Assembly: GCA_041602035.1 (NCBI GenBank)
Contig: JBFIHA010000013.1
Coordinates: 1,464-65,463 of the forward strand
Direction: 5' to 3'
From: Gemmatimonadales bacterium
GTDB lineage: Bacteria; Gemmatimonadota; Gemmatimonadetes; Gemmatimonadales; GWC2-71-9
Length of the DNA: 64,000 nt
A program made the translations under genes and the position numbers. The notes below the pieces were generated by a model that searched no databases, was not told the origin of the DNA, and saw only the letters and a program-made list of their open reading frames with translations. Below, one piece after another: positions 1 to 64,000 of this stretch. Numbering within the stretch: position 1 is the first letter of the stretch; the number at the start of each line of letters is the position of its first letter.

Positions 1-224
1 TGACTCTATCTGACATCAGGACTCACTTCTTACTCTTTTCAATACAATCGTTTATATGTCGCAGCTCAAGTATTATATCATATCAGATCAGTCGAGGACA
101 TGAACGTACTTGTCAAGTGAATTTGCAAGTACTCGTCAGGCCCGTTCGGCTTGCGACGCCCTGAATCGTGCTAGTTTTCCACACGGACTTGTAATATTGG
201 TGTGTAGGACATAAATTAGACAAC
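1..224. other. Visibly AT-rich non-coding stretch at the window edge, unlike the high-GC remainder. It contains nested palindromes: GTACTTG 106-112 / CAAGTAC 126-132, and ACTTG-t-CAAGT 108-118.
   Basis: Direct reading of the sequence. No convincing ORF, tRNA shape or terminal inverted repeats. Confidence 0.5.
189..217 (+). promoter_or_regulatory. Sigma-70-like promoter candidate: TTGTAA, 17 nt spacer, TAAATT. The -10 element ends 7 nt before the ATG at 225, so the transcript may be leaderless.
   Basis: Hexamers and 17-nt spacer read directly. No Shine-Dalgarno sequence between the -10 element and the ATG. Confidence 0.3.
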
Positions 225-1736
225 ATGTCATTCAAAAGCAACCTCATACTTCTCACCGGGGCCTCTGGATACGTTGGCGGACGGCTCCTCCGAGCGGTGG
301 AGGGGCGCGGCGAGCGCGTCCGATGCCTGTCTCGCAAGCCCGAATTCCTCCGTTCCAAAGTGAAACCGACGACAGAGGTCGTCCAGGGCGACGTGAGCGA
401 TCCGAATTCGCTGCGCTCGGCACTCGACGGCGTGCACACAGCCTACTACCTCATCCACAGTATGGGCGCCTCCGGTGACTACGCAAAGCAGGACCGGCAG
501 GCCGCGCAGGACTTCGCGGCAGCGGCGCGCCACGAAGGTGTCAAGCGGATCATCTACCTGGGAGGGCTAGGGCAGCCACCAGGATTGTCCAAGCATCTCG
601 CCAGCCGCCAGGAAGTTGGCCGCATTCTGCGAGACTCGGGGGTCCCGACCGTCGAATTCCGCGCCTCGATTGTGATCGGTTCCGGCTCGCTGTCCTTCGA
701 GATGATCCGTGCCCTCGTCGAGAAGCTGCCGATCATGGTGACCCCGCGCTGGGTACGGGTCGTGGCCCAACCCATCGCCATCGAGGACGTCATCGACTAT
801 CTGGTAGCGGCCCTCGACATGAGCCCGACAGCCAGTCATCTGTACGAGATTGGCGGGGCCGACCAGGTGAGCTACGGCGACATCATGCGCGAGTACGCAG
901 CGCAGAGAGGCCTCCGTCGCCTCATGATTCCCGTCCCGCTCCTTACCCCCAAACTGTCGAGCCTGTGGCTCGGGCTCGTCACACCCATCTACGCCCGAGT
1001 TGGTCGCCAACTGGTCGACAGCCTCAGGAATCCCACGGTCGTGCACGACCCAAGTGCTCAGGAGGCCTTTGGGATCCAGCCGCGTGGGGTATCCGAGGCG
1101 ATCGCGCGGGCACTGCGAAACGAGGATCGAGACATTGCCACCACCCGCTGGTCCGATGCGTTGTCATCTGGAGGCGCGGCCAGGCAGTGGGGGGGAATCC
1201 GGTTCGGCTCCAGGATAGTCGATTCGCGGAGCGTAACCGTACCAGTTGATCCGAGCCACGCGTTTCGCGCGGTTCGCCGCATTGGCGGCGACGTGGGTTG
1301 GTATTGGGGAAACGGACTATGGCGGTTGCGTGGATTCCTCGATCTCCTGGTTGGCGGTGTAGGATCGCGTCGCGGCCGGCGCGATCCGGACTGGGTCGTG
1401 CCGGGAGACGCCATCGATTTCTGGCGCGTGGAGGCGGTGGAATCGGACCACCTGCTCAGGCTCTCGGCCGAGATGAGGATCCCGGGCCGAGCGTGGCTTC
1501 AGTTCGAAGTCCGAGAGACCGACGCGGGATCGACGATTCGCCAGACGGCGATCTTCGACCCGGTCGGCCTGCTTGGCCTGCTCTACTGGTACGTCTTGTA
1601 CCCACTGCATACACCCGTCTTTCGCGGTATGCTTCGAGGTCTCGCTCGCGCGGCGATCCGGGCTGCCCGTCAGCCCGCCGCGGGCGACGGTCCGCACCGT
1701 CGATCCCGGACGCCAGCGTCACCCATCGGCAGCTGA
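225..1736 (+). CDS. NAD(P)-binding SDR/NmrA-like protein with a C-terminal DUF2867-like domain
   Basis: 503-aa ORF. N-terminal Rossmann motif LLTGASGYVGGRL. Long C-terminal extension typical of the SDR+DUF2867 architecture. Confidence 0.8.
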   Translation: MSFKSNLILLTGASGYVGGRLLRAVEGRGERVRCLSRKPEFLRSKVKPTTEVVQGDVSDPNSLRSALDGVHTAYYLIHSMGASGDYAKQDRQAAQDFAAAARHEGVKRIIYLGGLGQPPGLSKHLASRQEVGRILRDSGVPTVEFRASIVIGSGSLSFEMIRALVEKLPIMVTPRWVRVVAQPIAIEDVIDYLVAALDMSPTASHLYEIGGADQVSYGDIMREYAAQRGLRRLMIPVPLLTPKLSSLWLGLVTPIYARVGRQLVDSLRNPTVVHDPSAQEAFGIQPRGVSEAIARALRNEDRDIATTRWSDALSSGGAARQWGGIRFGSRIVDSRSVTVPVDPSHAFRAVRRIGGDVGWYWGNGLWRLRGFLDLLVGGVGSRRGRRDPDWVVPGDAIDFWRVEAVESDHLLRLSAEMRIPGRAWLQFEVRETDAGSTIRQTAIFDPVGLLGLLYWYVLYPLHTPVFRGMLRGLARAAIRAARQPAAGDGPHRRSRTPASPIGS

Positions 1737-1773
1737 GCACACCGTGACACCGCACCCGCGTCCGACCTTGGTC

Positions 1774-2706
1774 ATGAGCAAGTGTCTCGAGCTCGAGGCC
1801 TGCCGCTACAATGGCCAGCTCATACGCGCGCCGTTCGTGCTCATGCTGATGCCCTTCGTGGAGCTCAAGCCGGTGTGTCCGGAGGTGGAGATCGGTCTCG
1901 GTATCCCCCGAGATCCCATTCGACTGGTCTCGCTCAAGGGAACGCTCCAACTCCTGCAGCCGACGTCGGGGCGCGACGTTACGCAAGACATGCACGAGTT
2001 CAGCGATCGCTATCTCGGATCACTCGGTGCCGTGGACGGCTTCATCCTCAAGAGCCGGTCGCCCTCGTGCGGCATCAAGGACACCAAGATCTACAGCGGC
2101 GAGGGAGGCACACAGCCATCGGATCGCGGACCCGGCTTGTTTGGAGGCGCGGTGCTGGAACGCTTTCCGTACGCGGCCATCGAGGACGAGGGGCGCCTCA
2201 CCAATTTCCGCCTCCGCCATCACTTCCTGACCAAGCTGTTCGCGCTGGCGGACCTGCGGGCCGTGCGAGCGTCGGGTGCCATGGCAGAGCTGGTGCGATT
2301 CCATACTGAGCAGAAGCTCACCCTCATGGCGTACCATCAGGGGCAGCTGCGGGTGCTCGGACGCATCGTGGCAAACGCAGACCGCAAGCCGTTCGCTGAC
2401 ACAATTGCGACCTATGAAGAGCACTTCGCCACAGCGACGGCGCGCCCGGCGCGCTCGACGTCGAATATCAACGTACTGATGCACGCCCTGGGGTATTTCT
2501 CCAAAGGGCTGGGCAGCAGCGAGAAGCGACACTTCTTGGATCTGCTCGAGGAATACCGCGTCGGGCGCACCACGCTGAGCGGTCCGCTTGCGCTCGTGCA
2601 GTCGTGGATCGCCCGGTTCGACCAAGGCTATCTCCGGCAGCAACGGTATCTGCAGCCCTATCCCGTCGAACTCATGACACTTCGGGATTCCGGCCGAGGG
2701 AACTAG
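1774..2706 (+). CDS. YbgA-family protein (DUF523 + DUF1722)
   Basis: Internal ATG at 1774 gives MSKCLELEACRYNG..., typical of DUF523. The C-terminal half (HFLTKLF...LMAYHQ...HALGYF) resembles DUF1722. The ORF part upstream of 1774 overlaps the previous gene. Confidence 0.75.
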   Translation: MSKCLELEACRYNGQLIRAPFVLMLMPFVELKPVCPEVEIGLGIPRDPIRLVSLKGTLQLLQPTSGRDVTQDMHEFSDRYLGSLGAVDGFILKSRSPSCGIKDTKIYSGEGGTQPSDRGPGLFGGAVLERFPYAAIEDEGRLTNFRLRHHFLTKLFALADLRAVRASGAMAELVRFHTEQKLTLMAYHQGQLRVLGRIVANADRKPFADTIATYEEHFATATARPARSTSNINVLMHALGYFSKGLGSSEKRHFLDLLEEYRVGRTTLSGPLALVQSWIARFDQGYLRQQRYLQPYPVELMTLRDSGRGN

Positions 2707-2716
2707 AACCCGTCGC

Positions 2717-5320
2717 CTACGCGAGCAGGGTCGCGGCGGGCTCCCGGTACACGAGCTCCCACGGCGATCGCTGAGCCAACCCCTCCAGCCACCTTCGCGC
2801 CTCGTCCGTGCGCCCGAGGCGGAGCAGGGCGACGGCGCGAAGATACCGCTCGAGTGCGAAACTGTAGACCGGGGAGGCAAGGGCGTACTCCCACCAGCCG
2901 GATGGCGACACTGCATCGAGCTGCGTGAGCACGTCGGTCCATTCACCCAACTCCACGGCCACCCGGGCCCGAATCGCCGCTGCCAGACTCCGAGCCATCC
3001 TCGGAGCGCGGTCGGGCACGGGAAGCGCCTCGCACCGGTCGGCATGTTCGCGGGCCCGGTCGTGGCGGCCCAACCGGGCGGCGAGATGTCCGAGCAAGTA
3101 TTGGCGAAGGTGGGGGCGAATCGGATCGTGGATGGCAAGCGCCAAGTTCGCACGCACCGGCGGTGCAAGTGGCGGCGTTCCCGTCGCCTCGATGTCGGAG
3201 ACGGCCGCCTCGAGCAGCGCTCGCTTGGCCTCGACGAATGGAAGGATGAGCAGCAGTCCCCGGTGCTCGAGTCCGATCAGCGGGTTGAGCTGCTCCGCTT
3301 CCCTCACCGATCCCCACGCGTGGTCGAGTTCCCTGCGGGCGACGGCCACGTACGCCACCATGAGGCGCGCTACGGCCCCGACGAGGCCGACGGGAGCCAC
3401 CTCGGCGATGCGGCGCGCGAGGATCTCGACGGTCGGAAGATCCGCCGCATAGAGCGCGACGTCTGAGAATGTCGTCGCGATCACCACTGGGGGCGCGACC
3501 GCCAGGCTCTTGATGACGCGCTCTTGCTCATCCGAGTCGGCCGTCGCGAAGGCCAGGAGGCCGCGCATCGGAAGGGCCTGGTCGCCAGTCGGGCTGAGGG
3601 CGAGGTGACGCGCCACATGGGAACGCAGTACCTCCCGGTGGCCCTCCATTGCCGCGATGCGAGCCAGGTGCGCGAGGGCGGCCGCGTGGGTGGGGTCCAG
3701 TGCTACAGCCTGCTCCAGCGGTCGCTTCGCCTCGAGCGCGGAACGCCCCCGGGGCGGATTCACATCGAATAATAGGGTCCCGAGGCGGAACCAAGCCTCC
3801 ACGTCGTCGGGACGGACGCTGAGGAGCCGGAGGTAGACCGCCTCCGCGTCGCTCGGGGCATCACCCAACCAAGCTGCTTGCGCCTCCACCAGCATCCGGG
3901 CATGTGGCGCGAGGCGCTCCCTCACCTCCAACGCCCGCACCGACGCCTCGCGGGCGCCGTCGGGTAATGCGCACGCGGCACGGGCGGCCGCCAGCCGGTA
4001 CTGGCCGAGGGCGAAACTCGGGTCCTCGTCGACGGCTCGTTCATAGTGCGTGACGGCGTCGAAGTATCGTCCGCCCCGGTAGGCGCGCTCACCACGTAGG
4101 TACGCCTTGAGCGCACTGAGCGATGCCGTCGTCGTCGCCGCCAGCCGCCCAATCTGCCCTCCGAGTGATGTGCTCCGGCGGGCCAGGAGTTGGCGCACCA
4201 ACTCGTCGACCGTCTCAAAGATGCCGGTCTCCTGATCCGCCTCGACCTCCGCGCGCGCGTGGCGGTCGCGAGCCGTCTCGTACAGGGTGGCGGCCACATG
4301 GAGCCGGCGCTTCGCCGCGACGATACTTCCCAACAAGTAGGCACCGGCGCCGAACTGCTCCGCGATGTCCTGAGCCTCCCTCGGATCCAGCTCCCCAAGC
4401 TCGCGAGCCTCCACAAAGCGCAGCAGCGCATGCGGGTCGACAGCTCTGATCTCGCCGGCGCCATCCAGCTTCGCGCTGAGGATGTCGACGATTCCCTCTC
4501 GGAGATACGACAGCTCGTTGCTTCCGCGAACACTGAACGGGAACACGGCGATGAGGTTGGGTTGCGGCGTCACAGGCTTGCTGGGAGCCGGCGCGGCTCG
4601 GCGCGGGCCATGCCGCGACCTAATCTCGTCGACCAGTTCGACGGTCGCCGCCGACGGCTCCAGCCCGAATTCCTCCCGGAGCCGTGTCGCCACGTCGTCG
4701 AACGCCTGAAGCGCGGCCGTCCGGTCTCCGGCCCGATCCAGTGCGGCGATCAGGAGGCGGGCAGCCGTCTCGTCGTCGGGGGCGAGCTGCACCGCCCGAC
4801 GGGCCCACGACACGGCCGCATCGGGATCGCTCGTCCCACCGCGCTCACTTAGGGATCGCGCGGTCGCTGCCGCCACCGATCGGAGGGCCGACCGCTCCTG
4901 ATCGAGCCAGCGCTCGAATTCGGGGGCCGAAGCCACGAAGAACCCCTCGAGCAGGTCTCCTCGGTACAGTGCCAAGGCAGCCGCAGGAGTCTTTCCGCTC
5001 GCGTCTCGGAACGCACCGACGTCACACCACAGCGCGTCGGCATCCACGCCCAATTCATCCCCTCGGCCCACGATCGCGCCTTCACCAAGGTGACGCCGGA
5101 GGAAGTGGAGCGACCGCCGCAGGGCGCCGCGCGCATGCGCGTCGTCCAGCTCGGGCCAAAACATGGCCAGCAGTGAGTCACGACGGTGGAAGCGGAGGGG
5201 AGCGGAGGCTGCGAGGTACGCCAGGAACGCCAGCCGTTTGGGCTGCCGCAGCACGTCGGTCAGCTCCCGGCCGTCGGCGGCACGAAGGTCGGCGGCGCCC
5301 AGCAGGCGAAGTCGTATCAT
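2717..5320 (-). CDS. SARP/BTAD-family transcriptional regulator with a central TolB-N-like module and C-terminal TPR repeats
   Basis: Start chosen at MIRLRLLGAADL (ATG at 5320). Winged-helix plus BTAD signature (LYRGDLLEGF...EFERWLDQER). IAVFPFSVRG module followed by TPR-like helices. Confidence 0.8.
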   Translation of the reverse strand: MIRLRLLGAADLRAADGRELTDVLRQPKRLAFLAYLAASAPLRFHRRDSLLAMFWPELDDAHARGALRRSLHFLRRHLGEGAIVGRGDELGVDADALWCDVGAFRDASGKTPAAALALYRGDLLEGFFVASAPEFERWLDQERSALRSVAAATARSLSERGGTSDPDAAVSWARRAVQLAPDDETAARLLIAALDRAGDRTAALQAFDDVATRLREEFGLEPSAATVELVDEIRSRHGPRRAAPAPSKPVTPQPNLIAVFPFSVRGSNELSYLREGIVDILSAKLDGAGEIRAVDPHALLRFVEARELGELDPREAQDIAEQFGAGAYLLGSIVAAKRRLHVAATLYETARDRHARAEVEADQETGIFETVDELVRQLLARRSTSLGGQIGRLAATTTASLSALKAYLRGERAYRGGRYFDAVTHYERAVDEDPSFALGQYRLAAARAACALPDGAREASVRALEVRERLAPHARMLVEAQAAWLGDAPSDAEAVYLRLLSVRPDDVEAWFRLGTLLFDVNPPRGRSALEAKRPLEQAVALDPTHAAALAHLARIAAMEGHREVLRSHVARHLALSPTGDQALPMRGLLAFATADSDEQERVIKSLAVAPPVVIATTFSDVALYAADLPTVEILARRIAEVAPVGLVGAVARLMVAYVAVARRELDHAWGSVREAEQLNPLIGLEHRGLLLILPFVEAKRALLEAAVSDIEATGTPPLAPPVRANLALAIHDPIRPHLRQYLLGHLAARLGRHDRAREHADRCEALPVPDRAPRMARSLAAAIRARVAVELGEWTDVLTQLDAVSPSGWWEYALASPVYSFALERYLRAVALLRLGRTDEARRWLEGLAQRSPWELVYREPAATLLA

Positions 5321-5460
5321 CGGAGCGGGAACGCTCGAGTCACGGCCGCGGCACGGGCCGGCAACGGGTGGACGACACTGTGGGAACGTAAGCAGGTCGA
5401 TTCCCCGGTCAATCCTGTTCCGCGATCGCGCGGCCGACCGTCGCAAGGGGAGAAGCCGAC

Positions 5461-6270
5461 ATGACGATGAACGCCATCGTACCGAGCACCGGCGCTCGTC
5501 GACGATGGAGCACGCTCGGGCTAGCGAGTGCGTTGGTGATCTCCTCCGCCGGAGTGATGGAGGCCGCCCGACCCGCTCGGGCGCAAGAGCCCGGGCCAGC
5601 CACTGAGATTCCGCAGGTTCGCTTACGGGTCTCACAGATGCCGAACCACCCGCGAGGCACCAGGCTTGCGGGCGGCCTGCTCAGCTTCCGTCACGACACC
5701 CTCGTGGTGTCCGTGCTCCGAGGCCCTCGGCCAATCCTGGGTGATACCGTCCCGATTGCCGCCTCGGCGGTGCGCAGCGTACAGGTCTACGGGCCCCTCC
5801 CGGCTCGCCGCTCCTGCGGCGGGACCGGGAGGTTAGCCGCCCAAATACTCGCGGGAGCTGGATTGGCGCTCGCCGCGGCTTATGTCGCGACCCTTCCCGC
5901 CGAGTCGTTCGACGGAGCCGTCCTGAGCGCGATTGGCGGCGCGGCCGTAGGTGGAGGGCTCGGCGTCTACATGGCCGGCATTGCCGGCGGGGAGACCTCG
6001 TCGCTGGTGTCGACGCTCGGGGGGGCAGCCGGCGGATCGGTGCTCTTCCTGACTGGCGCTCGCGGCGATCCCGACCGCTCCGCCCTCTTGTTCATCGGTC
6101 CGATGCTGGCGCTGCCAGTGGCGGGCGCCATGGCGGGCTATCACGTCACGTGTCGGCCGCGCACGCTCGGCTGGCTCGATGTGCCCCTCGATCGGCTCGA
6201 GTTGATCGTAGGCCCAACTCCCACTCGGCAGCCTGGCATCGGTATCCAGATTCGATCCAGGTTCGACTGA
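5461..6270 (+). CDS. Hypothetical exported/membrane protein with a Gly/Ala-rich (glycine-zipper-like) C-terminal half
   Basis: 269-aa ORF. AAGGGGAG RBS-like sequence before the ATG. Signal-like N-terminus. GGxxGGGLG repeats. Same architecture as the protein at 40672..41250. Confidence 0.55.
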   Translation: MTMNAIVPSTGARRRWSTLGLASALVISSAGVMEAARPARAQEPGPATEIPQVRLRVSQMPNHPRGTRLAGGLLSFRHDTLVVSVLRGPRPILGDTVPIAASAVRSVQVYGPLPARRSCGGTGRLAAQILAGAGLALAAAYVATLPAESFDGAVLSAIGGAAVGGGLGVYMAGIAGGETSSLVSTLGGAAGGSVLFLTGARGDPDRSALLFIGPMLALPVAGAMAGYHVTCRPRTLGWLDVPLDRLELIVGPTPTRQPGIGIQIRSRFD

Positions 6271-6362
6271 GGCCGGTCCACCGCATGGCGCCGTAACACC
6301 GCACCGCTTGCCCGCGCTCATCAGATACTTCCATCTTTCGGCGTCCGCTTCCCGCTGGGTCG

Positions 6363-9300
6363 ATGACGTCGAACGCCGACACATGCCCGAGATGTGCAAG
6401 CCCGCTCCCCCCGGAGGCGGGATACTGCCCCACGTGCGGCACCCCGACCCGGAGTGCCGACCGTGGTCCCACGCCGGCGGGCATGCCAAATCTCGGCAGC
6501 GACATGTTGGAGCGACTGCGCACCGCGCTCGCCGACCGGTATGTGATCGAACGCGAACTCGGCCGTGGCGGAATGGCCATGGTGTACCTGGCGCAGGACG
6601 TGCGACATCACCGCCGCGTGGCCGTCAAAGTCCTGTCGCCCGAGCTCGCTGTGTTGGTCGGGCCTGAGCGGTTTCTCCGCGAGATCGAAATCACGGCCGG
6701 CCTCCAGCATCCGAACATCGTCCCGGTGCACGACTCCGGGCGCGTCGGAGAGCTGCTGTTCTACGTGATGCCGTACATCGAGGGCGAGTCGCTGCGCGCG
6801 CGCCTCGACCGAGACGGTCGGTTGCTGCTCGATGACGTGCTGCAGATCGTGCGCGAAGTGGCGGGCGCACTGAGCTACGCGCACCAACGCGGCATCGTGC
6901 ATCGCGACATCAAGCCCGAGAACATCCTCCTGTCCGACGGCCATGCGCAGGTGGCGGACTTCGGCATCGCCCGGGCGATCAGTGCGGCGGATCGGGGAAG
7001 CCTCACGCGCAGTGGCGCCGTCATTGGCACCCCGGCCTATATGGCGCCCGAGCAGGCCGCCGGCGCCTCGACCATCGACGGTCGTGCTGACCTCTACGCC
7101 CTGGCGGCGGTCGCGCATGAAGCACTGACGGGAGAGCGCGACGAGCCGCTCGCGGCCACCGGGCGCGCCGATCGCCAACTCCTCGGCGCGAGGCCCGACC
7201 TGAAACCACGAGTGGCGCGCGCCCTCGCGGCCCCGCTCGCGCTCGAACGAGATCGGAGACCACCCACGGCCGACGCCTGGCTCACGATGCTCCGGGCAGC
7301 CGAGCGTCGGTCGCGGTCGCCCGTGCTGCTCAGCGCTGGCGCCGTGCTGGCGGTCGGACTTGCGCTGATCGTCGGCTGGTTCATCCCTGACCGCCACCCC
7401 GCGACCCCCACTCCCTCACCCACCATCGCCGTGCTCCCGTTTACGATGACCGGGCAGGCGAACCAACTCGACCTCGAGCGGGCCCTACCGGAGGCGTTCG
7501 AGTTCCAGTTGCAGTACGTTCCCGGCTACCGTGTGGTGAGTCCCGCGCGTGTCCGTCGGCTCATCGACCAGCGGTTTGGCGGCGTGCGCCCGGACCGCGA
7601 CTCCCTGGCGGTCACGGTGGCATCGGAGTTCTCCGCGTCGGAACTGCTCAGCGGTTCAGCCGAGGTCACTCCAGCGGGCCTCCTCAGTATCGATGTCGTA
7701 GTACTCGATCCGGCGACGCGAACCGTGGTCGGTGACGCACGCGTTCAGGGCATGGTCGGCGACTTCACCACGTTGGTCCACGACGCCGTGTTGGAGGCGT
7801 TTGCCACCCGTGCTGTCCAGCGGCAGCTCGGCTGGAGCCCGGCCCTTCCAGCCAGTCTCGACGCGGTCAACGCGTTCTTCCTTGGTGAGACCTACTTCCG
7901 GCGCGGCGCGTACGATGCCGCTGCGGAACAGTTCACTCGGGTCATCGAGCGGGATTCGACGTACGCCCCCGCCCACTTCAAGCGGATGCTGACCGAGGTG
8001 TTGCGGACCCCGCCTACCCGAGTCAGTAGCGCCGTGCGCGATGCGCTGGGCGCCGCGCAGCGCTACCGGGAGCGCCTCGACCCACCGACGCGTGAGCTTC
8101 TCGAGGGATACGAAGCCTTGGTGCTGAAGGGAGACCTGGAGGGCGCCATCGTTCGATTCACGCGGATCGTCGAGAGCAACCCGAGTGCGGTCGATGCCTG
8201 GTTCATTCTCGGATACCTCCAGCTGAATTTCGCCGGGCTCCTCGGGACCTCGCGGACCGCCGCGCGGGTGGCGTTCGAGCGGGTGCACGAGCTGGATCCG
8301 AATTTTGCGGCGGCCACCGCCCATCTCTTGCGCATTGCGGTCCTGCAGAATTCCGAGGTCGTTGCCCGGCGATACATCGACCAGTACCTCCGGATCGACA
8401 GCGCCTCTGCTACCGCCGAGTTGGTGCGCATGGTGGACTCCCTCCTCTACCGCGGTAACCGGTCAGCGCTGCGGGTGCTCGGGAGCTTCGAGTCCCGTAC
8501 CGCGGTCGCCCTCGAGATGATCGCCTTGGCCGCGGGCGAGTTCTCGCAGGGGTTCCTCGACCGAACCGCGGCAAATCGCGCAACCGACGTCTTGTGGACC
8601 CGGGCCGCGAGCCAGCCGGATCGCGTCATGGCGTTCCGGCTGCGCCTGGCGTCCGCCCTGGGCGCCGGCCGACACGGGACGGCCGACTCGTTGTTGCGGG
8701 TCGGCCGGCAGATGGACGTGCCCATCGTCGAACTGGATCGGTGGCTGTTGCTTTCCGCCGTGACCGGCGTCGCGGCCCTCGGCACCGAAGGCGAGCGGGA
8801 GGCGGCCGCCCGACGCCTGGCCGGCCCGGCCGACGCCGCGACGCTCTGGTTGGTCGCGCGCTGGCGGCGCCAGCGTGACGCGACCCAAGAACCGGTGGAG
8901 GAGCGAACCTTGCGACGACTCGCGGCTCAGGCGGGAGACACCATGCCACTGGCCCGGAGTCTCGCCCTCGACCTGGAGGCCCACGCGGCACTTCGTCGCG
9001 GCGACAGTGCGCGAGCGCTCACGGTGTGGAGGGACGCGACCCGACACTTCGCGATCGATCGCGTCACGTTCGATCTCGCAGCCTCGCTCTGGCCACTCAA
9101 TGTGGAGCGGGCCCGGGTCGCGGCGGCGCAAGGCGACCCGGACGACGTGATCGCCGCCACGAGGCTCTTCGTCACGATGACCGGGTTCGTGGATCAAGTC
9201 GCCTGGAGCGAGGTGTGGCCACTGCGGGCTCGAGCGCTCGCCGCGTCGGGCGATCGGCTCCGCGCCGTCGAGGCACTGGACCAACTCGCGTCGGTCCTGC

Positions 9301-9386
9301 GGGATGCCAACGGCCAGGGGCGCGTGGTGCTCGATTCCATCGCGAGCTGGCGTGCGGCGATTCGGGCGCCGCCGTCGGGCACCTGA
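6363..9386 (+). CDS. Ser/Thr protein kinase with N-terminal zinc ribbon, one TM segment, TolB-N-like module and TPR region
   Basis: CPRC...CPTC zinc ribbon. Hanks kinase motifs GRGGMAMVY, HRDIKPENILL, DFGIA, GTPAYMAPE. TM segment LLSAGAVLAVGLALIVGWFI. IAVLPFTMTG module. Confidence 0.9.
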   Translation: MTSNADTCPRCASPLPPEAGYCPTCGTPTRSADRGPTPAGMPNLGSDMLERLRTALADRYVIERELGRGGMAMVYLAQDVRHHRRVAVKVLSPELAVLVGPERFLREIEITAGLQHPNIVPVHDSGRVGELLFYVMPYIEGESLRARLDRDGRLLLDDVLQIVREVAGALSYAHQRGIVHRDIKPENILLSDGHAQVADFGIARAISAADRGSLTRSGAVIGTPAYMAPEQAAGASTIDGRADLYALAAVAHEALTGERDEPLAATGRADRQLLGARPDLKPRVARALAAPLALERDRRPPTADAWLTMLRAAERRSRSPVLLSAGAVLAVGLALIVGWFIPDRHPATPTPSPTIAVLPFTMTGQANQLDLERALPEAFEFQLQYVPGYRVVSPARVRRLIDQRFGGVRPDRDSLAVTVASEFSASELLSGSAEVTPAGLLSIDVVVLDPATRTVVGDARVQGMVGDFTTLVHDAVLEAFATRAVQRQLGWSPALPASLDAVNAFFLGETYFRRGAYDAAAEQFTRVIERDSTYAPAHFKRMLTEVLRTPPTRVSSAVRDALGAAQRYRERLDPPTRELLEGYEALVLKGDLEGAIVRFTRIVESNPSAVDAWFILGYLQLNFAGLLGTSRTAARVAFERVHELDPNFAAATAHLLRIAVLQNSEVVARRYIDQYLRIDSASATAELVRMVDSLLYRGNRSALRVLGSFESRTAVALEMIALAAGEFSQGFLDRTAANRATDVLWTRAASQPDRVMAFRLRLASALGAGRHGTADSLLRVGRQMDVPIVELDRWLLLSAVTGVAALGTEGEREAAARRLAGPADAATLWLVARWRRQRDATQEPVEERTLRRLAAQAGDTMPLARSLALDLEAHAALRRGDSARALTVWRDATRHFAIDRVTFDLAASLWPLNVERARVAAAQGDPDDVIAATRLFVTMTGFVDQVAWSEVWPLRARALAASGDRLRAVEALDQLASVLRDANGQGRVVLDSIASWRAAIRAPPSGT

Positions 9387-9431
9387 GCCATCCCGCAGGG
9401 CGTCGGCCGCACTCGGCGTCGTGGAAACACA

Positions 9432-9455
9432 GAGCGCCGCGGGGTCGCGGCGCTC
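9432..9455. terminator. Perfect 10-bp GC hairpin (GAGCGCCGCG-gggt-CGCGGCGCTC) between convergent genes. On the minus strand it is followed by TGTGTTTCC.
   Basis: Inverted repeat read directly. It lies between the stops at 9386 (+) and 9479 (-). Confidence 0.6.
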
Positions 9456-9478
9456 GAGTCTGCCTCAGCCGAACGCGG

Positions 9479-9715
9479 TCACTCGTGCTGAGCCCGCCAC
9501 TCCAGCTGGCGAAATACTACGCCACTGCCACAGTGATCGCACCGGAGAATCCAGACGGAGTGCGACTGTCGGTCCCCGACAATGGGGCTGAGGTCGGCTT
9601 GGCACGTGGGACAGACGATTCGCTGCTCGTGCCGCAGCGTCGTGCGGAAAATGCGCCCCGCATCGTCCAGCGAGAAGCCACCCGTGTTCCTGGGGGCGTC
9701 AGGATGGCTTTTCAT
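9479..9715 (-). CDS. Small zinc-ribbon protein (78 aa), paralogous to the C-terminal domain of the protein at 24432..24827
   Basis: ATG at 9715 preceded by GAAAGGGGG. CPTC...CDHC pairs. FSLDD...RIFR motif shared with FSWDD...TIHR in the paralog. The longer 218-aa ORF would run into glgP. Confidence 0.6.
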   Translation of the reverse strand: MKSHPDAPRNTGGFSLDDAGRIFRTTLRHEQRIVCPTCQADLSPIVGDRQSHSVWILRCDHCGSGVVFRQLEWRAQHE

Positions 9716-9877
9716 TCGCTGCCCCCTTTCGGGATCGGGTGATCGGTTGCCCCTCATGTCCACACACCTCGCCGGCTGGGAGTATACCTGGAACGAACTG
9801 AAGATTCCGTGAACTCTCGGTGAACCTCGAACCGCCGCTAGCTTATTTCGCGGACGACCGACTAGCTTACGCAGCCG

Positions 9878-12031
9878 ATGACCCACACCGAGCCGCGCAT
9901 CCCCCACCTCCCAGATCGCATTGGCGGTCTGGCGCACATCGCGACCAACCTCTGGTGGAGTTGGAGCCGCGAGGCACGGCAGGTCTTCCGCAGTGTCGAC
10001 GAACTCCTCTGGCAACGTACCCGCCACAACCCCATCCTGTTCCTGCAACTGGTCGATCCGGCACGCTTGGTCGCTCGCGCGCAGGACCCGGAGTTTCTCG
10101 AAGCCTACGATCGGGTCGTGGCCAACCTCGACCAAGCACTATCCCGACGGGATACGTGGTTCCAGCGCACCTACCCGGACCACGCCGCTCGTCCGGTCGC
10201 ATACTTCTGCGCCGAATTCGGACTGCACAATTCGGTTCCCATTTACTCCGGCGGTCTCGGCGTGCTTGCCGGCGATCATTGCAAGGCGGCCTCCGACCTC
10301 GGCGTTCCGCTGGTGGGGGTGGGCCTGCTGTACACGAAGGGGTATTTCGATCAGCGCGTTCGACTGGACGGGTGGCAGGAGGATGCGGACGACCCCCTGG
10401 ATCCGACGATCACCCCGCTGGCCCCGGTGCTCGATACGACGGGCCACCCCTACCTCGCGACGATTCCCATCGGTGACCGTATGCTGCACGTCGGCGCTTG
10501 GCGCATGATGGTCGGTTCGGTTCCGATCCTGCTGTTAGACACCAACCTCGAAGTGAACGACCCGCAGGACCGGAGTTTGTCCCTCAAGTTGTATGCGGGT
10601 GGCCCCGAGATGCGGCTGCGTCAGGAATGGGTGCTCGGCGTGGGCGGCGTGCGGCTGCTGCGGCGGTTGGGCATCGATCCAGCAGCGTGGCACGCCAACG
10701 AAGGTCACGCCGCGTTCATGTTGGTCGAGCGGGTGCGCGAGTTGACCACCGCCGGCACCGCCCTCGACGACGCGATCGCCACGGTGCGAGCCACGAGCGT
10801 GTTCACCACGCACACGCCCGTCCCCGCGGGGCACGATGTCTTCACGCGCGACCAAATCGCGGGCTGCGTCGGACCGTTCCTCGACGACTCAGGCATGGAT
10901 CGTGAGGTCTTCTACCGTTTCGGGCGGCATCCGGACCATGATCACGGCAGCTACCACATGACGGTGACTGGGATCCGGCTCTCGGGTCGAGTGAACGGCG
11001 TCTCGGAGCTGCACGGTCAAGAAACACGCCGTTTGTGGCGCGTCTTGTGGCCCGAGCGCGAGCCCATGGGCGTGCCCATCACGCACGTCACCAACGGGGT
11101 GCACCTGGCGACATGGATGGCCCATCCCATGATGGACCTCATGGATCGACACCTCGGTAGCGGGTGGGGCAACCAGCTCGACGACCCGACCATGTGGGAT
11201 CGTGTTCTCGCGCTGGACGACGGGCAGTTGTGGAGAGTGCACCTCGAACTCAAAGATCGGCTGCTCGAGTACATTCGAGAAGACGCCCGGCGACGCTGGC
11301 GCGACCGCTGGAAGGAACCGGCGCACCTCATGTCGGCCGGGACCCTCCTCGGCCGCGACGCGCTCACCATCGGGTTTGCGCGGCGGTTCGCGACCTACAA
11401 GCGGGCCGACCTCATCTTCCGCCAGCCGGACCGGTTGCGGCAGATCTTGATCGATCCCAGGCGACCAGTGCAAATGGTGTTCGCGGGCAAGGCCCATCCG
11501 GCAGACGAACCCGGCAAGCGAATGCTGCAGACGGTGTACAATGCCGCGCATGATCCCAGCTTTGAGGGCCGGATCGCGTTTCTCGAGGATTACGAGATGC
11601 ACCTCGCGCACCGTCTGGTCCAGGGCGTGGATCTCTGGCTCAACGTTCCGCGGGTGCCGATGGAAGCGTGCGGCACGAGCGGGATGAAGGCCGCGATCAA
11701 CGGCGTGCCGCAGCTGGGAACGCTCGACGGCTGGTGGGCGGAGGGCTACAGTGGGCGCAACGGGTGGGCCATTCCGCTGGGGCCGAGGGACCGGCAAGAC
11801 GAGCACGATGCCGACCACGTGTACGAGTTGCTGGAATCGGAGATCGTTCCCCTGTACTTCGAACGTGACGCACACGACGTGCCGACCGGCTGGGTGGAGC
11901 GAATGCGGCATACGCTGCGCGACGGACTCAAGCGATTTACCGCACGGGCCATGCTGCAGCGCTACGCCACGGAGCACTACCTCCGCGCCATGCGGGCGGA
12001 GCCGCCGTCCTCCGACCCGCCTACCGCGTAG
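9878..12031 (+). CDS. glgP: Alpha-glucan (glycogen/maltodextrin) phosphorylase, GT35 with DUF3417-type N-terminus
   Basis: 717 aa. N-terminus LAHIATNLWWSWS. Also YSGGLGVLAGDH and EACGTSGMKAAINGV (pyridoxal-phosphate Lys region). Confidence 0.92.
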   Translation: MTHTEPRIPHLPDRIGGLAHIATNLWWSWSREARQVFRSVDELLWQRTRHNPILFLQLVDPARLVARAQDPEFLEAYDRVVANLDQALSRRDTWFQRTYPDHAARPVAYFCAEFGLHNSVPIYSGGLGVLAGDHCKAASDLGVPLVGVGLLYTKGYFDQRVRLDGWQEDADDPLDPTITPLAPVLDTTGHPYLATIPIGDRMLHVGAWRMMVGSVPILLLDTNLEVNDPQDRSLSLKLYAGGPEMRLRQEWVLGVGGVRLLRRLGIDPAAWHANEGHAAFMLVERVRELTTAGTALDDAIATVRATSVFTTHTPVPAGHDVFTRDQIAGCVGPFLDDSGMDREVFYRFGRHPDHDHGSYHMTVTGIRLSGRVNGVSELHGQETRRLWRVLWPEREPMGVPITHVTNGVHLATWMAHPMMDLMDRHLGSGWGNQLDDPTMWDRVLALDDGQLWRVHLELKDRLLEYIREDARRRWRDRWKEPAHLMSAGTLLGRDALTIGFARRFATYKRADLIFRQPDRLRQILIDPRRPVQMVFAGKAHPADEPGKRMLQTVYNAAHDPSFEGRIAFLEDYEMHLAHRLVQGVDLWLNVPRVPMEACGTSGMKAAINGVPQLGTLDGWWAEGYSGRNGWAIPLGPRDRQDEHDADHVYELLESEIVPLYFERDAHDVPTGWVERMRHTLRDGLKRFTARAMLQRYATEHYLRAMRAEPPSSDPPTA

Positions 12032-12040
12032 GTTCGCCCC

Positions 12041-13528
12041 GTGATCCGTGCCAACTCCTACGGCATCGTGCCCTTCCGAGACCGGACGGTCGTACATCTC
12101 ACGGCCGAATACTGGCCGTTTGCGCGCACCGGCGGTCTGGCCGAGGCCGTGAGAGGGTTGGCGGAGTACCAGATCCGAGTCGGCCAGGACGCGGCGATCA
12201 TCATGCCGCTCTACCGATCCGTCCGCGACTTCACCGACCAGGTCACGCCAACGATGGAACCATTTGCCGTCCCGGTGGGCGATCACGTGGAGGAAGCCCG
12301 CCTCTACCGCTACACGGGCACGGACACGCAGGTGAGGGTGTTCTTCGTGGAGCACGACGGGCACTTCGACCGCGATGGCCTCTACGGCACCGAGCATGGG
12401 GATTATCCCGACAACCTTCGCCGATGCGCGTTCCTTTGCCGGGCCGCACTCCACGCGCTACCGACCCTGGTCCCGAATTGCGCCATTCTCCACGCCCACG
12501 ATTGGCACACGGCACTCGTCATGCCGTACCTGCGGTACACCTTTGCCGGTCAGCCGTCCTACGATCGCTTGGGTGCGGTGCTCTCAGTGCACAACGCCGC
12601 CTATCAGGGCCACTTCCCGGAGCATGCGGTGCAGTCGATCGGATTGCCTCCGAGCATGTATGACTGGCGGATCATGGAGTGGTACGGGCGGATGAATGTG
12701 CTCAAAGGCGGCTTGTCGTATACCGACCTCGCGACGACGGTGAGTCCCACCCATGCGGCCGAGCTCCGTACGCCGGACGGCGGGTTTGGGCTGCACGATC
12801 ATTTCATCGGACTCGGTGACCGATTCGTCGGCATTCTGAACGGCATCGACTACGCGATTTGGGATCCCGGGACGGATCGCGACATCACGGCGCAGTACCG
12901 AATCGATCACCTGGCACCCAAGCGCGGCTGCAAGACCGCACTCCAGCGTGTCTACGGTCTGCCACGCCGCTCGCGTACGCCGGTGTTCGTGATGAGCGCA
13001 CGCCTGGTGGAACAAAAGGGATTCGACCTCATTCTCGAACCAGGACTACTGGCGCAGTTCGACGCGCAGTTCATCTTTCTCGGGCGCGGCGACGTGCACT
13101 ACGAGCGGTTGCTGCAAGAGCTAGCGAGCGCGCTCCCCGACAAGGTCGCGGTGCCGCTCGACTTCACCGAACGACTCGAACACCGCCTGCTCGCCGGAGC
13201 CGATGCGCTGTTGATGCCGTCGCAGTTCGAGCCCTGCGGACTCACCCAGATGCGGGCGCAACGGTACGGCGTGCTTCCTGTGGCCCGTCGGGTCGGTGGA
13301 CTCAGCGACACCATCGTCGACGGAGAGACCGGATTCCTGTTCGACGAGTATCGACCGACCGGGCTGGCGCGTGCCTTACGGCGGGCCATTGCCCAGTATC
13401 ACGATCGTGAAGCGTGGACGGCCATGATGACGAAGGCCATGCGTCAGGATTTCAGCTGGGGGCCATCCGCCGCGCGCTACCAAGAGGTCTACCACCGAGC
13501 CAGCGCACGAGCGCGGCGCCACCACTGA
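12041..13528 (+). CDS. glgA: Glycogen synthase (GT5)
   Basis: GTG start. VHLTAEYWPFARTGGLAEAV (KTGGL-like motif). PSQFEPCGLTQM near the C-terminus. Confidence 0.9.
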   Translation: MIRANSYGIVPFRDRTVVHLTAEYWPFARTGGLAEAVRGLAEYQIRVGQDAAIIMPLYRSVRDFTDQVTPTMEPFAVPVGDHVEEARLYRYTGTDTQVRVFFVEHDGHFDRDGLYGTEHGDYPDNLRRCAFLCRAALHALPTLVPNCAILHAHDWHTALVMPYLRYTFAGQPSYDRLGAVLSVHNAAYQGHFPEHAVQSIGLPPSMYDWRIMEWYGRMNVLKGGLSYTDLATTVSPTHAAELRTPDGGFGLHDHFIGLGDRFVGILNGIDYAIWDPGTDRDITAQYRIDHLAPKRGCKTALQRVYGLPRRSRTPVFVMSARLVEQKGFDLILEPGLLAQFDAQFIFLGRGDVHYERLLQELASALPDKVAVPLDFTERLEHRLLAGADALLMPSQFEPCGLTQMRAQRYGVLPVARRVGGLSDTIVDGETGFLFDEYRPTGLARALRRAIAQYHDREAWTAMMTKAMRQDFSWGPSAARYQEVYHRASARARRHH

Positions 13529-13535
13529 CGGTATC

Positions 13536-15230
13536 ATGGACTTTGTGCTGACCCTCCACAGCCACCTCCCCTACGTGCTCAATCACGGTCGGTGGCCGCA
13601 CGGGAGTGACTGGCTGTGTGAGGCCGCCATCGACACCTACCTGCCGCTCATCGAGTCGTTGACCCAGTTGGCTCGCGAAGACGTCCATGCCCCAATCACC
13701 ATCGGGGTGACACCGGTGCTCGCGAATCAGCTCGCCCACCCCTCGTTCGTGGACGAGCTGGAACACTTGTTCGCCGAACGGCTCAAGGCCTGCGACCGGG
13801 CACCGACGGAGCTGGCGGAGACCGGTGATCACGACCTGATCCCGCTGGCAGCCTACTGGCAGGCTCGGCTCGAGCGGCTGCGACGGCTGTTCCGCACGCA
13901 CGGCGACATCATTGCGGCCCTGCGGCGCCTCGAGAGCGCGGGACGATTGGAAATCATCGGTTCGGCGGCCACCCACGGGTATCTTCCACTCCTCGGCACC
14001 GAGGCGAGCATTCGACTGCAATTGCACGTGGGATACGCCGAACATCGGCGCCTGTTCGGCCGAGCGCCCCGCGGCTGCTGGCTGCCGGAATGTGCCTATC
14101 GCCCGCGTGGACCGTGGTCGGTATCGGCATCGCCGACGGCGGAGCGGCCCGGGATCGAGGAGCACCTCGCGGCGGTGGGATTCCAGTATTTCTTCACCGA
14201 CTCGCATCTCGCGGCCGCCGGGACCCCGCTGGGTGCCTACCATGACGTGCCTCTGGGTGCAGAACGATTCGACGCCGAGCGTCACGATGACGCGGCGCCG
14301 AAACAAGGCCGCGCTGGGAGGCGGTCCCCGTACTGGTCATACCGGGTCTCCGCGCCGGACGCTGCCGAGGTTCGGGCCTTCGTGCGCGATCCCGAATCGT
14401 CGATGCAGGTGTGGAGTCGGGATCGCGGTTATCCCGGCGACGAGTGGTATCTCGAGTTCCACAAGATTCGGTGGCCCGGCGGCCTCAAGCTATGGCGTGT
14501 GACTGGCCCGCGCGTCGATCTCGGAGGCAAGCGGTCCTACGTTCCCGAGACGGCAGAGTCCCGAGCCAGCGAGCACGCTCGTCACTTCGCCTACCTGCTG
14601 CAGCACTTGGCGGCCGAACGCTCCACCGTCGGGGACGTGATCGTGGCCCCGTTCGATACCGAGTTGTTCGGGCACTGGTGGTTCGAGGGGATTCACTTCA
14701 TCGCCGATCTCTATCGCGCACTCGCTCGGGTCGGCGGAGTGCGTCCCATGACGGGGACCGCACATCTCCGGCGACACCCCCGCCCACCCGGCATTCGGCT
14801 CTCCGAAGGATCATGGGGTGCGAATGGCGACCACAGCATGTGGCTGAACGACGGCACGCGCTGGACGTGGGATCGCCTATGGCCGCTGGAACACCGGTTC
14901 TGGCGCGCGGCGCGCACGGCGATCGGGATCGAGGAGCTCCGCCCCATTGTGGCGCAGGCGGCACGAGAGCTGCTCCTCGCGCAGTCGTCGGATTGGCAGT
15001 TCGTGATCTCGACGGCCGTCGCAGCCGACTACGCCGAACGTCGGTTCATCGGCCACTGCGAGGCTGTCGAGGGGCTGGTGGACGCCTTGCAGCCCGACGC
15101 CACGCCGGAGCGACGCCGACAGGCCGCAGACGAGGCCGCGACCCTGCGCGTACGGGACGACCTGTTCCCCGACGTGCTCGCGTCCGTCCAGGCCGTCCTC
15201 GATGCGGAACTCGATCCGGTCTCGGAATGA
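13536..15230 (+). CDS. GH57-family 1,4-alpha-glucan branching enzyme-like protein (GH57 + DUF1957)
   Basis: MDFVLTLHSHLPYV N-terminus, TELFGHWWFEG motif, length about 560 aa, typical of GH57 branching enzymes. Confidence 0.85.
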   Translation: MDFVLTLHSHLPYVLNHGRWPHGSDWLCEAAIDTYLPLIESLTQLAREDVHAPITIGVTPVLANQLAHPSFVDELEHLFAERLKACDRAPTELAETGDHDLIPLAAYWQARLERLRRLFRTHGDIIAALRRLESAGRLEIIGSAATHGYLPLLGTEASIRLQLHVGYAEHRRLFGRAPRGCWLPECAYRPRGPWSVSASPTAERPGIEEHLAAVGFQYFFTDSHLAAAGTPLGAYHDVPLGAERFDAERHDDAAPKQGRAGRRSPYWSYRVSAPDAAEVRAFVRDPESSMQVWSRDRGYPGDEWYLEFHKIRWPGGLKLWRVTGPRVDLGGKRSYVPETAESRASEHARHFAYLLQHLAAERSTVGDVIVAPFDTELFGHWWFEGIHFIADLYRALARVGGVRPMTGTAHLRRHPRPPGIRLSEGSWGANGDHSMWLNDGTRWTWDRLWPLEHRFWRAARTAIGIEELRPIVAQAARELLLAQSSDWQFVISTAVAADYAERRFIGHCEAVEGLVDALQPDATPERRRQAADEAATLRVRDDLFPDVLASVQAVLDAELDPVSE

Positions 15231-17239
15231 CACCACCGCTGCGCTCGGCCATCATCCACGCCCACTTCTACCAGCCGCCGCGCGAGGACCCGTGGCTCGA
15301 TGAAGTGCCACACCACGTGTCAGCGGCACCCCACCACGACTGGAACGAGCGGATCGAGCGCGAGTGCTATCGCGCCGTCGTCGCGGCCCGCGTTGCCACC
15401 CCGGACGGCCGAATCGCGAAGATCGTGAACACGCTGCGAGCGGTGAGCTTCAACGTCGGTCCCACGTTGCTGTCGTGGCTGGCGTCCGAGGCGGGCCCCA
15501 CCTACGCAGCCATCCTCGAGGCCGACCGCGACAGCTGCGCGCGGCGTGGGGGCCACGGCAACGCGATGGCGATGCCGTTCCATCACTCCATCCTCCCGCT
15601 GGCGTCACGCCGCGACAAGCGGACGGAAGTCCTGTGGGGTATCGCCGACTTCGAGCATCGGTTCGGCCGGCAGCCGGAGGGAATGTGGCTCCCCGAGACC
15701 GCCGTGGATCCAGATACGCTCGACGTGCTGGCCGAAGCCGGCATTCGCTTCACAGTGGTCGCACCACATCAGGTGCGCGCCGCGCCGCCGAGCGGCCTGC
15801 CCGGCCTCTACCGGACACCCACGGGCCGCTCGATCGCCGTGTTCGTCTACGACGGCTCGACTTCCCACGGCGTGGCCTTCGGTGGCTTGCTTCACGACGC
15901 ACGTGAGTGGGAGCGCCGCATGGTGGACGGCGCGGATCGTCGCCTGGTGGCCATTGCCACCGACGGTGAGACGTACGGTCACCATCACAAGTTCGGCGAA
16001 ATGGCGCTGGCAGCGGTGCTCGAAGGACTCGAGTACCGGCCAGACGTGGAGGTCGAGAACTTCGCCTCCTTCCTGGAACGTCATCCGCCGCAGCACGAGG
16101 TCGAGCTCGTGGCACCGACGTCGTGGAGTTGCGTGCACGGAGTCGAACGATGGCGGGCAGACTGTGGCTGCAAAATGCATCCAGATCGCGTCTCACAGCA
16201 GCGATGGCGCTCCATCCTGCGAGAGAGCCTCGACTGGCTCGCCGAGGAGTTGCACACCGTATTCGAACGAGAAGGTGGCCCGCTCTTCGGAGATCCGTGG
16301 AACGCACGCGACGAGTTTGGAGTGGCCGTGGTGAGTGATGACCGGACGCGGTGGACGTTCGCCGACGGCCACGTGCGGTCGACCGAACCCGAGCAGCGCA
16401 GGCGCGCGGTCGAACTGCTCGAGATGGAACGCAACGCCCTCAGGATGTTCACGTCCTGTGGGTGGTTCCACGACGACATCGGGGGGATCGAGGCAAGCCA
16501 AGTGCTGCGCTATGCCGCGCGGGCTATCGACCTTGCCGGCACCAGTCACGCTGCTCGGCTTGAGAACGGGCTGCGGCACCGCCTCGCGGCGGCCAGGAGT
16601 AACGATCCGACCGTCGGAAGCGGTCGCGACGTGTACGACGCGGGGCGCCCGGCGATCCCCGCCGACGCTCGGGTTGCTGCCGGTGGGAATGCCTGCCTTA
16701 CCGTGGGGATACCCCTCCCCGCAGCCGTCGGGCCGTTCGACCTGCGGTCCGTGGAGAGCGGAGATCACGGTGTGACTATCGAGGTATCCGACCGGCGCAC
16801 CGGCACGAGCCGAACGTGGCAGGCCCGCACGACCCGTCCGAGCACTGGCCGTCTGCACCTGCGGGTCTCCAGTGCCGACCCGGACACCACGTACACGGCC
16901 TCGGTCACCGACCTGCCGTTCGACATCCTTCGCACCGTACGGCCGGCGCTGTACGCCGCCATCGTGCAAACGCACTACCTCGAGGAGGAGCGCCGAGCCC
17001 TACTGTCGGGCGCGGACCAGGTGGACGTGGCACGGCGTGTGTTGATCCGTCTTGTCGACCGTCTGGCGGGCGGCGCTGAGGATTGCAGGCCGCTTCACGA
17101 CCTACTGGATCTCTTCGACTTGCTCGAACGTCACTATCCGTTCGGCGCGCAGACGCAGCTCTACCGGGTGTGGGAAACCGCGGACGGCGATCGACGACGT
17201 GCCCTCGGGTCGGTCGCGCATCGCATGGGATTCGCCTGA
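15227..17239 (+). CDS. GH57-family glycoside hydrolase with DUF3536-like C-terminal region; specificity unknown
   Basis: ATG at 15227 overlaps the upstream stop (ATGA). N-terminus HAHFYQPPREDPW. ATDGETYGHHH motif. Confidence 0.8.
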   Translation: MTPPLRSAIIHAHFYQPPREDPWLDEVPHHVSAAPHHDWNERIERECYRAVVAARVATPDGRIAKIVNTLRAVSFNVGPTLLSWLASEAGPTYAAILEADRDSCARRGGHGNAMAMPFHHSILPLASRRDKRTEVLWGIADFEHRFGRQPEGMWLPETAVDPDTLDVLAEAGIRFTVVAPHQVRAAPPSGLPGLYRTPTGRSIAVFVYDGSTSHGVAFGGLLHDAREWERRMVDGADRRLVAIATDGETYGHHHKFGEMALAAVLEGLEYRPDVEVENFASFLERHPPQHEVELVAPTSWSCVHGVERWRADCGCKMHPDRVSQQRWRSILRESLDWLAEELHTVFEREGGPLFGDPWNARDEFGVAVVSDDRTRWTFADGHVRSTEPEQRRRAVELLEMERNALRMFTSCGWFHDDIGGIEASQVLRYAARAIDLAGTSHAARLENGLRHRLAAARSNDPTVGSGRDVYDAGRPAIPADARVAAGGNACLTVGIPLPAAVGPFDLRSVESGDHGVTIEVSDRRTGTSRTWQARTTRPSTGRLHLRVSSADPDTTYTASVTDLPFDILRTVRPALYAAIVQTHYLEEERRALLSGADQVDVARRVLIRLVDRLAGGAEDCRPLHDLLDLFDLLERHYPFGAQTQLYRVWETADGDRRRALGSVAHRMGFA

Positions 17240-17242
17240 GCC

Positions 17243-19165
17243 ATGGAACCGTTGCGCTTCGTGTTTGGCATTCACGTCCACCAGCCGGTAGGGAACTTCG
17301 ACCACGTGTTCGAGGAGCACGTGCAGGGCGTCTATCTGCCGTTCCTCACGGCCGTTGCGGACCGAGACTTCACTCCGATCGCGCTCCACGTCTCCGGACC
17401 CCTACTCGAGTGGCTGGAGCACCACGACGCGCGCTATCTCGATCTCATCGGTCGACTGGCGGCGGACGGCAAACTCGAGTTGCTGCTGGCGGGATTCTAC
17501 GAGCCAATTCTGATCGCGATTCCCCGTGAGGATCGCCTGGAACAGATCGGATGGATGCGGGACGCGCTCCGGGTCCGGTTCGGGGTCGACGCCACCGCGC
17601 TGTGGCTCACCGAGCGCGTGTGGGAACCGGGGCTGCCGGCCGACTTGGTGGACGCCGGGGTCGAGTGCGTCCTGGTGGACGATCGGCACTTCCTCGTGAC
17701 AGGGTTCGAGCGCGACGATCTCCACGCCCCGTACCGCACAGATAGTGACGGGCGCACGGTGGTGCTCCTCCCGATCGACGAGCGCCTCCGGTATTTGATC
17801 CCGTTCCAGCCCCCGAGCGCTACGGCAGGCTACCTGCGCGGACTGCGTGACAGCGGGCGACAGCTCTCCGTGTTCGCCGATGACGGCGAGAAGTTCGGCG
17901 GCTGGCCGGGGACGAAGGCGTGGGTGTACGAGCGCGGCTGGCTGGACGCCTTTTTCGACGCCATGGGACGACTGCGGGATGAGCAGGTCGTGCGACTCGT
18001 GACCCCCTCGCAAGCGTGGCGTGAGGTGGAGAGCGCCGGTCTGGCCTACCTCCCCACGGCGTCGTATCGGGAGATGGAAGGCTGGTCGCTCCCACCCCGA
18101 GCTGCGACCCGCCTAGAACACGTCGAGCACGAGTGGGGAAAGGACCGCCTCGCCGGGGGAGACGGCGCCCTGATCCGCGGCGGTCATTGGCGGAACTTCC
18201 TGGCCAAGTATCCCGAGTCCAACCGGATGCACAAGAAGGTGCTGCGGCTCTCGCAGCTGTGTCGCAAACGGGGAAACCCTCCCGGACCCCGACGAGACAT
18301 CGGTCGCGCGCAGTGCAACGATGCCTACTGGCATGGGGTGTTTGGGGGCCTGTATCTCCCCCACCTACGCGCAGGCCTCTGGCGGCACCTCGCGCGCGCC
18401 GAGGCTCAGCTGCGTGCGGGGGAATCGCTGGCGCACGAGACGCTCGACCTTCATGGCGACGGGCACGACGAGCTGTGGGTTCACTCCGGATTGTTCTCGG
18501 CCGTCGTGAGCCCCAGGCGGGGGGGAGCGATCGAGGAATACACGCGCTTTCAGGACGAAGTGAACTACGCCGATACCTTGACGCGTCGTGTCGAGGCCTA
18601 CCACCGAGAGGTCGCGCACGGCCCGAACTCCGATTCGGAGACCGACGCGGCGGTGCGCCAGCACGCCGACTCCGAGCAGACACGTCCGCGGCGCGCGATG
18701 CCGCCGCGGGACCATCACGACCGGGTCATGCTGGTCGATCGGGTGATCGGACACGATCTCGGCGAGGCCGAATACGCCCGAGCTGACTACGTACCGGTCG
18801 CGTCGTGGGTAGGATCACCGATGAACATCACCGTGACGCATGATGCCGACGCGCTCCTGGTCAGCCTCACGCCAATCGACGACCATCGCCTGATCCGCAA
18901 GGAGCTTCAATTTGCGCCCGGCGGGCAGTTGACGGTACGCTACACTTGGCGCCCTGAGGCCTTTCCAACCCACTGTTGGTTCGCGCCCGAGATTTCGGTG
19001 CCGGCCGATCCATCGCTCGTATGCCGACCGAGCACGACCGTGTGGCACTATCCGATCTCAACGGTGGCCAAATCAGAGCGCGGGCTGGAGGAAACTGTCC
19101 AGGGACTCTCCTTCACCCCACTGTGGCCCGTGGAACTCGGCGAGGCATCCTTCACCCTCTTTTGA
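17243..19165 (+). CDS. GH57-family 4-alpha-glucanotransferase/amylase-like protein
   Basis: Starts 4 nt after the previous stop. FVFGIHVHQPVGNF N-terminus. DDGEKFGGWPG motif. About 640 aa, like archaeal/thermophile GH57 glucanotransferases. Confidence 0.8.
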   Translation: MEPLRFVFGIHVHQPVGNFDHVFEEHVQGVYLPFLTAVADRDFTPIALHVSGPLLEWLEHHDARYLDLIGRLAADGKLELLLAGFYEPILIAIPREDRLEQIGWMRDALRVRFGVDATALWLTERVWEPGLPADLVDAGVECVLVDDRHFLVTGFERDDLHAPYRTDSDGRTVVLLPIDERLRYLIPFQPPSATAGYLRGLRDSGRQLSVFADDGEKFGGWPGTKAWVYERGWLDAFFDAMGRLRDEQVVRLVTPSQAWREVESAGLAYLPTASYREMEGWSLPPRAATRLEHVEHEWGKDRLAGGDGALIRGGHWRNFLAKYPESNRMHKKVLRLSQLCRKRGNPPGPRRDIGRAQCNDAYWHGVFGGLYLPHLRAGLWRHLARAEAQLRAGESLAHETLDLHGDGHDELWVHSGLFSAVVSPRRGGAIEEYTRFQDEVNYADTLTRRVEAYHREVAHGPNSDSETDAAVRQHADSEQTRPRRAMPPRDHHDRVMLVDRVIGHDLGEAEYARADYVPVASWVGSPMNITVTHDADALLVSLTPIDDHRLIRKELQFAPGGQLTVRYTWRPEAFPTHCWFAPEISVPADPSLVCRPSTTVWHYPISTVAKSERGLEETVQGLSFTPLWPVELGEASFTLF

Positions 19166-19173
19166 CAGCCGCC

Positions 19174-19683
19174 ATGGACTGCCCGTATTGCCAGCACCCG
19201 ATCGGTGTCCACTCGCGCTTTTGCGACGAGTGTGGCAAACCCGTGGTGACCGAAAACGTGTCCGTTCAGCAGGCCATACTCAGCGGCGAGTTCGACACCG
19301 GCGCGTTGGCCCGCCTCCGCAAGGAGAAGCGGCAGCTCGCGGAGCGACTCAACACGTTGCTCGAAGGCGCCTTGGGCCGCGTGCTCACCGACGACGAGCG
19401 GCGCTCTTGGGAGGTGCTCTATACCGAGTGGAAGACGATCACCGACGAGCTGACCGCACGGATGAACTATCTCGAAGTCCGGCAGGAGTCGGATCGGCGC
19501 CAGGCAGAGCGGCGCCAGGCGGAGCGGCGGAAGGAGTATCACGCGCTCGATTTCGGGGACCGCCGGTCGGGCCGCGATCGTCGCGTGGACGAGCGGCGTA
19601 GCGGCGTGGATCGACGCAATCCCTTCACCGATCCGGATTCCGGTCCCGGGCCCACCCACACTCCGCTGCCCGACGGAGGCTGA
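19174..19683 (+). CDS. Zinc-ribbon protein with a coiled-coil region and a C-terminal [DE]RR pentapeptide-repeat tail
   Basis: ATG 8 nt after the GH57 stop. MDCPYCQ...CDECG zinc ribbon. Tail reads DRRQAERRQAERRKE...DRRSGRDRRVDERRSGVDRR. Confidence 0.65.
   Translation: MDCPYCQHPIGVHSRFCDECGKPVVTENVSVQQAILSGEFDTGALARLRKEKRQLAERLNTLLEGALGRVLTDDERRSWEVLYTEWKTITDELTARMNYLEVRQESDRRQAERRQAERRKEYHALDFGDRRSGRDRRVDERRSGVDRRNPFTDPDSGPGPTHTPLPDGG
19495..19524 (+). repeat. Two tandem 15-nt units (CGGCGCCAGGCrGAG), plus a partial third, encoding the RRQAE repeats
   Basis: Read directly. Lies inside CDS 19174..19683. Confidence 0.8.
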
Positions 19684-19776
19684 CCGCCGAAACACCCTGC
19701 CCTTCACCCCCGTAGTGCCTCGAGACGGCGCGACGGTTCGCGGTCGTCGTGCATCGCTCCTTGAAGAGAGGAGCCT

Positions 19777-22194
19777 GTGACATCTCGGCACGTGACATCG
19801 CTTGCGGTGGGACTGGGAAATCGGCTCGCCCGACTCCAGCGGCACTGGCGTCGCCACCGCAGGTCCATCGTGCTCGGCAGTGTCATTGGGCTACCGCTCG
19901 TCCTCGGCACCGCCGTCGTGCTCGAGGCCGCGTTCCGCGCTCGGATCGACGATTCGAGATTCCACCGTCCGGCCCGGATCTACGCGCGGCCCCTGGTCAT
20001 CGAGCGGGGCGGCGAGCTCGATCGCACGCGGACCGAGGCGGCCCTCGACCGGTTGGGGTACCGTCGCACCCGCGCCAGACGGGTTGGCGTGGGCGAGTAC
20101 GCCGCCGGATCGTGGGAATGGGTGATCGGCCGCCGACCGTTTCGCTTTGCCGACCGCCTCGATCCGGGTGGCATCGTCACCGTTCGGCTGGGCTACTGGG
20201 GCGAGGTCAGCGACATTCGTGATGCGGATGGCATCCGGCACGACTACGTGGCACTGGAGCCCGAGATCATCCGCACGTTCGGTGGTCCTTCCCGGGCCGA
20301 CTGGACTCCGGTCGCGCTGACAGAAGTCCCCCCCTCCCTCGTGGCGGCCATTCTCACCGTGGAAGATCGGCGCTTCTACGAGCACCACGGTCTCGATGCT
20401 CGGAGGATCGTCGGGGCAGCGGTGGCAAACGTCCGGGCGGGCCGGATCGTTGAAGGTGCCAGCACGCTCACGCAGCAGTTGGCGAAGAACCTGTTTCTCT
20501 CCTCACGACGATCGGTGGTGCGCAAGCTGCGCGAAGCAGCCATGGCGACTGCGCTCGAGCTCCGGTACACCAAGGCTCAGATTCTCGAGGCCTATCTGAA
20601 CCACGTCTACCTGGGTCAGGACGGCGGACTCGCGATCCGCGGGGTCGGCCGAGCCGCGCGGTTCTACTTCGACAAGGATGTGAGTCAGCTCGACCTGTCC
20701 GAGGCGGCGCTGCTCGCCGCCATCATTCGCGGGCCAAGTCTCTACTCGCCATTCCGTCAGCCGGAACGTGCCCGTCTGCGCCGCGACCTCGTGCTGCAAC
20801 TCATGCGCGACCGCGAGGAGATCACCGAACGAGCGTTTCGCTCGGCGAGCAGCGCGTCGCTCGGCGTGCGACGTCAGCCAGAGTCGGCACCGGAGGCACG
20901 GTACTTTGCCGACTATGTCGCCAGCCGACTCGCCACTGCCCGGGGAGCGCACGTGCTGGAGCGTGGTGTGGCCGTGTTCACCACGCTCGATCCCCGCCTA
21001 CAACAGCTGGCTGAAACGGTCGTGCGGAACGAGCTGCGACGCCTGGAACGCCAGTATCCACGACTAGCCAGAAACCCCACACCGCTCCAGGCAGCCCTCG
21101 TGGCGACCGACCCGCGCACCGGAGAGATCCTGGCCATGGTGGGCGGGCGTGACTACGGCACGTCGCAGTTCAACCGTGCGGTGCTGGCCCAACGGCAGCC
21201 CGGCAGCGCGTTCAAGCCGATCGTCGCCCTCGCAGCACTCGCCCGGCCCGAGAACGACGGGTGGGACGATCCGACCTTCACCCTGGCCTCCACCCTCCGG
21301 GACGAGCCCTTGGCCGTCGAGACACCGGCAGGGGTATGGCAGCCGGTGAACTACGACCGCGAGTATCGCGGCTCGCTCACGCTACGGGAGGCGCTCGAGC
21401 GGTCACTCAACGTCCCCTTCGCACGCCTCGGCCTGGCAATCGGTCCGGAGCGGATCGTGCGCACCGCTCGCAAGCTCGGCATCCAGAGTGCGCTCCCGGC
21501 GGTCCCGAGCCTCGCCCTCGGGGCGGCAGACGTGACACCGCTCGAGATGGCGCGCGCGTTCGGGGTGTTCGCCGCGGGCGGGTATCGTGCTGACCCGCAG
21601 CACACGCTGGCCGTGATCGACGAGGATGGGACGGTGCTCGAGCAACTGACGCCCCGCGGTGAGCGCGTGTTTGACGAGGCGGAGGCGTACCTCGTGACCT
21701 CAGCCTTGCGGGGGGCCGTGGAGCGCGGGACCGGGCGTGGACTCCGCGCGTTGGGCGTGCGTGGGCCCGTGGCCGCCAAATCGGGCACGACGAACGACTT
21801 TCGCGACGGGTGGTTCATCGGGTATACGCCGACATTGGCGGTGGCCGTCTGGGTGGGTTTCGACGACGGACAGAGCATCGGACTCGCCGGATCGCGGGTC
21901 GCGATGCCCATCTTCGGTCGATTTCTCGCCGGTGCCACGACCGATGTGTCTCGCGATTTCACCATGCCCGATGGACTGGAGATCGTAGAGATCGATGCCG
22001 CAACCGGCCTCCGGGCGGGCCCCGGATGCTGGGGGGAACCCGAGGTCTTTCTCCGAGGCACCGCACCGACCGCCAGCTGCTCGCCGTATTGGACCGCGTC
22101 CCGAGCGGGCCGCTCACAGGATTCGGGGCTCCGCCGCTACGTCCGCTCGCTCATCCGGGAGCTGTCGCGACGGCTGAGCGGCGAACGCCGGTAA
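19777..22194 (+). CDS. mrcB: Class A penicillin-binding protein, PBP1B-type (TM, UB2H-like insert, GT51 transglycosylase, transpeptidase)
   Basis: GTG start after an AGAGAGGAG RBS. EDRRFYEHHGLD and GASTLTQQLAKN (GT51 motifs). SAFKP (SxxK), SLN and KSGTT transpeptidase motifs. Confidence 0.88.
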   Translation: MTSRHVTSLAVGLGNRLARLQRHWRRHRRSIVLGSVIGLPLVLGTAVVLEAAFRARIDDSRFHRPARIYARPLVIERGGELDRTRTEAALDRLGYRRTRARRVGVGEYAAGSWEWVIGRRPFRFADRLDPGGIVTVRLGYWGEVSDIRDADGIRHDYVALEPEIIRTFGGPSRADWTPVALTEVPPSLVAAILTVEDRRFYEHHGLDARRIVGAAVANVRAGRIVEGASTLTQQLAKNLFLSSRRSVVRKLREAAMATALELRYTKAQILEAYLNHVYLGQDGGLAIRGVGRAARFYFDKDVSQLDLSEAALLAAIIRGPSLYSPFRQPERARLRRDLVLQLMRDREEITERAFRSASSASLGVRRQPESAPEARYFADYVASRLATARGAHVLERGVAVFTTLDPRLQQLAETVVRNELRRLERQYPRLARNPTPLQAALVATDPRTGEILAMVGGRDYGTSQFNRAVLAQRQPGSAFKPIVALAALARPENDGWDDPTFTLASTLRDEPLAVETPAGVWQPVNYDREYRGSLTLREALERSLNVPFARLGLAIGPERIVRTARKLGIQSALPAVPSLALGAADVTPLEMARAFGVFAAGGYRADPQHTLAVIDEDGTVLEQLTPRGERVFDEAEAYLVTSALRGAVERGTGRGLRALGVRGPVAAKSGTTNDFRDGWFIGYTPTLAVAVWVGFDDGQSIGLAGSRVAMPIFGRFLAGATTDVSRDFTMPDGLEIVEIDAATGLRAGPGCWGEPEVFLRGTAPTASCSPYWTASRAGRSQDSGLRRYVRSLIRELSRRLSGERR

Positions 22195-22207
22195 TTCTCA
22201 GCAGCTG

Positions 22208-22237
22208 TTGACGGCCCCGCCCCACCGATCGTAATTG
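22208..22237 (+). promoter_or_regulatory. Sigma-70-like promoter candidate: TTGACG, 18 nt spacer, TAATTG
   Basis: Hexamers read directly about 35 nt upstream of the ATG at 22270. GAAAGGG RBS-like sequence at 22253-22259. Confidence 0.35.
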
Positions 22238-22269
22238 AGCCATCACCCACCGAGAAAGGGCGCCCGGCC

Positions 22270-22905
22270 ATGCGCATCGGACAGTCACTGGGCATCCTTG
22301 GAGTCCTCGCCGCGGCCAGCGCTGCGGCCATTCTCCTGGTCGGCGATCGCGGGCGAAGCCTCCGGCTCGGTCCCTTGGACGGGGCCGAACTCCCGCCGAT
22401 CCAGCTCGACCGCGTCGCCATAGGGAGCACGGCCCCCGACTTCAGGCTCCGCGCCCTGGACGGGTCGACGGTTGCCCTGTCCGAGTACCGTGGGGCAAAG
22501 AACGTCGTCCTGGTGTTCTACCGCGGGCACTGGTGACCCCACTGCGCTGCTCAGCTCGGGAAGCTGAAAGGGCTGCTGACGGAGGAACAACGGGCATCGA
22601 CGGAGATTCTGGCCGTTTCCGTCGACTCCCCCGCCGATCTCCGCAGAATGGTGGACCGCATTTCCGCCGACGACAGCGTGTTGCCCGACTTCCCGTTTCT
22701 CACCGATCCGGGCCACCGAGTCATCGATCGCTATGGGCTGTTCAACCAGGACGATCCGCGCGGCCGGGAAATCACCCATCCTGCCACATTCGTGATCGAT
22801 CGCGCAGGCGTCGTGCGGTGGCGGTTCGTGGAAGTCGACTACAAGATCCGGCCGAGTAACGAGGAAATCCTCGGCGTCCTGGAGCGGCTGCCGCGCGAGC
22901 CATGA
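22270..22905 (+). CDS. Membrane-anchored AhpC/TSA-redoxin (thioredoxin-fold) protein with an in-frame TGA at 22534-22536; candidate selenocysteine (UxxC) protein, alternatively a pseudogene
   Basis: ORFs 22270..22536 and 22648..22905 are in the same frame with no other stop between them. Read-through gives VVLVFYRGHW-[TGA]-PHCAAQLGKL, so the TGA sits at the first Cys of the W-C-x-x-C redox motif. Confidence 0.7.
22551..22567 (+). other. Candidate bacterial SECIS-like hairpin: 6-bp stem UCAGCU/AGCUGA with loop CGGGA, starting 14 nt after the UGA
   Basis: Base pairing worked out by hand. G-containing apical loop about 21 nt downstream of the UGA. The stem is short, so this is only suggestive. 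Confidence 0.4.
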
Positions 22906-22990
22906 GCCCAGGCGTGTCAACGGCGTGCAGCCTTGCCCGCGCCTCGGCTGACGGACAACTTGGGGTTTGACCGTCTTCGTCGGGAAACCC

Positions 22991-23359
22991 ATGAGCGCCT
23001 TAGCCGAGAGCTACACGCAGTTGTCCGCTAGGCTTCGCTCCCTGCTCGAAGCACGCGGGTTCGAGGTGAGCGACGAGCACCACCATGCCGACGCGTCAGG
23101 AGCGAAGTGCACGCTGCTCACAAAGGGGGCGGAGTCGTTCCGTCTGGTGTGGGACGCCGGCCAAAGCACGTTCCGCGTCGACTACTGCCCACGACGCCGC
23201 GACCGTTCGTGTCCGGCGTGGCACACCATGGTGGAAACCCCGTTTTCCCTTGGGGAGAGGGCGGGCCGGGAGGTCCAAGCCCTCGCTGCACAGATGGAGC
23301 AGACCCTGGCGCACCACTTTGCCGCTGCGTCCCTTTCGGAGACCTCCGACGGCGCGTGA
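22991..23359 (+). CDS. Hypothetical protein
   Basis: ORF with high-GC third-position bias. No recognisable motif. Start uncertain (TTG at 22967 or ATG at 22991). Confidence 0.4.
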   Translation: MSALAESYTQLSARLRSLLEARGFEVSDEHHHADASGAKCTLLTKGAESFRLVWDAGQSTFRVDYCPRRRDRSCPAWHTMVETPFSLGERAGREVQALAAQMEQTLAHHFAAASLSETSDGA

Positions 23360-23419
23360 TGCAGGTCATGCCGGAGTCGTGACCAACATCACAAGTCCTT
23401 TATTTGCAACAACTTACGC

Positions 23420-23448
23420 TTGACAACTCTGCCCGAGGCCCTTAACAT
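23420..23448 (+). promoter_or_regulatory. Sigma-70-like promoter: TTGACA, 17 nt spacer, TAACAT. A perfect 10-bp palindrome CAGACGTCTG at 23459-23468 sits just downstream.
   Basis: Consensus -35 element and 17-nt spacing in a locally AT-richer segment, about 85 nt upstream of the ATG at 23534. Confidence 0.5.
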
Positions 23449-23533
23449 CCGGGGTAGGCAGACGTCTGACGTTCACGCGCCCCGGCGGTGTCCGCCCCGC
23501 GGCACGAACGTCCTTCAGCTCAAGGAGTGGGCA

Positions 23534-24283
23534 ATGCGGTTCAATCGAGGATGGAGAGGGCTGGCGCTCCTGGCCGGGCTGTCCCTGGCAGTCGCTTGTA
23601 GCGACACCGGGGCGCCGTCGGCCGAAGAGGAAGCCCAGATCACGCAGGACGTGATGGCCTACGCGGCCGATGTCACGTCGGACGACGTCATCATGATGAC
23701 CCTGCTCGCCGACGGGGTGTTAGGGTCGGCACCGTCCGCGGCACCGCCGTTCGACGGAAACGTCAGCTATTCGCGGTCGGTCACCTTCTACGACGAGAAT
23801 GACGGCGTCCAAGATGCCTACGATCCGTTGCTCACGGCCAAGGTGAACATGGTCGTGGACTTCGAGGGCTCGCGCAGCTGGACCGGCGATCGCGGGACCA
23901 TGTCGGTTACCGTGGCCCGCCACCGCGACGTCACCGTTTCCAATCTGCTTGGTGAAGAAACCGAGCGAATCTGGGACGGCGCGGGGAACTCGGACGTGAA
24001 TCGCGTGCGACAGTCGGACGAGTTCGGTGAGCGCGTGTACGACTTCTCGGCCAGCACCGCCGTTGCGGCCGTAGTGATCCCGGTCCCGCGTGGAAGCGGA
24101 TGGCCCCTCTCGGGCTCCATCACCCGACACGTGACCGTCGAGATCGTGTCCGGCCTGGGCGATATGATGACACGCTCGCGCACCGTCATGGTCGAGTTCA
24201 ACGGAACCCAGTTCGTACCCATTACGATCAACGATCTGACCTGCACGCTGGACCTAGCGATGCGGTCGGTGAGCTGTGACTGA
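23534..24283 (+). CDS. Hypothetical lipoprotein
   Basis: AAGGAG RBS at 23522-23527. Signal peptide with lipobox-like LSLAVAC. No family recognised. Confidence 0.65.
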   Translation: MRFNRGWRGLALLAGLSLAVACSDTGAPSAEEEAQITQDVMAYAADVTSDDVIMMTLLADGVLGSAPSAAPPFDGNVSYSRSVTFYDENDGVQDAYDPLLTAKVNMVVDFEGSRSWTGDRGTMSVTVARHRDVTVSNLLGEETERIWDGAGNSDVNRVRQSDEFGERVYDFSASTAVAAVVIPVPRGSGWPLSGSITRHVTVEIVSGLGDMMTRSRTVMVEFNGTQFVPITINDLTCTLDLAMRSVSCD

Positions 24284-24319
24284 CGCGACATAGTGGCGCG
24301 GCACACGGCACCGTGATGG

Positions 24320-24348
24320 AACGGGTGGGCTTCGCGCCCACCCGTTTT
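24320..24348 (+). terminator. Rho-independent terminator: 11-bp stem AACGGGTGGGC/GCCCACCCGTT, loop TTCGC, then a T run
   Basis: Read directly, 37 nt after the stop at 24283. Confidence 0.75.
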
Positions 24349-24431
24349 CGTGTCGGCCGATTTTGCAAACCCCGGTGGGCTGCATACCTTTGCGCAGCAC
24401 CATTCGCGAGCTGGTGACCCGGGACGCGACC

Positions 24432-24827
24432 ATGGCGGCTCAACCAAAGGAATCCGGGAAGGTTCCCAAGCGGTTTCTGCCCGAGCGGCGGGTCGCCGAG
24501 CGGCGGGTCGCACCGGATCGGCGCGAGGCGGACCGGCGCGTGATCGACATGGCCGTCGAGCGCGAGCGGCGCAGGGACAGCGACCGACGGCGTCTTTGGG
24601 ACCGGCGGATGGTGGCGGAGCGGCGGTTCCCCCCTAATGATCAGTTTTCGTGGGACGACACCCTCACGATCCACCGCATGCTCGCCGACCCCACGCTCGA
24701 CGTCTCCTGTCCACGCTGTCACGGCCGGCTGCTGCTCGGACCATCGGACGCGGGGGCGGAGCTCCCGACCCGCGAGGTGCATTGCACGTCGTGCCGCTTC
24801 AGCGTGGCGATCGTCGACGACGGTTAG
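24432..24827 (+). CDS. Protein with an N-terminal [DE]RR pentapeptide-repeat region fused to a C-terminal zinc-ribbon domain
   Basis: ERRVAERRVAPDRREADRRV...ERERRRDSDRRRLWDRRMVAERR, followed by FSWDD...CPRC...CTSC. The C-terminal domain aligns with the protein at 9479..9715. Confidence 0.6.
   Translation: MAAQPKESGKVPKRFLPERRVAERRVAPDRREADRRVIDMAVERERRRDSDRRRLWDRRMVAERRFPPNDQFSWDDTLTIHRMLADPTLDVSCPRCHGRLLLGPSDAGAELPTREVHCTSCRFSVAIVDDG
24483..24512 (+). repeat. Two tandem 15-nt units (GAGCGGCGGGTCGCN) encoding ERRVA-ERRVA
   Basis: Read directly. Lies inside CDS 24432..24827. Confidence 0.8.
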
Positions 24828-25711
24828 GGCGCACCCTCCCCTTTCCCCAACACCCGGTTCAACACCCCGGCCAACCTGATGCCTGCCTGACGCAGGCGTC
24901 GTTCCATGATCGGGGTCATCTCGTTGACGAAGTCCCATCCCAGATCGGGCTCGCGGCCGGCGGCCACCCCGACACGTTGGTACATGGCCTCTCGGATCGC
25001 CCGCGACTCCTCGATCCAATCCACATAGCCCGAGTCGAGCCATGCATGCATCTCGGCGGCCGTCGCGTGGTCGAGGAAGGCCACGTACTCCGAATAGCTG
25101 AGCGCTTGATGCTCGAGGAGATCGGAATCCCACACGCGGTGGAGATTGGTGGGCGTGCCGAACCACCGTACCCGCACGAGGTTGCCACCTCGGTCAGCGG
25201 CGAGGCCGGCGTGGAGCGGCTGGTGTACGTCACCCACGAAGTGCACGAGGAACTTGAGGGCCATCGCCCGCTCCTCGGCGGTGCGGTCGGGATCCGCGAG
25301 AATGCGCTCGTTGAACTGGAGGGCTTGCACGAGGTCGCCGGGAACGGTGAAGGCCGTCTCGCGATACGCTTCTCCCTCGGGCGTATTCACATAGTGCCAG
25401 GGCGCCGTGTGCCGGCCCTCCGGTGTGCCACGATACCAGTCCGCCCAATTGCTGATCTGTGCCAGGGGGGTGGCGTCGAGCAGGTCTCGAACACGCGCGT
25501 GCGCGAACGGAGTGAGGTGGCGCTCGGCAATGGTCGCCACAATGCGGTGCCCGTTCAGCCCCCACAGCCCGGGTGGGGGCCCGAGTCCGTCGACGGCGGA
25601 GCTTGCCGAGCAACCGGCTCCGAGGGCGGCCGCGGTAGCCGGGATTGTCGTCCCCACGGCGGCTAGTAGTGCGGTGACGCGGACCCATCGACTCGCGAGA
25701 CGGAGAGGCAT
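24824..25711 (-). CDS. Secreted S1/P1-family nuclease
   Basis: Signal peptide, then WGLNGHRIVA, WHYVN, HFVGDVHQPLH and NLHRVWDSDLL (zinc-ligand motifs of the S1/P1 family). Its stop overlaps the convergent stop of the upstream gene. Confidence 0.88.
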   Translation of the reverse strand: MPLRLASRWVRVTALLAAVGTTIPATAAALGAGCSASSAVDGLGPPPGLWGLNGHRIVATIAERHLTPFAHARVRDLLDATPLAQISNWADWYRGTPEGRHTAPWHYVNTPEGEAYRETAFTVPGDLVQALQFNERILADPDRTAEERAMALKFLVHFVGDVHQPLHAGLAADRGGNLVRVRWFGTPTNLHRVWDSDLLEHQALSYSEYVAFLDHATAAEMHAWLDSGYVDWIEESRAIREAMYQRVGVAAGREPDLGWDFVNEMTPIMERRLRQAGIRLAGVLNRVLGKGEGAP

Positions 25712-25835
25712 GCGGCAACCTTGATCGAGGTACGTCGGGTAATATGCGGGGAGGTCCCCCGAGGCGGAGCGCCCGCCCTAGTCGCGACCCGTTCCGCGGG
25801 ACACGTTTCCGGCAGCATCCACAGGAGGACGTCGC

Positions 25836-26894
25836 ATGTTCCGTGGCCCAGTTGTGTTCGTCGCTGCCTCCTTGCTGAGCGCTCCCTCCGCGCTGGGACA
25901 GGAGCCCACCACCTTCACCGTCGGTCCGCTCAGGGTCGAGCGAGGCGCGATGGTATCTGGCCACGTCCCGGTGGCTGCCGGGGTCGATAGCGGAACCACC
26001 ATCCCCATCACCGTCGTCCACGGCGTTCGACCCGGGCCCGTGCTCGCCGCCATCGCGGGCACACACGGATACGAGTACCCTCCCATTCTCGCACTCCACC
26101 GCGTGCGGAAGGTGCTCGATCCATCGAGGCTCTCGGGCACGGTCATCCTGGTGCACATCGCCAACATGCCCTCATTCCTCGGGCGAACCGTCTACTACAG
26201 CCCCACCGACGGCAAGAATCTGAATCGCGTGTACCCGGGCACCCCGTCCGGCACCGTCAGCGAGCGCATTGCCCATGTCATCACGACCGAGGTGATCGAC
26301 CGAGCGGACTACGTCGTGGACATGCATGGCGGTGACGGCAACGAAGCCCTGCGTCCGTACACATATTGGATGTTGAGTGGAGACGCCCGCATCGATTCGC
26401 TCACCAAAGGCATGGTGATGGCCTTTGGGCTGGATCACATCGTGATTGATCGCGACCGCCCACGCGATCGCGGCGCGTCGGTCTACACGTCGAATACGGC
26501 GCTCACCCGCGGCAAGGCTGGCATTACGACCGAGACTGGCCAACTCGGCTCGGACGACCGCTCCTGGGTGGATCTCGCCGAACGGGGATTCTGGAATCTG
26601 CTCCGCCACGTCGGGATGGTGGAGGGAGGCGTCGAGCGACCTCGAGGCATCGTGTGGCTCGACGAGTACGAGGTCTTGCGCAGCCCGGTTGCCGGGGTAT
26701 TCCGCCCCGCCGTGCGCGACGGATATGCCATCGCCGAGGGAGGCCTGCTGGGGGTGATCGAGGACTTCTTCGGCGATCCGGTGCAGGAGGTGCGTGCGCC
26801 GTTCGCCGGGATCGTCACCTACGTACTCGGCACACCGCCCGTGAGTGTGGGCGAGCCCCTCGCCATGGTGAGCCGCATTGGGCGTAGCCCCTAG
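25836..26894 (+). CDS. Exported succinylglutamate desuccinylase/aspartoacylase (AstE/AspA, M14-like) family zinc hydrolase
   Basis: AGGAGG RBS. Signal peptide. AGTHGYEYPP and VVDMHGGD motifs. Confidence 0.75.
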   Translation: MFRGPVVFVAASLLSAPSALGQEPTTFTVGPLRVERGAMVSGHVPVAAGVDSGTTIPITVVHGVRPGPVLAAIAGTHGYEYPPILALHRVRKVLDPSRLSGTVILVHIANMPSFLGRTVYYSPTDGKNLNRVYPGTPSGTVSERIAHVITTEVIDRADYVVDMHGGDGNEALRPYTYWMLSGDARIDSLTKGMVMAFGLDHIVIDRDRPRDRGASVYTSNTALTRGKAGITTETGQLGSDDRSWVDLAERGFWNLLRHVGMVEGGVERPRGIVWLDEYEVLRSPVAGVFRPAVRDGYAIAEGGLLGVIEDFFGDPVQEVRAPFAGIVTYVLGTPPVSVGEPLAMVSRIGRSP

Positions 26895-26950
26895 TCGCCC
26901 GACCACGCTCCTCGGGGCCGCCGCGGCGCAACGACGGTCCCGACCCTGGT

Positions 26951-27175
26951 TCACCGAACCAGCTTGTTCTCGAGGATCTGGCGCAGCAGCAGCGCAATAT
27001 CCAGGATCAGCAGCACGACGGCCCAGTCAAGCAGCTGCCGCGGAAAGACGTCGATGATTGGGATGTTCGTACCCAGCAAATTGAGGGCCTTCTCCACGAT
27101 GGCGACACAAAACAAGAACACCGCCGTGGCGAGGAAGACCGGTGCCGTGAACACGTGCTCTGCTCGATCAGTCAT
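26951..27175 (-). CDS. Small two-TM membrane protein, hypothetical
   Basis: 74 aa from MTDRAEH, with two hydrophobic helices. Weak support. Confidence 0.4.
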   Translation of the reverse strand: MTDRAEHVFTAPVFLATAVFLFCVAIVEKALNLLGTNIPIIDVFPRQLLDWAVVLLILDIALLLRQILENKLVR

Positions 27176-27398
27176 CTGGGCCTCCCGTTGCCCACTGGTG
27201 TCAGCACTGCCAGGACTCGACCAACGACGTCGGCTCATGGCTCCACCCCGACTGGTTCGTCCGCGGATGTGATACAGACGACCGAGATCGTCATTGGTCC
27301 TCCACGGTCAATGTGGGGAGTCGATGCGAACGTGCAAAGATGGCCGTCCGGACCCGCGGGCGGGAGGGCCAGCGGCCGGGTCGACCCGGAAACATGGC

Positions 27399-27424
27399 GG
27401 GGCGCCGATCCGAACCGGCGCCCC
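27399..27424 (-). terminator. 9-bp GC hairpin (GGGGCGCCG/CGGCGCCCC) downstream of the M16 operon
   Basis: Read directly, about 27 nt after the stop at 27451 on the minus strand. The downstream T tract is only weak. Confidence 0.45.
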
Positions 27425-27450
27425 GACCATCCCGCGATTGCGGCCGCTGA

Positions 27451-29562
27451 CTACTTGGCCAACTCCATGCTCACCGGCTGGCCCGTTGGGGCGAACTTCA
27501 CCACCCGACGCGGGGCGTCCCGGGTCACGTAAAACGTCGCCGGCAGCTGTCCTCCAGTGACCTCGACCCGGAACACCGTGAACGTTCCCGCCGGGACGGT
27601 CACGTCCTCCACGCCCACCACCGTGAACGTGAGCGGTGCCACCGAGCCCTCACCGGCGCGGAAGACGTTGACCGTGAATTCCGCCCCCTCTGCGAGGGGG
27701 AACGCCGGCAACAGAGCCTGCACGGTGTTGTCGTCCAGCACGCCGGCCAGCACCTCGCTGTCCACTTCCGTGGTCTGAACCTCGCCGGTCGGTTGCGGCG
27801 TCTGAGCCGAGCCCGTCACCCGACCGTCGGCGTACACCAGATGGGTCTCCGCCCTCCGGCCACCGAACTCCATGCTTTGGTCCAGCGTCCTCATCACGAT
27901 CGGACTCACGGCGAGGGTGGCCTGCATCTCCTGCCGCACTCCCATGACTGCAAGAGACATCGTCTGGGTGATCGTCACGTCCCTGCCCTCACGGACGACC
28001 TCCTGGACGGCGCTCCCCATTTCGTTCCCCTGCACGATCATGGCGAACGAGTCGCGCCGGGAGACCAGCTGGTCGAGATCCAGCGCCAGCGCCGTCGCCT
28101 TGGGCGTGAGGTCCGCCACCGCGAGCGCCTTCCCCTCGACGTCAATGATCGACACGGGGGCAATGGCACGAAGCTTGTCATACAAGGCCTGGCCATCCCC
28201 CACGACAACGACGACGGCCGAATCCGGGCGGAGGACGCGCCGGGCCGCCGCCATGGCTTGGGTAGCCGTGACCGCGTCCACTTTCTGGCCGTAGGTGCGC
28301 ACGAAATCGATGCCGCGGTCGAGTAGGATCGCACTTGCCACCTGACTCGCGATCTGCTGCGGGGTCTGGATGTCCAGCGGGTACGACCCCACGAGGTAGC
28401 CCTTGGCGGCCGTCATCTCGGAATCGGGAATAACCTCGGTGCGGACCCGCCGGATTTGCCGCAGCAATTCCACCAGCGCACTGTCCGTGACCGGTGTCCT
28501 CACCTCGGCGGTCGCCTGGAAGTATCCGCCGTCCTTGCGCGTCGGCACCCCAGAGTAGGCGCCGTAGGTCCACCCCTTGTCTTCTCGCAGGATCATGAAC
28601 AGTCGGGCGTCCGCGCCTCCGCCGAGCACCTTATTCGCCACCTCGACGGCGTAATACGTGCCGTCGCCGATGGGACGGGTGGCAAGGTTGCCGACCCGGA
28701 TGTTGGACTGGGCGGACCCCGGACGGTGCACGAGCGTGATCGCCGTCGGCCGCGGAGGTGGCGGCGACGCGTAGCGGACGTTGGGTGTCGCGCCGCGCCA
28801 ACCACCGAGATACCGTTCGGCCAGGCGCCGCGCCTCCGCCATGGTGATGTCACCCGCCAGCACGAGGAGCGACCCTTCCGGCTTGAGGTGGGCACTGGCC
28901 CAACTGCGGACGGCGTCGCGAGTGAGCGCCGTGGTCGACTCCTCCGTGGGCTGGCGACCATAGGGATGGTCGCCGTAGAGGGCCTTTTGGAAATACCGTC
29001 CGGCGAGCGAGCCCGGATCCGACTTCTCGACCTGGAGGGCGGAGAGCGTCCGCGTCCGCGCGAGTTCCAACTCCTCCTCGGGATATGTCGCGTTCAACAG
29101 CACGTCGCTCATCAGGTCGAACGCCAACTCGGCGTTTTCGCTGAGCACGGTGGTGAAGACGGAGAAGAAGTCCGCGCCCGCGCCGGCAGAGAGGCTGCCA
29201 CCGACACCTTCGATCTCAGCGGCGATCTGGTCCGCCGTCCGACGGGGCGTGCCTTTGGTCATCAGCTCGCCGACCATCGACGCGAGACCCTCCATCCCCG
29301 CGGGATCGTCGCGACTGCCGGCCCGCATGCTGATCCGAATGCTCAGGATCGGTAGGCGGTGGTTCTCCACCACGAGCAGCGTGAGCCCGTTACGGAGCTT
29401 CACCTGCTGGACCTCGGGGAACGGCAAGGGCCGGAGCGCACCGGCCGTCGGCGGCTCGGTCGGGAACTGCGCCTGCGCCGTGGTCGGCGCCACCAGCGCG
29501 CCGGCGGCCAGCAGGAGCGTGAACTTCGCGACACGATGGGTGCTCGTGACTCGGGACCTCAT
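27451..29562 (-). CDS. M16 (pitrilysin) family peptidase, non-catalytic-type subunit with a C-terminal extension of about 230 aa
   Basis: Signal peptide and M16 fold-like sequence, but no HxxEH (the equivalent region reads GLASMVGELM). 703 aa versus 447 aa for its partner. Confidence 0.8.
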   Translation of the reverse strand: MRSRVTSTHRVAKFTLLLAAGALVAPTTAQAQFPTEPPTAGALRPLPFPEVQQVKLRNGLTLLVVENHRLPILSIRISMRAGSRDDPAGMEGLASMVGELMTKGTPRRTADQIAAEIEGVGGSLSAGAGADFFSVFTTVLSENAELAFDLMSDVLLNATYPEEELELARTRTLSALQVEKSDPGSLAGRYFQKALYGDHPYGRQPTEESTTALTRDAVRSWASAHLKPEGSLLVLAGDITMAEARRLAERYLGGWRGATPNVRYASPPPPRPTAITLVHRPGSAQSNIRVGNLATRPIGDGTYYAVEVANKVLGGGADARLFMILREDKGWTYGAYSGVPTRKDGGYFQATAEVRTPVTDSALVELLRQIRRVRTEVIPDSEMTAAKGYLVGSYPLDIQTPQQIASQVASAILLDRGIDFVRTYGQKVDAVTATQAMAAARRVLRPDSAVVVVVGDGQALYDKLRAIAPVSIIDVEGKALAVADLTPKATALALDLDQLVSRRDSFAMIVQGNEMGSAVQEVVREGRDVTITQTMSLAVMGVRQEMQATLAVSPIVMRTLDQSMEFGGRRAETHLVYADGRVTGSAQTPQPTGEVQTTEVDSEVLAGVLDDNTVQALLPAFPLAEGAEFTVNVFRAGEGSVAPLTFTVVGVEDVTVPAGTFTVFRVEVTGGQLPATFYVTRDAPRRVVKFAPTGQPVSMELAK

Positions 29563-30902
29563 CGGTCACCTCCCGTCGACTGCGGGACCACCACGATCGT
29601 ATGGCTGTTTTCTCTGGTCAGATACGTGCGGGCGACGCGCTTGATGTCGTCCATCGTCACCGCCATGTAGCCGTCCAGATCGGTGTCGATCTCGTCGATC
29701 GAATCGTGGAAATGGGCAAAGTGCTGGAGCGCTTCGGCCATGCCGAAGGCCGTCTGCCGCGAGAAGACCTGACCGCTGCGGAAGTTGTTCTTGGCTTTGC
29801 GGAGCTCCTCTTCGGTCACGCCACCGTCGGCGAGCTTGGCAACTTCGGCCCGGAGTTGCGCCTCGAGCGTGTCCGGATGGGCTCCCTGGTTGGCGATCGC
29901 GAACGTGAGGAGCAGTCCGTGATCGCGGCGGGACTGCGACCCCGCCCCCGCCTGGAGCGCCGTCTTGGCCTCGCGGACCATAGAGATATTGAGTCGTGAG
30001 CTCTCGCCACCCCCGAGGATCGTGCCGAGCAGCGATAGCGGGCGCGTGTCGGCCGCGCGGTGTGGTGGAATCGGGTACATCACGATTACCGCCGGGAGGT
30101 TGGCAAGCTGGTCTTCAACGACGACGGTCTTACCGAACGTGCCGTAGGTGAGTGCGCAGGAGACCCCCTCGGGATCGTTGCCCCGAGGGATGTCGCCGAA
30201 GTACTCCTCGATGAGCCGCTTTGCCCCGGCAGGCTGGAAATCCCCGGCCACGACGAGCGTGGCGTTGTTCGGGGCATAGTACAGATCGAAGAACCGCTGC
30301 ACGTCCTCGGTCTTGGCCGCGTCGAGATCCTCCATCGATCCGATGACCGTATGAGAGTAGCCAAAACAGGTCGCCGAGTCGAACGGTTGCGTCAGGCCGT
30401 CGGTGAACGCCTTCGCATACGGTTGGTTGTCCACCCGCAGTCGGCGCTCCTCCTTCACGGTCTCGCGCTGGTTCTCGAAGTTGGCGTCCGTGACCGCCAG
30501 CGACCGCATACGATCGGCTTCGAGCCACAGGGCCAAGTTCATTCGGTTGGAGGGGACGATCTCGAAGTAGCTGGTGCGGTCCTCGTTTGTGGTCCCGTTC
30601 ATGTCACCGCCGGCCCGCTCGATGAGCTGCATGTGCTCACCCTTGCCGACGTTCGCGGAACCCTGAAACATCATGTGCTCGAACAGGTGAGCGAACCCCG
30701 AGCGACCCATCCGCTCGTTGGCGCTGCCCACGTTGTACCACACGCTCACCGCGACGACCGCCGCCGAGTGGTCCTCGGCGAGGATCACGCGGAGCCCGTT
30801 AGGCAGCGTGTACATCTCGTACGCGGTTTGGCCCGCGAGGGTCGGCGGCGCCACGGCGAGCGCGGCAGCCGCGAGCGCGGCGTATCCGATACGTCGCATC
30901 AT
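29559..30902 (-). CDS. M16 family zinc peptidase, catalytic-type subunit
   Basis: ATG at 30902 after an AAGAGGAG RBS. HLFEHMMFQGS (inverted zincin HxxEH motif). 4-nt overlap with the downstream M16 gene. Confidence 0.88.
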   Translation of the reverse strand: MMRRIGYAALAAAALAVAPPTLAGQTAYEMYTLPNGLRVILAEDHSAAVVAVSVWYNVGSANERMGRSGFAHLFEHMMFQGSANVGKGEHMQLIERAGGDMNGTTNEDRTSYFEIVPSNRMNLALWLEADRMRSLAVTDANFENQRETVKEERRLRVDNQPYAKAFTDGLTQPFDSATCFGYSHTVIGSMEDLDAAKTEDVQRFFDLYYAPNNATLVVAGDFQPAGAKRLIEEYFGDIPRGNDPEGVSCALTYGTFGKTVVVEDQLANLPAVIVMYPIPPHRAADTRPLSLLGTILGGGESSRLNISMVREAKTALQAGAGSQSRRDHGLLLTFAIANQGAHPDTLEAQLRAEVAKLADGGVTEEELRKAKNNFRSGQVFSRQTAFGMAEALQHFAHFHDSIDEIDTDLDGYMAVTMDDIKRVARTYLTRENSHTIVVVPQSTGGDR

Positions 30903-31038
30903 GCGTACTCCTCTTGTGCGAGAGCTCTGTAGCCTACGGAGAGAACCCGGCGTGGTCAACGTTGGACCCGAACGACACCTTCCGCCGTCGCGGTCTGCCG
31001 ACGTAGGTTCCGGCACACGACTCCCCGAGGAGCCTGTC

Positions 31039-31518
31039 ATGGCACGGATCACGCTCACGGCGCTTGCCTGCTTCGGCGCCATCGTTGCCTGCCAACCCAC
31101 CGAACCGGAACTCACGGAGGAACAGCAACTAGCGCTGATCGATACACTGATGGGCGTGCAGCGCGATATGGTTACCGCCGCCAAGGCCGCCGACGCCGAC
31201 GCCGTGATCGCATTCTTCGACAGCGCTACCGGCGTGATCATGGGGACCGAGTACCTCTCCCACACGGCACTGGTCGAACGACTGCGGCGAGCCTATGCAG
31301 CGGTCGATGGCCAGGTGGTGACCTGGCATCCTGCCAAGGTATCGGTCATGTCACGCGACGTCGTGGCGATGACCCTCGGCGGACGGGTGGCCACCGTCGT
31401 GGCCGGCGATACGTCGGAGGCCGTGCCGGTGGCCTGGACCGAGGTGCTGGTGCGCACGGATAGCGGCTGGAAGGTACTTCATGCACACCAGAGCATGGGG
31501 TCGGCGGCTCCACGGTAA
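31039..31518 (+). CDS. Exported NTF2-fold (SnoaL/DUF4440-like) protein
   Basis: Lipoprotein-like signal (ACFGAIVAC). C-terminal TDSGWKVLHAHQS, typical of DUF4440-like proteins. Confidence 0.6.
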   Translation: MARITLTALACFGAIVACQPTEPELTEEQQLALIDTLMGVQRDMVTAAKAADADAVIAFFDSATGVIMGTEYLSHTALVERLRRAYAAVDGQVVTWHPAKVSVMSRDVVAMTLGGRVATVVAGDTSEAVPVAWTEVLVRTDSGWKVLHAHQSMGSAAPR

Positions 31519-31550
31519 CACCTCCGCACCCCCGACGGACCGAAGCCAGC

Positions 31551-31592
31551 GCCGGCCACGCCCACCGTGCGAAGGGGTAGGGCGTGGCCGGC
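31551..31592. terminator. Perfect 13-bp hairpin GCCGGCCACGCCC / GGGCGTGGCCGGC between convergent genes
   Basis: Read directly. No clear T tract on either side. Confidence 0.55.
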
Positions 31593-31622
31593 ATCACTTC
31601 CGGTCCGTTGGACCGCGTGAGA

Positions 31623-32387
31623 TCAGAGGCGGCGGCTTCTCACCCGGAAGTCGACGTTCTCGCTGATCCAGTTCCAGAGGTGCTCCTGGGATTCCGCATC
31701 GATCCCGGGTTCGGCCTGCTCCCGCCATCCGGTCATCACTTGGTCATCAACGGTCCACATTCGCACCCGTTGGCGATCGATCTCCCGCTCCCACGCCACA
31801 GACGCGGTGGGTGACCCGTAGAGCAGCCGTACGGTCACGCTGCGCGACAGGTATTCGAGCGGATTCAAATCGATCTTGGCATACGCGCTCGTCGTATCCG
31901 TCGAGGCCCGCCGAGTGAAGTCGGGAATCCCGTCACTGAAGATCACCACGTCGAGCGGCGCCAGCACCAATCCCTGACGCTTGATGAGCGTGGCCACACG
32001 TCCGAAGAACGCGTTGAAGTCGGTGAAGGCGTCTTCCGGTGGGAAGAACGTCCGGAGCTGCGTGCGGATCTCTTCCACGCTCTTGTTCTGGAACGCGTGA
32101 ATCGGCTGGAACGATTTGGGCTCGCCGACTCGCGCGCCTCCCACAGAGCCGACGAACACCGCCGACGGCACCCGCAGGTCACCCAGGCCATTCAAGTGGC
32201 CGTACAAGTAGTGCGCGGCGAAGTCGATCGCGTCCTCGTACTTGCCACCGGCCCGAAACGAGCCACTCACGTCGATCCCGATCACCATGGTCGACCGAGC
32301 GGGGCGCCCGCCCTCCTTGGGAAGGCACGCGGCCGCGAGGAGAACGGCGAGACCCGCCGCGACGGAGACGACTACCCGGCGACGCAT
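31623..32387 (-). CDS. Lipoprotein with a von Willebrand factor A (VWA)-like domain
   Basis: Signal plus lipobox (LLAAAC). MIDAS-like motif GIDVSGS. Its start overlaps the stop of the upstream gene (TGATG). Confidence 0.65.
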   Translation of the reverse strand: MRRRVVVSVAAGLAVLLAAACLPKEGGRPARSTMVIGIDVSGSFRAGGKYEDAIDFAAHYLYGHLNGLGDLRVPSAVFVGSVGGARVGEPKSFQPIHAFQNKSVEEIRTQLRTFFPPEDAFTDFNAFFGRVATLIKRQGLVLAPLDVVIFSDGIPDFTRRASTDTTSAYAKIDLNPLEYLSRSVTVRLLYGSPTASVAWEREIDRQRVRMWTVDDQVMTGWREQAEPGIDAESQEHLWNWISENVDFRVRSRRL

Positions 32388-33658
32388 CAGGCACCTCCGG
32401 CTTCGTGCGCCGGCTGGGTCCGCGCCGACTGCGCCTTGGCGGTCGGCTTGAGTCCCGCAATGCTCGGGGTCTTGGCCAGGATATCATCCAGGCTGCGGAA
32501 CGGCAGCGAGAACATCGGACGGGATCCGACTGCCACCACAGCGAAGTTGACGGCGGCCGCCCCCATCTGCAGCACCGGCAGCGAGAGCAACTCGAACACC
32601 TGACGCGCTTCGCGCTTGAACCACTCGGTCTCGCTCTTGAGCGCCAGAATCGGTCCCTTCCAGAAATCCGGCTGCGGCGCCTGGTAGCCGGTGGTAACGC
32701 CCTCCTGCCGGATGGTCTCACGCGCGAGCACGGCGACCAGCGCCGGCGTGCCGTAGCGGCCGAACAGGAACCACGTCATCCCACGAACGCCGATCCAGCC
32801 AAACGACGCGAGCGCGAGCGTCGAGAAGAGGCCGAGCTGCACCTGTTCGCTCGTCGTCTGCGCAATCCACGGCGTAATCGCGTCGATCAGCTCGCGATAG
32901 AGGAAGATGACCTCGAAGAACATCACGAACAGCTCGACCGCCGACATCTGGATGATCTGCGCCACGTCCTTGGCGCGTACGGCCGCGGCCAACGCGTGAA
33001 TACACGCGAAGCTCCCCAACACCAGGAAGAACAGGAAGATCCACAGCAGCGGCGCCACGAGGCGCGGATCGGGCTCGAATCCCGTGATGCCCGCCAGCAC
33101 CTCGGTCAGCGTCGGCTGGAGCGTATACATGAAGATCACGGCCTCGACCGCCGACCACAGCAGCAGCGCGAGGAACGCCAGCCACGGCACCCCGGGCTTG
33201 AAGTAGTTGCGCGACGTCCAGTCGAGCATGCGGAGCGGACTCTGGAACGCCGCCTTCACGGCCGCCACGGCGATACCGAGCCCCAGGCGCAAAAGCCCCC
33301 ACACCCAGCCCACCATCACCACGCCGAGCCGTACGATTCCGGCCCAATAGAACCACGCGGTGCGTCCGGCATCCCACCACGCGATGAGCATGGCGGTGAC
33401 GAACCGCCCTCGGTTGGACCGGAACGGAATCGTGTAGAGCGACGCCATCGTAATCCAGACGCCCGAAATGAGCAGCAGCATCGGCAGAAGAATCACGATG
33501 CGCTTGACCAGCATCTCGGCTGCGGTGTCACCATACCAGGTGAAGTTCATCATCGCCGCGTGCCAGTCCGGGATCCACGCGAGCGGTGCCGACAGTACCT
33601 CGGCGGCGCCACGCCACTCGGTGGGAACGAACGCTTGGACGAGCTGCATAGGGTCCAC
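32387..33658 (-). CDS. Polytopic integral membrane protein; family not recognised
   Basis: 423 aa with about 8-10 hydrophobic helices rich in Trp/Phe. Translationally coupled to the VWA lipoprotein. Confidence 0.65.
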   Translation of the reverse strand: MDPMQLVQAFVPTEWRGAAEVLSAPLAWIPDWHAAMMNFTWYGDTAAEMLVKRIVILLPMLLLISGVWITMASLYTIPFRSNRGRFVTAMLIAWWDAGRTAWFYWAGIVRLGVVMVGWVWGLLRLGLGIAVAAVKAAFQSPLRMLDWTSRNYFKPGVPWLAFLALLLWSAVEAVIFMYTLQPTLTEVLAGITGFEPDPRLVAPLLWIFLFFLVLGSFACIHALAAAVRAKDVAQIIQMSAVELFVMFFEVIFLYRELIDAITPWIAQTTSEQVQLGLFSTLALASFGWIGVRGMTWFLFGRYGTPALVAVLARETIRQEGVTTGYQAPQPDFWKGPILALKSETEWFKREARQVFELLSLPVLQMGAAAVNFAVVAVGSRPMFSLPFRSLDDILAKTPSIAGLKPTAKAQSARTQPAHEAGGA

Positions 33659-33915
33659 TCCGTTGGAGTACAGATGAGACGGCGGGACACCTCAGAGCGG
33701 TATCCACTTCACGAATGCACTCGAGCCGTTCTCGGGATGCGCCTAGCCTGCGGTCTCAGCCCGAATGCAACGATGATCCAGGTCACACCGGCCGCCGATC
33801 GGAGCCGGCCTTTGTTCGGTTTCACACCGCGCGCGTTCGTGCCAAGTGTGCGTCGGCTAGTGGTTTGGACCCCTTCACCTCATGTGGCTTCTGGGCCAGG
33901 GAGGGCTGAGGGGAC

Positions 33916-34914
33916 TCATTCGTCGGGCGCGCGGACTCCTCCGCGTCGCCGAACCGCGCGAATCGTGGCCAAATGCTCTCCGTAGGTCCTCGAGAACACA
34001 TGACGGCCGTCGCGGCGCGCGACGAAGTACAGGAAGTCCGACGGCAGCGGATACAAGGCAGCTTCGAGACTCGCGAGCGACGCCTGGCCGATCGGCGACG
34101 GCGGCAGTCCGGCCACGCGGTACGTGTTGAGCGGAGACGCAAACGCGTAGTCACGATTGTAGAGCCGTCGCCGCTCGCCGAGCGCGTACACGACCGTCGG
34201 GTCGGCTTGCAGGCGCCGACCGTTGGCGAGGCGGTTGTGATACACCGACGAGACGTAGCCCAGATCGGCGTGATGCGGATCCTCCCCCTCGATGATCGAC
34301 GCGAGGGTGACCACGTGGTGGCGCGTGTAGCCCAACGATTCGGCGCGCGCGGTCCACACGGGACGCCAGTGCGCCTCGAACGTATCCACCATCTGGCGCA
34401 CTATCTGATCGGCACTCGCCCCAACGGGGATGTAATACGTGGTCGGGAATAAATACCCCTCCACGCTTTCGCTCTCGGCCCCCACCCGCGCTCGGATGCT
34501 CGAATCCCGTGTCGCCTGCACAAAGCTGTCGGGCGATACCCCCATGAGCTGCTCCACCAGCGGCGCCAGTTCGCTGATCCAGATACCGCTCCGTACCTCG
34601 AGGCGCGTCTCAGGCTCCCTACCCCGCCGAAGAATGGCGAGCACCTTCCCCATAGGCGTGCCGGGCACCAGCGGATACACACCGGCCTTGATCCCGAGGT
34701 GTTTGCGGCCCATGCGCGCGAACCGGGCGAACGATTCCGCTGATCCGACAATGCCGTGAACCGCGAGCGACTCGGCGATCGCCTCCACCGGGGCGTCCGG
34801 AATGGTCACTCGAACGGCCTCAGGCGATTCCGGGACCACGCACGCTCCGAGCGTGACGAAGAGCATGCTGACGGGCAGGAGCCCACAGCGGCAAACCGAT
34901 GCGTGGGTCGTCAT
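33916..34914 (-). CDS. mltG: Endolytic murein transglycosylase MltG (YceG family)
   Basis: N-terminal TM segment. LASIIEGE, YHNRL, LQADPTVVY, NTYRVAGLPPSPI motifs. Confidence 0.88.
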   Translation of the reverse strand: MTTHASVCRCGLLPVSMLFVTLGACVVPESPEAVRVTIPDAPVEAIAESLAVHGIVGSAESFARFARMGRKHLGIKAGVYPLVPGTPMGKVLAILRRGREPETRLEVRSGIWISELAPLVEQLMGVSPDSFVQATRDSSIRARVGAESESVEGYLFPTTYYIPVGASADQIVRQMVDTFEAHWRPVWTARAESLGYTRHHVVTLASIIEGEDPHHADLGYVSSVYHNRLANGRRLQADPTVVYALGERRRLYNRDYAFASPLNTYRVAGLPPSPIGQASLASLEAALYPLPSDFLYFVARRDGRHVFSRTYGEHLATIRAVRRRGGVRAPDE

Positions 34915-35062
34915 CCTGCGAGCGTAGCTGCAGGGTCATGGCCGGGCTGTGATGCAGCTAACAGTGGGGGGGTCCCCGCAGCCGGGCGGCCGCGACCGCC
35001 CATTGGGGATCCAAGCGCGTTATCATTCGTTCCGTTTGCGAACCACTGAACGGAGTGCGGAT

Positions 35063-37321
35063 ATGATGCAGATCGGCGTGGGCGCAGTTGCAGTGATATC
35101 AGTGCTGTCGCTGGTCCCGGCGCAACAACTCACGGCACAAGCACGGGGTCGCGAGCTCTACGACCTGATGGGAAGCACCAGGCTCGCCCCAACCACCGGC
35201 ACGCCAATGGTGCGCTGGCTGCCGGACGGCCGCGGCTACTATACGACTCGGCGGGATACCGAGCGCGGACTCCAGTTTCTCCGGGTCGATCCCGAATCGG
35301 GGCGCGAGTCCCCCCTCTTCGATCGCGCCACGGCCGACGCCCTCCGGATGCACTACGCCCAACTGACGGGATCGCCGGTCACCGGGCTGCCCTTCACCGC
35401 TTTCGACCTCACGCAGGACGGGCGCGCCCTGACGTTTACGAGCGAGAAACGGCATTTCCATTACACCTTCGCCACGCGACGGCTGCGGGAGCTCCTCCGC
35501 CCGGAGATCGAGCCGCAGCCGTACACGCAGGACTTGATGCGCGGCATGGGCGGTAGCCAGCTGTGGAACGGCACCTATTCGCCGGACTACGGGCGGTTCG
35601 CCTATGTGAGAGGTTTCGACCTCTACGTGGCGAACACGGTGACCGGCCACGAGACACGCCTCACGCATGACGGGAACCTCGATACCTTCAACGGCCGGCC
35701 CAACTGGGTCTACCCGGAGGAATTCAACCAGCGTGACGCGTATTGGTTCTCACCGGACGGCACCAAGCTGGCCTATTACCGCTCCGACGAGAGTGGCGTG
35801 CACAAATACCCCATCGTGCACGACCTCGCCGCCGAAGCCGAGCTCGAGCTGCAGAGCTACCCCAAGGCCGGCGAGCCAAACCCCACTGTCGTACTCCGTA
35901 TCGTCGACATCGCCTCGGGGGAGACGGTCGAGATCGAGACCAATAGCACACCAGACAACTACATCGTTCGACCGATCTGGCTGCCCGGCGGTCATGAGGT
36001 GCTCTTGCAGCGACTGAATCGCCACCAGAGTGTGTTGGAGCTGCTGGCTGCCGACGTGCGCACGGGCCAGGTCCGGACCGTGCTCACCGAGCGCGAGCCG
36101 GCCTTCGTCAATGTCCACGACGACTTCACGCTGCTCAAGGACGGGAACCGGTTCCTGTGGAGCTCCGAGCGTAGCGGTTGGCGCCACCTCTATCTGTACT
36201 CCCTGGACGGAACCCAGATCGCACAGCTCACCAGCGGATCGTGGCCCGTGTCGAGCGTCACCGGCATCGACCCGGACGAGCGCTGGGTGTACTTCACCGG
36301 AAACGACACCACTGGGTTGGAAACGCACTTCTTCCGGGTTCGGCTGGACGGCTCCTTGCTGCAGCGCCTCACCAAGGAGCCGGGCACGCACCGCATCAGC
36401 ATGGACCCCGCCGCGCGCTACTATGTGGATTCGTACTCGTCGTTCACGACCCCCCCCACCGCGAACTTACATCGCGCCGACGGCACGTTGGTGCGGAAAC
36501 TCATGAGCAGCAACACTGCTCGGCTCGATTCGCTCAGGCTCGAGCCGCCCGAACTGGTGATCGTCACGGCCGCCGACGGCGTGACCAAGCTGCACGGCAT
36601 GCTCTACAAGCCGGCGGGATACGATCCGACCGTCGCGTACCCGCTGCTGATTCCCGTCTACGGTGGGCCGCACTCCAAGGCGATCAGCAACCAGTTCTAT
36701 CACGTCGGCAACGATCAGCGGCTCGCGCAGCTCGGTTTCATAGTATGGCGAGTCGACAATCGCGGGCTCCGAAACCGCGGCAAAGCGTTCGAGGCCGAAA
36801 CGTATCTCAAGCTGGGTCAGGTCGATCTGGCCGATCAAATCGCGGCGTTGCGGCAGATCACCGAGCGGCCGTACGTGGATGCCACACGCGTTGGGATATT
36901 CGGCGGCTCGTACGGCGGATACATGACCGTGCTGGCATTACTCAAGGAGCCTGACCTGTTCCACGTGGGTGTGGCGCACGCCCCCGTCACCGACTGGCGT
37001 AACTACGACACGATCTATACCGAGCGCTACATGCGCACGCCGCAAGACAACGCCGAGGGATACGATTTGGGCTCGGCCCTGCCGCACGCGGCAAATCTCA
37101 GGGGGAAGCTCCTTCTGACCCATGGGAGCGTGGACAACAACGTCCATCCCGGCAACACGATCCAGCTCGTCAACGCGCTGATCCAAGCTGGCAAGCGATT
37201 CGATCTCATGTTGTATCCGGACAATCGGCACGGGGTGCGGGGAACCGCCGGTCGGCACCTGAGCGAGCTGCGTATCGACTATCTGGTGGAGCACCTGCAA
37301 CCGCCGACGTATCCGTGGTAG
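35063..37321 (+). CDS. Dipeptidyl-peptidase IV family serine peptidase (S9B)
   Basis: Signal peptide. DPP-IV N-terminal propeller-like region (WSPDG, NWVYPEEF). Catalytic GGSYGGYM. C-terminal D...H region. Confidence 0.88.
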   Translation: MMQIGVGAVAVISVLSLVPAQQLTAQARGRELYDLMGSTRLAPTTGTPMVRWLPDGRGYYTTRRDTERGLQFLRVDPESGRESPLFDRATADALRMHYAQLTGSPVTGLPFTAFDLTQDGRALTFTSEKRHFHYTFATRRLRELLRPEIEPQPYTQDLMRGMGGSQLWNGTYSPDYGRFAYVRGFDLYVANTVTGHETRLTHDGNLDTFNGRPNWVYPEEFNQRDAYWFSPDGTKLAYYRSDESGVHKYPIVHDLAAEAELELQSYPKAGEPNPTVVLRIVDIASGETVEIETNSTPDNYIVRPIWLPGGHEVLLQRLNRHQSVLELLAADVRTGQVRTVLTEREPAFVNVHDDFTLLKDGNRFLWSSERSGWRHLYLYSLDGTQIAQLTSGSWPVSSVTGIDPDERWVYFTGNDTTGLETHFFRVRLDGSLLQRLTKEPGTHRISMDPAARYYVDSYSSFTTPPTANLHRADGTLVRKLMSSNTARLDSLRLEPPELVIVTAADGVTKLHGMLYKPAGYDPTVAYPLLIPVYGGPHSKAISNQFYHVGNDQRLAQLGFIVWRVDNRGLRNRGKAFEAETYLKLGQVDLADQIAALRQITERPYVDATRVGIFGGSYGGYMTVLALLKEPDLFHVGVAHAPVTDWRNYDTIYTERYMRTPQDNAEGYDLGSALPHAANLRGKLLLTHGSVDNNVHPGNTIQLVNALIQAGKRFDLMLYPDNRHGVRGTAGRHLSELRIDYLVEHLQPPTYPW

Positions 37322-37387
37322 AAGAAGTGCGGCGAGGCCCGTGACGCCAGCAATGGTGCGTGGAACACCTGGATGGTACCGGCGCCG

Positions 37388-38086
37388 ATGATGCAACTAC
37401 TGCTCTTGAGCAACTCGACCAACTATGGATCGGGATTCCTCGAGCATGCCGAAGAGATGTTGCGGCGGCTGTTCGGCACGCGGATTCGCGAGGTGCTGTT
37501 CGTGCCGTACGCCGCCGTGCGGTTCTCGTTCGATGCGTTCGCGGACCGCGTCGCCGACCGGTTCCGCTCACTTGGCGTCAAGGTGCGCGCCCTGCATCGT
37601 GAGCTCGACCCGGTACGGGCGGTCGAGGTTGCCGAAGCGATCGCGGTGGGCGGAGGGAACACGTTCCAACTTCTCGCGCGGCTCCAGGAGCAGTCCTTGA
37701 TCGAGCCCGTCCGCCGTCGCGTGCGAGACGGAGCCCGCTATGTGGGATGGAGCGCGGGAGCGAACGTGGCCTGCCCGAGCATCAAGACCACCAACGACAT
37801 GCCCATCGTAGCGCCGCAGAGCTTTGCGGCGCTGGAGCTCGTGCCGTTTCAGATCAACCCGCACTACACCGAGGCCCGACTGCCCGACCACGGTGGAGAG
37901 ACGCGGCCGGAACGCCTGATGGAGTTCGTACAGGCGAATCCAGCCGTACCGGTGGTCGCGCTGCCGGAAGGAACGGCGCTCTTGGTCGAAGACGGTGCCG
38001 TGACGCTGTTGGGTCCGACCGCAGCGACCCTGTTCTCGTCCGACGACGATCCTCGTTCGCTCGAACCCGGACCGCTTGCGTTGTAG
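37388..38086 (+). CDS. pepE: Dipeptidase E (S51)
   Basis: LLLLSNSTNYG, GGGNTFQLL, GWSAGAN, TTNDMPI, INPHY; closely follows the PepE pattern. Start could be 37373, 37388 or 37391. Confidence 0.85.
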   Translation: MMQLLLLSNSTNYGSGFLEHAEEMLRRLFGTRIREVLFVPYAAVRFSFDAFADRVADRFRSLGVKVRALHRELDPVRAVEVAEAIAVGGGNTFQLLARLQEQSLIEPVRRRVRDGARYVGWSAGANVACPSIKTTNDMPIVAPQSFAALELVPFQINPHYTEARLPDHGGETRPERLMEFVQANPAVPVVALPEGTALLVEDGAVTLLGPTAATLFSSDDDPRSLEPGPLAL

Positions 38087-38101
38087 CGACTCGAGGCTGA
38101 C

Positions 38102-39397
38102 CTAGGGCTCGGGGACACGACGCACGATCTCCGACCGTGCGTCAGCCCCGCGTCGGACGATGATCGCGATCGGCTCGCCGCGCACGAGCCACCAACTGTG
38201 CGGGTCGATGGTCGAGGGAGTGGTCACGTGCAGGTACAACCCGCGCACGTCGACCGTGTCCATCGCCGCCGAGTCCTCCAGATCGCCGACCTCGCCGAGC
38301 ACGAGCCCGCGCTGAGCCACCGGATCGCCGTAGGTCAGTGACAGGTCCAGCGGCAACGAGCGTCCGTCCGGTAGCACGACCCGACCGCCCACGAGCAGCA
38401 CGTCGCTCGCCACTCGGTGATTGACCGGAAGTTGCTCGTACACTTGCGGGTCGGCATCCGCATAGCGCTCTGAGGCGATCGCCTCGAGCGCCGAAAGGAG
38501 TAGGGCCCTGTTGAGCCACCGCAACGCTTGCTTCTGTGGATCGTCCGGCAAGGCCCCGCTCTCGATCAGCACGGTGCTGGTCCCCCACTGCTGGATCAGG
38601 TCGCCAAAGGCCCGCGGATTGAACGCGTCGTCGTACTTGGCAACGCGGCCAGGGATGACCTGCTGCAGGGCGGCGGCCAGGACGGCGGCCAGCTGCCGAG
38701 CCCGGCTGCGAACGGGACCGTAGGATCGCGCGGAATCCGCAGCGGGCGCGAGCAGCGCAATGGCCGCCTGAAGCCCATCCGATCCCACCGTGGTCCGTGC
38801 CCCCTGGTCGTGCAGGTTGAACCCGAACGATGGCTCCACGCTGTCCCGCACCATCTTGAGGACTCGTGCCTCAGGCGTGGCCAACCGGCGCGCGTCACGG
38901 TTCACATCCACACCGGCCGCATTGTGCCGCTGAAACCGCTCAGCGCCATCCGGGTTCAGCATAGGGATCATCGTGATGGTGAGGCGCTCCTCGATGAGTG
39001 ACCGTAGCGGATCCGCGGCTGCCTCGGCAAAGAACCGGATCACGTCGGCGAGCGCCATCGTGGCGGTGGATTCATCGCCGTGCATCTGTGACCATAGGAG
39101 GACCCGGACGGGGCCGGAGCCGAACGTCACCGCTCGAATGGCGCGACCCTGCACGGAATGCCCCACCGTGGCGACGCGCACCCCTCCCCGATCGACGTAC
39201 GGGGCCAGCGCGGTCCACAGGTCTGCGTGGGTGAAGCGGCGCTCCGTAATCGCCTCCACAACGAAGCGGTCGCTGGCTACACGGCCCGTGAGGTCACAGC
39301 ACGGAGTCTGAGCAACGCCGGTCCGAGCGGACGCTAGGACCGCCACGAGTGCCGCTGCCACGACCACGCGCACGATCACCGTCCCAGACTTCCTCAC
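38102..39397 (-). CDS. Exported M14-family zinc carboxypeptidase-like protein
   Basis: GTG at 39397 overlaps the upstream stop (GTGA). Signal peptide. WSQMHGDEST (HxxE zinc motif). The long upstream part of the 605-aa ORF looks non-coding. Confidence 0.7.
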   Translation of the reverse strand: MRKSGTVIVRVVVAAALVAVLASARTGVAQTPCCDLTGRVASDRFVVEAITERRFTHADLWTALAPYVDRGGVRVATVGHSVQGRAIRAVTFGSGPVRVLLWSQMHGDESTATMALADVIRFFAEAAADPLRSLIEERLTITMIPMLNPDGAERFQRHNAAGVDVNRDARRLATPEARVLKMVRDSVEPSFGFNLHDQGARTTVGSDGLQAAIALLAPAADSARSYGPVRSRARQLAAVLAAALQQVIPGRVAKYDDAFNPRAFGDLIQQWGTSTVLIESGALPDDPQKQALRWLNRALLLSALEAIASERYADADPQVYEQLPVNHRVASDVLLVGGRVVLPDGRSLPLDLSLTYGDPVAQRGLVLGEVGDLEDSAAMDTVDVRGLYLHVTTPSTIDPHSWWLVRGEPIAIIVRRGADARSEIVRRVPEP

Positions 39398-39933
39398 GGG
39401 CGCAGGGCCTCCGGCACCGGATTCGACGAATCCGGGATGTCGTTCAGGACCGCGGCAATCCGCCAGCGACCGTCCTGGCGGATGAGTTGAAAGCTGTCGA
39501 CACCTTGCTGCGGTGGCCGACCCGACCCGGGGATACTCGCCTCGTACAGCACCAAGACGTGCGCCATGTCCTTGAACACCATCGTATCTGTGCGGAGGAT
39601 CGTCTCGACGAACCCCGTTTGCTCCACGTCGGCGCGCTCGATGAACTGCACGAAATCGTTCACGAACCCGTCTACGCTGAACACCGTGGTTGCCGTGCGG
39701 CTCGTTCGTAGCACGATCACCGCCTCGGGCAGAAACAGCGATCGCACGGCATCCCAATCGGGCGTGGTGCCTGCCTCGAAGGTGACGAGGTCGTACAGGG
39801 CTCGGACCGCCCGTTCGGCCGTGGGAATCGTGTTTCCCCTCGTGGTCTGTTGCGCTTGCGCCGGGCCCGCGAGGCAGGTCAGGGCGAGCGCGACTCCTGC
39901 GACTCGTGCTGAAAGACATCTGGTCGAACCCAT
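39394..39933 (-). CDS. Exported NTF2-fold (SnoaL/DUF4440-like) protein
   Basis: Signal peptide from MGSTRCLSARVAG. C-terminal RQDGRWRIAAVLND, typical of the fold. Confidence 0.55.
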   Translation of the reverse strand: MGSTRCLSARVAGVALALTCLAGPAQAQQTTRGNTIPTAERAVRALYDLVTFEAGTTPDWDAVRSLFLPEAVIVLRTSRTATTVFSVDGFVNDFVQFIERADVEQTGFVETILRTDTMVFKDMAHVLVLYEASIPGSGRPPQQGVDSFQLIRQDGRWRIAAVLNDIPDSSNPVPEALRP

Positions 39934-40082
39934 GGTCACCACTCCGGAGGCAGGCGAGCGATCGGAAAGATGGCCTGAAACGTCGTCACGAATCAATGTG
40001 CGGTGGGTGGTCCGTTGGGTGCGTGGATCCTTGCGAGTATCTTGTACTCCGACGCCTGGCCACCAAAGGACGGACAACCATC

Positions 40083-40619
40083 ATGACGCGACTTTCCGGC
40101 TTTCTGCTCCTCGCCGCGCTCACGGCCTGTGCCGAACGCGCCGCCGACATGCCGATTCCCGATCCCACATCTTGTGCGGTGGAGGGCCTCCGCAACTGTG
40201 CCGTGGCAGGCGACGTCCTGTTCGCGAGTCAGCCGTCAGAGGTGGCGCTCGAGCGCCTTGCCGAGCAGGGTTACACGACCGTCGTCACCACCCGGGCGGA
40301 CGACGAAATCGACTGGGATGAGCGAGCCAAGGTGGAGTCACTCGGGATGAGCTTCCTGAGCATCCCGATGCCCAACCCAGTGTCTGCCATCACCGATGAG
40401 CAGGTCGCCCGGCTCGATTCGGTATTGGCCAACGCACGTGGTCCCGTGGTGCTGCACTGCGGCTCGGGCAACCGCGTATCCGGCCTGTGGGGCGCGTGGC
40501 TCGCCGAGCGGAAGGGCGTCGAGCCCGAGGAGGCCCTGCGCCTGGCTGAGGCGGCCGGCATGCGGAGCGTGCGGCCGGTGGTAGAGCAGCGGCTTGGCGT
40601 GGTCCCCACAGCGAAATAG
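40083..40619 (+). CDS. Lipoprotein with a DUF442 / CX5R phosphatase-like (rhodanese-associated) domain
   Basis: Lipobox LAALTAC. Active-site-like HCGSGNRVSG. Confidence 0.65.
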   Translation: MTRLSGFLLLAALTACAERAADMPIPDPTSCAVEGLRNCAVAGDVLFASQPSEVALERLAEQGYTTVVTTRADDEIDWDERAKVESLGMSFLSIPMPNPVSAITDEQVARLDSVLANARGPVVLHCGSGNRVSGLWGAWLAERKGVEPEEALRLAEAAGMRSVRPVVEQRLGVVPTAK

Positions 40620-40632
40620 CCACCCGAGTGAA

Positions 40633-40667
40633 CGCGGCCCGCCACCTCATGGTCCCGGCGGGCCGCG
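40633..40667. terminator. 11-bp GC hairpin CGCGGCCCGCC / GGCGGGCCGCG between convergent genes
   Basis: Read directly between the stops at 40619 (+) and 40672 (-). Confidence 0.55.
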
Positions 40668-40671
40668 AACT

Positions 40672-41250
40672 TCAAAATCTGAACGCCACGCTCAGGCCGA
40701 GGCCGCTCGGCGTCGGTTGGACGGCTACACGCGCGCGGCCGAGCGGGACCTCGCGCCATGCCTCTCGCGACGACATCGCGCCGATCATGGTACCGAGGAG
40801 GCCTCCGGCCAGACCCACGACCACCGTCCCTCCAACCACCGACGCGACCCTTTCTCCACTGCTCTGGGGACAGACCCAGCTATCATCACATGCCGCGTAG
40901 GCGATGCCGAGAAGAAGCCCGACACCACCTCCCACGAGTGCGCCGGTCCTGGCACCCTTGTCCCAGTTCGAGCGTCGTCCGGCAATGACTTCCAGCTTGG
41001 AGACCATCGCCAGCGGCACCGCGGCGAGCGAGTCCACAGCAGCGCGTCCGTGGTCCAACCGTCGTCGCGCGAATTCGAGGTGCAGCGTATCGGACCGAAT
41101 GGCGCTGACGGTCGCCGGCGTGCGACGGAGGTCGTAGGTCGGGGCCGTTACCCGAACGCGTTGGCCCGGGTGGAGGCTTGGAACTTGCCCCAGCACCGAC
41201 GCGAAGGGAAAGAGCGGCACCACGAGACAAGAGAGTAGGACGCGCCGCAT
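40672..41250 (-). CDS. Hypothetical exported protein with a glycine-zipper membrane segment; same architecture as the protein at 5461..6270
   Basis: Signal peptide. RVRVTAP...DTLHLEF beta-rich N-domain, then GALVGGGVGLLLG and GGTVVVGLAGGLLG. Confidence 0.55.
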   Translation of the reverse strand: MRRVLLSCLVVPLFPFASVLGQVPSLHPGQRVRVTAPTYDLRRTPATVSAIRSDTLHLEFARRRLDHGRAAVDSLAAVPLAMVSKLEVIAGRRSNWDKGARTGALVGGGVGLLLGIAYAACDDSWVCPQSSGERVASVVGGTVVVGLAGGLLGTMIGAMSSREAWREVPLGRARVAVQPTPSGLGLSVAFRF

Positions 41251-41324
41251 GCGTGCCTCCGGGTGTGCGGTCGAGCACATGATCCCCTGGGCGCGTCAAG
41301 CGCGCGTCAAGCGGTGGGCCTCTG

Positions 41325-42551
41325 CTATGGTGTTCGGTCGAACGCTTTCACTGCGAGCGCGCGCCGGTCGGCGGGAATAGCGTGGATCTCGCCATCTTCC
41401 ACGTCCACCACCCGCTGGCCGTCGCGTGTCGATACGAGCAGATGCCGCGGTCCTACCCAACGGCAGCGTTCAGTGCTCGCCGCGACGACGGCCGACTGCG
41501 GTTCCGCGATTACCTCGTCGAGTACGACGCGTTCCGTGGCCCCACGCCGCACGACGACTTGCCGGGTGGTGTAGGCCTGAGCTCCCGTGCTCCGCGCGTA
41601 GGTGCGGTCGTGGGCGAGGCGGCGGCTGTCGGGTGACCAGCACGCATTGAAGTCGTTCGGTACCCCGAGCGGCTTCTGTTCGGCAATGTAGCTGTATTCG
41701 TTGGCCGCCACTGCGTAGGTGATCAGGTGCGTCGTGTTCGCCCAGCGACGCGATACCACCTCGTACACGATGCGCTCGCCGTCCGGCGCCCACACGTCGT
41801 TGCGAGGCCGGCTCTGATAATCGGAAATGACGCGGGCCGCGCCGCCGTCGTGGTCGGCGATCCACAGCTCTGGAATCACGTCAGGCTCAGAACGATTCGC
41901 GATGCGCACCGATCGATGCTGATAGTACGCCATGCGGGTGCCGCTCGCGGCATACTGCGGATCGATCTTTCCCACCTTGCTCGCGGTCGCGATCGTGGCG
42001 CAGTCGGTCGTGGCGACCGTGTAGAAATTGACGGGGTCGTCGACCACCGCCTGCGAGCGCGACCGCCACGCCGTAAACCCGTTTGCCGCACGACAGCCGA
42101 TGTCCCGTACGGTCCCCGATGCGACTTCGCGAATGCCGTCGACGCTGCCACCTCGGACGCCCACGCCCAGTCGACGGCCGTCCGGCGACCACGCCATCGT
42201 GTACTCGGCAGTGCCCGAGCCCACGTGCACGTCCGTCACCACCCCAGTTTCCGTATCAACCGCGACTGCCCGCGTGCTGTCACCCTGACGATAGGCGAAG
42301 CCAACCGCGCCCCCCGATGCAGTGGGCTCCGCGCGCAGCACCTCGTCCACACCGCGCACGAGCGGGCGGTCCCGCCCCGTCCGCGTATCGACGTGCCGGA
42401 GGTCACCCGCGGAGGAATACACGATCGCGTAGTTGTCCCCCGGGAGCGGCCCGGTGACACTGGGTGCGGTCTCAGGTGCGCCCCCCGGCCCACATGCCGG
42501 CATGGCGGAGAAAACGAGGACTGACAGCCAGGATCTGCTTCGATGGATCAT
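41325..42551 (-). CDS. Periplasmic TolB-like beta-propeller (PD40 repeat) protein
   Basis: Signal peptide. Repeated WSPDG/WAPDG/WSPDS motifs. Confidence 0.65.
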   Translation of the reverse strand: MIHRSRSWLSVLVFSAMPACGPGGAPETAPSVTGPLPGDNYAIVYSSAGDLRHVDTRTGRDRPLVRGVDEVLRAEPTASGGAVGFAYRQGDSTRAVAVDTETGVVTDVHVGSGTAEYTMAWSPDGRRLGVGVRGGSVDGIREVASGTVRDIGCRAANGFTAWRSRSQAVVDDPVNFYTVATTDCATIATASKVGKIDPQYAASGTRMAYYQHRSVRIANRSEPDVIPELWIADHDGGAARVISDYQSRPRNDVWAPDGERIVYEVVSRRWANTTHLITYAVAANEYSYIAEQKPLGVPNDFNACWSPDSRRLAHDRTYARSTGAQAYTTRQVVVRRGATERVVLDEVIAEPQSAVVAASTERCRWVGPRHLLVSTRDGQRVVDVEDGEIHAIPADRRALAVKAFDRTP

Positions 42552-42750
42552 GACGCGCTCTCTGGGGATGAGTGGTGCGAATTCGTCCGGCGCTCATAAT
42601 CGCCACTCGAGCGGCAAAAGCAAAGCGTCATTGAACACCGATCAGACCCTTCGTCAATCGACTTGCGCTAGGAGCAGCGAGCGACACGTTGAGAAAGGAG
42701 CGAGCGCACGGTGGACTCGGCGAAGCCTGGCTGGAACCCGGAGGTTGACG

Positions 42751-43506
42751 ATGCTGGAGCTCACAGGGATTGTGGCGCAGGACATGGCGTCACTTGGGGC
42801 CATCTTGGCCTTCGCACTGGTAACGGGCATGGGGGCGTCAACCGCGCGTCCGCCTCAGAGCCGCGAGGTCCCACTCCCACCGCCGCGACAGGACGGTCCG
42901 CTCTCGGTGGAGCGCGCGCTCGGCACGCGACGCTCGGTTCGCGAACTCTCTAGTGCCAGACTCACGATAGACGAGGTCAGCCAGATCCTGTGGGCCGCGC
43001 AGGGCATCACCGAACCTGCCGGTCGGCCGTCCGGTTGGAACCCGGCGTGGACGTGGATGGGCGGCCTGCGCACCGCCCCGTCCGCGGGGGCACTCTATCC
43101 TCTGGAGTTATACGTGCTCGCCGGTGCCGTAGCGGGACTCGACGAAGGGCTCTACCGCTACCTGCCGCAATCGCATGCGCTCACGCGCGTGAGCGACCGT
43201 GATCTGCGGGCGCCGCTCGCTGGTGCCGCCCTCGGACAGCGAGCGATCACGCTGGCTCCGGTGGTGCTCGTCCTCACCGCGGTGTACCATCGTACGGCCG
43301 TCAAGTACGACGATCGCACCGAACGGTATGTCCACATCGAAGTGGGTGCGGCCGCGCAGAACGTCTACCTCCAGGCGGAAGTCCTCGGACTCGGGACCTT
43401 CTTCGTTGGGGCATTCCGCGACCCGGCTGTGCGTGACGCGCTCGGACTGCCGACGGATCACGCTCCACTCGGGATCATGCCGATGGGACGCTACGAGCGT
43501 CGTTGA
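42751..43506 (+). CDS. SagB/ThcOx-type nitroreductase-family dehydrogenase with an N-terminal TM segment
   Basis: GGAGG RBS. RRSVREL, SAGALYPLELYV, EVGAAAQNVYLQAE motifs. Confidence 0.7.
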   Translation: MLELTGIVAQDMASLGAILAFALVTGMGASTARPPQSREVPLPPPRQDGPLSVERALGTRRSVRELSSARLTIDEVSQILWAAQGITEPAGRPSGWNPAWTWMGGLRTAPSAGALYPLELYVLAGAVAGLDEGLYRYLPQSHALTRVSDRDLRAPLAGAALGQRAITLAPVVLVLTAVYHRTAVKYDDRTERYVHIEVGAAAQNVYLQAEVLGLGTFFVGAFRDPAVRDALGLPTDHAPLGIMPMGRYERR

Positions 43507-43528
43507 GACATCCGTTGGCCGGGTGCTG

Positions 43529-44173
43529 TCAGGGTCGGCTCCGAGTCGCGGACGCGGCGTCCAGATAAGCAACAATCTTCGAGCGCGCGTCCGGCGTGAG
43601 GGGCTGGTTCAGCATGGTGGCCAGGTGCGCGTCCATGCGCTCCACGACCGCCGCCCAGTCCGCGGATGGATACTGCCGGGGATCGGGGATCTCGTGACAG
43701 CGACTGCATACCGCCACGTACAGGGCACGGTCGGGTCCGGGCGGCAGGGTCACGCTGCTTACCCTGATCGCGTGCTCGATGAAGTACCGCACCATGACGG
43801 TGCGCTCGGCGGATGAGGGTATCGGCACCCGATGGGGATCCGTGAGACCTTCTATCCTGAGCCACATGCGTCGAAACACACGCGGCCAGTCGGCTGCCGA
43901 GTGGATCTGTGGTGTCGCGAGGGCATGACACGCGGTGCAGTAGCGTTCGTGGAGGTGCGCGCCCTCGGATTCGGGATCCGGAAGATCCGCCCGCGTGACA
44001 CCTGGCGGGGGAAGCGCGACCTTCGCCGAGGCGAGGAGGATCGCCTCCTGATCCGTCGACGCCGCCAACTCGCCTCGAGACGCGTCGGCGGACTGCCGCT
44101 CACCACAGGCGAGCAGACAGAGCAGCGCCACGGACGGAACGCGCCACAGTCGGTGCTGGCACACGGATGTCAT
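43529..44173 (-). CDS. Diheme c-type cytochrome (lipoprotein-like signal)
   Basis: Two CxxCH motifs (CTACH, CSRCH), each followed by a similar ADWP/ADWAAVVERM segment. Confidence 0.7.
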   Translation of the reverse strand: MTSVCQHRLWRVPSVALLCLLACGERQSADASRGELAASTDQEAILLASAKVALPPPGVTRADLPDPESEGAHLHERYCTACHALATPQIHSAADWPRVFRRMWLRIEGLTDPHRVPIPSSAERTVMVRYFIEHAIRVSSVTLPPGPDRALYVAVCSRCHEIPDPRQYPSADWAAVVERMDAHLATMLNQPLTPDARSKIVAYLDAASATRSRP

Positions 44174-44276
44174 CGATGCTCCCCTCGAAAGACCGAGTGT
44201 GAGCGGCACACCGGGGCTTCGACCGGCCACACGGAGCTGACGATGAATGCTGTCAACCGCGGCGTCAAGCGGCGTC

Positions 44277-45653
44277 TCACGCCGACAGGCCGTGCTTTTC
44301 CATCCGATACCGCAGGGTGTCGCGCGTGACCCCGAGCAACTTGGCGGCCTGGGTCACATTGCCGTTTGTTCGTGCTAGGGCCTGGCGAATGAGTCCGAGC
44401 TCGACACTCGTGAGCTCCACTCCCTCCGGTGGGAGCGTGATTAAGGCGGACGCGTCGTCCGTCGCCGCCTCGTGAGCGGAGAGTTCCGCCGGGAGGTGTT
44501 CGGGGTGGATCTCCAATGTCTCTTCGAGAATGAGCGCGCGCTCGAGCACGTTTCGCAGCTCCCTGACGTTGCCTGGCCATGTGTACCCTTCGAGGACGCG
44601 CAGGGCCTCTCCGGTCAGCCGGGGCGGATCGCGTTTGAGATCGCGGGCGAGCTGCTGCACGAAGTACTCCGCAAGCGGGGCGATGTCGTCCGGGTGCTCC
44701 CGGAGCGGAGGAATGGTGATGGGCACCACGTTGAGTCGATAGAACAGGTCCCCACGGAATGCCCCCTCGGCGATCGCCGACTCGAGGGCCCGGTTCGTGG
44801 CAGCAATCACCCGAACGTCCACCGTGACATCGCTGGTTCCCCCCACCCGCTTGAATCGCGAGTCCTCGAGGAACTGCAGGAGCTTGGCCTGCGCCGCCAA
44901 TGGCATGTCCCCGATCTCATCAAGCAAGAGCGTCCCGCCGTCGGCGAGCTCTGCCAGGCCTTTCTTCCGTTCGCGCGCGTCGGTGAATGCGCCTCGCTCG
45001 TGGCCGAATAGCTCTGATTCCACCAGATGCTCGGGCAGCGCCGTGCAGTTGACTTGCAGGAACGGCTGATCACGACGGTCGCTCTGGACATGAATCACAC
45101 GCGCCAAGAGATCTTTGCCCGTCCCGCTCTCGCCGCGCAGGAGGACCGTGGCTCGCCCGGCCCGGGCGACCTTCCCCACGGCCTCCACCAGGTTCCGGAG
45201 CGCCGCGGAACGCCCCACGACCCGGACGTCGGCAAACTGCCAACTCTGTTGCTCGCTGAGCACCGTGACCCGCTGCCGAAGGCGGCGCGTTTCGAGTCCC
45301 TTATCGATCGTGATCAGCAAATCGTCGAGGTCCGGGGGTTTCTGCAGGAAGTGGTACGCGCCCGCCTTCACGGCCTGTACGGCGGTTTCGATTTCGCCGT
45401 AGGCCGTCACGATGACCACCACCAGCTCCTGATCGAGCTCGCGAAATCGACTCAGGAGTTCGAGGCCGTCCCCGTCGGGGAGCCGCAAGTCGAGCAGCAT
45501 GAGGGCGGGCGACGCCCGCTCCAACAGGGCGAGTGCCTCACGACCGCTGCCGGCACCATGCACCGTGTATCCGGCTGCGCCGAGGTGCTCGATGAGCCAC
45601 GTACGCGTGAGCTCGTCGTCGTCCACGACCGCCAGGACGGGGCGAGCCGTCAT
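44277..45653 (-). CDS. Sigma-54-dependent response regulator (NtrC/AtoC family enhancer-binding protein)
   Basis: Receiver domain, AAA+ domain with GESGTGKD and ERGAFTDA (GAFTGA-type loop), C-terminal Fis-type HTH. Confidence 0.92.
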   Translation of the reverse strand: MTARPVLAVVDDDELTRTWLIEHLGAAGYTVHGAGSGREALALLERASPALMLLDLRLPDGDGLELLSRFRELDQELVVVIVTAYGEIETAVQAVKAGAYHFLQKPPDLDDLLITIDKGLETRRLRQRVTVLSEQQSWQFADVRVVGRSAALRNLVEAVGKVARAGRATVLLRGESGTGKDLLARVIHVQSDRRDQPFLQVNCTALPEHLVESELFGHERGAFTDARERKKGLAELADGGTLLLDEIGDMPLAAQAKLLQFLEDSRFKRVGGTSDVTVDVRVIAATNRALESAIAEGAFRGDLFYRLNVVPITIPPLREHPDDIAPLAEYFVQQLARDLKRDPPRLTGEALRVLEGYTWPGNVRELRNVLERALILEETLEIHPEHLPAELSAHEAATDDASALITLPPEGVELTSVELGLIRQALARTNGNVTQAAKLLGVTRDTLRYRMEKHGLSA

Positions 45654-47467
45654 TCCGATCCACCGCGCGGTGTCGGAACGGCGAACACGAGCGTGAACGT
45701 CGACCCCCGCCCGGGCTCGCTCGTGACCTCGATGAGCCCTCCATGCCGATCAATGATTCCGCGGGAGATTGCCAAGCCCAGCCCGGTCCCCTCATGCTTG
45801 GTCGTGTAGAACGGCCGAAAGATGTGCTCGAGGTCCTGCTCGGCAATGCCCGTCCCCGTGTCGGAGATCCCGATCCGTACCCGCTCGCCGGCCCGGGCAA
45901 CGGTCAGGGTGAGCACGCCGCCGGGGTTCATGGCCTGAATGCCGTTCAGCGCAAGGTTCACGAGCGTTTGGGTCATGAGGTCCGGGTCGATCAAGATCTT
46001 CGGCACATCCGGCGCCAGACGCGTCTCCACCCGTACCCCCGCCGCTTCGGCCTGGGCGCGAATGAGTCCCACGACGCGGTCGATCAGCCTGCCGGGATCA
46101 CTGAGAATCGTGCGGGGGTCCTTCGGTCGCGCGTAAGACAACAAATCCCGAATGGCTGCTTCGATCCGGTGAAGCTGCGCATGCATCTGTGCGATGATGT
46201 TCCGGACCGCGTGGTCCTCACCGACTCGCTTCGCCAGGAGGCCCAGGCCGCTGGTCACTCCGATGAGCGGGTTCTTGATCTCGTGCGCGATACCTGATGC
46301 CAGTTCCCCGACGGAGGCGAGCTGCGCCGCGCGCCGCATCTCCTGATCATGCAGCTCCTGGATCTGCTGTGTGGAGGCATGGAGTTCGCGGGACATCTGA
46401 TTGAACGTGCGCCCCAACTCACCCAGCTCGTCCGGCCGATCGATTCGCACCTCCACCCCAAGCTCCCCTCCTCGGAGGCGTTCGGCCGCGTGCACGAGGC
46501 GGCGCAGCGGCGCCACGATCGACCGAGCCACGAACCAGACCACTCCCACGAGGAGCAACGCAAAGCCTGCCTGGAGAACCGCGGCGAACAGCGCGAGGCC
46601 CTGTAGCTGGCCCATCACGCCGGAGACGGGTGCTTCCGCGATGTACCGCCATGGCCGCCCGGGAACCGGCACCGCCGCAGCGAGCACCTCGGTTCCTTCA
46701 TAGTTGAGGTAGCGCTCGGTGGGTCCGCTTCCGGCATCCGCGAGCGGGGACGGCAGTCTCGCCGCGTACTCCAGCCCCGGGTGCGCGTGCGAGACGAACA
46801 GTGGCCGGCCCGCGCGGTCCACGACGAAGGTGTGAATGTCCCCAGCTAGATGCGGCGAGATCCGGAGGAATCCCTCGAGCCCTTCGAAGCCGATGCTCGC
46901 CGCCAGCACCCCGACGGCCACCCCGTCGGCGTCCCGCAGGGGGGTACCAAGCCGGTACACCGGGCTCACGAGACCGGCAACGGCCTCGAGATCCTCGCCG
47001 AAGAACCGCTCTTGACGGCCCACCGCGTGCAGCAACGTCCCCGACCAGTCGGCACCGACACGACTGGGCTGCGTCGCCGCGAGCACGATGCCCCGGGTGT
47101 CCAACACGAACAGCTCGGTCATCGGCGGGAGTCCGGGGAGCACCTGAGTCAGACGCTGCTGCAGCGCGTCCGCCCTGTACGGGTCGGCGGGCTCGCCCGG
47201 GCGCGCCGCGGCCAGCTGGAGGACCGCCTGGGCGACGTCGAGGTTTCGCGCGACCACGGCGTCCAAGTTCCGTTGGTGCCGCTCCACCTCGCTGGCCACG
47301 AACCGCGCTTCCACCTCCGTGATCGCGGTGAGATAACGCTTCACTTGGCTCTCGAGAATCCGGCGCGTGACCTGGTAGCCAACCGTGTTTGACACGAACA
47401 GCGGCACCAGCGAGAGGACGAGAAACCAGGCGAGGATGCGCCGGCTGAGCCCACCCGTCAGCGGCAC
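45650..47467 (-). CDS. Sensor histidine kinase (periplasmic Cache-like sensor, HAMP, HisKA, HATPase)
   Basis: Two TM segments. HAMP domain. H-box HEIKNPL. GTGLGLAIS G2 box. ATGA overlap with the NtrC-like gene. Confidence 0.9.
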   Translation of the reverse strand: MPLTGGLSRRILAWFLVLSLVPLFVSNTVGYQVTRRILESQVKRYLTAITEVEARFVASEVERHQRNLDAVVARNLDVAQAVLQLAAARPGEPADPYRADALQQRLTQVLPGLPPMTELFVLDTRGIVLAATQPSRVGADWSGTLLHAVGRQERFFGEDLEAVAGLVSPVYRLGTPLRDADGVAVGVLAASIGFEGLEGFLRISPHLAGDIHTFVVDRAGRPLFVSHAHPGLEYAARLPSPLADAGSGPTERYLNYEGTEVLAAAVPVPGRPWRYIAEAPVSGVMGQLQGLALFAAVLQAGFALLLVGVVWFVARSIVAPLRRLVHAAERLRGGELGVEVRIDRPDELGELGRTFNQMSRELHASTQQIQELHDQEMRRAAQLASVGELASGIAHEIKNPLIGVTSGLGLLAKRVGEDHAVRNIIAQMHAQLHRIEAAIRDLLSYARPKDPRTILSDPGRLIDRVVGLIRAQAEAAGVRVETRLAPDVPKILIDPDLMTQTLVNLALNGIQAMNPGGVLTLTVARAGERVRIGISDTGTGIAEQDLEHIFRPFYTTKHEGTGLGLAISRGIIDRHGGLIEVTSEPGRGSTFTLVFAVPTPRGGSE

Positions 47468-47488
47468 GAGCGTTTCTGCCGCCCGCGC

Positions 47489-47869
47489 CTACGGCGTCCG
47501 ATCCGCAGAACGCTCTCCCTGCAGCAACGCGTCGAGCAGGGGCTCGTGCCCAGCCACCTTGACGATCCACTGCACGTCTCGCGGCACGGGACGCACTGTG
47601 TCGGCCGGGGGGGTCGCGCTGTAGATCACCATGCGCGGCGTCCGGTTGGCTGCACGCGCCACCTGCTCCAAGAGAGAGACCCCATCCATCCCCGGCATCC
47701 GGTAGTCCGTGACGACCACATCAGGCTCAACGTCAACCACGAGGCGCATCGCCTCGTCACCGCGCTCTGCGGTCCACACCTGGTAGCGGGCATCTCGCAG
47801 TGCGGCGGCGACGCTGCCAAGCACGAGGCGATCGTCGTCTACCACCAAGATCTTGGCTCGAGCAGGCAT
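47489..47869 (-). CDS. Stand-alone response-regulator receiver protein
   Basis: GGGAGG RBS. ILVVDDD, VVTDYRMPGMDG motifs. Confidence 0.8.
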   Translation of the reverse strand: MPARAKILVVDDDRLVLGSVAAALRDARYQVWTAERGDEAMRLVVDVEPDVVVTDYRMPGMDGVSLLEQVARAANRTPRMVIYSATPPADTVRPVPRDVQWIVKVAGHEPLLDALLQGERSADRTP

Positions 47870-48007
47870 CGATCTCGCCTCCCGGCCTTTCGGCTGATCC
47901 TGTTGGGGCCGGGGCTGTCGTAGGGCAGGCAACACCGACACCAATCCGGTGGGTCATTTCCTCAACCAGCCGCAACGCAAGATCGATACCCCTTCAAAGA
48001 GGCAGCG

Positions 48008-48095
48008 TTTGCCCCTATCTCTGGGGCCAAATCCTCTTCTTGTCAATCGAGATTGGGTCAAATGCTCAATTCGGTAGGGGCAAATACCCAATCTC
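48008..48095. promoter_or_regulatory. Two perfect 10-bp inverted repeats in the divergent control region: TTTGCCCCTA (48008-48017) / TAGGGGCAAA (48075-48084), and GAGATTGGGT (48049-48058) / ACCCAATCTC (48086-48095)
   Basis: Read directly, in the AT-richer segment about 75-160 nt upstream of the sigma-54-like element. Confidence 0.5.
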
Positions 48096-48167
48096 CCGAG
48101 CGTGCGGATGGAGCCGACGATGGTTAAGTCGTTTTACACCAATGCACTAGGGTGTCTAAGCGGTGCG

Positions 48168-48182
48168 TGGCACACCCTCTGC
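48168..48182 (+). promoter_or_regulatory. Sigma-54 (-24/-12) promoter candidate: TGGCAC-N5-CTGC
   Basis: GG and GC are spaced exactly as in the TGGCAC-N5-TTGC consensus, about 85 nt upstream of the ATG at 48268. A sigma-54 activator is encoded divergently. Confidence 0.5.
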
Positions 48183-48267
48183 CTTTCGGAAGTGGCAGTT
48201 CGGCACCGTCCGTCGTGGCCGCGGCCCACCGGTGCAACCCGCAGCACGAGGATTCCGGGAGGCGTTC

Positions 48268-48615
48268 ATGGATGTCGTGACTCGAATCGGAGCAGTCGTG
48301 GGAGTGCTCACCATTGTTGGATCAGCCACCGCCGTCGCGCAGGTGGATGCCGCCGCGACATATGCCCAGAAGTGCGCCATGTGCCACGGAGCGGCCGGAG
48401 CGGGAGACGGCGCCGCCGCAGCTGCGCTCAATCCCAAACCACCCGATTTCACCGCTGCCGAGTTCCAGAAGACTCGGACCGACGAGGCGCTCGTCGCGGT
48501 CATTACCGACGGCAAGAGCCCGATGATGCCGTCGTACAAGAGTCAATTATCGGCGGACGAGATCACCGCGCTCGTCGCGTACCTTCGCACCTTGGGTCCG
48601 GCGGAAGGCCAGTAG
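48268..48615 (+). CDS. Monoheme class I cytochrome c
   Basis: GGGAGG RBS. Signal peptide. CAMCH. Distal MMPSY Met region. Confidence 0.85.
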   Translation: MDVVTRIGAVVGVLTIVGSATAVAQVDAAATYAQKCAMCHGAAGAGDGAAAAALNPKPPDFTAAEFQKTRTDEALVAVITDGKSPMMPSYKSQLSADEITALVAYLRTLGPAEGQ

Positions 48616-48618
48616 TCG

Positions 48619-49176
48619 GTGCCGGCGCGGGAGGGGATGGCGCAGCGGCTTGGGGATCTGCGCGGCCGCCTGCCACGGTCGTACCTGGCCGTCGCCGTGG
48701 GTGTGGTGCTCGTCCTGGCCGTCGTAGTCCCGGTACTCGCGCTTAGCAGCCCGCGCGTTCCCCAGCCGGTAGCGTTCAATCACCTGAAGCACACGCAGGA
48801 TCTGGGACTCGGGTGCGAGTTCTGCCACCCGTACGCCCAGACACGCGCGCATTCCGGCCTCCCCGATGCAACGACCTGCTCGGCGTGCCACGCCGCCCCG
48901 CAGGGCACCTCGGCCGAGGCTGCACGCGTCACGGAGCTCATCACGGCAGGCGATCCATTGCGGTTCAACAAGCTGTTCCGGATGCCCGACCACGTGTTCT
49001 ACACTCATCGCCGTCACGTCGCGATCGCGGAGCTCAGCTGTGAGACCTGCCACGGGGCCGTCGGACAGACGGAGCGCCCGCCCGCCCGCGCCTTGGTCAA
49101 GGTCGATATGGACTTTTGCATGGATTGTCATCGTGAGCAGGGCGCGACGCTGGACTGCAACGCGTGCCACCGATAA
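48619..49176 (+). CDS. Membrane-anchored pentaheme cytochrome c (ActA/NrfB-like)
   Basis: Five CxxCH motifs: CEFCH, CSACH, CETCH, CMDCH, CNACH. N-terminal TM anchor. Confidence 0.85.
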   Translation: MPAREGMAQRLGDLRGRLPRSYLAVAVGVVLVLAVVVPVLALSSPRVPQPVAFNHLKHTQDLGLGCEFCHPYAQTRAHSGLPDATTCSACHAAPQGTSAEAARVTELITAGDPLRFNKLFRMPDHVFYTHRRHVAIAELSCETCHGAVGQTERPPARALVKVDMDFCMDCHREQGATLDCNACHR

Positions 49177-49192
49177 GGGGAGGAATACGCGG

Positions 49193-51556
49193 ATGAAACC
49201 CACGCGACGCGAATTCCTCTGGGCGATGGGCGCGACAGCTGCCTCCGTTGGCCTCAGCTGGTCGCCGGACTTCGGGTGGGCGCCCCAGGTGCCCGACGAC
49301 GTGGGGTGGGCTCCCGGCACCGAGCAGTTCGTCAACTCGGCGTGTCTGATCTGCCCGGCCCGCTGCGGCGTTCGCGGCCGGGTCGTCGACGGTCGCTTGG
49401 TGCAGCTCGGGGGCAATCCCTTCCACCCCGTCAACGCCGGCGGGCTCTGTCCTCGAGGCATTGCCGGCGTCCAGATGCTCTACCACCCGGATCGCCTCGG
49501 GTCGCCATTGCGACGCGTCGGTGCCCGTGGAAGCGATTCATGGGAAGCGATCGGGTGGGACGAGGCGCTGCGCCAGTTGGGCGAGCGCCTCGCCTCGCTG
49601 CGCGCGAGCGGGCGACCGGAAGCCCTTGCGCTCGTGGCGGGATACTGCGCGGGGACCATGCACGATCTGTGGCGCCAGTTCCTGCAGAGCTACGGGTCGC
49701 CGAACTACGTGGCCGACGACTACGACGACGGTTCCGCAACCGTGATGGCGCTCATGCACGGCAACCCGCGGCGCCCTGGATACGATCTGGAGCGCGCGGG
49801 GTACGTGCTGTCGTTCGGCTCGCCGATGTTCGAGTCTTGGTGGTCACCGCTGCAGGCATACGCGGCGTTCGCGGGTCCCGAGGGATCGGACGAGGGACGC
49901 ACCCGCTTCGTGCAAATCGACACGCGCTTCTCCCGCACCGCCGCGCATGCCAACGAATGGGTTGGGATCCACCCGGGCACGTTCGGGGTGCTCGCCCTGG
50001 GGATCGCCTACATCCTGATCAGGGACGAGCTGTACGACGCCGACTTCGTGGAACGGCACGTCGCGGGATTCCAGGACGCGATCGACGCGGGTGGCGCCCT
50101 TCAGCAGGGCTATCGGTCCATCGTCATGCGCCACTACCGCACCGAGGAGGTCTCGGCGATCACGGGAGTGCCCGTTGCGCGGATTACGGCCATCGCGCGC
50201 GCGTTCGCACGGACGGAACATCCGATCGCCGTGTTCGGCCACGAGGTGACCCACGCTCCGAGTGGGCTGCTCACCGGAATGGCCGTGCACAGCCTCAACG
50301 TGTTGATGGGCAGTGTCGGTCGTCCCGGTGGCGTGATGTTCGGCGACGACGCTCCACTGGACCCACTCCCCGACCCGCGTATCGATGCGGTGGCCCGCGC
50401 GGGGCTCGGCCGCGGAGCCTTGGCTCGGACACCCGCACCGTTTGGCGAGGGCGACCCGGCATCGCGGTTCGCGGCGGCCGTCGGCGCCAGCCCCAGTGAC
50501 ACGATCGATACCCTCCTTCTCTACTACGCCAATCCGCTAGCGTCATCGCCGCGTCCGGACGCATGGCGCGAGGCCCTCGACCGAATTCCGTTCGTCGTCG
50601 GCTTCTCGCCGTTCCTCGACGAGACTACGGCGCACGCCGACCTGATCCTGCCCGACCTACTGGCCTACGAGCGGTGGCAGGACGCGCCGGCGCCCCAATC
50701 CCACCCCTATCCAGTGTGGGGGGTGGCGCGGCCGCTGGTCGCGGCGCCCCCGGGCGGCATGCCGACCGGCGACGTGGTCCTGGCGGTGGCTCGTCAGTTG
50801 GGCGGGGGCGTGGGCGCAAGCCTCCCGTACGAGCGCATCGAGCTGCTGCTCAAGGAGCGGGCTCGCGGTCTGTTCCGGGTACAGCGCGGCATGACGTTGG
50901 GAGACTCGTTCGAGCGCGAGCACCATCGGCAGATGCAAGAACGCGGCTGGTGGCTGCCTGAACACACCGAGTTCGAGGCCTTCTGGGATGAGCTGGTCCA
51001 GCGTGCGGGCTGGACGGACCTCTATATGGACGAGACCGACCCCACCGGGGTGGCCCGCACCCCAAGCGGCCGCATCGACCTGATGCCGGCCCAATTGCTT
51101 GCCGCGCTTGCGACCGCCGGCCGGGGCACGGCGCTGTATATGGACGTGGCGGCGATCCGCACAACTAATCCCGACGAGTTTCCGTTGCGGCTGATCCCGT
51201 ACCGTGTCTCGACCCTCTCATCGGGCACGTTGGCCCTCGAGCGCTGGCTGGGCGAGACCCCGGGCCTGTTTCCGGAAGTGCACTGGGACCCCTGGGTCGA
51301 GGTGGCACCGGCAACGGCGGACGCGCTGGGTCTGGACGACAACACCGAAGTGTGGGTCGTTGCCGCCGCGGGTCGATACCGCGCGCGCCTCAAGGTGTTT
51401 CCGGGCACCGCGCCCGAGAATGTCTGCGCCCCGTACGGACTCCGACATCCGGACGGCGAGCTGGCCAACCCGCTGCAGCTGCTCGACGGCTCCAGCGATC
51501 CATTGACCGATCGGCCGAATTGGTTCACCACTTTCGTGCGCCTCGAGCGGGCGTAA
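49193..51556 (+). CDS. Tat-exported molybdopterin-oxidoreductase-family (MopB) subunit, ActB1/QrcB/PsrA-like
   Basis: GGGGAGG RBS. Twin-arginine signal TRREFL. CX2CX3CX27C FS0-type motif (CLICPARC...C). MopB-like length. Confidence 0.85.
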   Translation: MKPTRREFLWAMGATAASVGLSWSPDFGWAPQVPDDVGWAPGTEQFVNSACLICPARCGVRGRVVDGRLVQLGGNPFHPVNAGGLCPRGIAGVQMLYHPDRLGSPLRRVGARGSDSWEAIGWDEALRQLGERLASLRASGRPEALALVAGYCAGTMHDLWRQFLQSYGSPNYVADDYDDGSATVMALMHGNPRRPGYDLERAGYVLSFGSPMFESWWSPLQAYAAFAGPEGSDEGRTRFVQIDTRFSRTAAHANEWVGIHPGTFGVLALGIAYILIRDELYDADFVERHVAGFQDAIDAGGALQQGYRSIVMRHYRTEEVSAITGVPVARITAIARAFARTEHPIAVFGHEVTHAPSGLLTGMAVHSLNVLMGSVGRPGGVMFGDDAPLDPLPDPRIDAVARAGLGRGALARTPAPFGEGDPASRFAAAVGASPSDTIDTLLLYYANPLASSPRPDAWREALDRIPFVVGFSPFLDETTAHADLILPDLLAYERWQDAPAPQSHPYPVWGVARPLVAAPPGGMPTGDVVLAVARQLGGGVGASLPYERIELLLKERARGLFRVQRGMTLGDSFEREHHRQMQERGWWLPEHTEFEAFWDELVQRAGWTDLYMDETDPTGVARTPSGRIDLMPAQLLAALATAGRGTALYMDVAAIRTTNPDEFPLRLIPYRVSTLSSGTLALERWLGETPGLFPEVHWDPWVEVAPATADALGLDDNTEVWVVAAAGRYRARLKVFPGTAPENVCAPYGLRHPDGELANPLQLLDGSSDPLTDRPNWFTTFVRLERA

Positions 51557-51569
51557 GGAACCGAGAGCG

Positions 51570-52253
51570 ATGACACGCTGGGGCATGGCGATCGATCTGG
51601 ACCGGTGCACGGGTTGTGCGGCGTGTGAGGTGGCGTGCAAGAGCGAGAACAACGTCGCCACGGTTCCCCCCGACCAGGCCGAAAAGGGTCGAGTCGTGAG
51701 CTGGATGCGCGTCATGGCACACGCGGTAGGGGAATTCCCCGAGACCCACCTCGAGTTCTACCCGCGGCCCTGCATGCACTGCGACAACCCCCCCTGCATC
51801 AAGGTGTGTCCGGTGCGTGCCACCTACATCGACCCCGAGGGCATCGTCGGACAGATCTACCCGCGGTGCATCGGGTGCCGGTACTGCGCCAACGCCTGTC
51901 CCTACACCGTGAAGTACTTCAACTGGTACGGACCGGAGTGGTCGGACTCGGAGCGTCAGCATCTGAACCCGGATGTCTCGCCTCGGACCGTTGGCGTTAT
52001 CGAGAAGTGCTCCTTCTGCCACCACCGCTTGCAGCGTGCTCGGGAACAGGCCCGGGCCGAGAACCGCGACGTGCGCGAGGAGGACTACCAGCCCGCGTGC
52101 GCCGAGATCTGTCCCACCAGGGCGATCGTGTTCGGCGACCTCGACAACCCAACGCACCACGTGGCCGAGCTGAAGGAGGATCCGCGGGCAATGCGCATCA
52201 TGGAGGATCTCGGAACCCAGCCGAAGGTCTACTACCTCAGGGCGAGGAGGTGA
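51570..52253 (+). CDS. Four-cluster 4Fe-4S ferredoxin-type subunit (NrfC/PsrB/ActB2/QrcC-like)
   Basis: Four Cys groups: CTGCAACEVAC, CMHCDNPPCIKVCP, CIGCRYCANACP, CSFC...CAEICP. Confidence 0.88.
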   Translation: MTRWGMAIDLDRCTGCAACEVACKSENNVATVPPDQAEKGRVVSWMRVMAHAVGEFPETHLEFYPRPCMHCDNPPCIKVCPVRATYIDPEGIVGQIYPRCIGCRYCANACPYTVKYFNWYGPEWSDSERQHLNPDVSPRTVGVIEKCSFCHHRLQRAREQARAENRDVREEDYQPACAEICPTRAIVFGDLDNPTHHVAELKEDPRAMRIMEDLGTQPKVYYLRARR

Positions 52254-52254
52254 G

Positions 52255-53598
52255 ATGCGCCGCGAGGTAGCGGAGAAACTGGCCAGCCTCCCCCCGGACG
52301 AGCGGGTCCTGCTCCGGCCGCTCGTCGACACATCGCGGGGATTCTACATCATGGCGGGCGTGTTCGGCGGCATCAGCCTCTTGGGCCTCGTCGCGTACAT
52401 CCTGCAGGTGCGCTACGGCCTGGGCCGTACCGGACTGAATCGGCCTGGATACTGGGGCATCTACATCATCTGCTTTGTTTTCTTCATCGGGATCAGCCAC
52501 GCGGGCACCTTGATTTCCGCAATCCTGCGGGTCAGCAAGGCGGAGTGGCGCCGTTCCATCACACGCTCAGCAGAGCTGATCACGGTGCTTGTGATCGGGT
52601 TCGGTGCCATCCAGCCGATCATCGACATGGGCCGCCCCGATCGGGTGCTCAACGTAATCTTGCACGCGCAGTGGCGCTCTCCGCTCCTGTGGGACGTGAT
52701 CAGCATCGGCCTCTATTTCATGTCCTGCACGATCTATCTCTATCTCCCGCTGCTCCCGGACCTCGCGATCATTCGGGACTCCGGCATCAAGGCACCGCGC
52801 TTCTATCGCTTCTTGGCGGCGGGCTACAACGACACGCCGGTGCAGCGGTTTCGGTTGGAGCGCGCCATCGGCGTCCTTTCGATCGTCGTGATCCCGATCG
52901 CGGTCTCGGTACACACGGTGATCGGCTGGATCTTTGCGATGACGCTGCGGCCCATGTGGCACAGCACGATCTTCGGACCCTACTTCGTTATGGGGGCCAT
53001 CTATTCCGGCATCGCCGCCATCCTCGTGGCGATGGCAGTGCTCCGCCGCGTGTACCACCTCGAGAACTATTTCAAGGATGTCCACTTCGACTACCTGGGT
53101 CGCCTGCTGCTTATCCTCAGTCTGTTGTGGTTCTATTTCACGTTCGCGGAATACCTCACGGCATTCTATGGCGGGGAGCCCGGCGAGATGCGCACGTTCT
53201 GGGCGAAGCTCACGGGACCATTCGCCCTGCCCTTCTGGGCGATGGTCGCAGGGTGTTTCATCATCCCGCTGGCGCTCATGGCGCGGCAGGCCACGCGGAC
53301 CCCGCGTGGCACCACGATCGCCGGCATCGCCGTGGTCATCGGGATGTGGCTCGAACGGTACAACATCGTGGTGCCGACGTCGGTCAATCCCCGCTGGGAG
53401 ATCGAGTCCATCGGGCACTACCTGCCGTCGTGGATCGAGCTGGCGATCATGGCCGGGACCTTCTCGGGGTTCGTTCTCCTGTACATGATCGCCACCAAGA
53501 TCGTACCCATCGTCTCGATCTGGGAGATCAAGGAGGGCCGCGCAGTGGTGCAGGAGGTCGCCGAACGGGTGGCGAGATACTCCGGGAGCCACCCATGA
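52255..53598 (+). CDS. NrfD/PsrC-family polytopic quinone-interacting membrane subunit (ActC/QrcD-size, about 10 TM)
   Basis: 447 aa, highly hydrophobic. Starts 1 nt after the FeS gene stop. ATGA overlap with the next gene. Confidence 0.82.
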   Translation: MRREVAEKLASLPPDERVLLRPLVDTSRGFYIMAGVFGGISLLGLVAYILQVRYGLGRTGLNRPGYWGIYIICFVFFIGISHAGTLISAILRVSKAEWRRSITRSAELITVLVIGFGAIQPIIDMGRPDRVLNVILHAQWRSPLLWDVISIGLYFMSCTIYLYLPLLPDLAIIRDSGIKAPRFYRFLAAGYNDTPVQRFRLERAIGVLSIVVIPIAVSVHTVIGWIFAMTLRPMWHSTIFGPYFVMGAIYSGIAAILVAMAVLRRVYHLENYFKDVHFDYLGRLLLILSLLWFYFTFAEYLTAFYGGEPGEMRTFWAKLTGPFALPFWAMVAGCFIIPLALMARQATRTPRGTTIAGIAVVIGMWLERYNIVVPTSVNPRWEIESIGHYLPSWIELAIMAGTFSGFVLLYMIATKIVPIVSIWEIKEGRAVVQEVAERVARYSGSHP

Positions 53599-54827
53599 CC
53601 CCGCTCTTCCGATGCCGCCAGTTCCCCCGATGGGTAGCCGGTGCAGCGTTCATGTGGATGGGCCTCGTTATGGGCCCGTCACTCGAGGCCCAGTCCGAGC
53701 AGATCTACCCGGGCGATCCCGTGGCCGGCCGGCGGCTGTTCGTCGAGCGGCGGTGTGTGCGCTGCCACGCCATCTGGGGCAACGGCGGCACCCTGGGACC
53801 GGATTTCGCGATGGTTGGGGCCGGCCGCAGTCTCCCACAACTCGCCGGGATGTTTTGGAACCACACCCCGCAGATGATCGAGACCGTTCGTGATCGCGGG
53901 TTCGAATGGCCGAGGTTCACAGAGACAGAGCTTGCCAATCTGATCAGCTACATCTACTACGTGAAGCTGTTCGACGAGCCCGGCGATCCTACGCTGGGAG
54001 AGCGCTCATTCCGCGACCGGCGCTGCGTGGACTGTCACGCCGTGGGCGGATCCGGAGGGACCTCCGGTACGGCCCTCGATGGCTACGCCAGGTACATCGC
54101 GCCGATCGCGCTCGCCCAGGGCATGTGGAACGCCGGCCCGAGCATGCAGGCGATGCAGCGGGCACGGGGCACCGGTCAACTAGAGTTTATGGGCCGCGAG
54201 ATCGCGGATATTCAGGCCTACATACGCTCGGCATCCCGGGTCGGCGATCGCGAAATCGTGTACCTGCAGCCTCCGAATCCCGACAACGGGCGCCGCCTGT
54301 TCGTGCAGCGGCAGTGCGCGCGGTGCCACGGGCCGCAGGGTCGCGGCACGGCAGCCGGCCCAAATCTGCGGGCGGCAACGGAACGCTTGCGCGTGGCGCA
54401 AATCGCGGGGCAGCTGTGGAATCACGCGTCGCAAATGGCGTCGGCGATGCAGGCCGGGGGCATGACCTTCCCGCGGTTCCGCGGCACCGAGCTAGCCGAC
54501 CTGATCTCGTTTCTCTATTATCTGCGATTCTATGAGACCGCAGGTGATCTGCGGGTCGGCGAGCAACTGTTCGTGACCAAGGGCTGCGCCGCGTGTCACC
54601 CCACTGGAGGAGATACGGCGGCGGGCCCCGATCTGTCGCAATCGGAGGTGCTCCGCACCCCGCTGGGACTCGCGACGGCTATGTGGGACCATGCGCCCGC
54701 CATGTATGCCCAGATTCGGTCGGCGGACGTGGAGTGGCCCCGGTTCGAGGGCGATGAGATGCGGGATCTATCGGTCTATTTGCGAACCCTGGCTTCGGGA
54801 GGACGGGAGGGGACGGCAGCACGCTGA
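53595..54827 (+). CDS. Cytochrome c made of four tandem monoheme class I-like domains
   Basis: CVRCH, CVDCH, CARCH, CAACH, each followed by a GPDL-like segment, MWNH-type motif, P.M and E..DL..YL in a unit of about 100 aa. Confidence 0.85.
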   Translation: MTPLFRCRQFPRWVAGAAFMWMGLVMGPSLEAQSEQIYPGDPVAGRRLFVERRCVRCHAIWGNGGTLGPDFAMVGAGRSLPQLAGMFWNHTPQMIETVRDRGFEWPRFTETELANLISYIYYVKLFDEPGDPTLGERSFRDRRCVDCHAVGGSGGTSGTALDGYARYIAPIALAQGMWNAGPSMQAMQRARGTGQLEFMGREIADIQAYIRSASRVGDREIVYLQPPNPDNGRRLFVQRQCARCHGPQGRGTAAGPNLRAATERLRVAQIAGQLWNHASQMASAMQAGGMTFPRFRGTELADLISFLYYLRFYETAGDLRVGEQLFVTKGCAACHPTGGDTAAGPDLSQSEVLRTPLGLATAMWDHAPAMYAQIRSADVEWPRFEGDEMRDLSVYLRTLASGGREGTAAR

Positions 54828-54889
54828 CAGTCGGGGCCGCCTGCAGCAGCGCGTGAACCCGCGGCCTGCGCGCAACGGAGGGCTCAACT

Positions 54890-56107
54890 ATGCGATCGCA
54901 CCTGTCCACCCGACAGCCTCTGGCACCGTGGTGTCTGATCGGCGCCATGTCCATCGCTCCGGTGCTGGCCTTCTCCGCCCCGCCGCTGGAAGCACAGGAG
55001 CGTCCGCTCCCCACACAGAACGCCATGGCCGGTGCCAGCGTGTTCGGCACCGAGGGATGCGTCAAGTGTCACGCGATCGATGGGCTCGGCGGCACCGAGG
55101 GCCCGGACCTGGCACGCTTTCCGACCTCGCGCACCTTCTACGACCTGGCAGCCGCGATGTGGAACCACCTGCCGGCGATGGTGTCACGCATGCGGGATTT
55201 GGGGATCCGTGAGCCCCACCTCTCTGACCGAGAAACCGGCGACCTCATCGCCTTTCTCTTCTCTTTGGACTACTTCGACACGCCCGGCGACACGGTACGG
55301 GGCCGCGATCTGTTCGACACGAAGCGATGCGTGCTCTGTCATCAGATCGGCGGGGTCGGTGGCGTGGTCGGTCCGAGCCTCAGCACGTCCGGCACGATCC
55401 AGGCGCCGATCGAGTTCGCGACCGCAATGTGGAATCATGGCCCCGCGATGAGCGGTGCGATGCAGGCGCGAGGGATTGCCAGACCGCGGTTCACGGGGAC
55501 CGAGTTACGGGACTTGATCGCCTACATCAAGACGGACAAGCAGGGATTTCCGTCGGGGCCGCTGTATGTGCTCCCTGGGCTGGCGGGGGAAGGCCGACAG
55601 GTGTTCGTCGAGAAAACCTGCAACAACTGCCACGACGTCGAGGGACTCGGCGCTCACGCCGCGCCCGACCTCGCCGATCGAGGGGTGAGCGGCAGTCTCC
55701 TTACGTTTGCCGCGGCCATGTGGAACAAGGCGCCGGCCATGACGGCGTCGATGCGAGCCCGAGGGCTCTCGGTGCCCGCCCTCTCGCCGACGGAGATGGC
55801 GGACCTCGTCGGGTATCTCTACTCCGTGAAGTACTTCACGCAGTCGGGGGACGTTCGACGTGGACGGCAGCGAATCCGCACGAAAGGGTGCCTCGGGTGC
55901 CACACCCTCGACGGTCGAGGGACCGGCGGGGCTCGTGAGTTCCGGGAGATGCCACCGTTCAGGACGCCGGCCGCGATCACCGCCGCCCTATGGAATCACG
56001 TGCTGCTGGGCGAGCAGGGCGGCACCGCGGTCGACTGGCCGGTCTTCAAGGCCGACGAGATCGCCGACGTGGCCGCGTTCTTGATGTCGCTGTCAGGGGG
56101 GCGCTGA
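54890..56107 (+). CDS. Second four-domain monoheme-repeat cytochrome c, paralog of the protein at 53595..54827
   Basis: CVKCH, CVLCH, CNNCH, CLGCH with the same repeat signature (AMWNH/AMWNK/ALWNH). Confidence 0.85.
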   Translation: MRSHLSTRQPLAPWCLIGAMSIAPVLAFSAPPLEAQERPLPTQNAMAGASVFGTEGCVKCHAIDGLGGTEGPDLARFPTSRTFYDLAAAMWNHLPAMVSRMRDLGIREPHLSDRETGDLIAFLFSLDYFDTPGDTVRGRDLFDTKRCVLCHQIGGVGGVVGPSLSTSGTIQAPIEFATAMWNHGPAMSGAMQARGIARPRFTGTELRDLIAYIKTDKQGFPSGPLYVLPGLAGEGRQVFVEKTCNNCHDVEGLGAHAAPDLADRGVSGSLLTFAAAMWNKAPAMTASMRARGLSVPALSPTEMADLVGYLYSVKYFTQSGDVRRGRQRIRTKGCLGCHTLDGRGTGGAREFREMPPFRTPAAITAALWNHVLLGEQGGTAVDWPVFKADEIADVAAFLMSLSGGR

Positions 56108-56341
56108 GGACCGCTGCCGAGTCACATCGACGGACGGGCCCCCTCACGGGGCCGCGGCGGCCTGTCACCTGAGGGACCGTTACGACCACGCCCGGCGGCG
56201 ACGTGGTGTCCCCGCCGCGACGCTCCATCCCACCTCGGGGCCCGTCCGCTCAGGCTGCCCCGCGAGCCACACCTTGCGTCGGCCCGGCTGATCTGGAAGA
56301 CTTTCTCCATTCGCCCTCGACAGTCGAGCAGGAGTATCCTG

Positions 56342-58435
56342 ATGAAGCGATCCATGCGTTGGATGTGGGCGGTCGCCGCGCTCGTGGCGACCCCGCTGAC
56401 CGCACAGCAGGAGGAGGATCCCTACCTCTGGTTGGAGGACGTGGAGGGGGCGGAAGCCCTCGAATGGGTCGAGGCGCAAAATGCCACGACCGTCGCGCGG
56501 TTGGAAGCCTACGCGGCTTTCCGCGACTTTTACGAGCAAAGCCTCGCGATTTTGAACTCCACCCAGCGCATTCCCTACGTCTCGATCATGGGAGCGCACG
56601 TGTACAACTTCTGGCAGGACGCCCAGCACGAGAAGGGTATCTGGCGCCGCACGTCGCTCACGGACTACCTGACACCCTCACCGAGCTGGGAGGTCGTCTT
56701 GGACCTCGATGCTCTCGCCGCCGCGGAGGGCGAGAACTGGGTCTGGAAGGGTGCTAACTGCCTCTACCCGGACTACAACAGGTGCGCAGTGAACCTGTCG
56801 CGCGGCGGCGCCGACGCCGTCGTCGTCCGCGAGTATGACGCCGCGATGCGCCGGTTTGTCGACGGGGGCTTCCACCTTCCCGAGGCCAAGGGTGGGGTGT
56901 CGTGGCTCGACGAGAACACGCTGTATGTCGGCACCGACTTTGGTGAGGGTTCCCTGACGACGTCGGGATACCCGCGCATGGCCAAGCTGTGGCGACGCGG
57001 CACTCCGCTCCGTGAAGCCGAAACCATCCTCGAGGGCGCGGTCACCGACATGGGGCTGTGGGGTGGCGTCCAGCACACACCCGAAGGTCGCTACGAGATC
57101 GTCACCCGGGCACTGACGTTCTACTCCCGCGAGACCTACCTGCGGCGCGGCGACGAGATGGTGAAGCTCGATCTCCCGGCCGACGCGACGCCGTTCGGCG
57201 TCTTCAAGCATCAGCTCCTCGTTCAATTGAAATCTGACTGGACCGTCGACGGCGCAACCTATCCACAGGGAGCGTTGCTCAGCATCAGCCTCGGCGCGTT
57301 TCTCACAGGATCCAAGGACTTCACGGTCATCGTCGCTCCGGACGAGCGGTCGTCCATCTCAGGAATCAGAACGACCAAGAACCTCCTGCTGGTCAACATG
57401 CTGGAAAACGTCCGGAGCACGTTGTACGAGTACCGTTTTCAGGATGGCGCATGGGCACGAGCCCCGGTCGAGCTGCCGCCGTTCGGGACCATCCAGCTCG
57501 GTAGCGCCGACGAGAACTCGGACACGTACTTCATTAACTTCGAGAGCTTCCTGATCCCGAGCTCGTTGTACCTGGCCACGAATACCGGTGAAACCACGAC
57601 TGTGAAACAGGTGAAGAACCTGCCGGCGTTCTTCGACGCTGAGCCCTTCACGGCGCAACAGTTCGAGGCCACGTCACAGGACGGGACGCAGATCCCATAC
57701 TTCGTCGTGCACCGGAAGGACCTGCAGTTCGACGGCGCCAATCCGACGCTACTGTATGGGTATGGAGGGTTCGAGATCTCCATGGAACCGTCGTACTCGG
57801 CGACCATTGGCTCGGCCTGGCTGTCGCGCGGCGGCGTCTACGTCTTGGCGAACATCCGCGGGGGTGGCGAGTTCGGGCCGCGGTGGCACCAGTCCGCACT
57901 CAAGGAGCATCGACAGCGCGCGTACGACGATTTCATCGCGGTTGCCCAGGACCTCGTCGCCCGGGGGGTCACGTCTCCGGCCCGCCTAGGCATCCGGGGT
58001 GGGAGCAATGGTGGGCTACTCGTGGGCGCGGCCTTCACCCAACGCCCGGACCTATTCGGCGCGGTTGTCTGCCGAGTGCCGTTGCTGGACATGAAGCGCT
58101 ACAACAAGCTGCTCGCCGGCGCTTCGTGGATGGCCGAGTACGGCAATCCGGACATCCCGGAGGAGTGGGAGTACATCCGCCGGTACTCGCCGTACCACAA
58201 CGTGCATCCCGACCGTGCCTATCCACGAGTGTTCTTCCTCACGTCGACGCGCGACGACCGGGTGCATCCGGGCCACGCGCGCAAGATGGTCGCGAAGATG
58301 ACGGATCAGGGACACGAGGTGCTCTATTACGAGAACACCGAAGGCGGGCATGCAGCCGCGACCACAAACCGGCAGCGGGCATACATGGGCGCCCTCGAGT
58401 TCGCGTATCTGTGGAGCGAGTTGGGCCGGAACTAG
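56342..58435 (+). CDS. Prolyl oligopeptidase family serine peptidase (S9A)
   Basis: Signal peptide. DPYLWLED N-terminus. Catalytic GGSNGGLL. C-terminal DDRV...GGH triad region. Confidence 0.9.
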   Translation: MKRSMRWMWAVAALVATPLTAQQEEDPYLWLEDVEGAEALEWVEAQNATTVARLEAYAAFRDFYEQSLAILNSTQRIPYVSIMGAHVYNFWQDAQHEKGIWRRTSLTDYLTPSPSWEVVLDLDALAAAEGENWVWKGANCLYPDYNRCAVNLSRGGADAVVVREYDAAMRRFVDGGFHLPEAKGGVSWLDENTLYVGTDFGEGSLTTSGYPRMAKLWRRGTPLREAETILEGAVTDMGLWGGVQHTPEGRYEIVTRALTFYSRETYLRRGDEMVKLDLPADATPFGVFKHQLLVQLKSDWTVDGATYPQGALLSISLGAFLTGSKDFTVIVAPDERSSISGIRTTKNLLLVNMLENVRSTLYEYRFQDGAWARAPVELPPFGTIQLGSADENSDTYFINFESFLIPSSLYLATNTGETTTVKQVKNLPAFFDAEPFTAQQFEATSQDGTQIPYFVVHRKDLQFDGANPTLLYGYGGFEISMEPSYSATIGSAWLSRGGVYVLANIRGGGEFGPRWHQSALKEHRQRAYDDFIAVAQDLVARGVTSPARLGIRGGSNGGLLVGAAFTQRPDLFGAVVCRVPLLDMKRYNKLLAGASWMAEYGNPDIPEEWEYIRRYSPYHNVHPDRAYPRVFFLTSTRDDRVHPGHARKMVAKMTDQGHEVLYYENTEGGHAAATTNRQRAYMGALEFAYLWSELGRN

Positions 58436-58462
58436 CGCGACCGGAAGTCTGCGTCACACCTC

Positions 58463-58496
58463 AGGGCGCCGGGACTGCTTCCGGCGCCCTTTCTTG
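58463..58496 (+). terminator. Rho-independent terminator: AGGGCGCCGG / CCGGCGCCCT, then TTCTTG
   Basis: Read directly, 28 nt after the stop at 58435. Confidence 0.7.
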
Positions 58497-58573
58497 TCCA
58501 GCGTGACCAAGTCACGGAAGGGAATCGGGCTTCGATCTACACTTTCAGGAGATCGTATCAACTCGTCCCCTCT

Positions 58574-58606
58574 GCGGGGCCTCCACCCGAGGCCCCGCTT
58601 GTGTTT
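58574..58606 (+). terminator. Second terminator-like hairpin: GCGGGGCCTC / GAGGCCCCGC, then TTGTGTTTG
   Basis: Perfect 10-bp stem, 5-nt loop and T-rich tail, 60 nt upstream of the Crp-like ATG. Confidence 0.55.
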
Positions 58607-58666
58607 GACGCACCGTTACACAGCGCCGCATGTTACCGGCGATCACCAATATCGGAGACGCCCCCG

Positions 58667-59329
58667 ATGAAGACGGAGGCCATCCTGGATCAGTTGCGAG
58701 CGTACCGCCGCGCGGCGGACCCGATTCGCCGGGAGATGGTGCGGGCCGGGGTGCGGCACCGCTTCCCAGTAGGCGCCACGCTGTTTCACGGTGGGGAGGT
58801 GGTGGACCAGTTCGCCCTTGTGGGCGCTGGCCGCATCCGCGTGTACAAGGCCGGCGGGTCGGGACGGGAGATTACCCTCTACCACGTCGCGCCGGGCGAC
58901 GTGTGTCTCCTCACGGTGGCGAGTATCCTGGGTCGGCGGACCTACCCGGCCACGGCGGTGGTCGAGGAGCCGGTGGAGGCTGTCGTGTTTCCGGGCGACC
59001 GGTTGCGGCGGTGGGTGGAACTGAGCCCTGCCATCCGAGAGTTCGTGTTCGGGCTGTTTACGTCGCGACTCGCTCACGTGATGACCCTGCTCGAAGAAAT
59101 CGTGTTCCGGCGCGTCGATGAGCGGCTGGCCGAGTTCCTCGCCGCACGATTCCAGGAGCGCGGTGGATCGCATCCCACACTCCGCATCACGCACGAAGAG
59201 GTCGCCGCGGAGTTGGGGACGGCCCGGGAAGTGGTGAGCCGCTTGCTCAAAGAGCTGGAGCGTCGAGGCGCGGTGCGGTTGAGCCGCGGTCGTATCGCAC
59301 TCGGCGATCCCGCCACATTGAACGGGTAG
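58667..59329 (+). CDS. Crp/Fnr-family transcriptional regulator
   Basis: N-terminal cNMP-binding-like beta-barrel and C-terminal HTH (HEEVAAELGTAREVVSRLLKELE). Confidence 0.85.
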   Translation: MKTEAILDQLRAYRRAADPIRREMVRAGVRHRFPVGATLFHGGEVVDQFALVGAGRIRVYKAGGSGREITLYHVAPGDVCLLTVASILGRRTYPATAVVEEPVEAVVFPGDRLRRWVELSPAIREFVFGLFTSRLAHVMTLLEEIVFRRVDERLAEFLAARFQERGGSHPTLRITHEEVAAELGTAREVVSRLLKELERRGAVRLSRGRIALGDPATLNG

Positions 59330-59373
59330 ACCCGCGGGCTCCACTGACAAGCACTTCCTCCCCCGCGCCTCCC

Positions 59374-61647
59374 ATGGCACATTACGCGCCCATGCCACAG
59401 ATCTTGACCGGTCTTCAGGAGGGTCTTCGCGGCCGCTATGCGATCGAGCGCCAGCTCGGCGAAGGCGGCATGGCGGTGGTCTACCTCGCAAAGGACGAGC
59501 GCCACGATCGGCAGGTCGCGCTCAAAGTCCTTAAGCCGCAACTCTCCCACGAGATCGGCGCTGAGCGGTTTCTCCGCGAGATCAAGATCGCGGCCGGGTT
59601 AACCCACCCCCACATCCTGGCGCTCTACGACTCGGGTGAGGCCGCGGGTCTGTTGTTTTACGTGATGCCGACGATGGAGGGGAAGTCCCTGCGCGAGCGG
59701 CTCGACAAGGAACGCCAGCTGCCGCTGGACGAGGCGCTACGCATCACCCAGGAAGTGGCCTCGGCGCTCGATTACGCGCACCGGCACGGAGTGGTGCATC
59801 GGGACATCAAGCCCGAGAACATCCTGCTCCACGAAGGGTCCGCCCTGGTGGCCGACTTCGGCATCGGCAAGGCGGCGAGCGCCGCCGAAGGCTCCATCAC
59901 CCAGACCGGGATCGCGATCGGCACGCCGGCCTACATGAGTCCCGAACAGGCCTCGGCCGAGCACGACGTAGATGGCCGCAGCGACCTGTACAGCCTGGGG
60001 TGCGTCTTGTACGAGATGCTGAGCGGCGAGCAGCCGTTCACCGGCCCCACGGCCCAAGCGGTGATCACCAAGCGGTTCCTGGCCCCGATCCCCAAGGTGC
60101 GCGCCATGCGCGACGTGCCCGAGCTGCTCGATGACGCGGTGACCCGCACGCTGGCCCGCACGCCGGTGGATCGCTTCCCCAGTGCCGCCGAGTTCGCCGC
60201 AGTGCTGCGGGACATCCAAAGTGGCGGGGCGAGCCCGCCGCTGGGCGTGCCGTCGGTGGAGCGCAACTCACTGGACAAGAAGTCCATCGCCGTGCTCCCG
60301 CTCGCCAACCGCAGCGCCGACCCTGAAAACGAGTACTTCAGTGACGGCATGACCGAGGAGATCATCAACGTGCTGGGCAAGGTGCCCGGCATCCAGGTCG
60401 CGTCACGCACGTCGAGCTTTGCGTTCAAGGGCAAGGACGTCGACGTCCGGCAGATCGGCGACAAGCTCGGCGTGGGAACAGTGCTCGAGGGCAGCGTACG
60501 CAAGGTGGGGAACCGGATCCGGATCACCGCCCAGCTCACCGACGTCTTCAACGGCTACAATCTGTGGTCCGAGACCTATGACCGCCAGCTCGAAGACGTA
60601 TTCGCCATTCAGGACGAGATCTCGCGTGCTATCGTGGAGGCGCTCAAGCTGCAGCTGCTCGGCGAGGAACAGGCGCTCGTGGTTCCCACGACACGAAACC
60701 TCGAGGCGTACAATCTCTACCTCAAAGGCCGGTTCTTCTACAACAAGGACACCAAGTCGGACCTTCAGAAGGGAATCGAGCTCTTCCAGAAGGCGCTCGA
60801 GCTGGACGCGGGTTACGCACAGGCCCACGCCGGAATCGCTGACTGTTGGAGCTATCTGGCCGATGACTGGGTGATCCCCGATGAGGCGTATCCGCAGGCC
60901 AAGGCGGCGGCGACACGGGCGCTCGACCTCGACCCCGGGCTCGTCGAGGCGCTAACAGCCCTTGGCAAAGTGCTGTGTTGGTATGAGTGGGATTTCGCTG
61001 GTGCCGAGCGGGAGCTACGGAAGGCGGTGAAGCTCAACCCCAATTCCGCCGAGGCGCACTTTGTGTTCGGGACCGTCCTGCCGTCCGTCGGGCGGCTGCA
61101 AGACGCGATTGCCGAGATGCGACAGGCGCTCCTGCTCGATCCGCTGTCCGCTCATTTCGGGCGGTGGCTCGGACGGTTCCTGCTGTACACCGGAGACCAT
61201 GAGGGTGCCATCCAGCAGGGCCACAAGACCCTGGAGATCGACGGGAGCTATGTGCAGGCGCACCTGAACATCGGAGCGGCATATTTGGGTCTAGGGAAGC
61301 CGCACGAAGCGCTCACATGGTATCAGCGCGGTCAGTCGTTGCCCTCCTCGGTGCGGTCGTACGACGCCTTCATCGTGCGCGCCTTGGCGGCACTCGGCGA
61401 GCGTGACGAGGCGGAGGCGATCCTTCGCCGACTGGAGGATCAGGGCAAGGAGCAGTACATGCGCGGCGAAATCCTCGCGATGGGGTATGCCGCCGTCGGC
61501 GATTCTGACCGCGCCTTCGGGTGTCTGAATGACGCCCTCGCGGCGCGCTCTGCGGGACTCATCTACCTCCATATCGACCCAGGCTACGCTCCGCTGCGCG
61601 ACGACCTACGCTTCGCCGACATGGTGAAGAGCGTCGGAGTGAGGTAG
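59374..61647 (+). CDS. Ser/Thr protein kinase fused to a TolB-N-like module and TPR repeats; no obvious TM segment
   Basis: GEGGMAVVY, HRDIKPENILL, DFGIG, GTPAYMSPE, then SIAVLPLANRSADPENEYFSDGMTEEII and TPR helices. Confidence 0.9.
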   Translation: MAHYAPMPQILTGLQEGLRGRYAIERQLGEGGMAVVYLAKDERHDRQVALKVLKPQLSHEIGAERFLREIKIAAGLTHPHILALYDSGEAAGLLFYVMPTMEGKSLRERLDKERQLPLDEALRITQEVASALDYAHRHGVVHRDIKPENILLHEGSALVADFGIGKAASAAEGSITQTGIAIGTPAYMSPEQASAEHDVDGRSDLYSLGCVLYEMLSGEQPFTGPTAQAVITKRFLAPIPKVRAMRDVPELLDDAVTRTLARTPVDRFPSAAEFAAVLRDIQSGGASPPLGVPSVERNSLDKKSIAVLPLANRSADPENEYFSDGMTEEIINVLGKVPGIQVASRTSSFAFKGKDVDVRQIGDKLGVGTVLEGSVRKVGNRIRITAQLTDVFNGYNLWSETYDRQLEDVFAIQDEISRAIVEALKLQLLGEEQALVVPTTRNLEAYNLYLKGRFFYNKDTKSDLQKGIELFQKALELDAGYAQAHAGIADCWSYLADDWVIPDEAYPQAKAAATRALDLDPGLVEALTALGKVLCWYEWDFAGAERELRKAVKLNPNSAEAHFVFGTVLPSVGRLQDAIAEMRQALLLDPLSAHFGRWLGRFLLYTGDHEGAIQQGHKTLEIDGSYVQAHLNIGAAYLGLGKPHEALTWYQRGQSLPSSVRSYDAFIVRALAALGERDEAEAILRRLEDQGKEQYMRGEILAMGYAAVGDSDRAFGCLNDALAARSAGLIYLHIDPGYAPLRDDLRFADMVKSVGVR

Positions 61648-61732
61648 CACCAACCTGACCGACGGGTCACGATTCGGCGCCCGCAGCCGGGGGGACTCGG
61701 AGCCGGGAGCCCACAACTCCCGTCGGACACCG

Positions 61733-62215
61733 TTACGCCAGCGGATCCCGCTGCTTGAGGTTGGCCTGAATTTCCCCAACGAGGATCTGACGGGCCAGCT
61801 CGTAGCGTGCGCCGATGGTGCGCGCAATGTTCCCCATGACCACGTAGCCTATCCGGGGATCGGCGTCACAGCGGTCCTGCAGGTCGGACTGCTTGATCCG
61901 GAGCAGCTCCGAATCCTCCACGGCACACGCGGTGAGCGTGTACGTGTGCGGGGGGATCATCGCCGACCAGCCACACGCGCCGTTGGCGGTCACGGTATCC
62001 AGCGGATACTCGTCAATGGCGCCGGCGTACATGACCTGAAACCGAAGCTCGACCCGTCCGGAGCGGACGAAGAGCAGATACTGCGCCGGGTCACCAGCTT
62101 GGAAGACCGTGTCGCCACGCTTAACGGTGATGACCTCGCAGCGTTCCCCGATGGTGCGTACCTGGTCCGGTGTCAGTCCCTCGAAGATCACGAGCCGTTC
62201 CAGTCCTTCGACCAT
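61733..62215 (-). CDS. Stand-alone cyclic-nucleotide-binding domain protein
   Basis: 160 aa with a cNMP-binding beta-barrel pattern (GDTVFQAGDPAQYLLFVRSGRVEL). Confidence 0.75.
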   Translation of the reverse strand: MVEGLERLVIFEGLTPDQVRTIGERCEVITVKRGDTVFQAGDPAQYLLFVRSGRVELRFQVMYAGAIDEYPLDTVTANGACGWSAMIPPHTYTLTACAVEDSELLRIKQSDLQDRCDADPRIGYVVMGNIARTIGARYELARQILVGEIQANLKQRDPLA

Positions 62216-62325
62216 GATAGATGCCTCCTGAATCGACCGCGGCGTCGTGCGGCTGGGAGCTGCGCACAGTAGGCCGCCTCAGTGCCAAGCTGCCGCCGAT
62301 CCCCAGCCGTCGCAAGTTCTCGAGC

Positions 62326-64000
62326 TCACACCGTCCGTAGCGCCTCGAGCACCCGCTCTCGCGTCATCGGGAGCCGGCGGATCTGCGCGCCCGTGGCGTC
62401 AAACACCGCATTCGCGATCACCGCACCCATGTTGATGATCGCGGGCTCACCGCCACCCTTGGGCGGGAGCGCGTCGTTCTGGACGAACACCGTTTCGATC
62501 CGTGGCACCCACGAGAAGCGCGGCAGCTGGTAGGTGTCGAAGTTGGCGTCGAGGACCTTCCCACCCTCGAAGCGGACCTCCTCCGTGAACACGTAGCCCA
62601 ACCCCATGGCGATACAACCTTCCATCTGCATCCGCGCCCCGTCGGGGTTGACCACGAGCCCCATGTCCTGCGCGCACACCACGCGGTCCACCGTCACCGC
62701 TCCCGTCGAGCGGTCCACCGTCACTTCCGCGGCCAGCGCGACGTAGGTCTCGGCGTCGATACCGCAGGCGATGCCGCGTCCGCGACCGCTGCCGGCGGGC
62801 GCCGCGCGTGGTGTCCAGGCGCACGCCTTCGCCACCGCCTCGAGTACCGCACGCATGCGGCGATCGGTTGTGTTCTTCAAACGGAATTGCAGCGGGTCCA
62901 TCCGCGCCGCCGCGGCCATGAGGTCCATCTGCTGTTCCGCCGCGAACCGATTGGTGTTGGCGGCGGGCGCACGCCACGCCCCAACCGCAAACGGATGGTA
63001 CCCGTCGGGGCCACCACGCCACTCGCCGTACACCCTGACGCTCCGGTTCGGCACGTCGTAGAACACGTCCGAGCCGCGCGAGCCGGCGCCGTACACCTGG
63101 TAATCCCAGAGCGTGAGCCGGCCGGCCGCGTCGATGCCGGAAACCACCTTCACGACGGCTGCTGGACGGAACGTGTCGTAGAAGAACTCTTCGGCCCGGG
63201 TCCACATGACCTGCACCGGCTTGCCGGTGATCTTCGCGAGCTGCGCCGCCTCGACGGCCTGCTGGCCCGGCACCTTGCCACCGAAGCCACCGCCCACGTA
63301 GGGCGTGATCACCCGCACGTCATCCGGACGGAACCCGATCGCCCGCGCGATGGTGGTCTGCTGACTGAACGGGGCCTGTGTGGACGACCACACGGTTGCC
63401 TTGCCGTTCATGACCTCGGCCACGGCCGTGTGCGGTTCTATGGGCGCGTGTGCCACGTACCCGTTGTAGTAGGTGACGTCGAACGTCTTGGCACTCATCC
63501 GGCGGCCGAGGGCGAGATCACCGGCGGCATCCGGCGTGGCAGGGGCCGGCGCGGCCTCCACCAGGTGCGCGAAGATGCTCTCGGCATCGACCGACGGCGC
63601 CGGCACGTCGAAGTCGGCGTCGACGAGCTTCAGTCCCGCCGCCGCCGTCTCCGGATCGGCGGCGAGCACCGCCACGAGCCCGTCCTGATTCACCACGGTC
63701 ACACCAGCCAGCGCCTGGGCCGCACTCGTGTCCACCCGGATGAGCCGCGCCCCATGCGCCGGCGGCCGAAGGATACGGGCGTACAGCATGCCCGCGAGCT
63801 GGAGATCGCCGGCGTACTGGGCGGCGCCGGTCACCTTGTCGCGGCCATCCAGCCGCGTGGGTGATTCGCCGATGGCGGTGAACTCCTTCACCGCGCGGAG
63901 CACGGCGCGCTCGTCCACGGTGTGCGTGATCTGCTTCCCCTGGGCGAGCTCCCCGTATGTGACGCGCCGCGTGCGATCACCGCGCACGATAATCACACCA
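62326..64000 (-). CDS. Xanthine dehydrogenase/aldehyde oxidase-family molybdopterin-binding subunit (IorB/CoxL-like); 5' end lies beyond the window
   Basis: The ORF is open to the window edge. YVGGGFGGK motif. Long C-terminal MoCo-binding-like region. Confidence 0.8.
   Translation of the reverse strand, partial: GVIIVRGDRTRRVTYGELAQGKQITHTVDERAVLRAVKEFTAIGESPTRLDGRDKVTGAAQYAGDLQLAGMLYARILRPPAHGARLIRVDTSAAQALAGVTVVNQDGLVAVLAADPETAAAGLKLVDADFDVPAPSVDAESIFAHLVEAAPAPATPDAAGDLALGRRMSAKTFDVTYYNGYVAHAPIEPHTAVAEVMNGKATVWSSTQAPFSQQTTIARAIGFRPDDVRVITPYVGGGFGGKVPGQQAVEAAQLAKITGKPVQVMWTRAEEFFYDTFRPAAVVKVVSGIDAAGRLTLWDYQVYGAGSRGSDVFYDVPNRSVRVYGEWRGGPDGYHPFAVGAWRAPAANTNRFAAEQQMDLMAAAARMDPLQFRLKNTTDRRMRAVLEAVAKACAWTPRAAPAGSGRGRGIACGIDAETYVALAAEVTVDRSTGAVTVDRVVCAQDMGLVVNPDGARMQMEGCIAMGLGYVFTEEVRFEGGKVLDANFDTYQLPRFSWVPRIETVFVQNDALPPKGGGEPAIINMGAVIANAVFDATGAQIRRLPMTRERVLEALRTV

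Follow-up and report, generated by a model that had tools for sequence, protein, structure and literature searches.

Results

A single reading frame crossed by one TGA

The window, by which we mean the whole 64-kb stretch of Gemmatimonadales DNA analysed here, was translated between positions 22150 and 22950. On the forward strand this gives a single frame of 211 codons, running from the ATG at 22270 to a terminal TGA at 22903-22905 (Table 1). Its sole internal stop, at 22534-22536, is a TGA between the residues VVLVFYRGHW and PHCAAQLGKL. The list of open reading frames cuts the gene into 22270..22536 (88 aa) and 22648..22905 (85 aa), and the public protein collection likewise holds the two halves as separate proteins, P0121 and P0123.

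The initial annotation had placed both pieces in one frame with this TGA as the only stop between them, and both the translation and the ORF list confirm it. It had also proposed that read-through would yield an AhpC/TSA-redoxin-like protein, with the TGA at the first Cys of a W-C-x-x-C motif; the position is borne out by the alignment of the homologues and the family by Pfam. Indeed, when U is written as C, the read-through product matches AhpC-TSA (PF00578) over residues 51-184 with E = 5.6e-31 (107.5 bits, for a cut-off of 26) and Redoxin (PF08534) with E = 4.9e-22.

The surrounding genes of the window encode glycogen enzymes, PBP1A, three proteins without a Pfam match, an S1/P1 nuclease, an AstE-like protein and an M16 peptidase, and these neighbours give no hint of the function of the gene. 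Gene order is conserved in the three closest genomes, where the orthologue lies between the PBP1A gene and orf130.

Table 1. Features of the predicted selenoprotein gene, in positions of the window
Feature	Position	Strand	Remarks
Predicted selenoprotein CDS, Prx-like (AhpC/TSA fold) UxxC oxidoreductase	22270..22905	+	211 codons including Sec89; based on the frame, Pfam, orthologues with the same architecture and dN/dS
Predicted N-terminal export signal or membrane anchor, MRIGQSLGILGVLAAASAAAILLVG	22270..22344	+	hydrophobic stretch behind a basic N-terminus
UGA, almost certainly the selenocysteine codon (residue 89)	22534..22536	+	TGA in 43/43 sequences; aligns with the N-terminal Cys of CxxC
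Redox motif U-P-H-C (Sec89-Cys92), preceded by Trp88	22534..22545	+	W88, P90 and C92 invariant or nearly so
Codons without a start of their own between the UGA and the first downstream ATG (n = 37)	22537..22647	+	translatable only via UGA read-through
Predicted SECIS upper stem-loop, U-CAGCU [CGGGA] AGCUG-A	22551..22567	+	apical loop 22557-22561; conserved in 43/43 sequences
H-P-A-T loop (His170-Thr173)	22777..22788	+	thioredoxin-type cis-Pro loop; H170, P171 and T173 invariant

Conservation of the TGA and selection on the downstream part

The window gene was compared with the 42 relatives for which readable DNA was available, which are 50-80% identical to it and belong to five phyla (Gemmatimonadota, Acidobacteriota, Syntrophobacteraceae, Methylomirabilota and Clostridia). 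All 43 sequences carry TGA in the column of Sec89, and in all of them the frame is intact across it. Homologues that are further off have TGC or TGT in this column. The synonymous divergence between the window gene and its relatives (pS 0.4-0.7) is such that the latter are not assembly duplicates of one sequence. In a neighbour-joining tree the Sec forms, all but one, fall in two clades made up of Sec forms only.

Against three syntenic relatives, dN/dS is 0.06-0.22 upstream of the TGA and 0.10-0.17 downstream of it. The 37 codons that lack a start of their own show pN/pS values of 0.08-0.38 in comparisons with six relatives, and their protein sequence is kept in all homologues. These substitution patterns indicate that the downstream part of the gene is translated and is under purifying selection.

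A compact hairpin downstream of the UGA

The initial annotation had pointed to a hairpin of 6 bp with the loop CGGGA, starting 14 nt after the TGA, and we find it exactly there; the distance from the TGA to the loop is 20 nt. Over the 43 sequences its consensus is CAGCUY-GGN-RAGCUG, and 92% of the hairpin cells are paired, versus 25-55% for slid controls. Three pairs change on both sides (columns 24-40, GC in 17 sequences and UA in 15; columns 30-34, CG in 23 and UA in 7; columns 27-37, GC in 42 and AU in one), and no one-sided change was observed. Synonymous sites are frozen within the hairpin, the Leu codons being CTC/CTT and CTG/TTG only.

The published bSECIS model asks for a loop of 3-9 nt, a stem of 4-16 bp, 16-37 nt from the UGA to the loop, a G among the first two positions of the loop and an MFE no higher than -7.5 kcal/mol (PMC13188914). 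The hairpin described here agrees with this model, having a 5-nt loop with G at position 2 followed by a second G, a 6-bp stem and a 20-nt spacing. Its energy when folded alone, -7.1 kcal/mol, is borderline and just short of the threshold, and the MFE of a 54-nt stretch is -15.9 kcal/mol. It also resembles the bacterial consensus used by bSECISearch, of which E. coli fdhF is the archetype, in lying in the coding region directly past the UGA and in the loop pattern N1-G-[G/U]-N-N2, the 20-nt spacing (16-37 being allowed) and the stem length (6-7 bp). However, it is very short, it has a C.A mismatch at the loop-closing N1/N2 position, and it has no supported lower stem: the candidate that we considered (alignment columns 17-21 with 44-49) is only 55% paired and was rejected.

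Folded as a single sequence, the 86-nt stretch 22525-22610 is no stabler than its shuffles (z = +1.58), a comparison that has no power for a 17-nt hairpin in DNA of 66% GC; what decides is the comparative evidence. In Cys-type homologues from Gemmatimonas the hairpin is missing (dG of about -1 or weaker). Some other Cys-type homologues that have the QLxEL motif show weaker hairpins nearby (-3.5 to -6.5 kcal/mol), which indicates that the propensity to pair comes partly from the Q-L-x-E/K-L codons.

Selenocysteine machinery

Within the window, searches with Rfam, ARAGORN and tblastn (E. coli SelA, SelB and SelD as queries) detected no selA, selB, selD or tRNA-Sec. ARAGORN found no tRNA-Sec in 40 loci, in the wider-flank loci or in the selD loci, and neither selA, selB nor selC was found in any flank analysed, where tblastn matched SelD only. 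This match is a recurrent one: in 11 related Gemmatimonadota genomes the orthologous gene is accompanied, at about 2.1 kb, by a selD gene with a TGA in its own active site. In further loci, mostly from Gemmatimonadota, where the SelD motif is readable, 43 of 62 also have TGA. The MAG JBCCEZ01 has a Sec-type selD on a contig other than that of its Prx-like gene, and CAZZEL01 also has one, its Prx-like gene being present only as a C-terminal end on the contig. The Sec machinery is thus documented through selD only, and in relatives only.

TGA is the commonest stop codon of the window: it ends 15 of the 28 long ORFs, this gene included, and is therefore not reassigned. A GC3-based scan of the window for further read-through TGAs returned antisense-frame artefacts only and, at the threshold chosen, missed the present gene.

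Fold, redox motif and predicted location

The nearest solved structure is AhpE of M. tuberculosis (Rv2238c, a 1-Cys peroxiredoxin; PDB 1xvw, 4x1u), both by sequence (E = 2.5e-16) and by fold (TM 0.86 for the AF2 model of the Cys homologue P0002). In that model the redox motif starts a helix (residues 88-100), and residues 9-23 form an isolated N-terminal helix. The peroxidatic Cys of AhpE aligns with Cys92, the second position of the UxxC motif, and the Prx Thr with Sec89. AhpE differs from the window protein in having PxxxTxxC and a catalytic Arg, in being cytoplasmic and in lacking Sec. Indeed, the Prx triad is absent here: its Pro is replaced by Arg85, its Thr by Sec89, and Arg116, the catalytic Arg of true peroxiredoxins, by Pro171. 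The latter belongs to the H-P-A-T loop, which we take to be in the cis conformation from what is known of thioredoxin folds. The protein thus has a peroxiredoxin (AhpC/TSA) scaffold with thioredoxin-type features, namely W-U-P-H-C at a helix start, a cis-Pro loop and no Prx triad.

We rejected membership in the peroxiredoxins proper, as PxxxTxxC(U) and the conserved Arg are missing from the AhpE alignment, and the NCBIfam peroxiredoxin models score far below their cut-offs (PrxU, 45 versus 270; BCP, 54 versus 140). PrxU and the SelL-related redox proteins (NF040737 and NF040769) are also selenoproteins of thioredoxin or Prx fold. However, in PrxU the motif is TxxU and Sec occupies the peroxidatic position, whereas the Sec of the window protein lies three residues earlier, and the SelL-related model scores 48.9 bits for a cut-off of 120; membership in either was rejected. 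TlpA, ResA and CcmG/DsbE share with the window protein export or anchoring, a W-C-x-x-C at the N-terminus of a helix and the cis-Pro loop, but the scaffold found here is nearer to peroxiredoxins and has Sec in place of the first Cys. Their models too remain far below the curated cut-offs (ResA, 50 versus 170; TlpA, 25 versus 230; DsbE, 24 versus 359), and this assignment was also rejected.

The initial annotation had called the protein membrane-anchored. This description holds, given the basic N-terminus followed by a hydrophobic stretch and the signal-like N-termini of all 43 family members. At least 19 of these have a lipoprotein lipobox; the clade of the window protein does not, which points either to a type I signal or to an anchor that is not cleaved. 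The redox domain is predicted to lie outside the cytoplasm.

Discussion

Our results lead us to conclude that the TGA at 22534-22536 almost certainly encodes selenocysteine. In all likelihood the two annotated pieces form one gene for an exported or membrane-anchored Prx-like UxxC selenoprotein, the UGA of which would be read as Sec by means of a SECIS hairpin. The comparative data are strong evidence that the UGA is recoded, and the factors involved would be those of the established bacterial Sec pathway: the hairpin would recruit SelB with Sec-tRNA(Sec) to the ribosome.

A Prx-like thiol:disulfide oxidoreductase selenoprotein family has been defined by the combination of PF00578 with UxxC or UxxU (PMC9312934, PMC13188914, PMC2398784). 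It corresponds to "Prx-like 1" of the GOS selenoproteome, with the Geobacter protein WP_010940744.1 as reference, was first reported in Deltaproteobacteria (PMC1794560) and is "predicted with high confidence" (PMC13188914). By this definition the window protein belongs to the family, as judged from its predicted sequence, which has both the Pfam domain and the UxxC motif. The prediction that members of this family are selenoproteins dates from 2004-2008, and the window gene is an unsurprising member of it, of a kind regularly cut in two by gene callers. Like the published members it is predicted by bioinformatics, and its clade also includes Syntrophobacteraceae. The members described here differ in being predicted to be exported, often as lipoproteins, in sharing one near-invariant SECIS and, in 11 cases, in being linked to a Sec-type selD. 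In the searchable literature we found no mention of selenoproteins, or of members of this family, in Gemmatimonadota.

What would such an enzyme do? Sec89 would be an exposed nucleophile whose target in the cell envelope would be a disulfide or a sulfenate, or possibly a peroxide. Resolution of the intermediate by Cys92 would then give an intramolecular selenenylsulfide, and a DsbD/CcdA-type reductant of the envelope would return the protein to its reduced state. Reductases of the TlpA/ResA/CcmG type are expected to depend on DsbD/CcdA, and the same may apply to the window protein. The genes on the two sides of one Cys-type homologue are of the DsbD and DsbA-like kinds. Beside the Sec-type genes, a search for such partners gave one weak DsbA-like match (at locus L069) and neither DsbD nor CcdA.

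The alternative that survives best accepts the recoding and makes the enzyme a peroxidase. Peroxide would convert Sec89 to a selenenic acid, with Cys92 as the resolving residue, much as in glutathione peroxidase, and the protein would act as an envelope scavenger of peroxides. Sec reacts very readily with peroxides, AhpC/TSA is the top Pfam family, and the best PDB matches by sequence and fold are peroxiredoxins, AhpE first (the fold match being that of the Cys homologue model). Moreover, JGI names homologues "peroxiredoxin" or "mycoredoxin-dependent peroxiredoxin". Nevertheless, we consider a peroxidase unlikely, although it keeps some weight, since Arg85, Sec89 and Pro171 stand where the catalytic triad should be, the W-C/U-P-x-C motif, like the H-P-x-T cis-Pro loop, characterizes TlpA/ResA/thioredoxin-type proteins, the NCBIfam peroxiredoxin models remain far under their cut-offs, and a Cys-type homologue has the DsbD and DsbA-like neighbours mentioned above.

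A true or leaky stop, yielding the 88-residue fragment with occasional Trp or Cys read-through, or a reassignment of UGA to Trp or Gly, appears highly improbable. It is true that the JGI pipeline put Trp for the homologous TGA in P0004 (DNA of locus L002), and that seven more JGI proteins have W in the Sec89 column. However, TGA is in regular use as a stop in the window, the 88-residue fragment ends before the redox motif and would have no thioredoxin fold, and Trp in place of the CxxC nucleophile would abolish activity, even though conservation of the motif and of the downstream domain is strict. Both the hairpin and the linked selD of Sec type instead favour SelB-dependent decoding.

The remaining alternative, which the initial annotation had set beside a Sec codon, is a pseudogene in which TGC of a Cys-type redoxin gene mutated to TGA and the downstream part decays: the two codons are indeed one base apart, public gene calls give pieces of 88 and 85 aa and the 64-kb window holds no Sec machinery, but the same TGA with intact frames in 43 of 43 sequences from five phyla, a downstream dN/dS of 0.10-0.17 and a conserved, covarying hairpin effectively exclude it, and a truly disrupted homologue (L053) looks unlike this gene, with a TAG elsewhere and a truncated match. 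TGC without a conserved hairpin in close relatives had been named as what would speak against Sec; the opposite is seen, as 42 of 42 carry both the TGA and the hairpin.

Returning to the Sec-containing oxidoreductase, one may speculate that it is part of the selenium economy rather than a general redox housekeeper, for example as an envelope reductase processing selenite or selenotrisulfides for uptake. We regard this role as improbable. If true, it would explain the linkage, at about 2 kb, to a Sec-type selD throughout a branch of Gemmatimonadota and Longimicrobiales, and the sharing of a gene with a near-invariant SECIS across five phyla. It would, moreover, put the use of selenocysteine by the phylum Gemmatimonadota on record.

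In conclusion, our study leaves current concepts of selenoprotein biology unchanged and provides a correction of annotation: the gene is stored as two unrelated small proteins, or its UGA is translated as Trp, so that at least 42 species-level genomes lack the complete enzyme, and its active-site residue, in their proteomes. The compact, invariant SECIS with its compensatory changes may be a convenient minimal model for recognition by SelB outside Proteobacteria and Firmicutes. Finally, uncultured Gemmatimonadota and Longimicrobiales, which are common in soil and sediment, appear to use selenocysteine, with a predicted selenoprotein in the envelope and, in many of them, a Sec-type SelD.

Reading frame and genomic setting

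The frame that opens with the ATG at 22270 closes with the TGA at 22903-22905, and in the translation of 22150-22950 its only internal stop is the TGA at 22534-22536, around which the codons read ...KNVVLVFYRGHW-stop-PHCAAQLGKLKGLL.... The initial annotation had described one shared frame with a lone TGA between two ORFs, and both the frame and the two pieces, which match the ORF list, are borne out. That public gene calls do cut the gene in two is seen in the public protein collection, where an 88-aa entry occurs on 38 contigs and an 85-aa entry, stored separately, on 26. With the stop read as Cys, the 211-residue product matches AhpC-TSA (PF00578, E = 5.6e-31, residues 51-184) and Redoxin (PF08534, E = 4.9e-22), as expected of the AhpC/TSA-redoxin-like protein that had been suggested.

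Upstream, the 12032-22194 region holds a glycogen/alpha-glucan set made up of a glycogen synthase (GT5), a GH57 enzyme that has a branching-enzyme C-terminal domain and a second GH57 enzyme with amylase/4-alpha-glucanotransferase-type domains; a penicillin-binding protein follows. Downstream lie three consecutive ORFs (22967-24827; 130, 287 and 154 aa) without Pfam match; two are kept in all three of the closest syntenic genomes, the 287-aa ORF only in L063 and L089. The order GH57, PBP1A, selenoprotein gene, orf130 (the 130-aa ORF) and onward is common to the window and these three genomes (L062, L063 and L089).

Positions of the features discussed in the text
Feature	Position	Length	Remarks
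ORF piece 1	22270..22536	88 aa	ORF list
ORF piece 2	22648..22905	85 aa	ORF list
Hairpin	22551..22567		U-CAGCU-[CGGGA]-AGCUG-A; 14 nt from UGA to stem
Class A penicillin-binding protein	19777-22194		ends 75 nt upstream of the selenoprotein start codon
selD near orthologous redoxin gene	~12.6-13.8 kb in each locus		loci L074-L078, L081-L083, L086, L088, L090

Conservation of the TGA

The protein search returned Gemmatimonadota "peroxiredoxin family" proteins of about 200 residues, whose full-length identity does not exceed 61% and almost all of which carry W-C-P-[YF]-C. Also among the hits were P0114, a C-terminal fragment with 79% identity to the window protein, P0004, a homologue with Trp at the Sec/Cys column, and P0118, with Arg there (342 aa, with HWRPYC at the motif and a long N-terminal extension). 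The DNA of P0114 (L001) and of P0004 (L002) has an in-frame TGA at the exact Sec column, which the JGI translation of P0004 rendered as Trp (L002:933-935). Seven other JGI "peroxiredoxin" products bear Trp at this column (P0074, P0075, P0084, P0098, P0105, P0110 and P0112); they cluster with the Sec forms in the tree, and in these too UGA was probably translated as Trp.

We scanned one genome per GTDB species with the read-through protein, without bias toward TGA, since one of the six peptide seeds even demanded a Cys codon. Among the 42 loci obtained, all 40 that cover the motif region have TGA at the motif column, which with L001, L002 and the window makes 43 sequences out of 43. The 42 TGA-bearing relatives are 50-80% identical to the window protein; most are from Gemmatimonadota and Longimicrobiales, the others from Acidobacteriota and Blastocatellia, Syntrophobacteraceae, Methylomirabilota and one Clostridia MAG. 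In a neighbour-joining tree of 160 family members, the TGA forms make up two pure clades (32 Gemmatimonadota sequences, the window among them, and 17 sequences of several phyla) and one singleton, requiring at least three Cys/Sec switches.

Selection is seen on both sides of the stop. Compared with L062, L063 and L089, dN/dS is 0.06-0.22 upstream of the TGA and 0.10-0.17 downstream, and the 37 codons from the TGA to the first possible downstream start, which can be translated only via UGA read-through, have a pN/pS of 0.08-0.38 against six relatives. Between the two options of the initial annotation, a Sec-containing periplasmic oxidoreductase or a TGC-to-TGA pseudogene, these data and the homologue alignment that it called for (TGA and a covarying hairpin in every sequence) uphold the first. 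A nonsense mutation cannot account for a stop retained at the catalytic column through such divergence, and a pseudogene of this origin is all but ruled out. The pattern of a real disruption is different: in L053 (JANNEV010000045.1, from position 1774), a Cys-type Gemmatimonadaceae locus, an in-frame TAG lies six codons past the CxxC (CPYCINQ-stop-KEMR), the match stops at residue 120, and the copy looks like a true pseudogene or a sequencing error. Reassignment of TGA to a sense codon is excluded as well, as TGA serves as an ordinary stop more often than any other codon in the window, ending 15 of the 28 long ORFs (the selenoprotein gene included). We hold it very probable that 22270..22905 is a genuine Sec-encoding gene.

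In L029/L087 (CP070666.1, the Gemmatimonadota bin75 chromosome) the TGA and hairpin are kept and the match begins only at residue 74, the upstream frame reading WWARGSRS...; this N-terminus may reflect a frameshift, an assembly error or an N-terminally damaged copy.

The probable SECIS hairpin

The hairpin of the initial annotation was found where it had been placed. In a gap-free alignment of 78 nt around the TGA of the 43 sequences, the stem CAGCU/AGCUG is near-invariant, and three of the column pairs covary. Pair 27-37 switches once from G-C to A-U on both sides (L041, with CAACUC...GAGUUG). At pair 30-34, which closes the loop, 23 sequences have C-G, 7 have U-A and 13 a mismatch (C.A in the window); at the basal pair 24-40, 17 have G-C and 15 have U-A, and the other 11 are unpaired. 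In no case is a change confined to one side of a pair, and 92% of the cells are paired, as opposed to 25-55% once the 3' arm is shifted by 1-3 columns. In 500 shuffles neither the observed pairing nor the observed covariation score was reached, and RNAalifold independently predicted the same helix. Single-sequence folding of the window stretch was no more stable than shuffles; a candidate lower stem had no support in the alignment.

Synonymous sites within the hairpin are frozen, unlike the Leu codons a few positions past it, which vary freely. The first Leu is encoded by CTC or CTT and never by CTG, the second by CTG in 42 of the 43 sequences and TTG in one, and the Gln by CAG in 42 and CAA in the sequence that has TTG.

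The bacterial SECIS model has a loop of 3-9 nt with a G within its first two positions (typically N1-G-[G/U]-N-N2), a stem of 4-16 bp, a UGA-to-loop distance of 16-37 nt and an MFE of -7.5 kcal/mol or lower (PMC13188914). The family element has the loop C/U-G-G/U-N-G/A, starting 20 nt after the UGA, on a stem of 6-7 bp; the 54-nt MFE ranges from -7.9 to -21.3 kcal/mol (-15.9 in the window), and the window hairpin alone gives -7.1 against the model limit of -7.5 kcal/mol. In Cys-type homologues with QLxEL the hairpins are weaker or displaced (-3.5 to -6.5 kcal/mol), and in Gemmatimonas genes of Cys type with QLKEM they are missing (-0.1 to -1.1 kcal/mol). The Q-L-x-E/K-L codons supply part of the pairing for free.

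Linkage to selD

Searches of the 64-kb window for tRNAs, Rfam families and homologues of SelA, SelB or SelD found none. The orthologous redoxin gene is followed at about 2.1 kb by selD in 11 related Gemmatimonadota/Longimicrobiales loci. Sec-containing SelD is a classical selenoprotein, and in each of the 11 linked genes the column of E. coli Cys17, within SHGAG-U-ACK, is an in-frame TGA. When these SelD sequences were used for another scan (L106-L185), 62 motifs could be read, 43 with TGA, mostly from Gemmatimonadota and Longimicrobiales, and 19 with Cys. The MAGs JBCCEZ01 and CAZZEL01 have a TGA-type SelD and the redoxin gene on separate contigs, the CAZZEL01 contig carrying only the C-terminal end of the latter. 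Neither selA nor selB nor a tRNA-Sec turned up within 10 kb of the orthologous redoxin or selD genes examined. A separate hairpin, AGCUCGG-NAUGN-CCGAGCU, is present in the selD genes, where some changes look compensatory (e.g. AAACUCGG...CCGAGUUG).

Fold and predicted chemistry

The N-terminus of the window protein (MRIGQSLGILGVLAAASAAAILLVG) is predicted to be a signal peptide or anchor, so the redox domain should face the periplasm or cell envelope. All 43 members have a signal-like N-terminus, and at least 19 a lipoprotein lipobox, none of them in the window's own clade.

The closest solved structure is the 1-Cys peroxiredoxin AhpE of M. tuberculosis (E = 2.5e-16). The Cys homologue P0002, which shares 52% identity with the window protein in the multiple alignment, was used as a modelled stand-in; its AlphaFold model (pLDDT 85.7) fits onto AhpE at a TM-score of 0.86 and places the CxxC at the N-terminus of helix 88-100. 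In the alignment to AhpE the peroxiredoxin catalytic triad is absent: the Pro position is Arg85, the Thr position is the Sec itself, the Arg position is Pro171, inside an invariant H-P-A-T loop, and the peroxidatic position is Cys92, the second Cys of the motif. The protein thus combines a Prx scaffold with a W-U-x-x-C motif of thioredoxin type and a presumed cis-Pro loop. No NCBIfam model reached its cut-off for the window protein (BCP, 54 bits for a cut-off of 140; ResA, 50 for 170; SelL-related, 49 for 120; PrxU, 45 for 270).

We lean slightly towards a thiol-disulfide reductase, in which Sec89 would act as the nucleophile on a substrate disulfide or sulfenate, Cys92 would resolve the intermediate with a selenenylsulfide formed, and a DsbD/CcdA-type system would regenerate the enzyme. 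A peroxidase role resembling that of glutathione peroxidase is a serious alternative, which we judge rather unlikely.

At L105 (ENA ERZ25067246 contig_11) the Cys-type P0013 lies between a DsbD gene (DsbD_N, DsbD_TM and Thioredoxin_7 domains) and a DsbA-like gene, a neighbourhood that hints at an envelope reductive pathway for this redoxin family. No DsbD/DsbA-type partner was seen beside Sec-type genes.

Relation to known selenoproteins

Reviews define selenoprotein families by a conserved domain and a Sec motif. The Prx-like family (PF00578, UxxC) was reported in Geobacter, Syntrophus and Desulfotalea (PMC1794560), in 28 organisms among 5,200 genomes surveyed (PMC5029168) and in the GOS metagenomes as 225 sequences of "Prx-like 1 (pfam00578, UxxC)" (PMC2398784). 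The window gene has both defining features, and by this definition it would be a further member of a known predicted family, not a new kind of system. The searchable literature makes no mention of selenoproteins or Sec use in Gemmatimonadota. What is new is confined to the taxon, the occurrence with an export signal or as a lipoprotein, the near-invariance of the SECIS and, in one branch, the linkage to selD. The value of the finding lies in correcting the annotation of a split gene, in documenting Sec use in Gemmatimonadota and in providing a neat minimal SECIS with clear compensatory changes.

Follow-up and report, generated by a model that had tools for sequence, protein, structure and literature searches.

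A conserved Qrc/ACIII-lineage gene module of Gemmatimonadota that probably links the quinone pool to periplasmic c-type cytochromes

Introduction

Qrc, the menaquinone reductase of sulfate-reducing Desulfobacterota, receives electrons from a low-potential tetraheme cytochrome c3 and is encoded by qrcABCD, in the order multiheme cytochrome c, Tat-exported MopB-like protein, separate FeS protein and 10-helix NrfD protein. Its MopB-like subunit, QrcB, carries no cofactor (PMC6303296, PMC13059093). The other closely related system is alternative complex III (ACIII; ActABCDEF), for which several structures are available (6F0K, 6BTM, 6LOD, 8K9E). Where a 10-helix NrfD protein occurs alongside a pentaheme subunit, the "catalytic" subunit is characteristically something other than a standard molybdoenzyme (Duarte et al. 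2018). Variants of ACIII have been described in genome papers: the ACIII-like clusters of neutrophilic iron oxidisers (actAB1B2CDEF) contain a split actB1 with a CX2CX3CX27C [4Fe-4S] motif (Kato et al. 2015, PMC4643136), while the act-like "cluster 4" of MBNT15 bacterium SHF-111 is unlinked to oxidase genes and encodes a four-heme ActE-like cytochrome (PMC9386147). Gemmatimonadota reportedly use menaquinone and seldom have an annotated bc1 complex or ACIII (PMC9426454).

Here we analyse a cluster of seven genes (g1-g7) located within a 64-kb stretch of DNA (the window) of a Gemmatimonadales bacterium. A preliminary description had presented it as an atypical relative of ACIII and Qrc, which is borne out by the Qrc- and Act-type homologies of its subunits. 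Overlooked at that stage were the combination of an ActC-type NrfD protein with periplasmic subunits nearer to those of Qrc, the signs of sigma-54-dependent two-component regulation, and the canonical ACIII genes found beside the module in related genomes.

Results

The cluster (positions 48268-56107) is a real, tightly conserved operon. Its seven genes lie in the same direction, with a 1-nt spacer between g4 and g5 and an ATGA shared by the g5 stop and g6 start codons, an arrangement noted previously and confirmed by a gene map cross-checked against separate, concordant gene calls on identical contigs. Recounting the CxxCH motifs again gave 14 (1+5+4+4); a fifteenth C..CH string, CSFCH (residues 147-151 of g4), lies within a group of FeS-ligand cysteines and therefore should not be scored as a heme site.

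Each of the seven genes has strong homologues, and the comparison of related genomes that had been suggested revealed a conserved gene order at approximately 80 independent loci. The invariant core comprises an ActA-like pentaheme cytochrome, MopB, FeS and NrfD proteins, and a four-domain class-I cytochrome c. The pentaheme gene immediately precedes the MopB gene at 67 of the 70 loci with adequate sequence upstream of MopB, and the order of all five genes is kept there; on the other side, the tetraheme gene directly follows the NrfD gene, again within the complete five-gene order, at all 59 loci with adequate downstream sequence, which represent three phyla (48/48 in Gemmatimonadota and 11/11 in other phyla). 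The order of the first four genes is preserved even in remoter relatives showing 33-36% identity. The five-gene core was found in about 60 Gemmatimonadota genomes, as well as in Acidobacteriota and Planctomycetia MAGs. The names of some module-bearing MAGs point to sand-type, groundwater and sediment samples as their source.

The first core gene, g2 (48637-49176, forward strand; alternative GTG start at 48619), encodes a pentaheme cytochrome c (5 CxxCH) homologous to ActA and QrcA and anchored in the membrane by a single N-terminal transmembrane helix (residues 17-35). Its matches to the ActA chains of known structure, four in all, had E values of 1e-18 to 4e-21, and it scored 92 bits against the NCBIfam QrcA model (cut-off 180).

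The second core gene, g3 (49193-51556, forward strand), specifies a Tat-exported protein of 787 aa with a TRREFLW motif and a MopB fold (Pfam PF04879, PF00384, PF01568). The complete FS0-type motif reported previously was found as an exact match (C51-x2-C54-x3-C58-x27-C86, i.e. CX2CX3CX27C), as was the segment at residues 167-181, in which YGSPNYV is followed by DDYDDGS and the Mo-ligand column contains neither Cys nor Sec. About 134 of the 145 family representatives keep the FS0 cysteines, whereas the Mo-ligand segment is variable. In the 37 Gemmatimonadota orthologues Asp179, Tyr177 and Arg88 are invariant. At the Asp of the PGTD motif, which ArxA, PhsA, ArrA and PsrA all share, g3 has Phe; across the family this column holds Glu, Tyr, His or Phe (His in most orthologues), and it is Glu in ActB. 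The fourth FS0 cysteine of g3 is followed by Arg (CPRG), as in PsrA, although this column is not strictly conserved (K/R in 87/145 representatives). The best NCBIfam model for g3 is QrcB (293 bits, cut-off 440), and its closest 150 representatives include four proteins above that cut-off. Among solved structures, g3 matched ArrA (1e-44) and PsrA (3e-35) better than ActB (1e-11 to 1e-14). Its AF2 model (pLDDT 69) resembles ArrA (best match, TM 0.62), Nap and PsrA, and ActB chains were absent from the top 50 fold matches. The Pfam Molybdopterin-domain scores of g3 are no weaker than those of the ArxA-type MopB of an arx-like plasmid cluster. Given the missing Cys/Sec ligand and the replaced PGTD Asp, g3 is probably a MopB protein without a Mo/W cofactor.

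The FeS subunit g4 (51570-52253, forward strand), a homologue of QrcC and ActB2, has no signal peptide of its own and contains 16 cysteines in four groups, in keeping with the four clusters described earlier; all 16 are invariant in 79/79 family members. It scored 310 bits against NCBIfam QrcC (cut-off 400) and matched the C-terminal domain of R. marinus ActB (ActB2) with E 1e-57. Position 103 is Cys in all 79 members versus none of four ActB sequences, which have Thr there. The family-invariant Tyr105, flanked by two cysteines of the third group, may be equivalent to the essential Tyr113 of QrcC, to judge from the published description of that position.

The membrane subunit g5 (52255-53598, forward strand) is an NrfD-family core protein with 10 hydrophobic segments, in agreement with the number of helices first estimated. 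Comparison with ActC and QrcD identified it as specifically ActC-type: it matched R. marinus ActC with E 2e-63 and is 36% identical to Gemmatimonadota ActC versus 23% to QrcD, and its score against NCBIfam QrcD was 28 bits (cut-off 570). Of the residues forming the proposed ActC half-channels, g5 has 13/14 on the cytoplasmic and 5/6 on the periplasmic side (18/20 overall), and it retains Ser245 and the quinone-site residues W82, I86, F89, P136, L166 and D169. Three substitutions relative to ActC (H139D, D253I/V and Y323T) form a family signature, present in 66-67 of 67 members; Asp in place of His139 is likewise found in the quinone reductase QrcD and the quinol oxidase PsrC. The g5 protein is thus likely to carry a quinone site and a proton pathway.

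Two four-domain cytochromes had been reported to follow the NrfD gene. Both are present, but only the first, g6 (53595-54827, forward strand), belongs to the core. This predicted secreted protein has four class-I domains (4 CxxCH), each with an (M/L)WNHxPxM-like motif, and its AF2 model (pLDDT 79) gave no PDB match over the whole protein. The g6 paralogue g7 (54890-56107, forward strand; 4 CxxCH; 36% identity across 378 aa by BLASTP), whose domain 4 lacks the motif methionines, is an optional accessory gene: a second copy of this type occurs at 26/53 loci (25/43 in Gemmatimonadota, 1/10 elsewhere). The other optional gene, g1 (48268-48615, forward strand; Pfam Cytochrome_CBB3/Cytochrom_C), encodes a monoheme class-I cytochrome c with a signal peptide and one CxxCH, and its counterpart precedes the pentaheme gene at 21/79 loci. 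The accessory cytochromes all consist of class-I CxxCH domains in which Met residues are conserved; potentials of class-I cytochromes c are usually far above that of menaquinone.

The earlier claim that genes similar to actD, actE and actF are missing holds for two of the three. An ActD profile (5 sequences) had zero matches across the whole window, an ActF query matched g5 solely, and at the 59 loci where the MopB-FeS-NrfD core is accompanied by downstream sequence, neither gene occurs within the operon. The absence of an ActE-like gene is not strictly true, since g1 is 27% identical to ActE of a canonical ACIII cluster (BLASTP E 3e-11; single-sequence HMM E 4.6e-7). In several relatives, canonical ACIII or Rieske/cytochrome b genes adjoin the module. 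Five of these loci (L025, L036, L039, L055, L089) have a complete actABCDEF cluster with fused ActB, ActC, Pfam-recognised ActD, ActE and ActF, showing 25-46% identity to the module. The cluster contains no TorD-like chaperone gene, which is present in a bona fide arx cluster from the same search. No low-potential tetraheme c3, hydrogenase or formate dehydrogenase genes were found in the window, which is rich in peptidase genes and lacks signs of lithotrophy.

Upstream of the operon, on the reverse strand, lie genes for a diheme cytochrome c (43529-44230; 214 aa by an independent gene call; Pfam PF09626 DHC, E 3.7e-8, two CxxCH), a sigma-54-dependent response regulator of the NtrC/AtoC type (44277-45653), a sensor histidine kinase (45650-47467) and a stand-alone receiver-domain response regulator (47489-47944; Pfam Response_reg; 126 aa on identical contigs). 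The NtrC/AtoC-type protein contains receiver, AAA+ (Pfam Sigma54_activat) and HTH_8 domains and scored 436 bits against NCBIfam AtoC and 411 bits against NtrC, each below its cut-off. The kinase has periplasmic dCache_1, HAMP, HisKA and HATPase domains (Pfam), and its resemblance to AtoS/ZraS is confined to the kinase core. A homologue of the NtrC/AtoC-type regulator lies at most 6.5 kb upstream of MopB at 16/38 Gemmatimonadota and 9/10 other-phylum loci, stand-alone receiver homologues are present at related loci, and the DHC cytochrome is a frequent, not universal, neighbour (20/65 Gemmatimonadota loci).

A sigma-54 (-24/-12) promoter-like element, TGGCAC-N5-CTGC, was identified at 48168-48182 (forward strand), 86 nt upstream of the g1 start; no sigma-70-like site was found upstream of g1. 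Near-identical elements occupy the same relative position in six relatives (L002, L007, L015, L028, L033, L034), and Acidobacteriota loci have TGGAAC-N5-TTGCT. Sigma-54 matches scoring at least 10/11 were obtained in 10/69 upstream regions versus 8/500 random regions. Two 10-nt perfect inverted repeats (TTTGCCCCTA/TAGGGGCAAA and GAGATTGGGT/ACCCAATCTC; 48008-48095), approximately 75-160 nt upstream of the -24/-12 element, are candidate binding sites of the sigma-54 activator; the string TTGCCCCTATCT also occurs ahead of the operon in L001, a genome with a MopB of 67% identity. The cluster therefore appears to be sigma-54 dependent, with the adjacent dCache kinase and NtrC-type activator.

Discussion

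The module probably encodes a hitherto uncharacterised membrane complex connecting periplasmic c-type cytochromes with the quinone pool of the membrane. On balance, we lean towards a five-subunit, quinone-interacting complex of the Qrc/ACIII lineage with two accessory cytochromes (g1 and g7), acting as a proton-coupled menaquinol:cytochrome c oxidoreductase. In such a complex, menaquinol or menaquinone would be bound by g5 in a pocket facing the periplasm, and electrons would enter g4 via its proximal cluster and pass along the heme wire of g2 to g6. The gene for the last of these stands in the position of actE, and the protein probably serves as the exit or docking subunit, while g1, g7 and the nearby diheme cytochrome could be extra or soluble carriers. 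The g3 protein, exported via Tat and presumably carrying g4 along, would most likely be a structural, cofactor-poor scaffold that keeps only the FS0-type [4Fe-4S] site, similarly to the ActB1-like proteins of iron oxidisers, and is probably not a molybdoenzyme. Proton movement through the ActC-like half-channels may be coupled to quinone chemistry. As in ACIII, electrons would most likely flow from menaquinol to class-I cytochromes c of high potential. Expression would be conditional: on a periplasmic signal, the dCache kinase and the NtrC-type activator would switch on the sigma-54 promoter. Among the points against this explanation, the g6 and g7 hemes could be bis-His ligated, through the conserved His of the WNH motif, and hence of lower potential, and the canonical ACIII or Rieske/cytochrome b genes beside the module in relatives make a plain "second complex III" role partly redundant.

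The same redundancy can be turned round, since an adjoining ACIII would free the module to run in the other direction, as a cytochrome c:menaquinone oxidoreductase. Electrons from periplasmic donors, for example Fe(II), reduced sulfur compounds or other cytochrome-linked dehydrogenases, would then reduce g1, g6 or g7 and pass via g2, g4 and g5 into the menaquinone pool, either electrogenically, as in Qrc, or uphill on the proton gradient. We regard this as unlikely: electrons would have to move uphill from class-I cytochromes c to reach menaquinone, g5 is not of the QrcD type, the window contains neither the donor of Qrc nor a hydrogenase or formate dehydrogenase, and nothing in its peptidase-rich neighbourhood hints at lithotrophy. 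Nevertheless, the periplasmic subunits are closer to those of Qrc, a quinone reductase, than to those of ACIII, and the Asp in the quinone-site column is shared with QrcD. In relatives, the neighbours of the module include genes for large MtrC/MtrF-like multiheme cytochromes and a porin, along with other multiheme-FeS-NrfD triads, a setting that suggests electron exchange of an extracellular or lithotrophic kind; the sand-type, groundwater and sediment names of some MAGs point the same way. Moreover, iron oxidisers conserve ACIII-like clusters with the same FS0 motif, and uphill reverse flow has been proposed for their complex (PMC4643136).

It is also conceivable, albeit distinctly improbable, that g3 is a working Mo/W-bisPGD enzyme acting on a periplasmic substrate, with Asp178 or Asp179 as the ligand, or none, as in arsenite oxidase; the dCache kinase would sense the substrate, and part of the electrons would go to the quinone pool and part to the cytochrome c wire. 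Asp is able to ligate Mo in certain members of the family, Nar-type enzymes among them. The complete FS0 motif and the retention of all 16 FeS cysteines imply an intact wire into the MopB core, as a working molybdoenzyme would need, and the PsrA-like Arg, the invariant Asp179, Tyr177 and Arg88, the undiminished Molybdopterin-domain scores and the proximity to ArrA and PsrA rather than ActB, in both sequence and fold, fit this reading. So does dedicated two-component control, which is typical of substrate-specific respiratory enzymes (the arx cluster has a kinase and a regulator). However, the ligand segment varies in the wider family despite the same gene order, the PGTD Asp is lost, and no TorD-type chaperone gene accompanies the cluster; the nearest characterised relative, QrcB, is cofactor-free, and the 10-helix NrfD plus pentaheme combination marks complexes lacking a standard molybdoenzyme (Duarte et al. 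2018). Finally, an ordinary ACIII with ActD, ActE and ActF encoded at other genome sites, which the strong matches of g2, g4 and g5 to ActA, ActB2 and ActC, the weakly ActE-like g1 and the visible genome portion of 64 kb would allow, is very improbable given the full canonical act clusters beside the module in relatives, the lack of actD and actF from the operon at all 59 of those loci with downstream sequence, the family-wide Cys at the ActB Thr and the family-specific NrfD changes.

Compared with QrcABCD, the module has the same gene order for its first four subunits; the best NCBIfam models for g2, g3 and g4 are QrcA, QrcB and QrcC, identity to two bona fide clusters is 33-34% (g2), 31% (g3) and 49-52% (g4), and both FeS subunits share the all-Cys CIGCRYC motif. 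It differs in that all four subunits fall below the equivalog cut-offs, the membrane subunit is of another type, g3 keeps the FS0 cysteines that are largely missing from the QrcB-equivalog proteins found here, and a conserved four-domain class-I cytochrome c is added. Its partners are class-I cytochromes instead of tetraheme c3, and it occurs in Gemmatimonadota and Acidobacteriota rather than in sulfate reducers. With ACIII it shares an ActA-like pentaheme cytochrome bearing an N-terminal helix, MopB-like and four-cluster FeS modules, and a membrane protein of the ActC type that has the proposed proton half-channels and most residues of the quinol pocket. In contrast to ACIII, with which it coexists in the same genomes, it lacks ActD and ActF, has Cys instead of Thr in the third cysteine group and Asp, Ile and Thr at ActC His139, Asp253 and Tyr323, and encodes a tetraheme cytochrome in place of monoheme ActE. 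The separate MopB and FeS genes, also listed as peculiar in the preliminary description, do distinguish it from ACIII, but are normal in Qrc and already known, as a split actB1, in iron oxidisers (PMC4643136).

From Psr, Phs, Arr and Arx, which likewise combine an FS0-containing MopB, a 16-Cys FeS subunit and an NrfD anchor, and whose ArrA and PsrA are the solved MopB structures closest to g3, the module is set apart by the missing Cys ligand and PGTD Asp, a 10-helix ActC-type instead of an 8-helix anchor, additional pentaheme and tetraheme cytochromes, and the lack of a TorD-like chaperone gene. Compared by description only, the iron-oxidiser clusters share with it the split actB1, the Cys motif and a separate actB2, but include ActD, ActE and ActF. 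Cluster 4 of SHF-111, likewise compared by description only, has a four-heme instead of a one-heme "ActE-like" gene, as the module does, but includes ActD according to the annotation in the genome paper; the multiheme-FeS-NrfD modules neighbouring it resemble those beside the module in two relatives (L085, L086). Genome papers thus already mention an ActB that is split and carries this Cys motif and, separately, a tetraheme "ActE-like" gene. Judged by its subunit sequences, the module is a mosaic, with periplasmic subunits nearest to Qrc and a membrane subunit of the ActC type, that belongs to neither Qrc nor ACIII.

Organization of the gene cluster

By ORF listing and inspection of start codons and RBS we mapped seven co-directional genes (g1-g7, all on the + strand), whose coordinates match the gene calls on identical public contigs. 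They encode a 115-aa monoheme cytochrome c (g1, 48268-48615, one CxxCH), a pentaheme cytochrome c (g2, 48637-49176, alternative GTG start at 48619, five CxxCH), a 787-aa MopB protein with a TRREFLW twin-arginine motif at its N-terminus (g3, 49193-51556), a 227-aa FeS protein (g4, 51570-52253), a 447-aa NrfD protein (g5, 52255-53598) and two four-domain class-I cytochromes c with four CxxCH motifs each, of 410 aa (g6, 53595-54827) and 405 aa (g7, 54890-56107). Pfam places g1, g6 and g7 among class-I cytochromes c, g2 among multihemes of c7/c3 type and g5 in the NrfD family, and recognises 4Fe-4S dicluster domains in g4 and the three MopB domains in g3. The array of seven co-directional genes reported in the preliminary description is thereby confirmed, as are the 1-nt gap between g4 and g5, the ATGA overlap of g5 and g6 (by which translation of g6 is predicted to be coupled to that of g5) and the count of 14 heme sites. 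A fifteenth C..CH string, CSFCH (residues 147-151 of g4), lies inside a cysteine group of FeS ligands; it is no heme site, and automatic heme counting would overcount by one. Strings of the CSFCH type are also found in some, not all, distant family members (at loci L089, L090 and L092 of other genomes).

The cytochromes g6 and g7 are 36% identical. Each of their four domains (approximately 90 aa) has three sequence features, CxxCH, G-x-GG-x-GP(D/S)L and (M/L)WNHxPxM, the exception being domain 4 of g7 (residues 320-405), in which ALWNHVLLGEQ replaces the last of these and both candidate methionine ligands are gone. The heme of this domain may therefore be ligated differently. The AlphaFold model of g6 was confident (pLDDT 79), and a fold search of solved structures returned generic single class-I cytochrome c domains only, with no significant match to the whole protein.

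Conservation and genetic context

A full-library search with g3 (E<=1e-30) yielded 1,009 representative clusters, the best 150 of which are, bar a few truncated fragments, MopB proteins of approximately 790 aa with 28-59% identity. A scan of species-level genomes with a 10-sequence alignment returned 80 loci, including 65 from Gemmatimonadota (MopB identity 55-84%), 13 from Acidobacteriota or unclassified MAGs (37-44%) and one from Planctomycetia (36%). Counted among the 65 is a locus labelled Akkermansiaceae (L079, CAXMRU010000282.1); since both its gene order and its MopB identity (63%) are typical of Gemmatimonadota, it probably reflects a binning error rather than transfer into Verrucomicrobiota.

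The pentaheme gene directly precedes the MopB gene in 55/57 Gemmatimonadota loci and 12/13 of the others, and a g6-type four-domain cytochrome directly follows the NrfD gene in all loci compared (48/48 and 11/11, respectively). A second, g7-type copy is less regular (25/43 and 1/10), as is the g1-type monoheme cytochrome (20/65 and 1/14), and clustering of all flanking ORFs revealed no further universal gene. We therefore consider the conserved unit to consist of five genes, g2-g6 (the module). The comparison of synteny across related genomes that the preliminary description proposed shows this order recurring in Gemmatimonadota and in other phyla.

In some relatives the module is surrounded by Rieske/cytochrome b genes, large multiheme cytochromes and a multiheme-FeS-NrfD triad. 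Two MAGs of marine-sediment-type Gemmatimonadota (L085, 1262-9365 and 16947-19826; L086, 6303-8939 and 16907-22358) carry it within a large electron-transfer island, together with a second multiheme-FeS-NrfD triad without MopB, one or two Rieske/cytochrome b pairs and several multiheme cytochromes with faint MtrC/MtrF-like matches.

The window itself is unusually rich in genes of secreted or periplasmic peptidases (27451-39919 and 56342-58435): two of M16 insulinase type (one fused to DUF3108), an S9 DPP-IV type, S51 and M14, with a prolyl oligopeptidase gene just 3' of g7. Such surroundings suggest a proteolytic, organotrophic lifestyle. Downstream of the prolyl oligopeptidase gene are genes for a Crp/Fnr-family regulator (58601-59329, +) and for a Ser/Thr kinase whose C-terminal region is rich in TPRs (59374-61647, +); L007, the closest relative, also has the Crp/Fnr gene downstream of its module. 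Upstream of the cluster, between a diheme cytochrome gene and that of a PD40-repeat protein, lies a gene for a SagB-family or nitroreductase-type dehydrogenase (42433-43506, +; TIGR03605, 129 bits), annotated as a 251-aa nitroreductase on identical contigs; no obvious peptide-maturation partners were seen nearby.

Regulation

Upstream of the cluster, and divergent from it, are genes for an NtrC/AtoC-type sigma-54 activator, a histidine kinase with dCache_1 and HAMP domains and a receiver protein. A kinase-activator pair is found near the module in 16/38 Gemmatimonadota loci and 9/10 loci of other phyla that have enough upstream sequence. At 48168-48182 (+), 86 nt 5' of g1, there is a sigma-54 promoter-like element (TGGCAC-N5-CTGC), near-identical copies of which are found at the corresponding place in six related loci; Acidobacteriota loci carry TGGAAC-N5-TTGCT at a fixed position. 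High-scoring matches to the element are about nine-fold enriched versus random regions, and no sigma-70-like site was found upstream of g1. Sigma-54 control of the operon is well supported by the sequence. Two perfect 10-nt inverted repeats, 75-160 nt upstream of the element, are candidate activator sites; a related genome contains a part of one of them. The regulator families gave no clue to the signal, their matches being to generic AtoS/AtoC and ZraS/ZraR types.

A mosaic of Qrc- and ACIII-type subunits

The best NCBIfam models for g2, g3 and g4 are QrcA (92 bits), QrcB (293) and QrcC (310), all scored below the equivalog cut-offs (180, 440 and 400, respectively), and g5 reaches 28 bits on the QrcD model against a cut-off of 570. 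Two bona fide Qrc clusters (L093 and L094) and canonical Gemmatimonadota act clusters (L025, L036 and L089) served as controls. The Qrc clusters scored 204 (QrcA), 501-518 (QrcB), 391-397 (QrcC) and 630-650 bits (QrcD), i.e. they pass or nearly pass all four cut-offs; their QrcA proteins contain five CxxCH motifs, not six. A canonical Gemmatimonadota ActC shares the pattern of g5, with a weak match to DsrP and a negligible one to QrcD.

Among solved structures, g2 (with an N-terminal membrane helix at residues 17-35) matched four ActA chains (E 1e-18 to 4e-21), g4 the FeS domain at the C-terminus of ActB (E 1e-57) and g5 ActC in each of the four ACIII structures (E 2e-63 to 1e-53), while for g3 the matches were to ArrA (1e-44), PsrA (3e-35) and, more weakly, ActB (1e-11 to 1e-14). 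Pairwise identity to Qrc and ACIII counterparts was 33-34% (QrcA) and 32% (ActA) for g2, 31% over the full length (QrcB) and 33-36% in three separate fragments only (ActB) for g3, 49-52% (QrcC) and 45% (ActB2) for g4, and 23% (QrcD) and 35-37% (ActC) for g5. These identities, together with the model and structure matches, argue for a mosaic complex, in which an ActC-type membrane subunit is joined to a Qrc-like periplasmic arm.

Sixteen cysteines are invariant across the 79 family members of g4. In the third cysteine group, all 79 (g4 included) have Cys at the second position, where ActB of R. marinus and three Gemmatimonadota ActB have Thr. QrcC-like proteins of the control clusters (L093, 8295-9134; L094, 8321-9097) possess all 16 cysteines, CIGCRYC included, and the motif therefore sets the family apart from ACIII/ActB, not from Qrc. 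Despite this all-Cys motif, one of the clusters of Qrc is reported to be [3Fe-4S]; the motif consequently gives no cluster type. We have dropped Cys103 as proof of four [4Fe-4S] clusters, unlike Qrc/ACIII, since bona fide Qrc clusters share this residue. Tyr105, between two cysteines of the third group, is invariant; judging from the published description of its position, it probably corresponds to Tyr113 of QrcC, a residue shown to be essential (PMC13059093).

Residues of g5 were assigned by R. marinus ActC numbering (Sousa et al. 2018, PMC5928083) and HMMER alignment to 6F0K chain C. The protein, with ten hydrophobic segments, retains 13/14 cytoplasmic and 5/6 periplasmic residues of the proposed ActC proton half-channels (18/20), as well as Ser245 and the pocket residues W82, I86, F89, P136, L166 and D169. 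Two of the three charged quinone-site residues are altered (H139D and D253I). Family-specific replacements in NrfD are His139 by Asp (67/67), Asp253 by Ile/Val (67/67) and Tyr323 by Thr (66/67); they extend to more distant members, and the four ActC sequences compared retain the original H, D and Y.

Function and direction of electron flow

The module very probably encodes a complex of the Qrc/ACIII lineage that interacts with quinone. Such a complex would carry out electron exchange of menaquinone with class-I cytochromes c in the periplasm and would move protons via ActC-like channels, with menaquinol oxidation as the favoured direction; with proton movement and direction included, the statement comes out only a little on the likely side. 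Class-I cytochromes are normally high-potential. Gemmatimonadota use menaquinone, often without an annotated bc1 complex or ACIII: in a 326-genome survey bc1 was present in only 23% and annotated ACIII in <10% (PMC9426454). It is from these points that we infer the direction of electron flow, and they favour menaquinol oxidation.

Reverse electron flow, Qrc-like or uphill, would accord with the Qrc-like arm; genes for the partners with which Qrc works, tetraheme cytochrome c3 and a periplasmic hydrogenase or formate dehydrogenase, are absent from the regions of the window that were examined, and we consider this direction unlikely. The Asp of the quinone site was dropped as an indicator, since the His139 column (His in DmsC) contains Asp both in QrcD, a quinone reductase, and in PsrC of W. 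succinogenes, a quinol oxidase (PMC13059093), and is therefore no guide to direction.

The MopB subunit and its cofactors

The complete four-Cys CX2CX3CX27C FS0-type motif attributed to g3 in the preliminary description is indeed present, as C51-x2-C54-x3-C58-x27-C86, and is kept in about 134/145 representatives of the wider family. The QrcB-equivalog proteins P0203, P0245 and P0259 are without two to three of these cysteines. R. marinus ActB1 is reported to be cofactor-free. The canonical fused ActB of L025 (3706-6657, -) and L055 (2502-5453, -) retain a full FS0-type motif (CRECPAGCG...C), which is lost in that of L036 (2030-5338, +); retention of FS0 in ActB1 may be commoner than assumed. 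The same motif has been reported for split ActB1 of iron oxidisers (PMC4643136).

The apparent absence of a Cys/Sec ligand, previously put forward tentatively, was borne out: depending on the alignment, Asp178 or Asp179 fills the Mo-ligand column, opposite the ligand Cys of ArrA and PhsA. Asp179 is invariant in 37 Gemmatimonadota orthologues, and the ligand segment is variable across the wider family, whose gene order is unchanged. The Asp of the PGTD motif, identical in ArxA, PhsA, ArrA and PsrA, is replaced by Phe in the window, by His in most orthologues, by Glu, Tyr, His or Phe across the family and by Glu in ActB. No TorD-type chaperone gene is present at the cluster, whereas an arx cluster on a Cereibacter plasmid has one. 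On balance g3 appears more probably devoid of Mo/W than not. That it still functions as a Mo/W enzyme, as the invariant Asp179 might suggest, is doubtful in view of the variable ligand segment and the lost PGTD Asp.

Pfam bit scores were abandoned as a gauge of MopB degeneration, the ArxA-type MopB of the plasmid cluster scoring 83 bits and g3 78.5 bits on PF00384. This cluster (L087, 5915-12332; Cereibacter azotoformans plasmid pORIO3) contains the plasmid sequence that best matches g3 at full length (28% identity). It is an arx-like anaerobic arsenite oxidase cluster encoding FeS, MopB, FeS, NrfD and TorD-like chaperone proteins, as well as a PhnD-like binding protein, a kinase and a regulator, and resides in an arsenic-resistance island of a conjugative plasmid.

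The AlphaFold2 model of g3 is of moderate quality (pLDDT 69); its best fold match is ArrA (TM 0.62), and it confirms the predicted MopB fold, closest to ArrA, a model of this kind being unable to show pterin cavities or cofactor binding. In a neighbour-joining tree the window protein falls in a clade apart from QrcB, ActB and the enzyme groups; the tree carries no support values and serves as a rough guide only.

The retained FS0 and all-Cys FeS motifs, combined with a Qrc-like arm and an ActC-like subunit, bear on the origin of Qrc/ACIII from molybdoenzymes. It is conceivable, albeit improbable, that an intermediate on the way from Psr-type molybdoenzymes to cofactor-less Qrc/ACIII survives in the module, in which a five-cluster FeS wire would lead to an Asp179-ligated metal site (Mo/W or other) in g3, and catalysis on a periplasmic substrate would be joined with dCache sensing and electron sharing between menaquinone and cytochrome c. 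If true, this would be a branched respiratory enzyme type so far undescribed.

Coexistence with canonical ACIII

Searching all frames of the 64-kb window (E<=10) with an HMM of five ActD sequences yielded no match, and an ActF query matched g5 alone in the whole window. The module has one NrfD gene in all loci. The earlier claim that ActD-, ActE- and ActF-like genes are missing thus holds for ActD and ActF; for ActE there is a weak match, as g1 shows 27% identity to one ActE (BLASTP, E 3e-11). This ActE-like monoheme cytochrome is encoded upstream and occurs in 21/79 loci.

A complete canonical act cluster, encoding fused ActB, ActC, Pfam-recognised ActD, ActE and ActF, directly adjoins the module in L025, L036, L039, L055 and L089. 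In L089, Pfam ActD was recorded for a gene of the adjoining cluster and for no gene of the module. Because the two coexist side by side, the module is best regarded as a distinct paralogous system, not a degraded ACIII. An ordinary ACIII with its missing subunits encoded elsewhere, to which the ActC likeness of g5 would be suited, is highly improbable beside these complete act clusters.

Implications

Gemmatimonadota and soil or sediment Acidobacteriota are abundant and poorly cultured, and the low bc1/ACIII counts of Gemmatimonadota raise the question of the route from the menaquinone pool to cytochrome c-dependent oxidases and N2O reductase. The module, present in 65 or more species-level genomes of Gemmatimonadota, may be this menaquinone-cytochrome c link or a conditional branch of it. 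The MopB subunit is publicly named only "molybdopterin-dependent oxidoreductase" or "anaerobic selenocysteine-containing dehydrogenase", and g3 also scores against the PhsA and ArrA models, so that it risks being counted as a sulfur or arsenic reductase in surveys of metagenomes. As a natural minimal ACIII without ActD and ActF, the module could be used to probe the proposal that ActD Glu122 and ActF are required to couple quinol oxidation to proton pumping. It may thus concern both bioenergetics and the annotators of metagenomes.

Comparison with known systems

In the open-access literature we found no description of the five-gene module or of a Qrc-arm/ActC-anchor mosaic, and none of the NrfD/FeS family signatures or of the spread in Gemmatimonadota and Acidobacteriota. 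Single features do have precedents: split ActB1 with FS0 (iron oxidisers), a tetraheme ActE-like gene (MBNT15) and, in general, modular NrfD complexes (PMC8076601).

The module differs from molybdoenzymes of the Psr/Phs/Arr type, which have an eight-helix PsrC-type anchor without cytochrome c subunits, in its ten-helix ActC-type anchor and its conserved pentaheme and tetraheme subunits. Where these enzymes have a Cys (or Sec/Ser/Asp) as Mo ligand, the MopB protein of the module has no Cys/Sec and carries Asp178/179 in the ligand column; the PGTD Asp is lost. From QrcABCD it is distinguished by the four FS0 cysteines of g3 (QrcB is reported to be cofactor-free, with neither FS0 nor Mo/W), and none of the four window subunits reaches its NCBIfam equivalog cut-off. 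The ACIII-like complex of iron oxidisers has the same split arrangement as g3/g4, namely actB1 with CX2CX3CX27C plus actB2, but its seven-gene cluster is completed by actD, actE and actF, whereas the window has neither ActD nor ActF and only the weak ActE match of g1. With ACIII the module shares a pentaheme ActA-like subunit with an N-terminal membrane helix (g2, five CxxCH) and an ActC-type NrfD protein with quinol pocket and proton half-channels (g5; E 2e-63, 6F0K chain C), while the FeS domain of ActB has Thr (in the 3-Cys motif of the proximal [3Fe-4S] cluster) where g4 has Cys.
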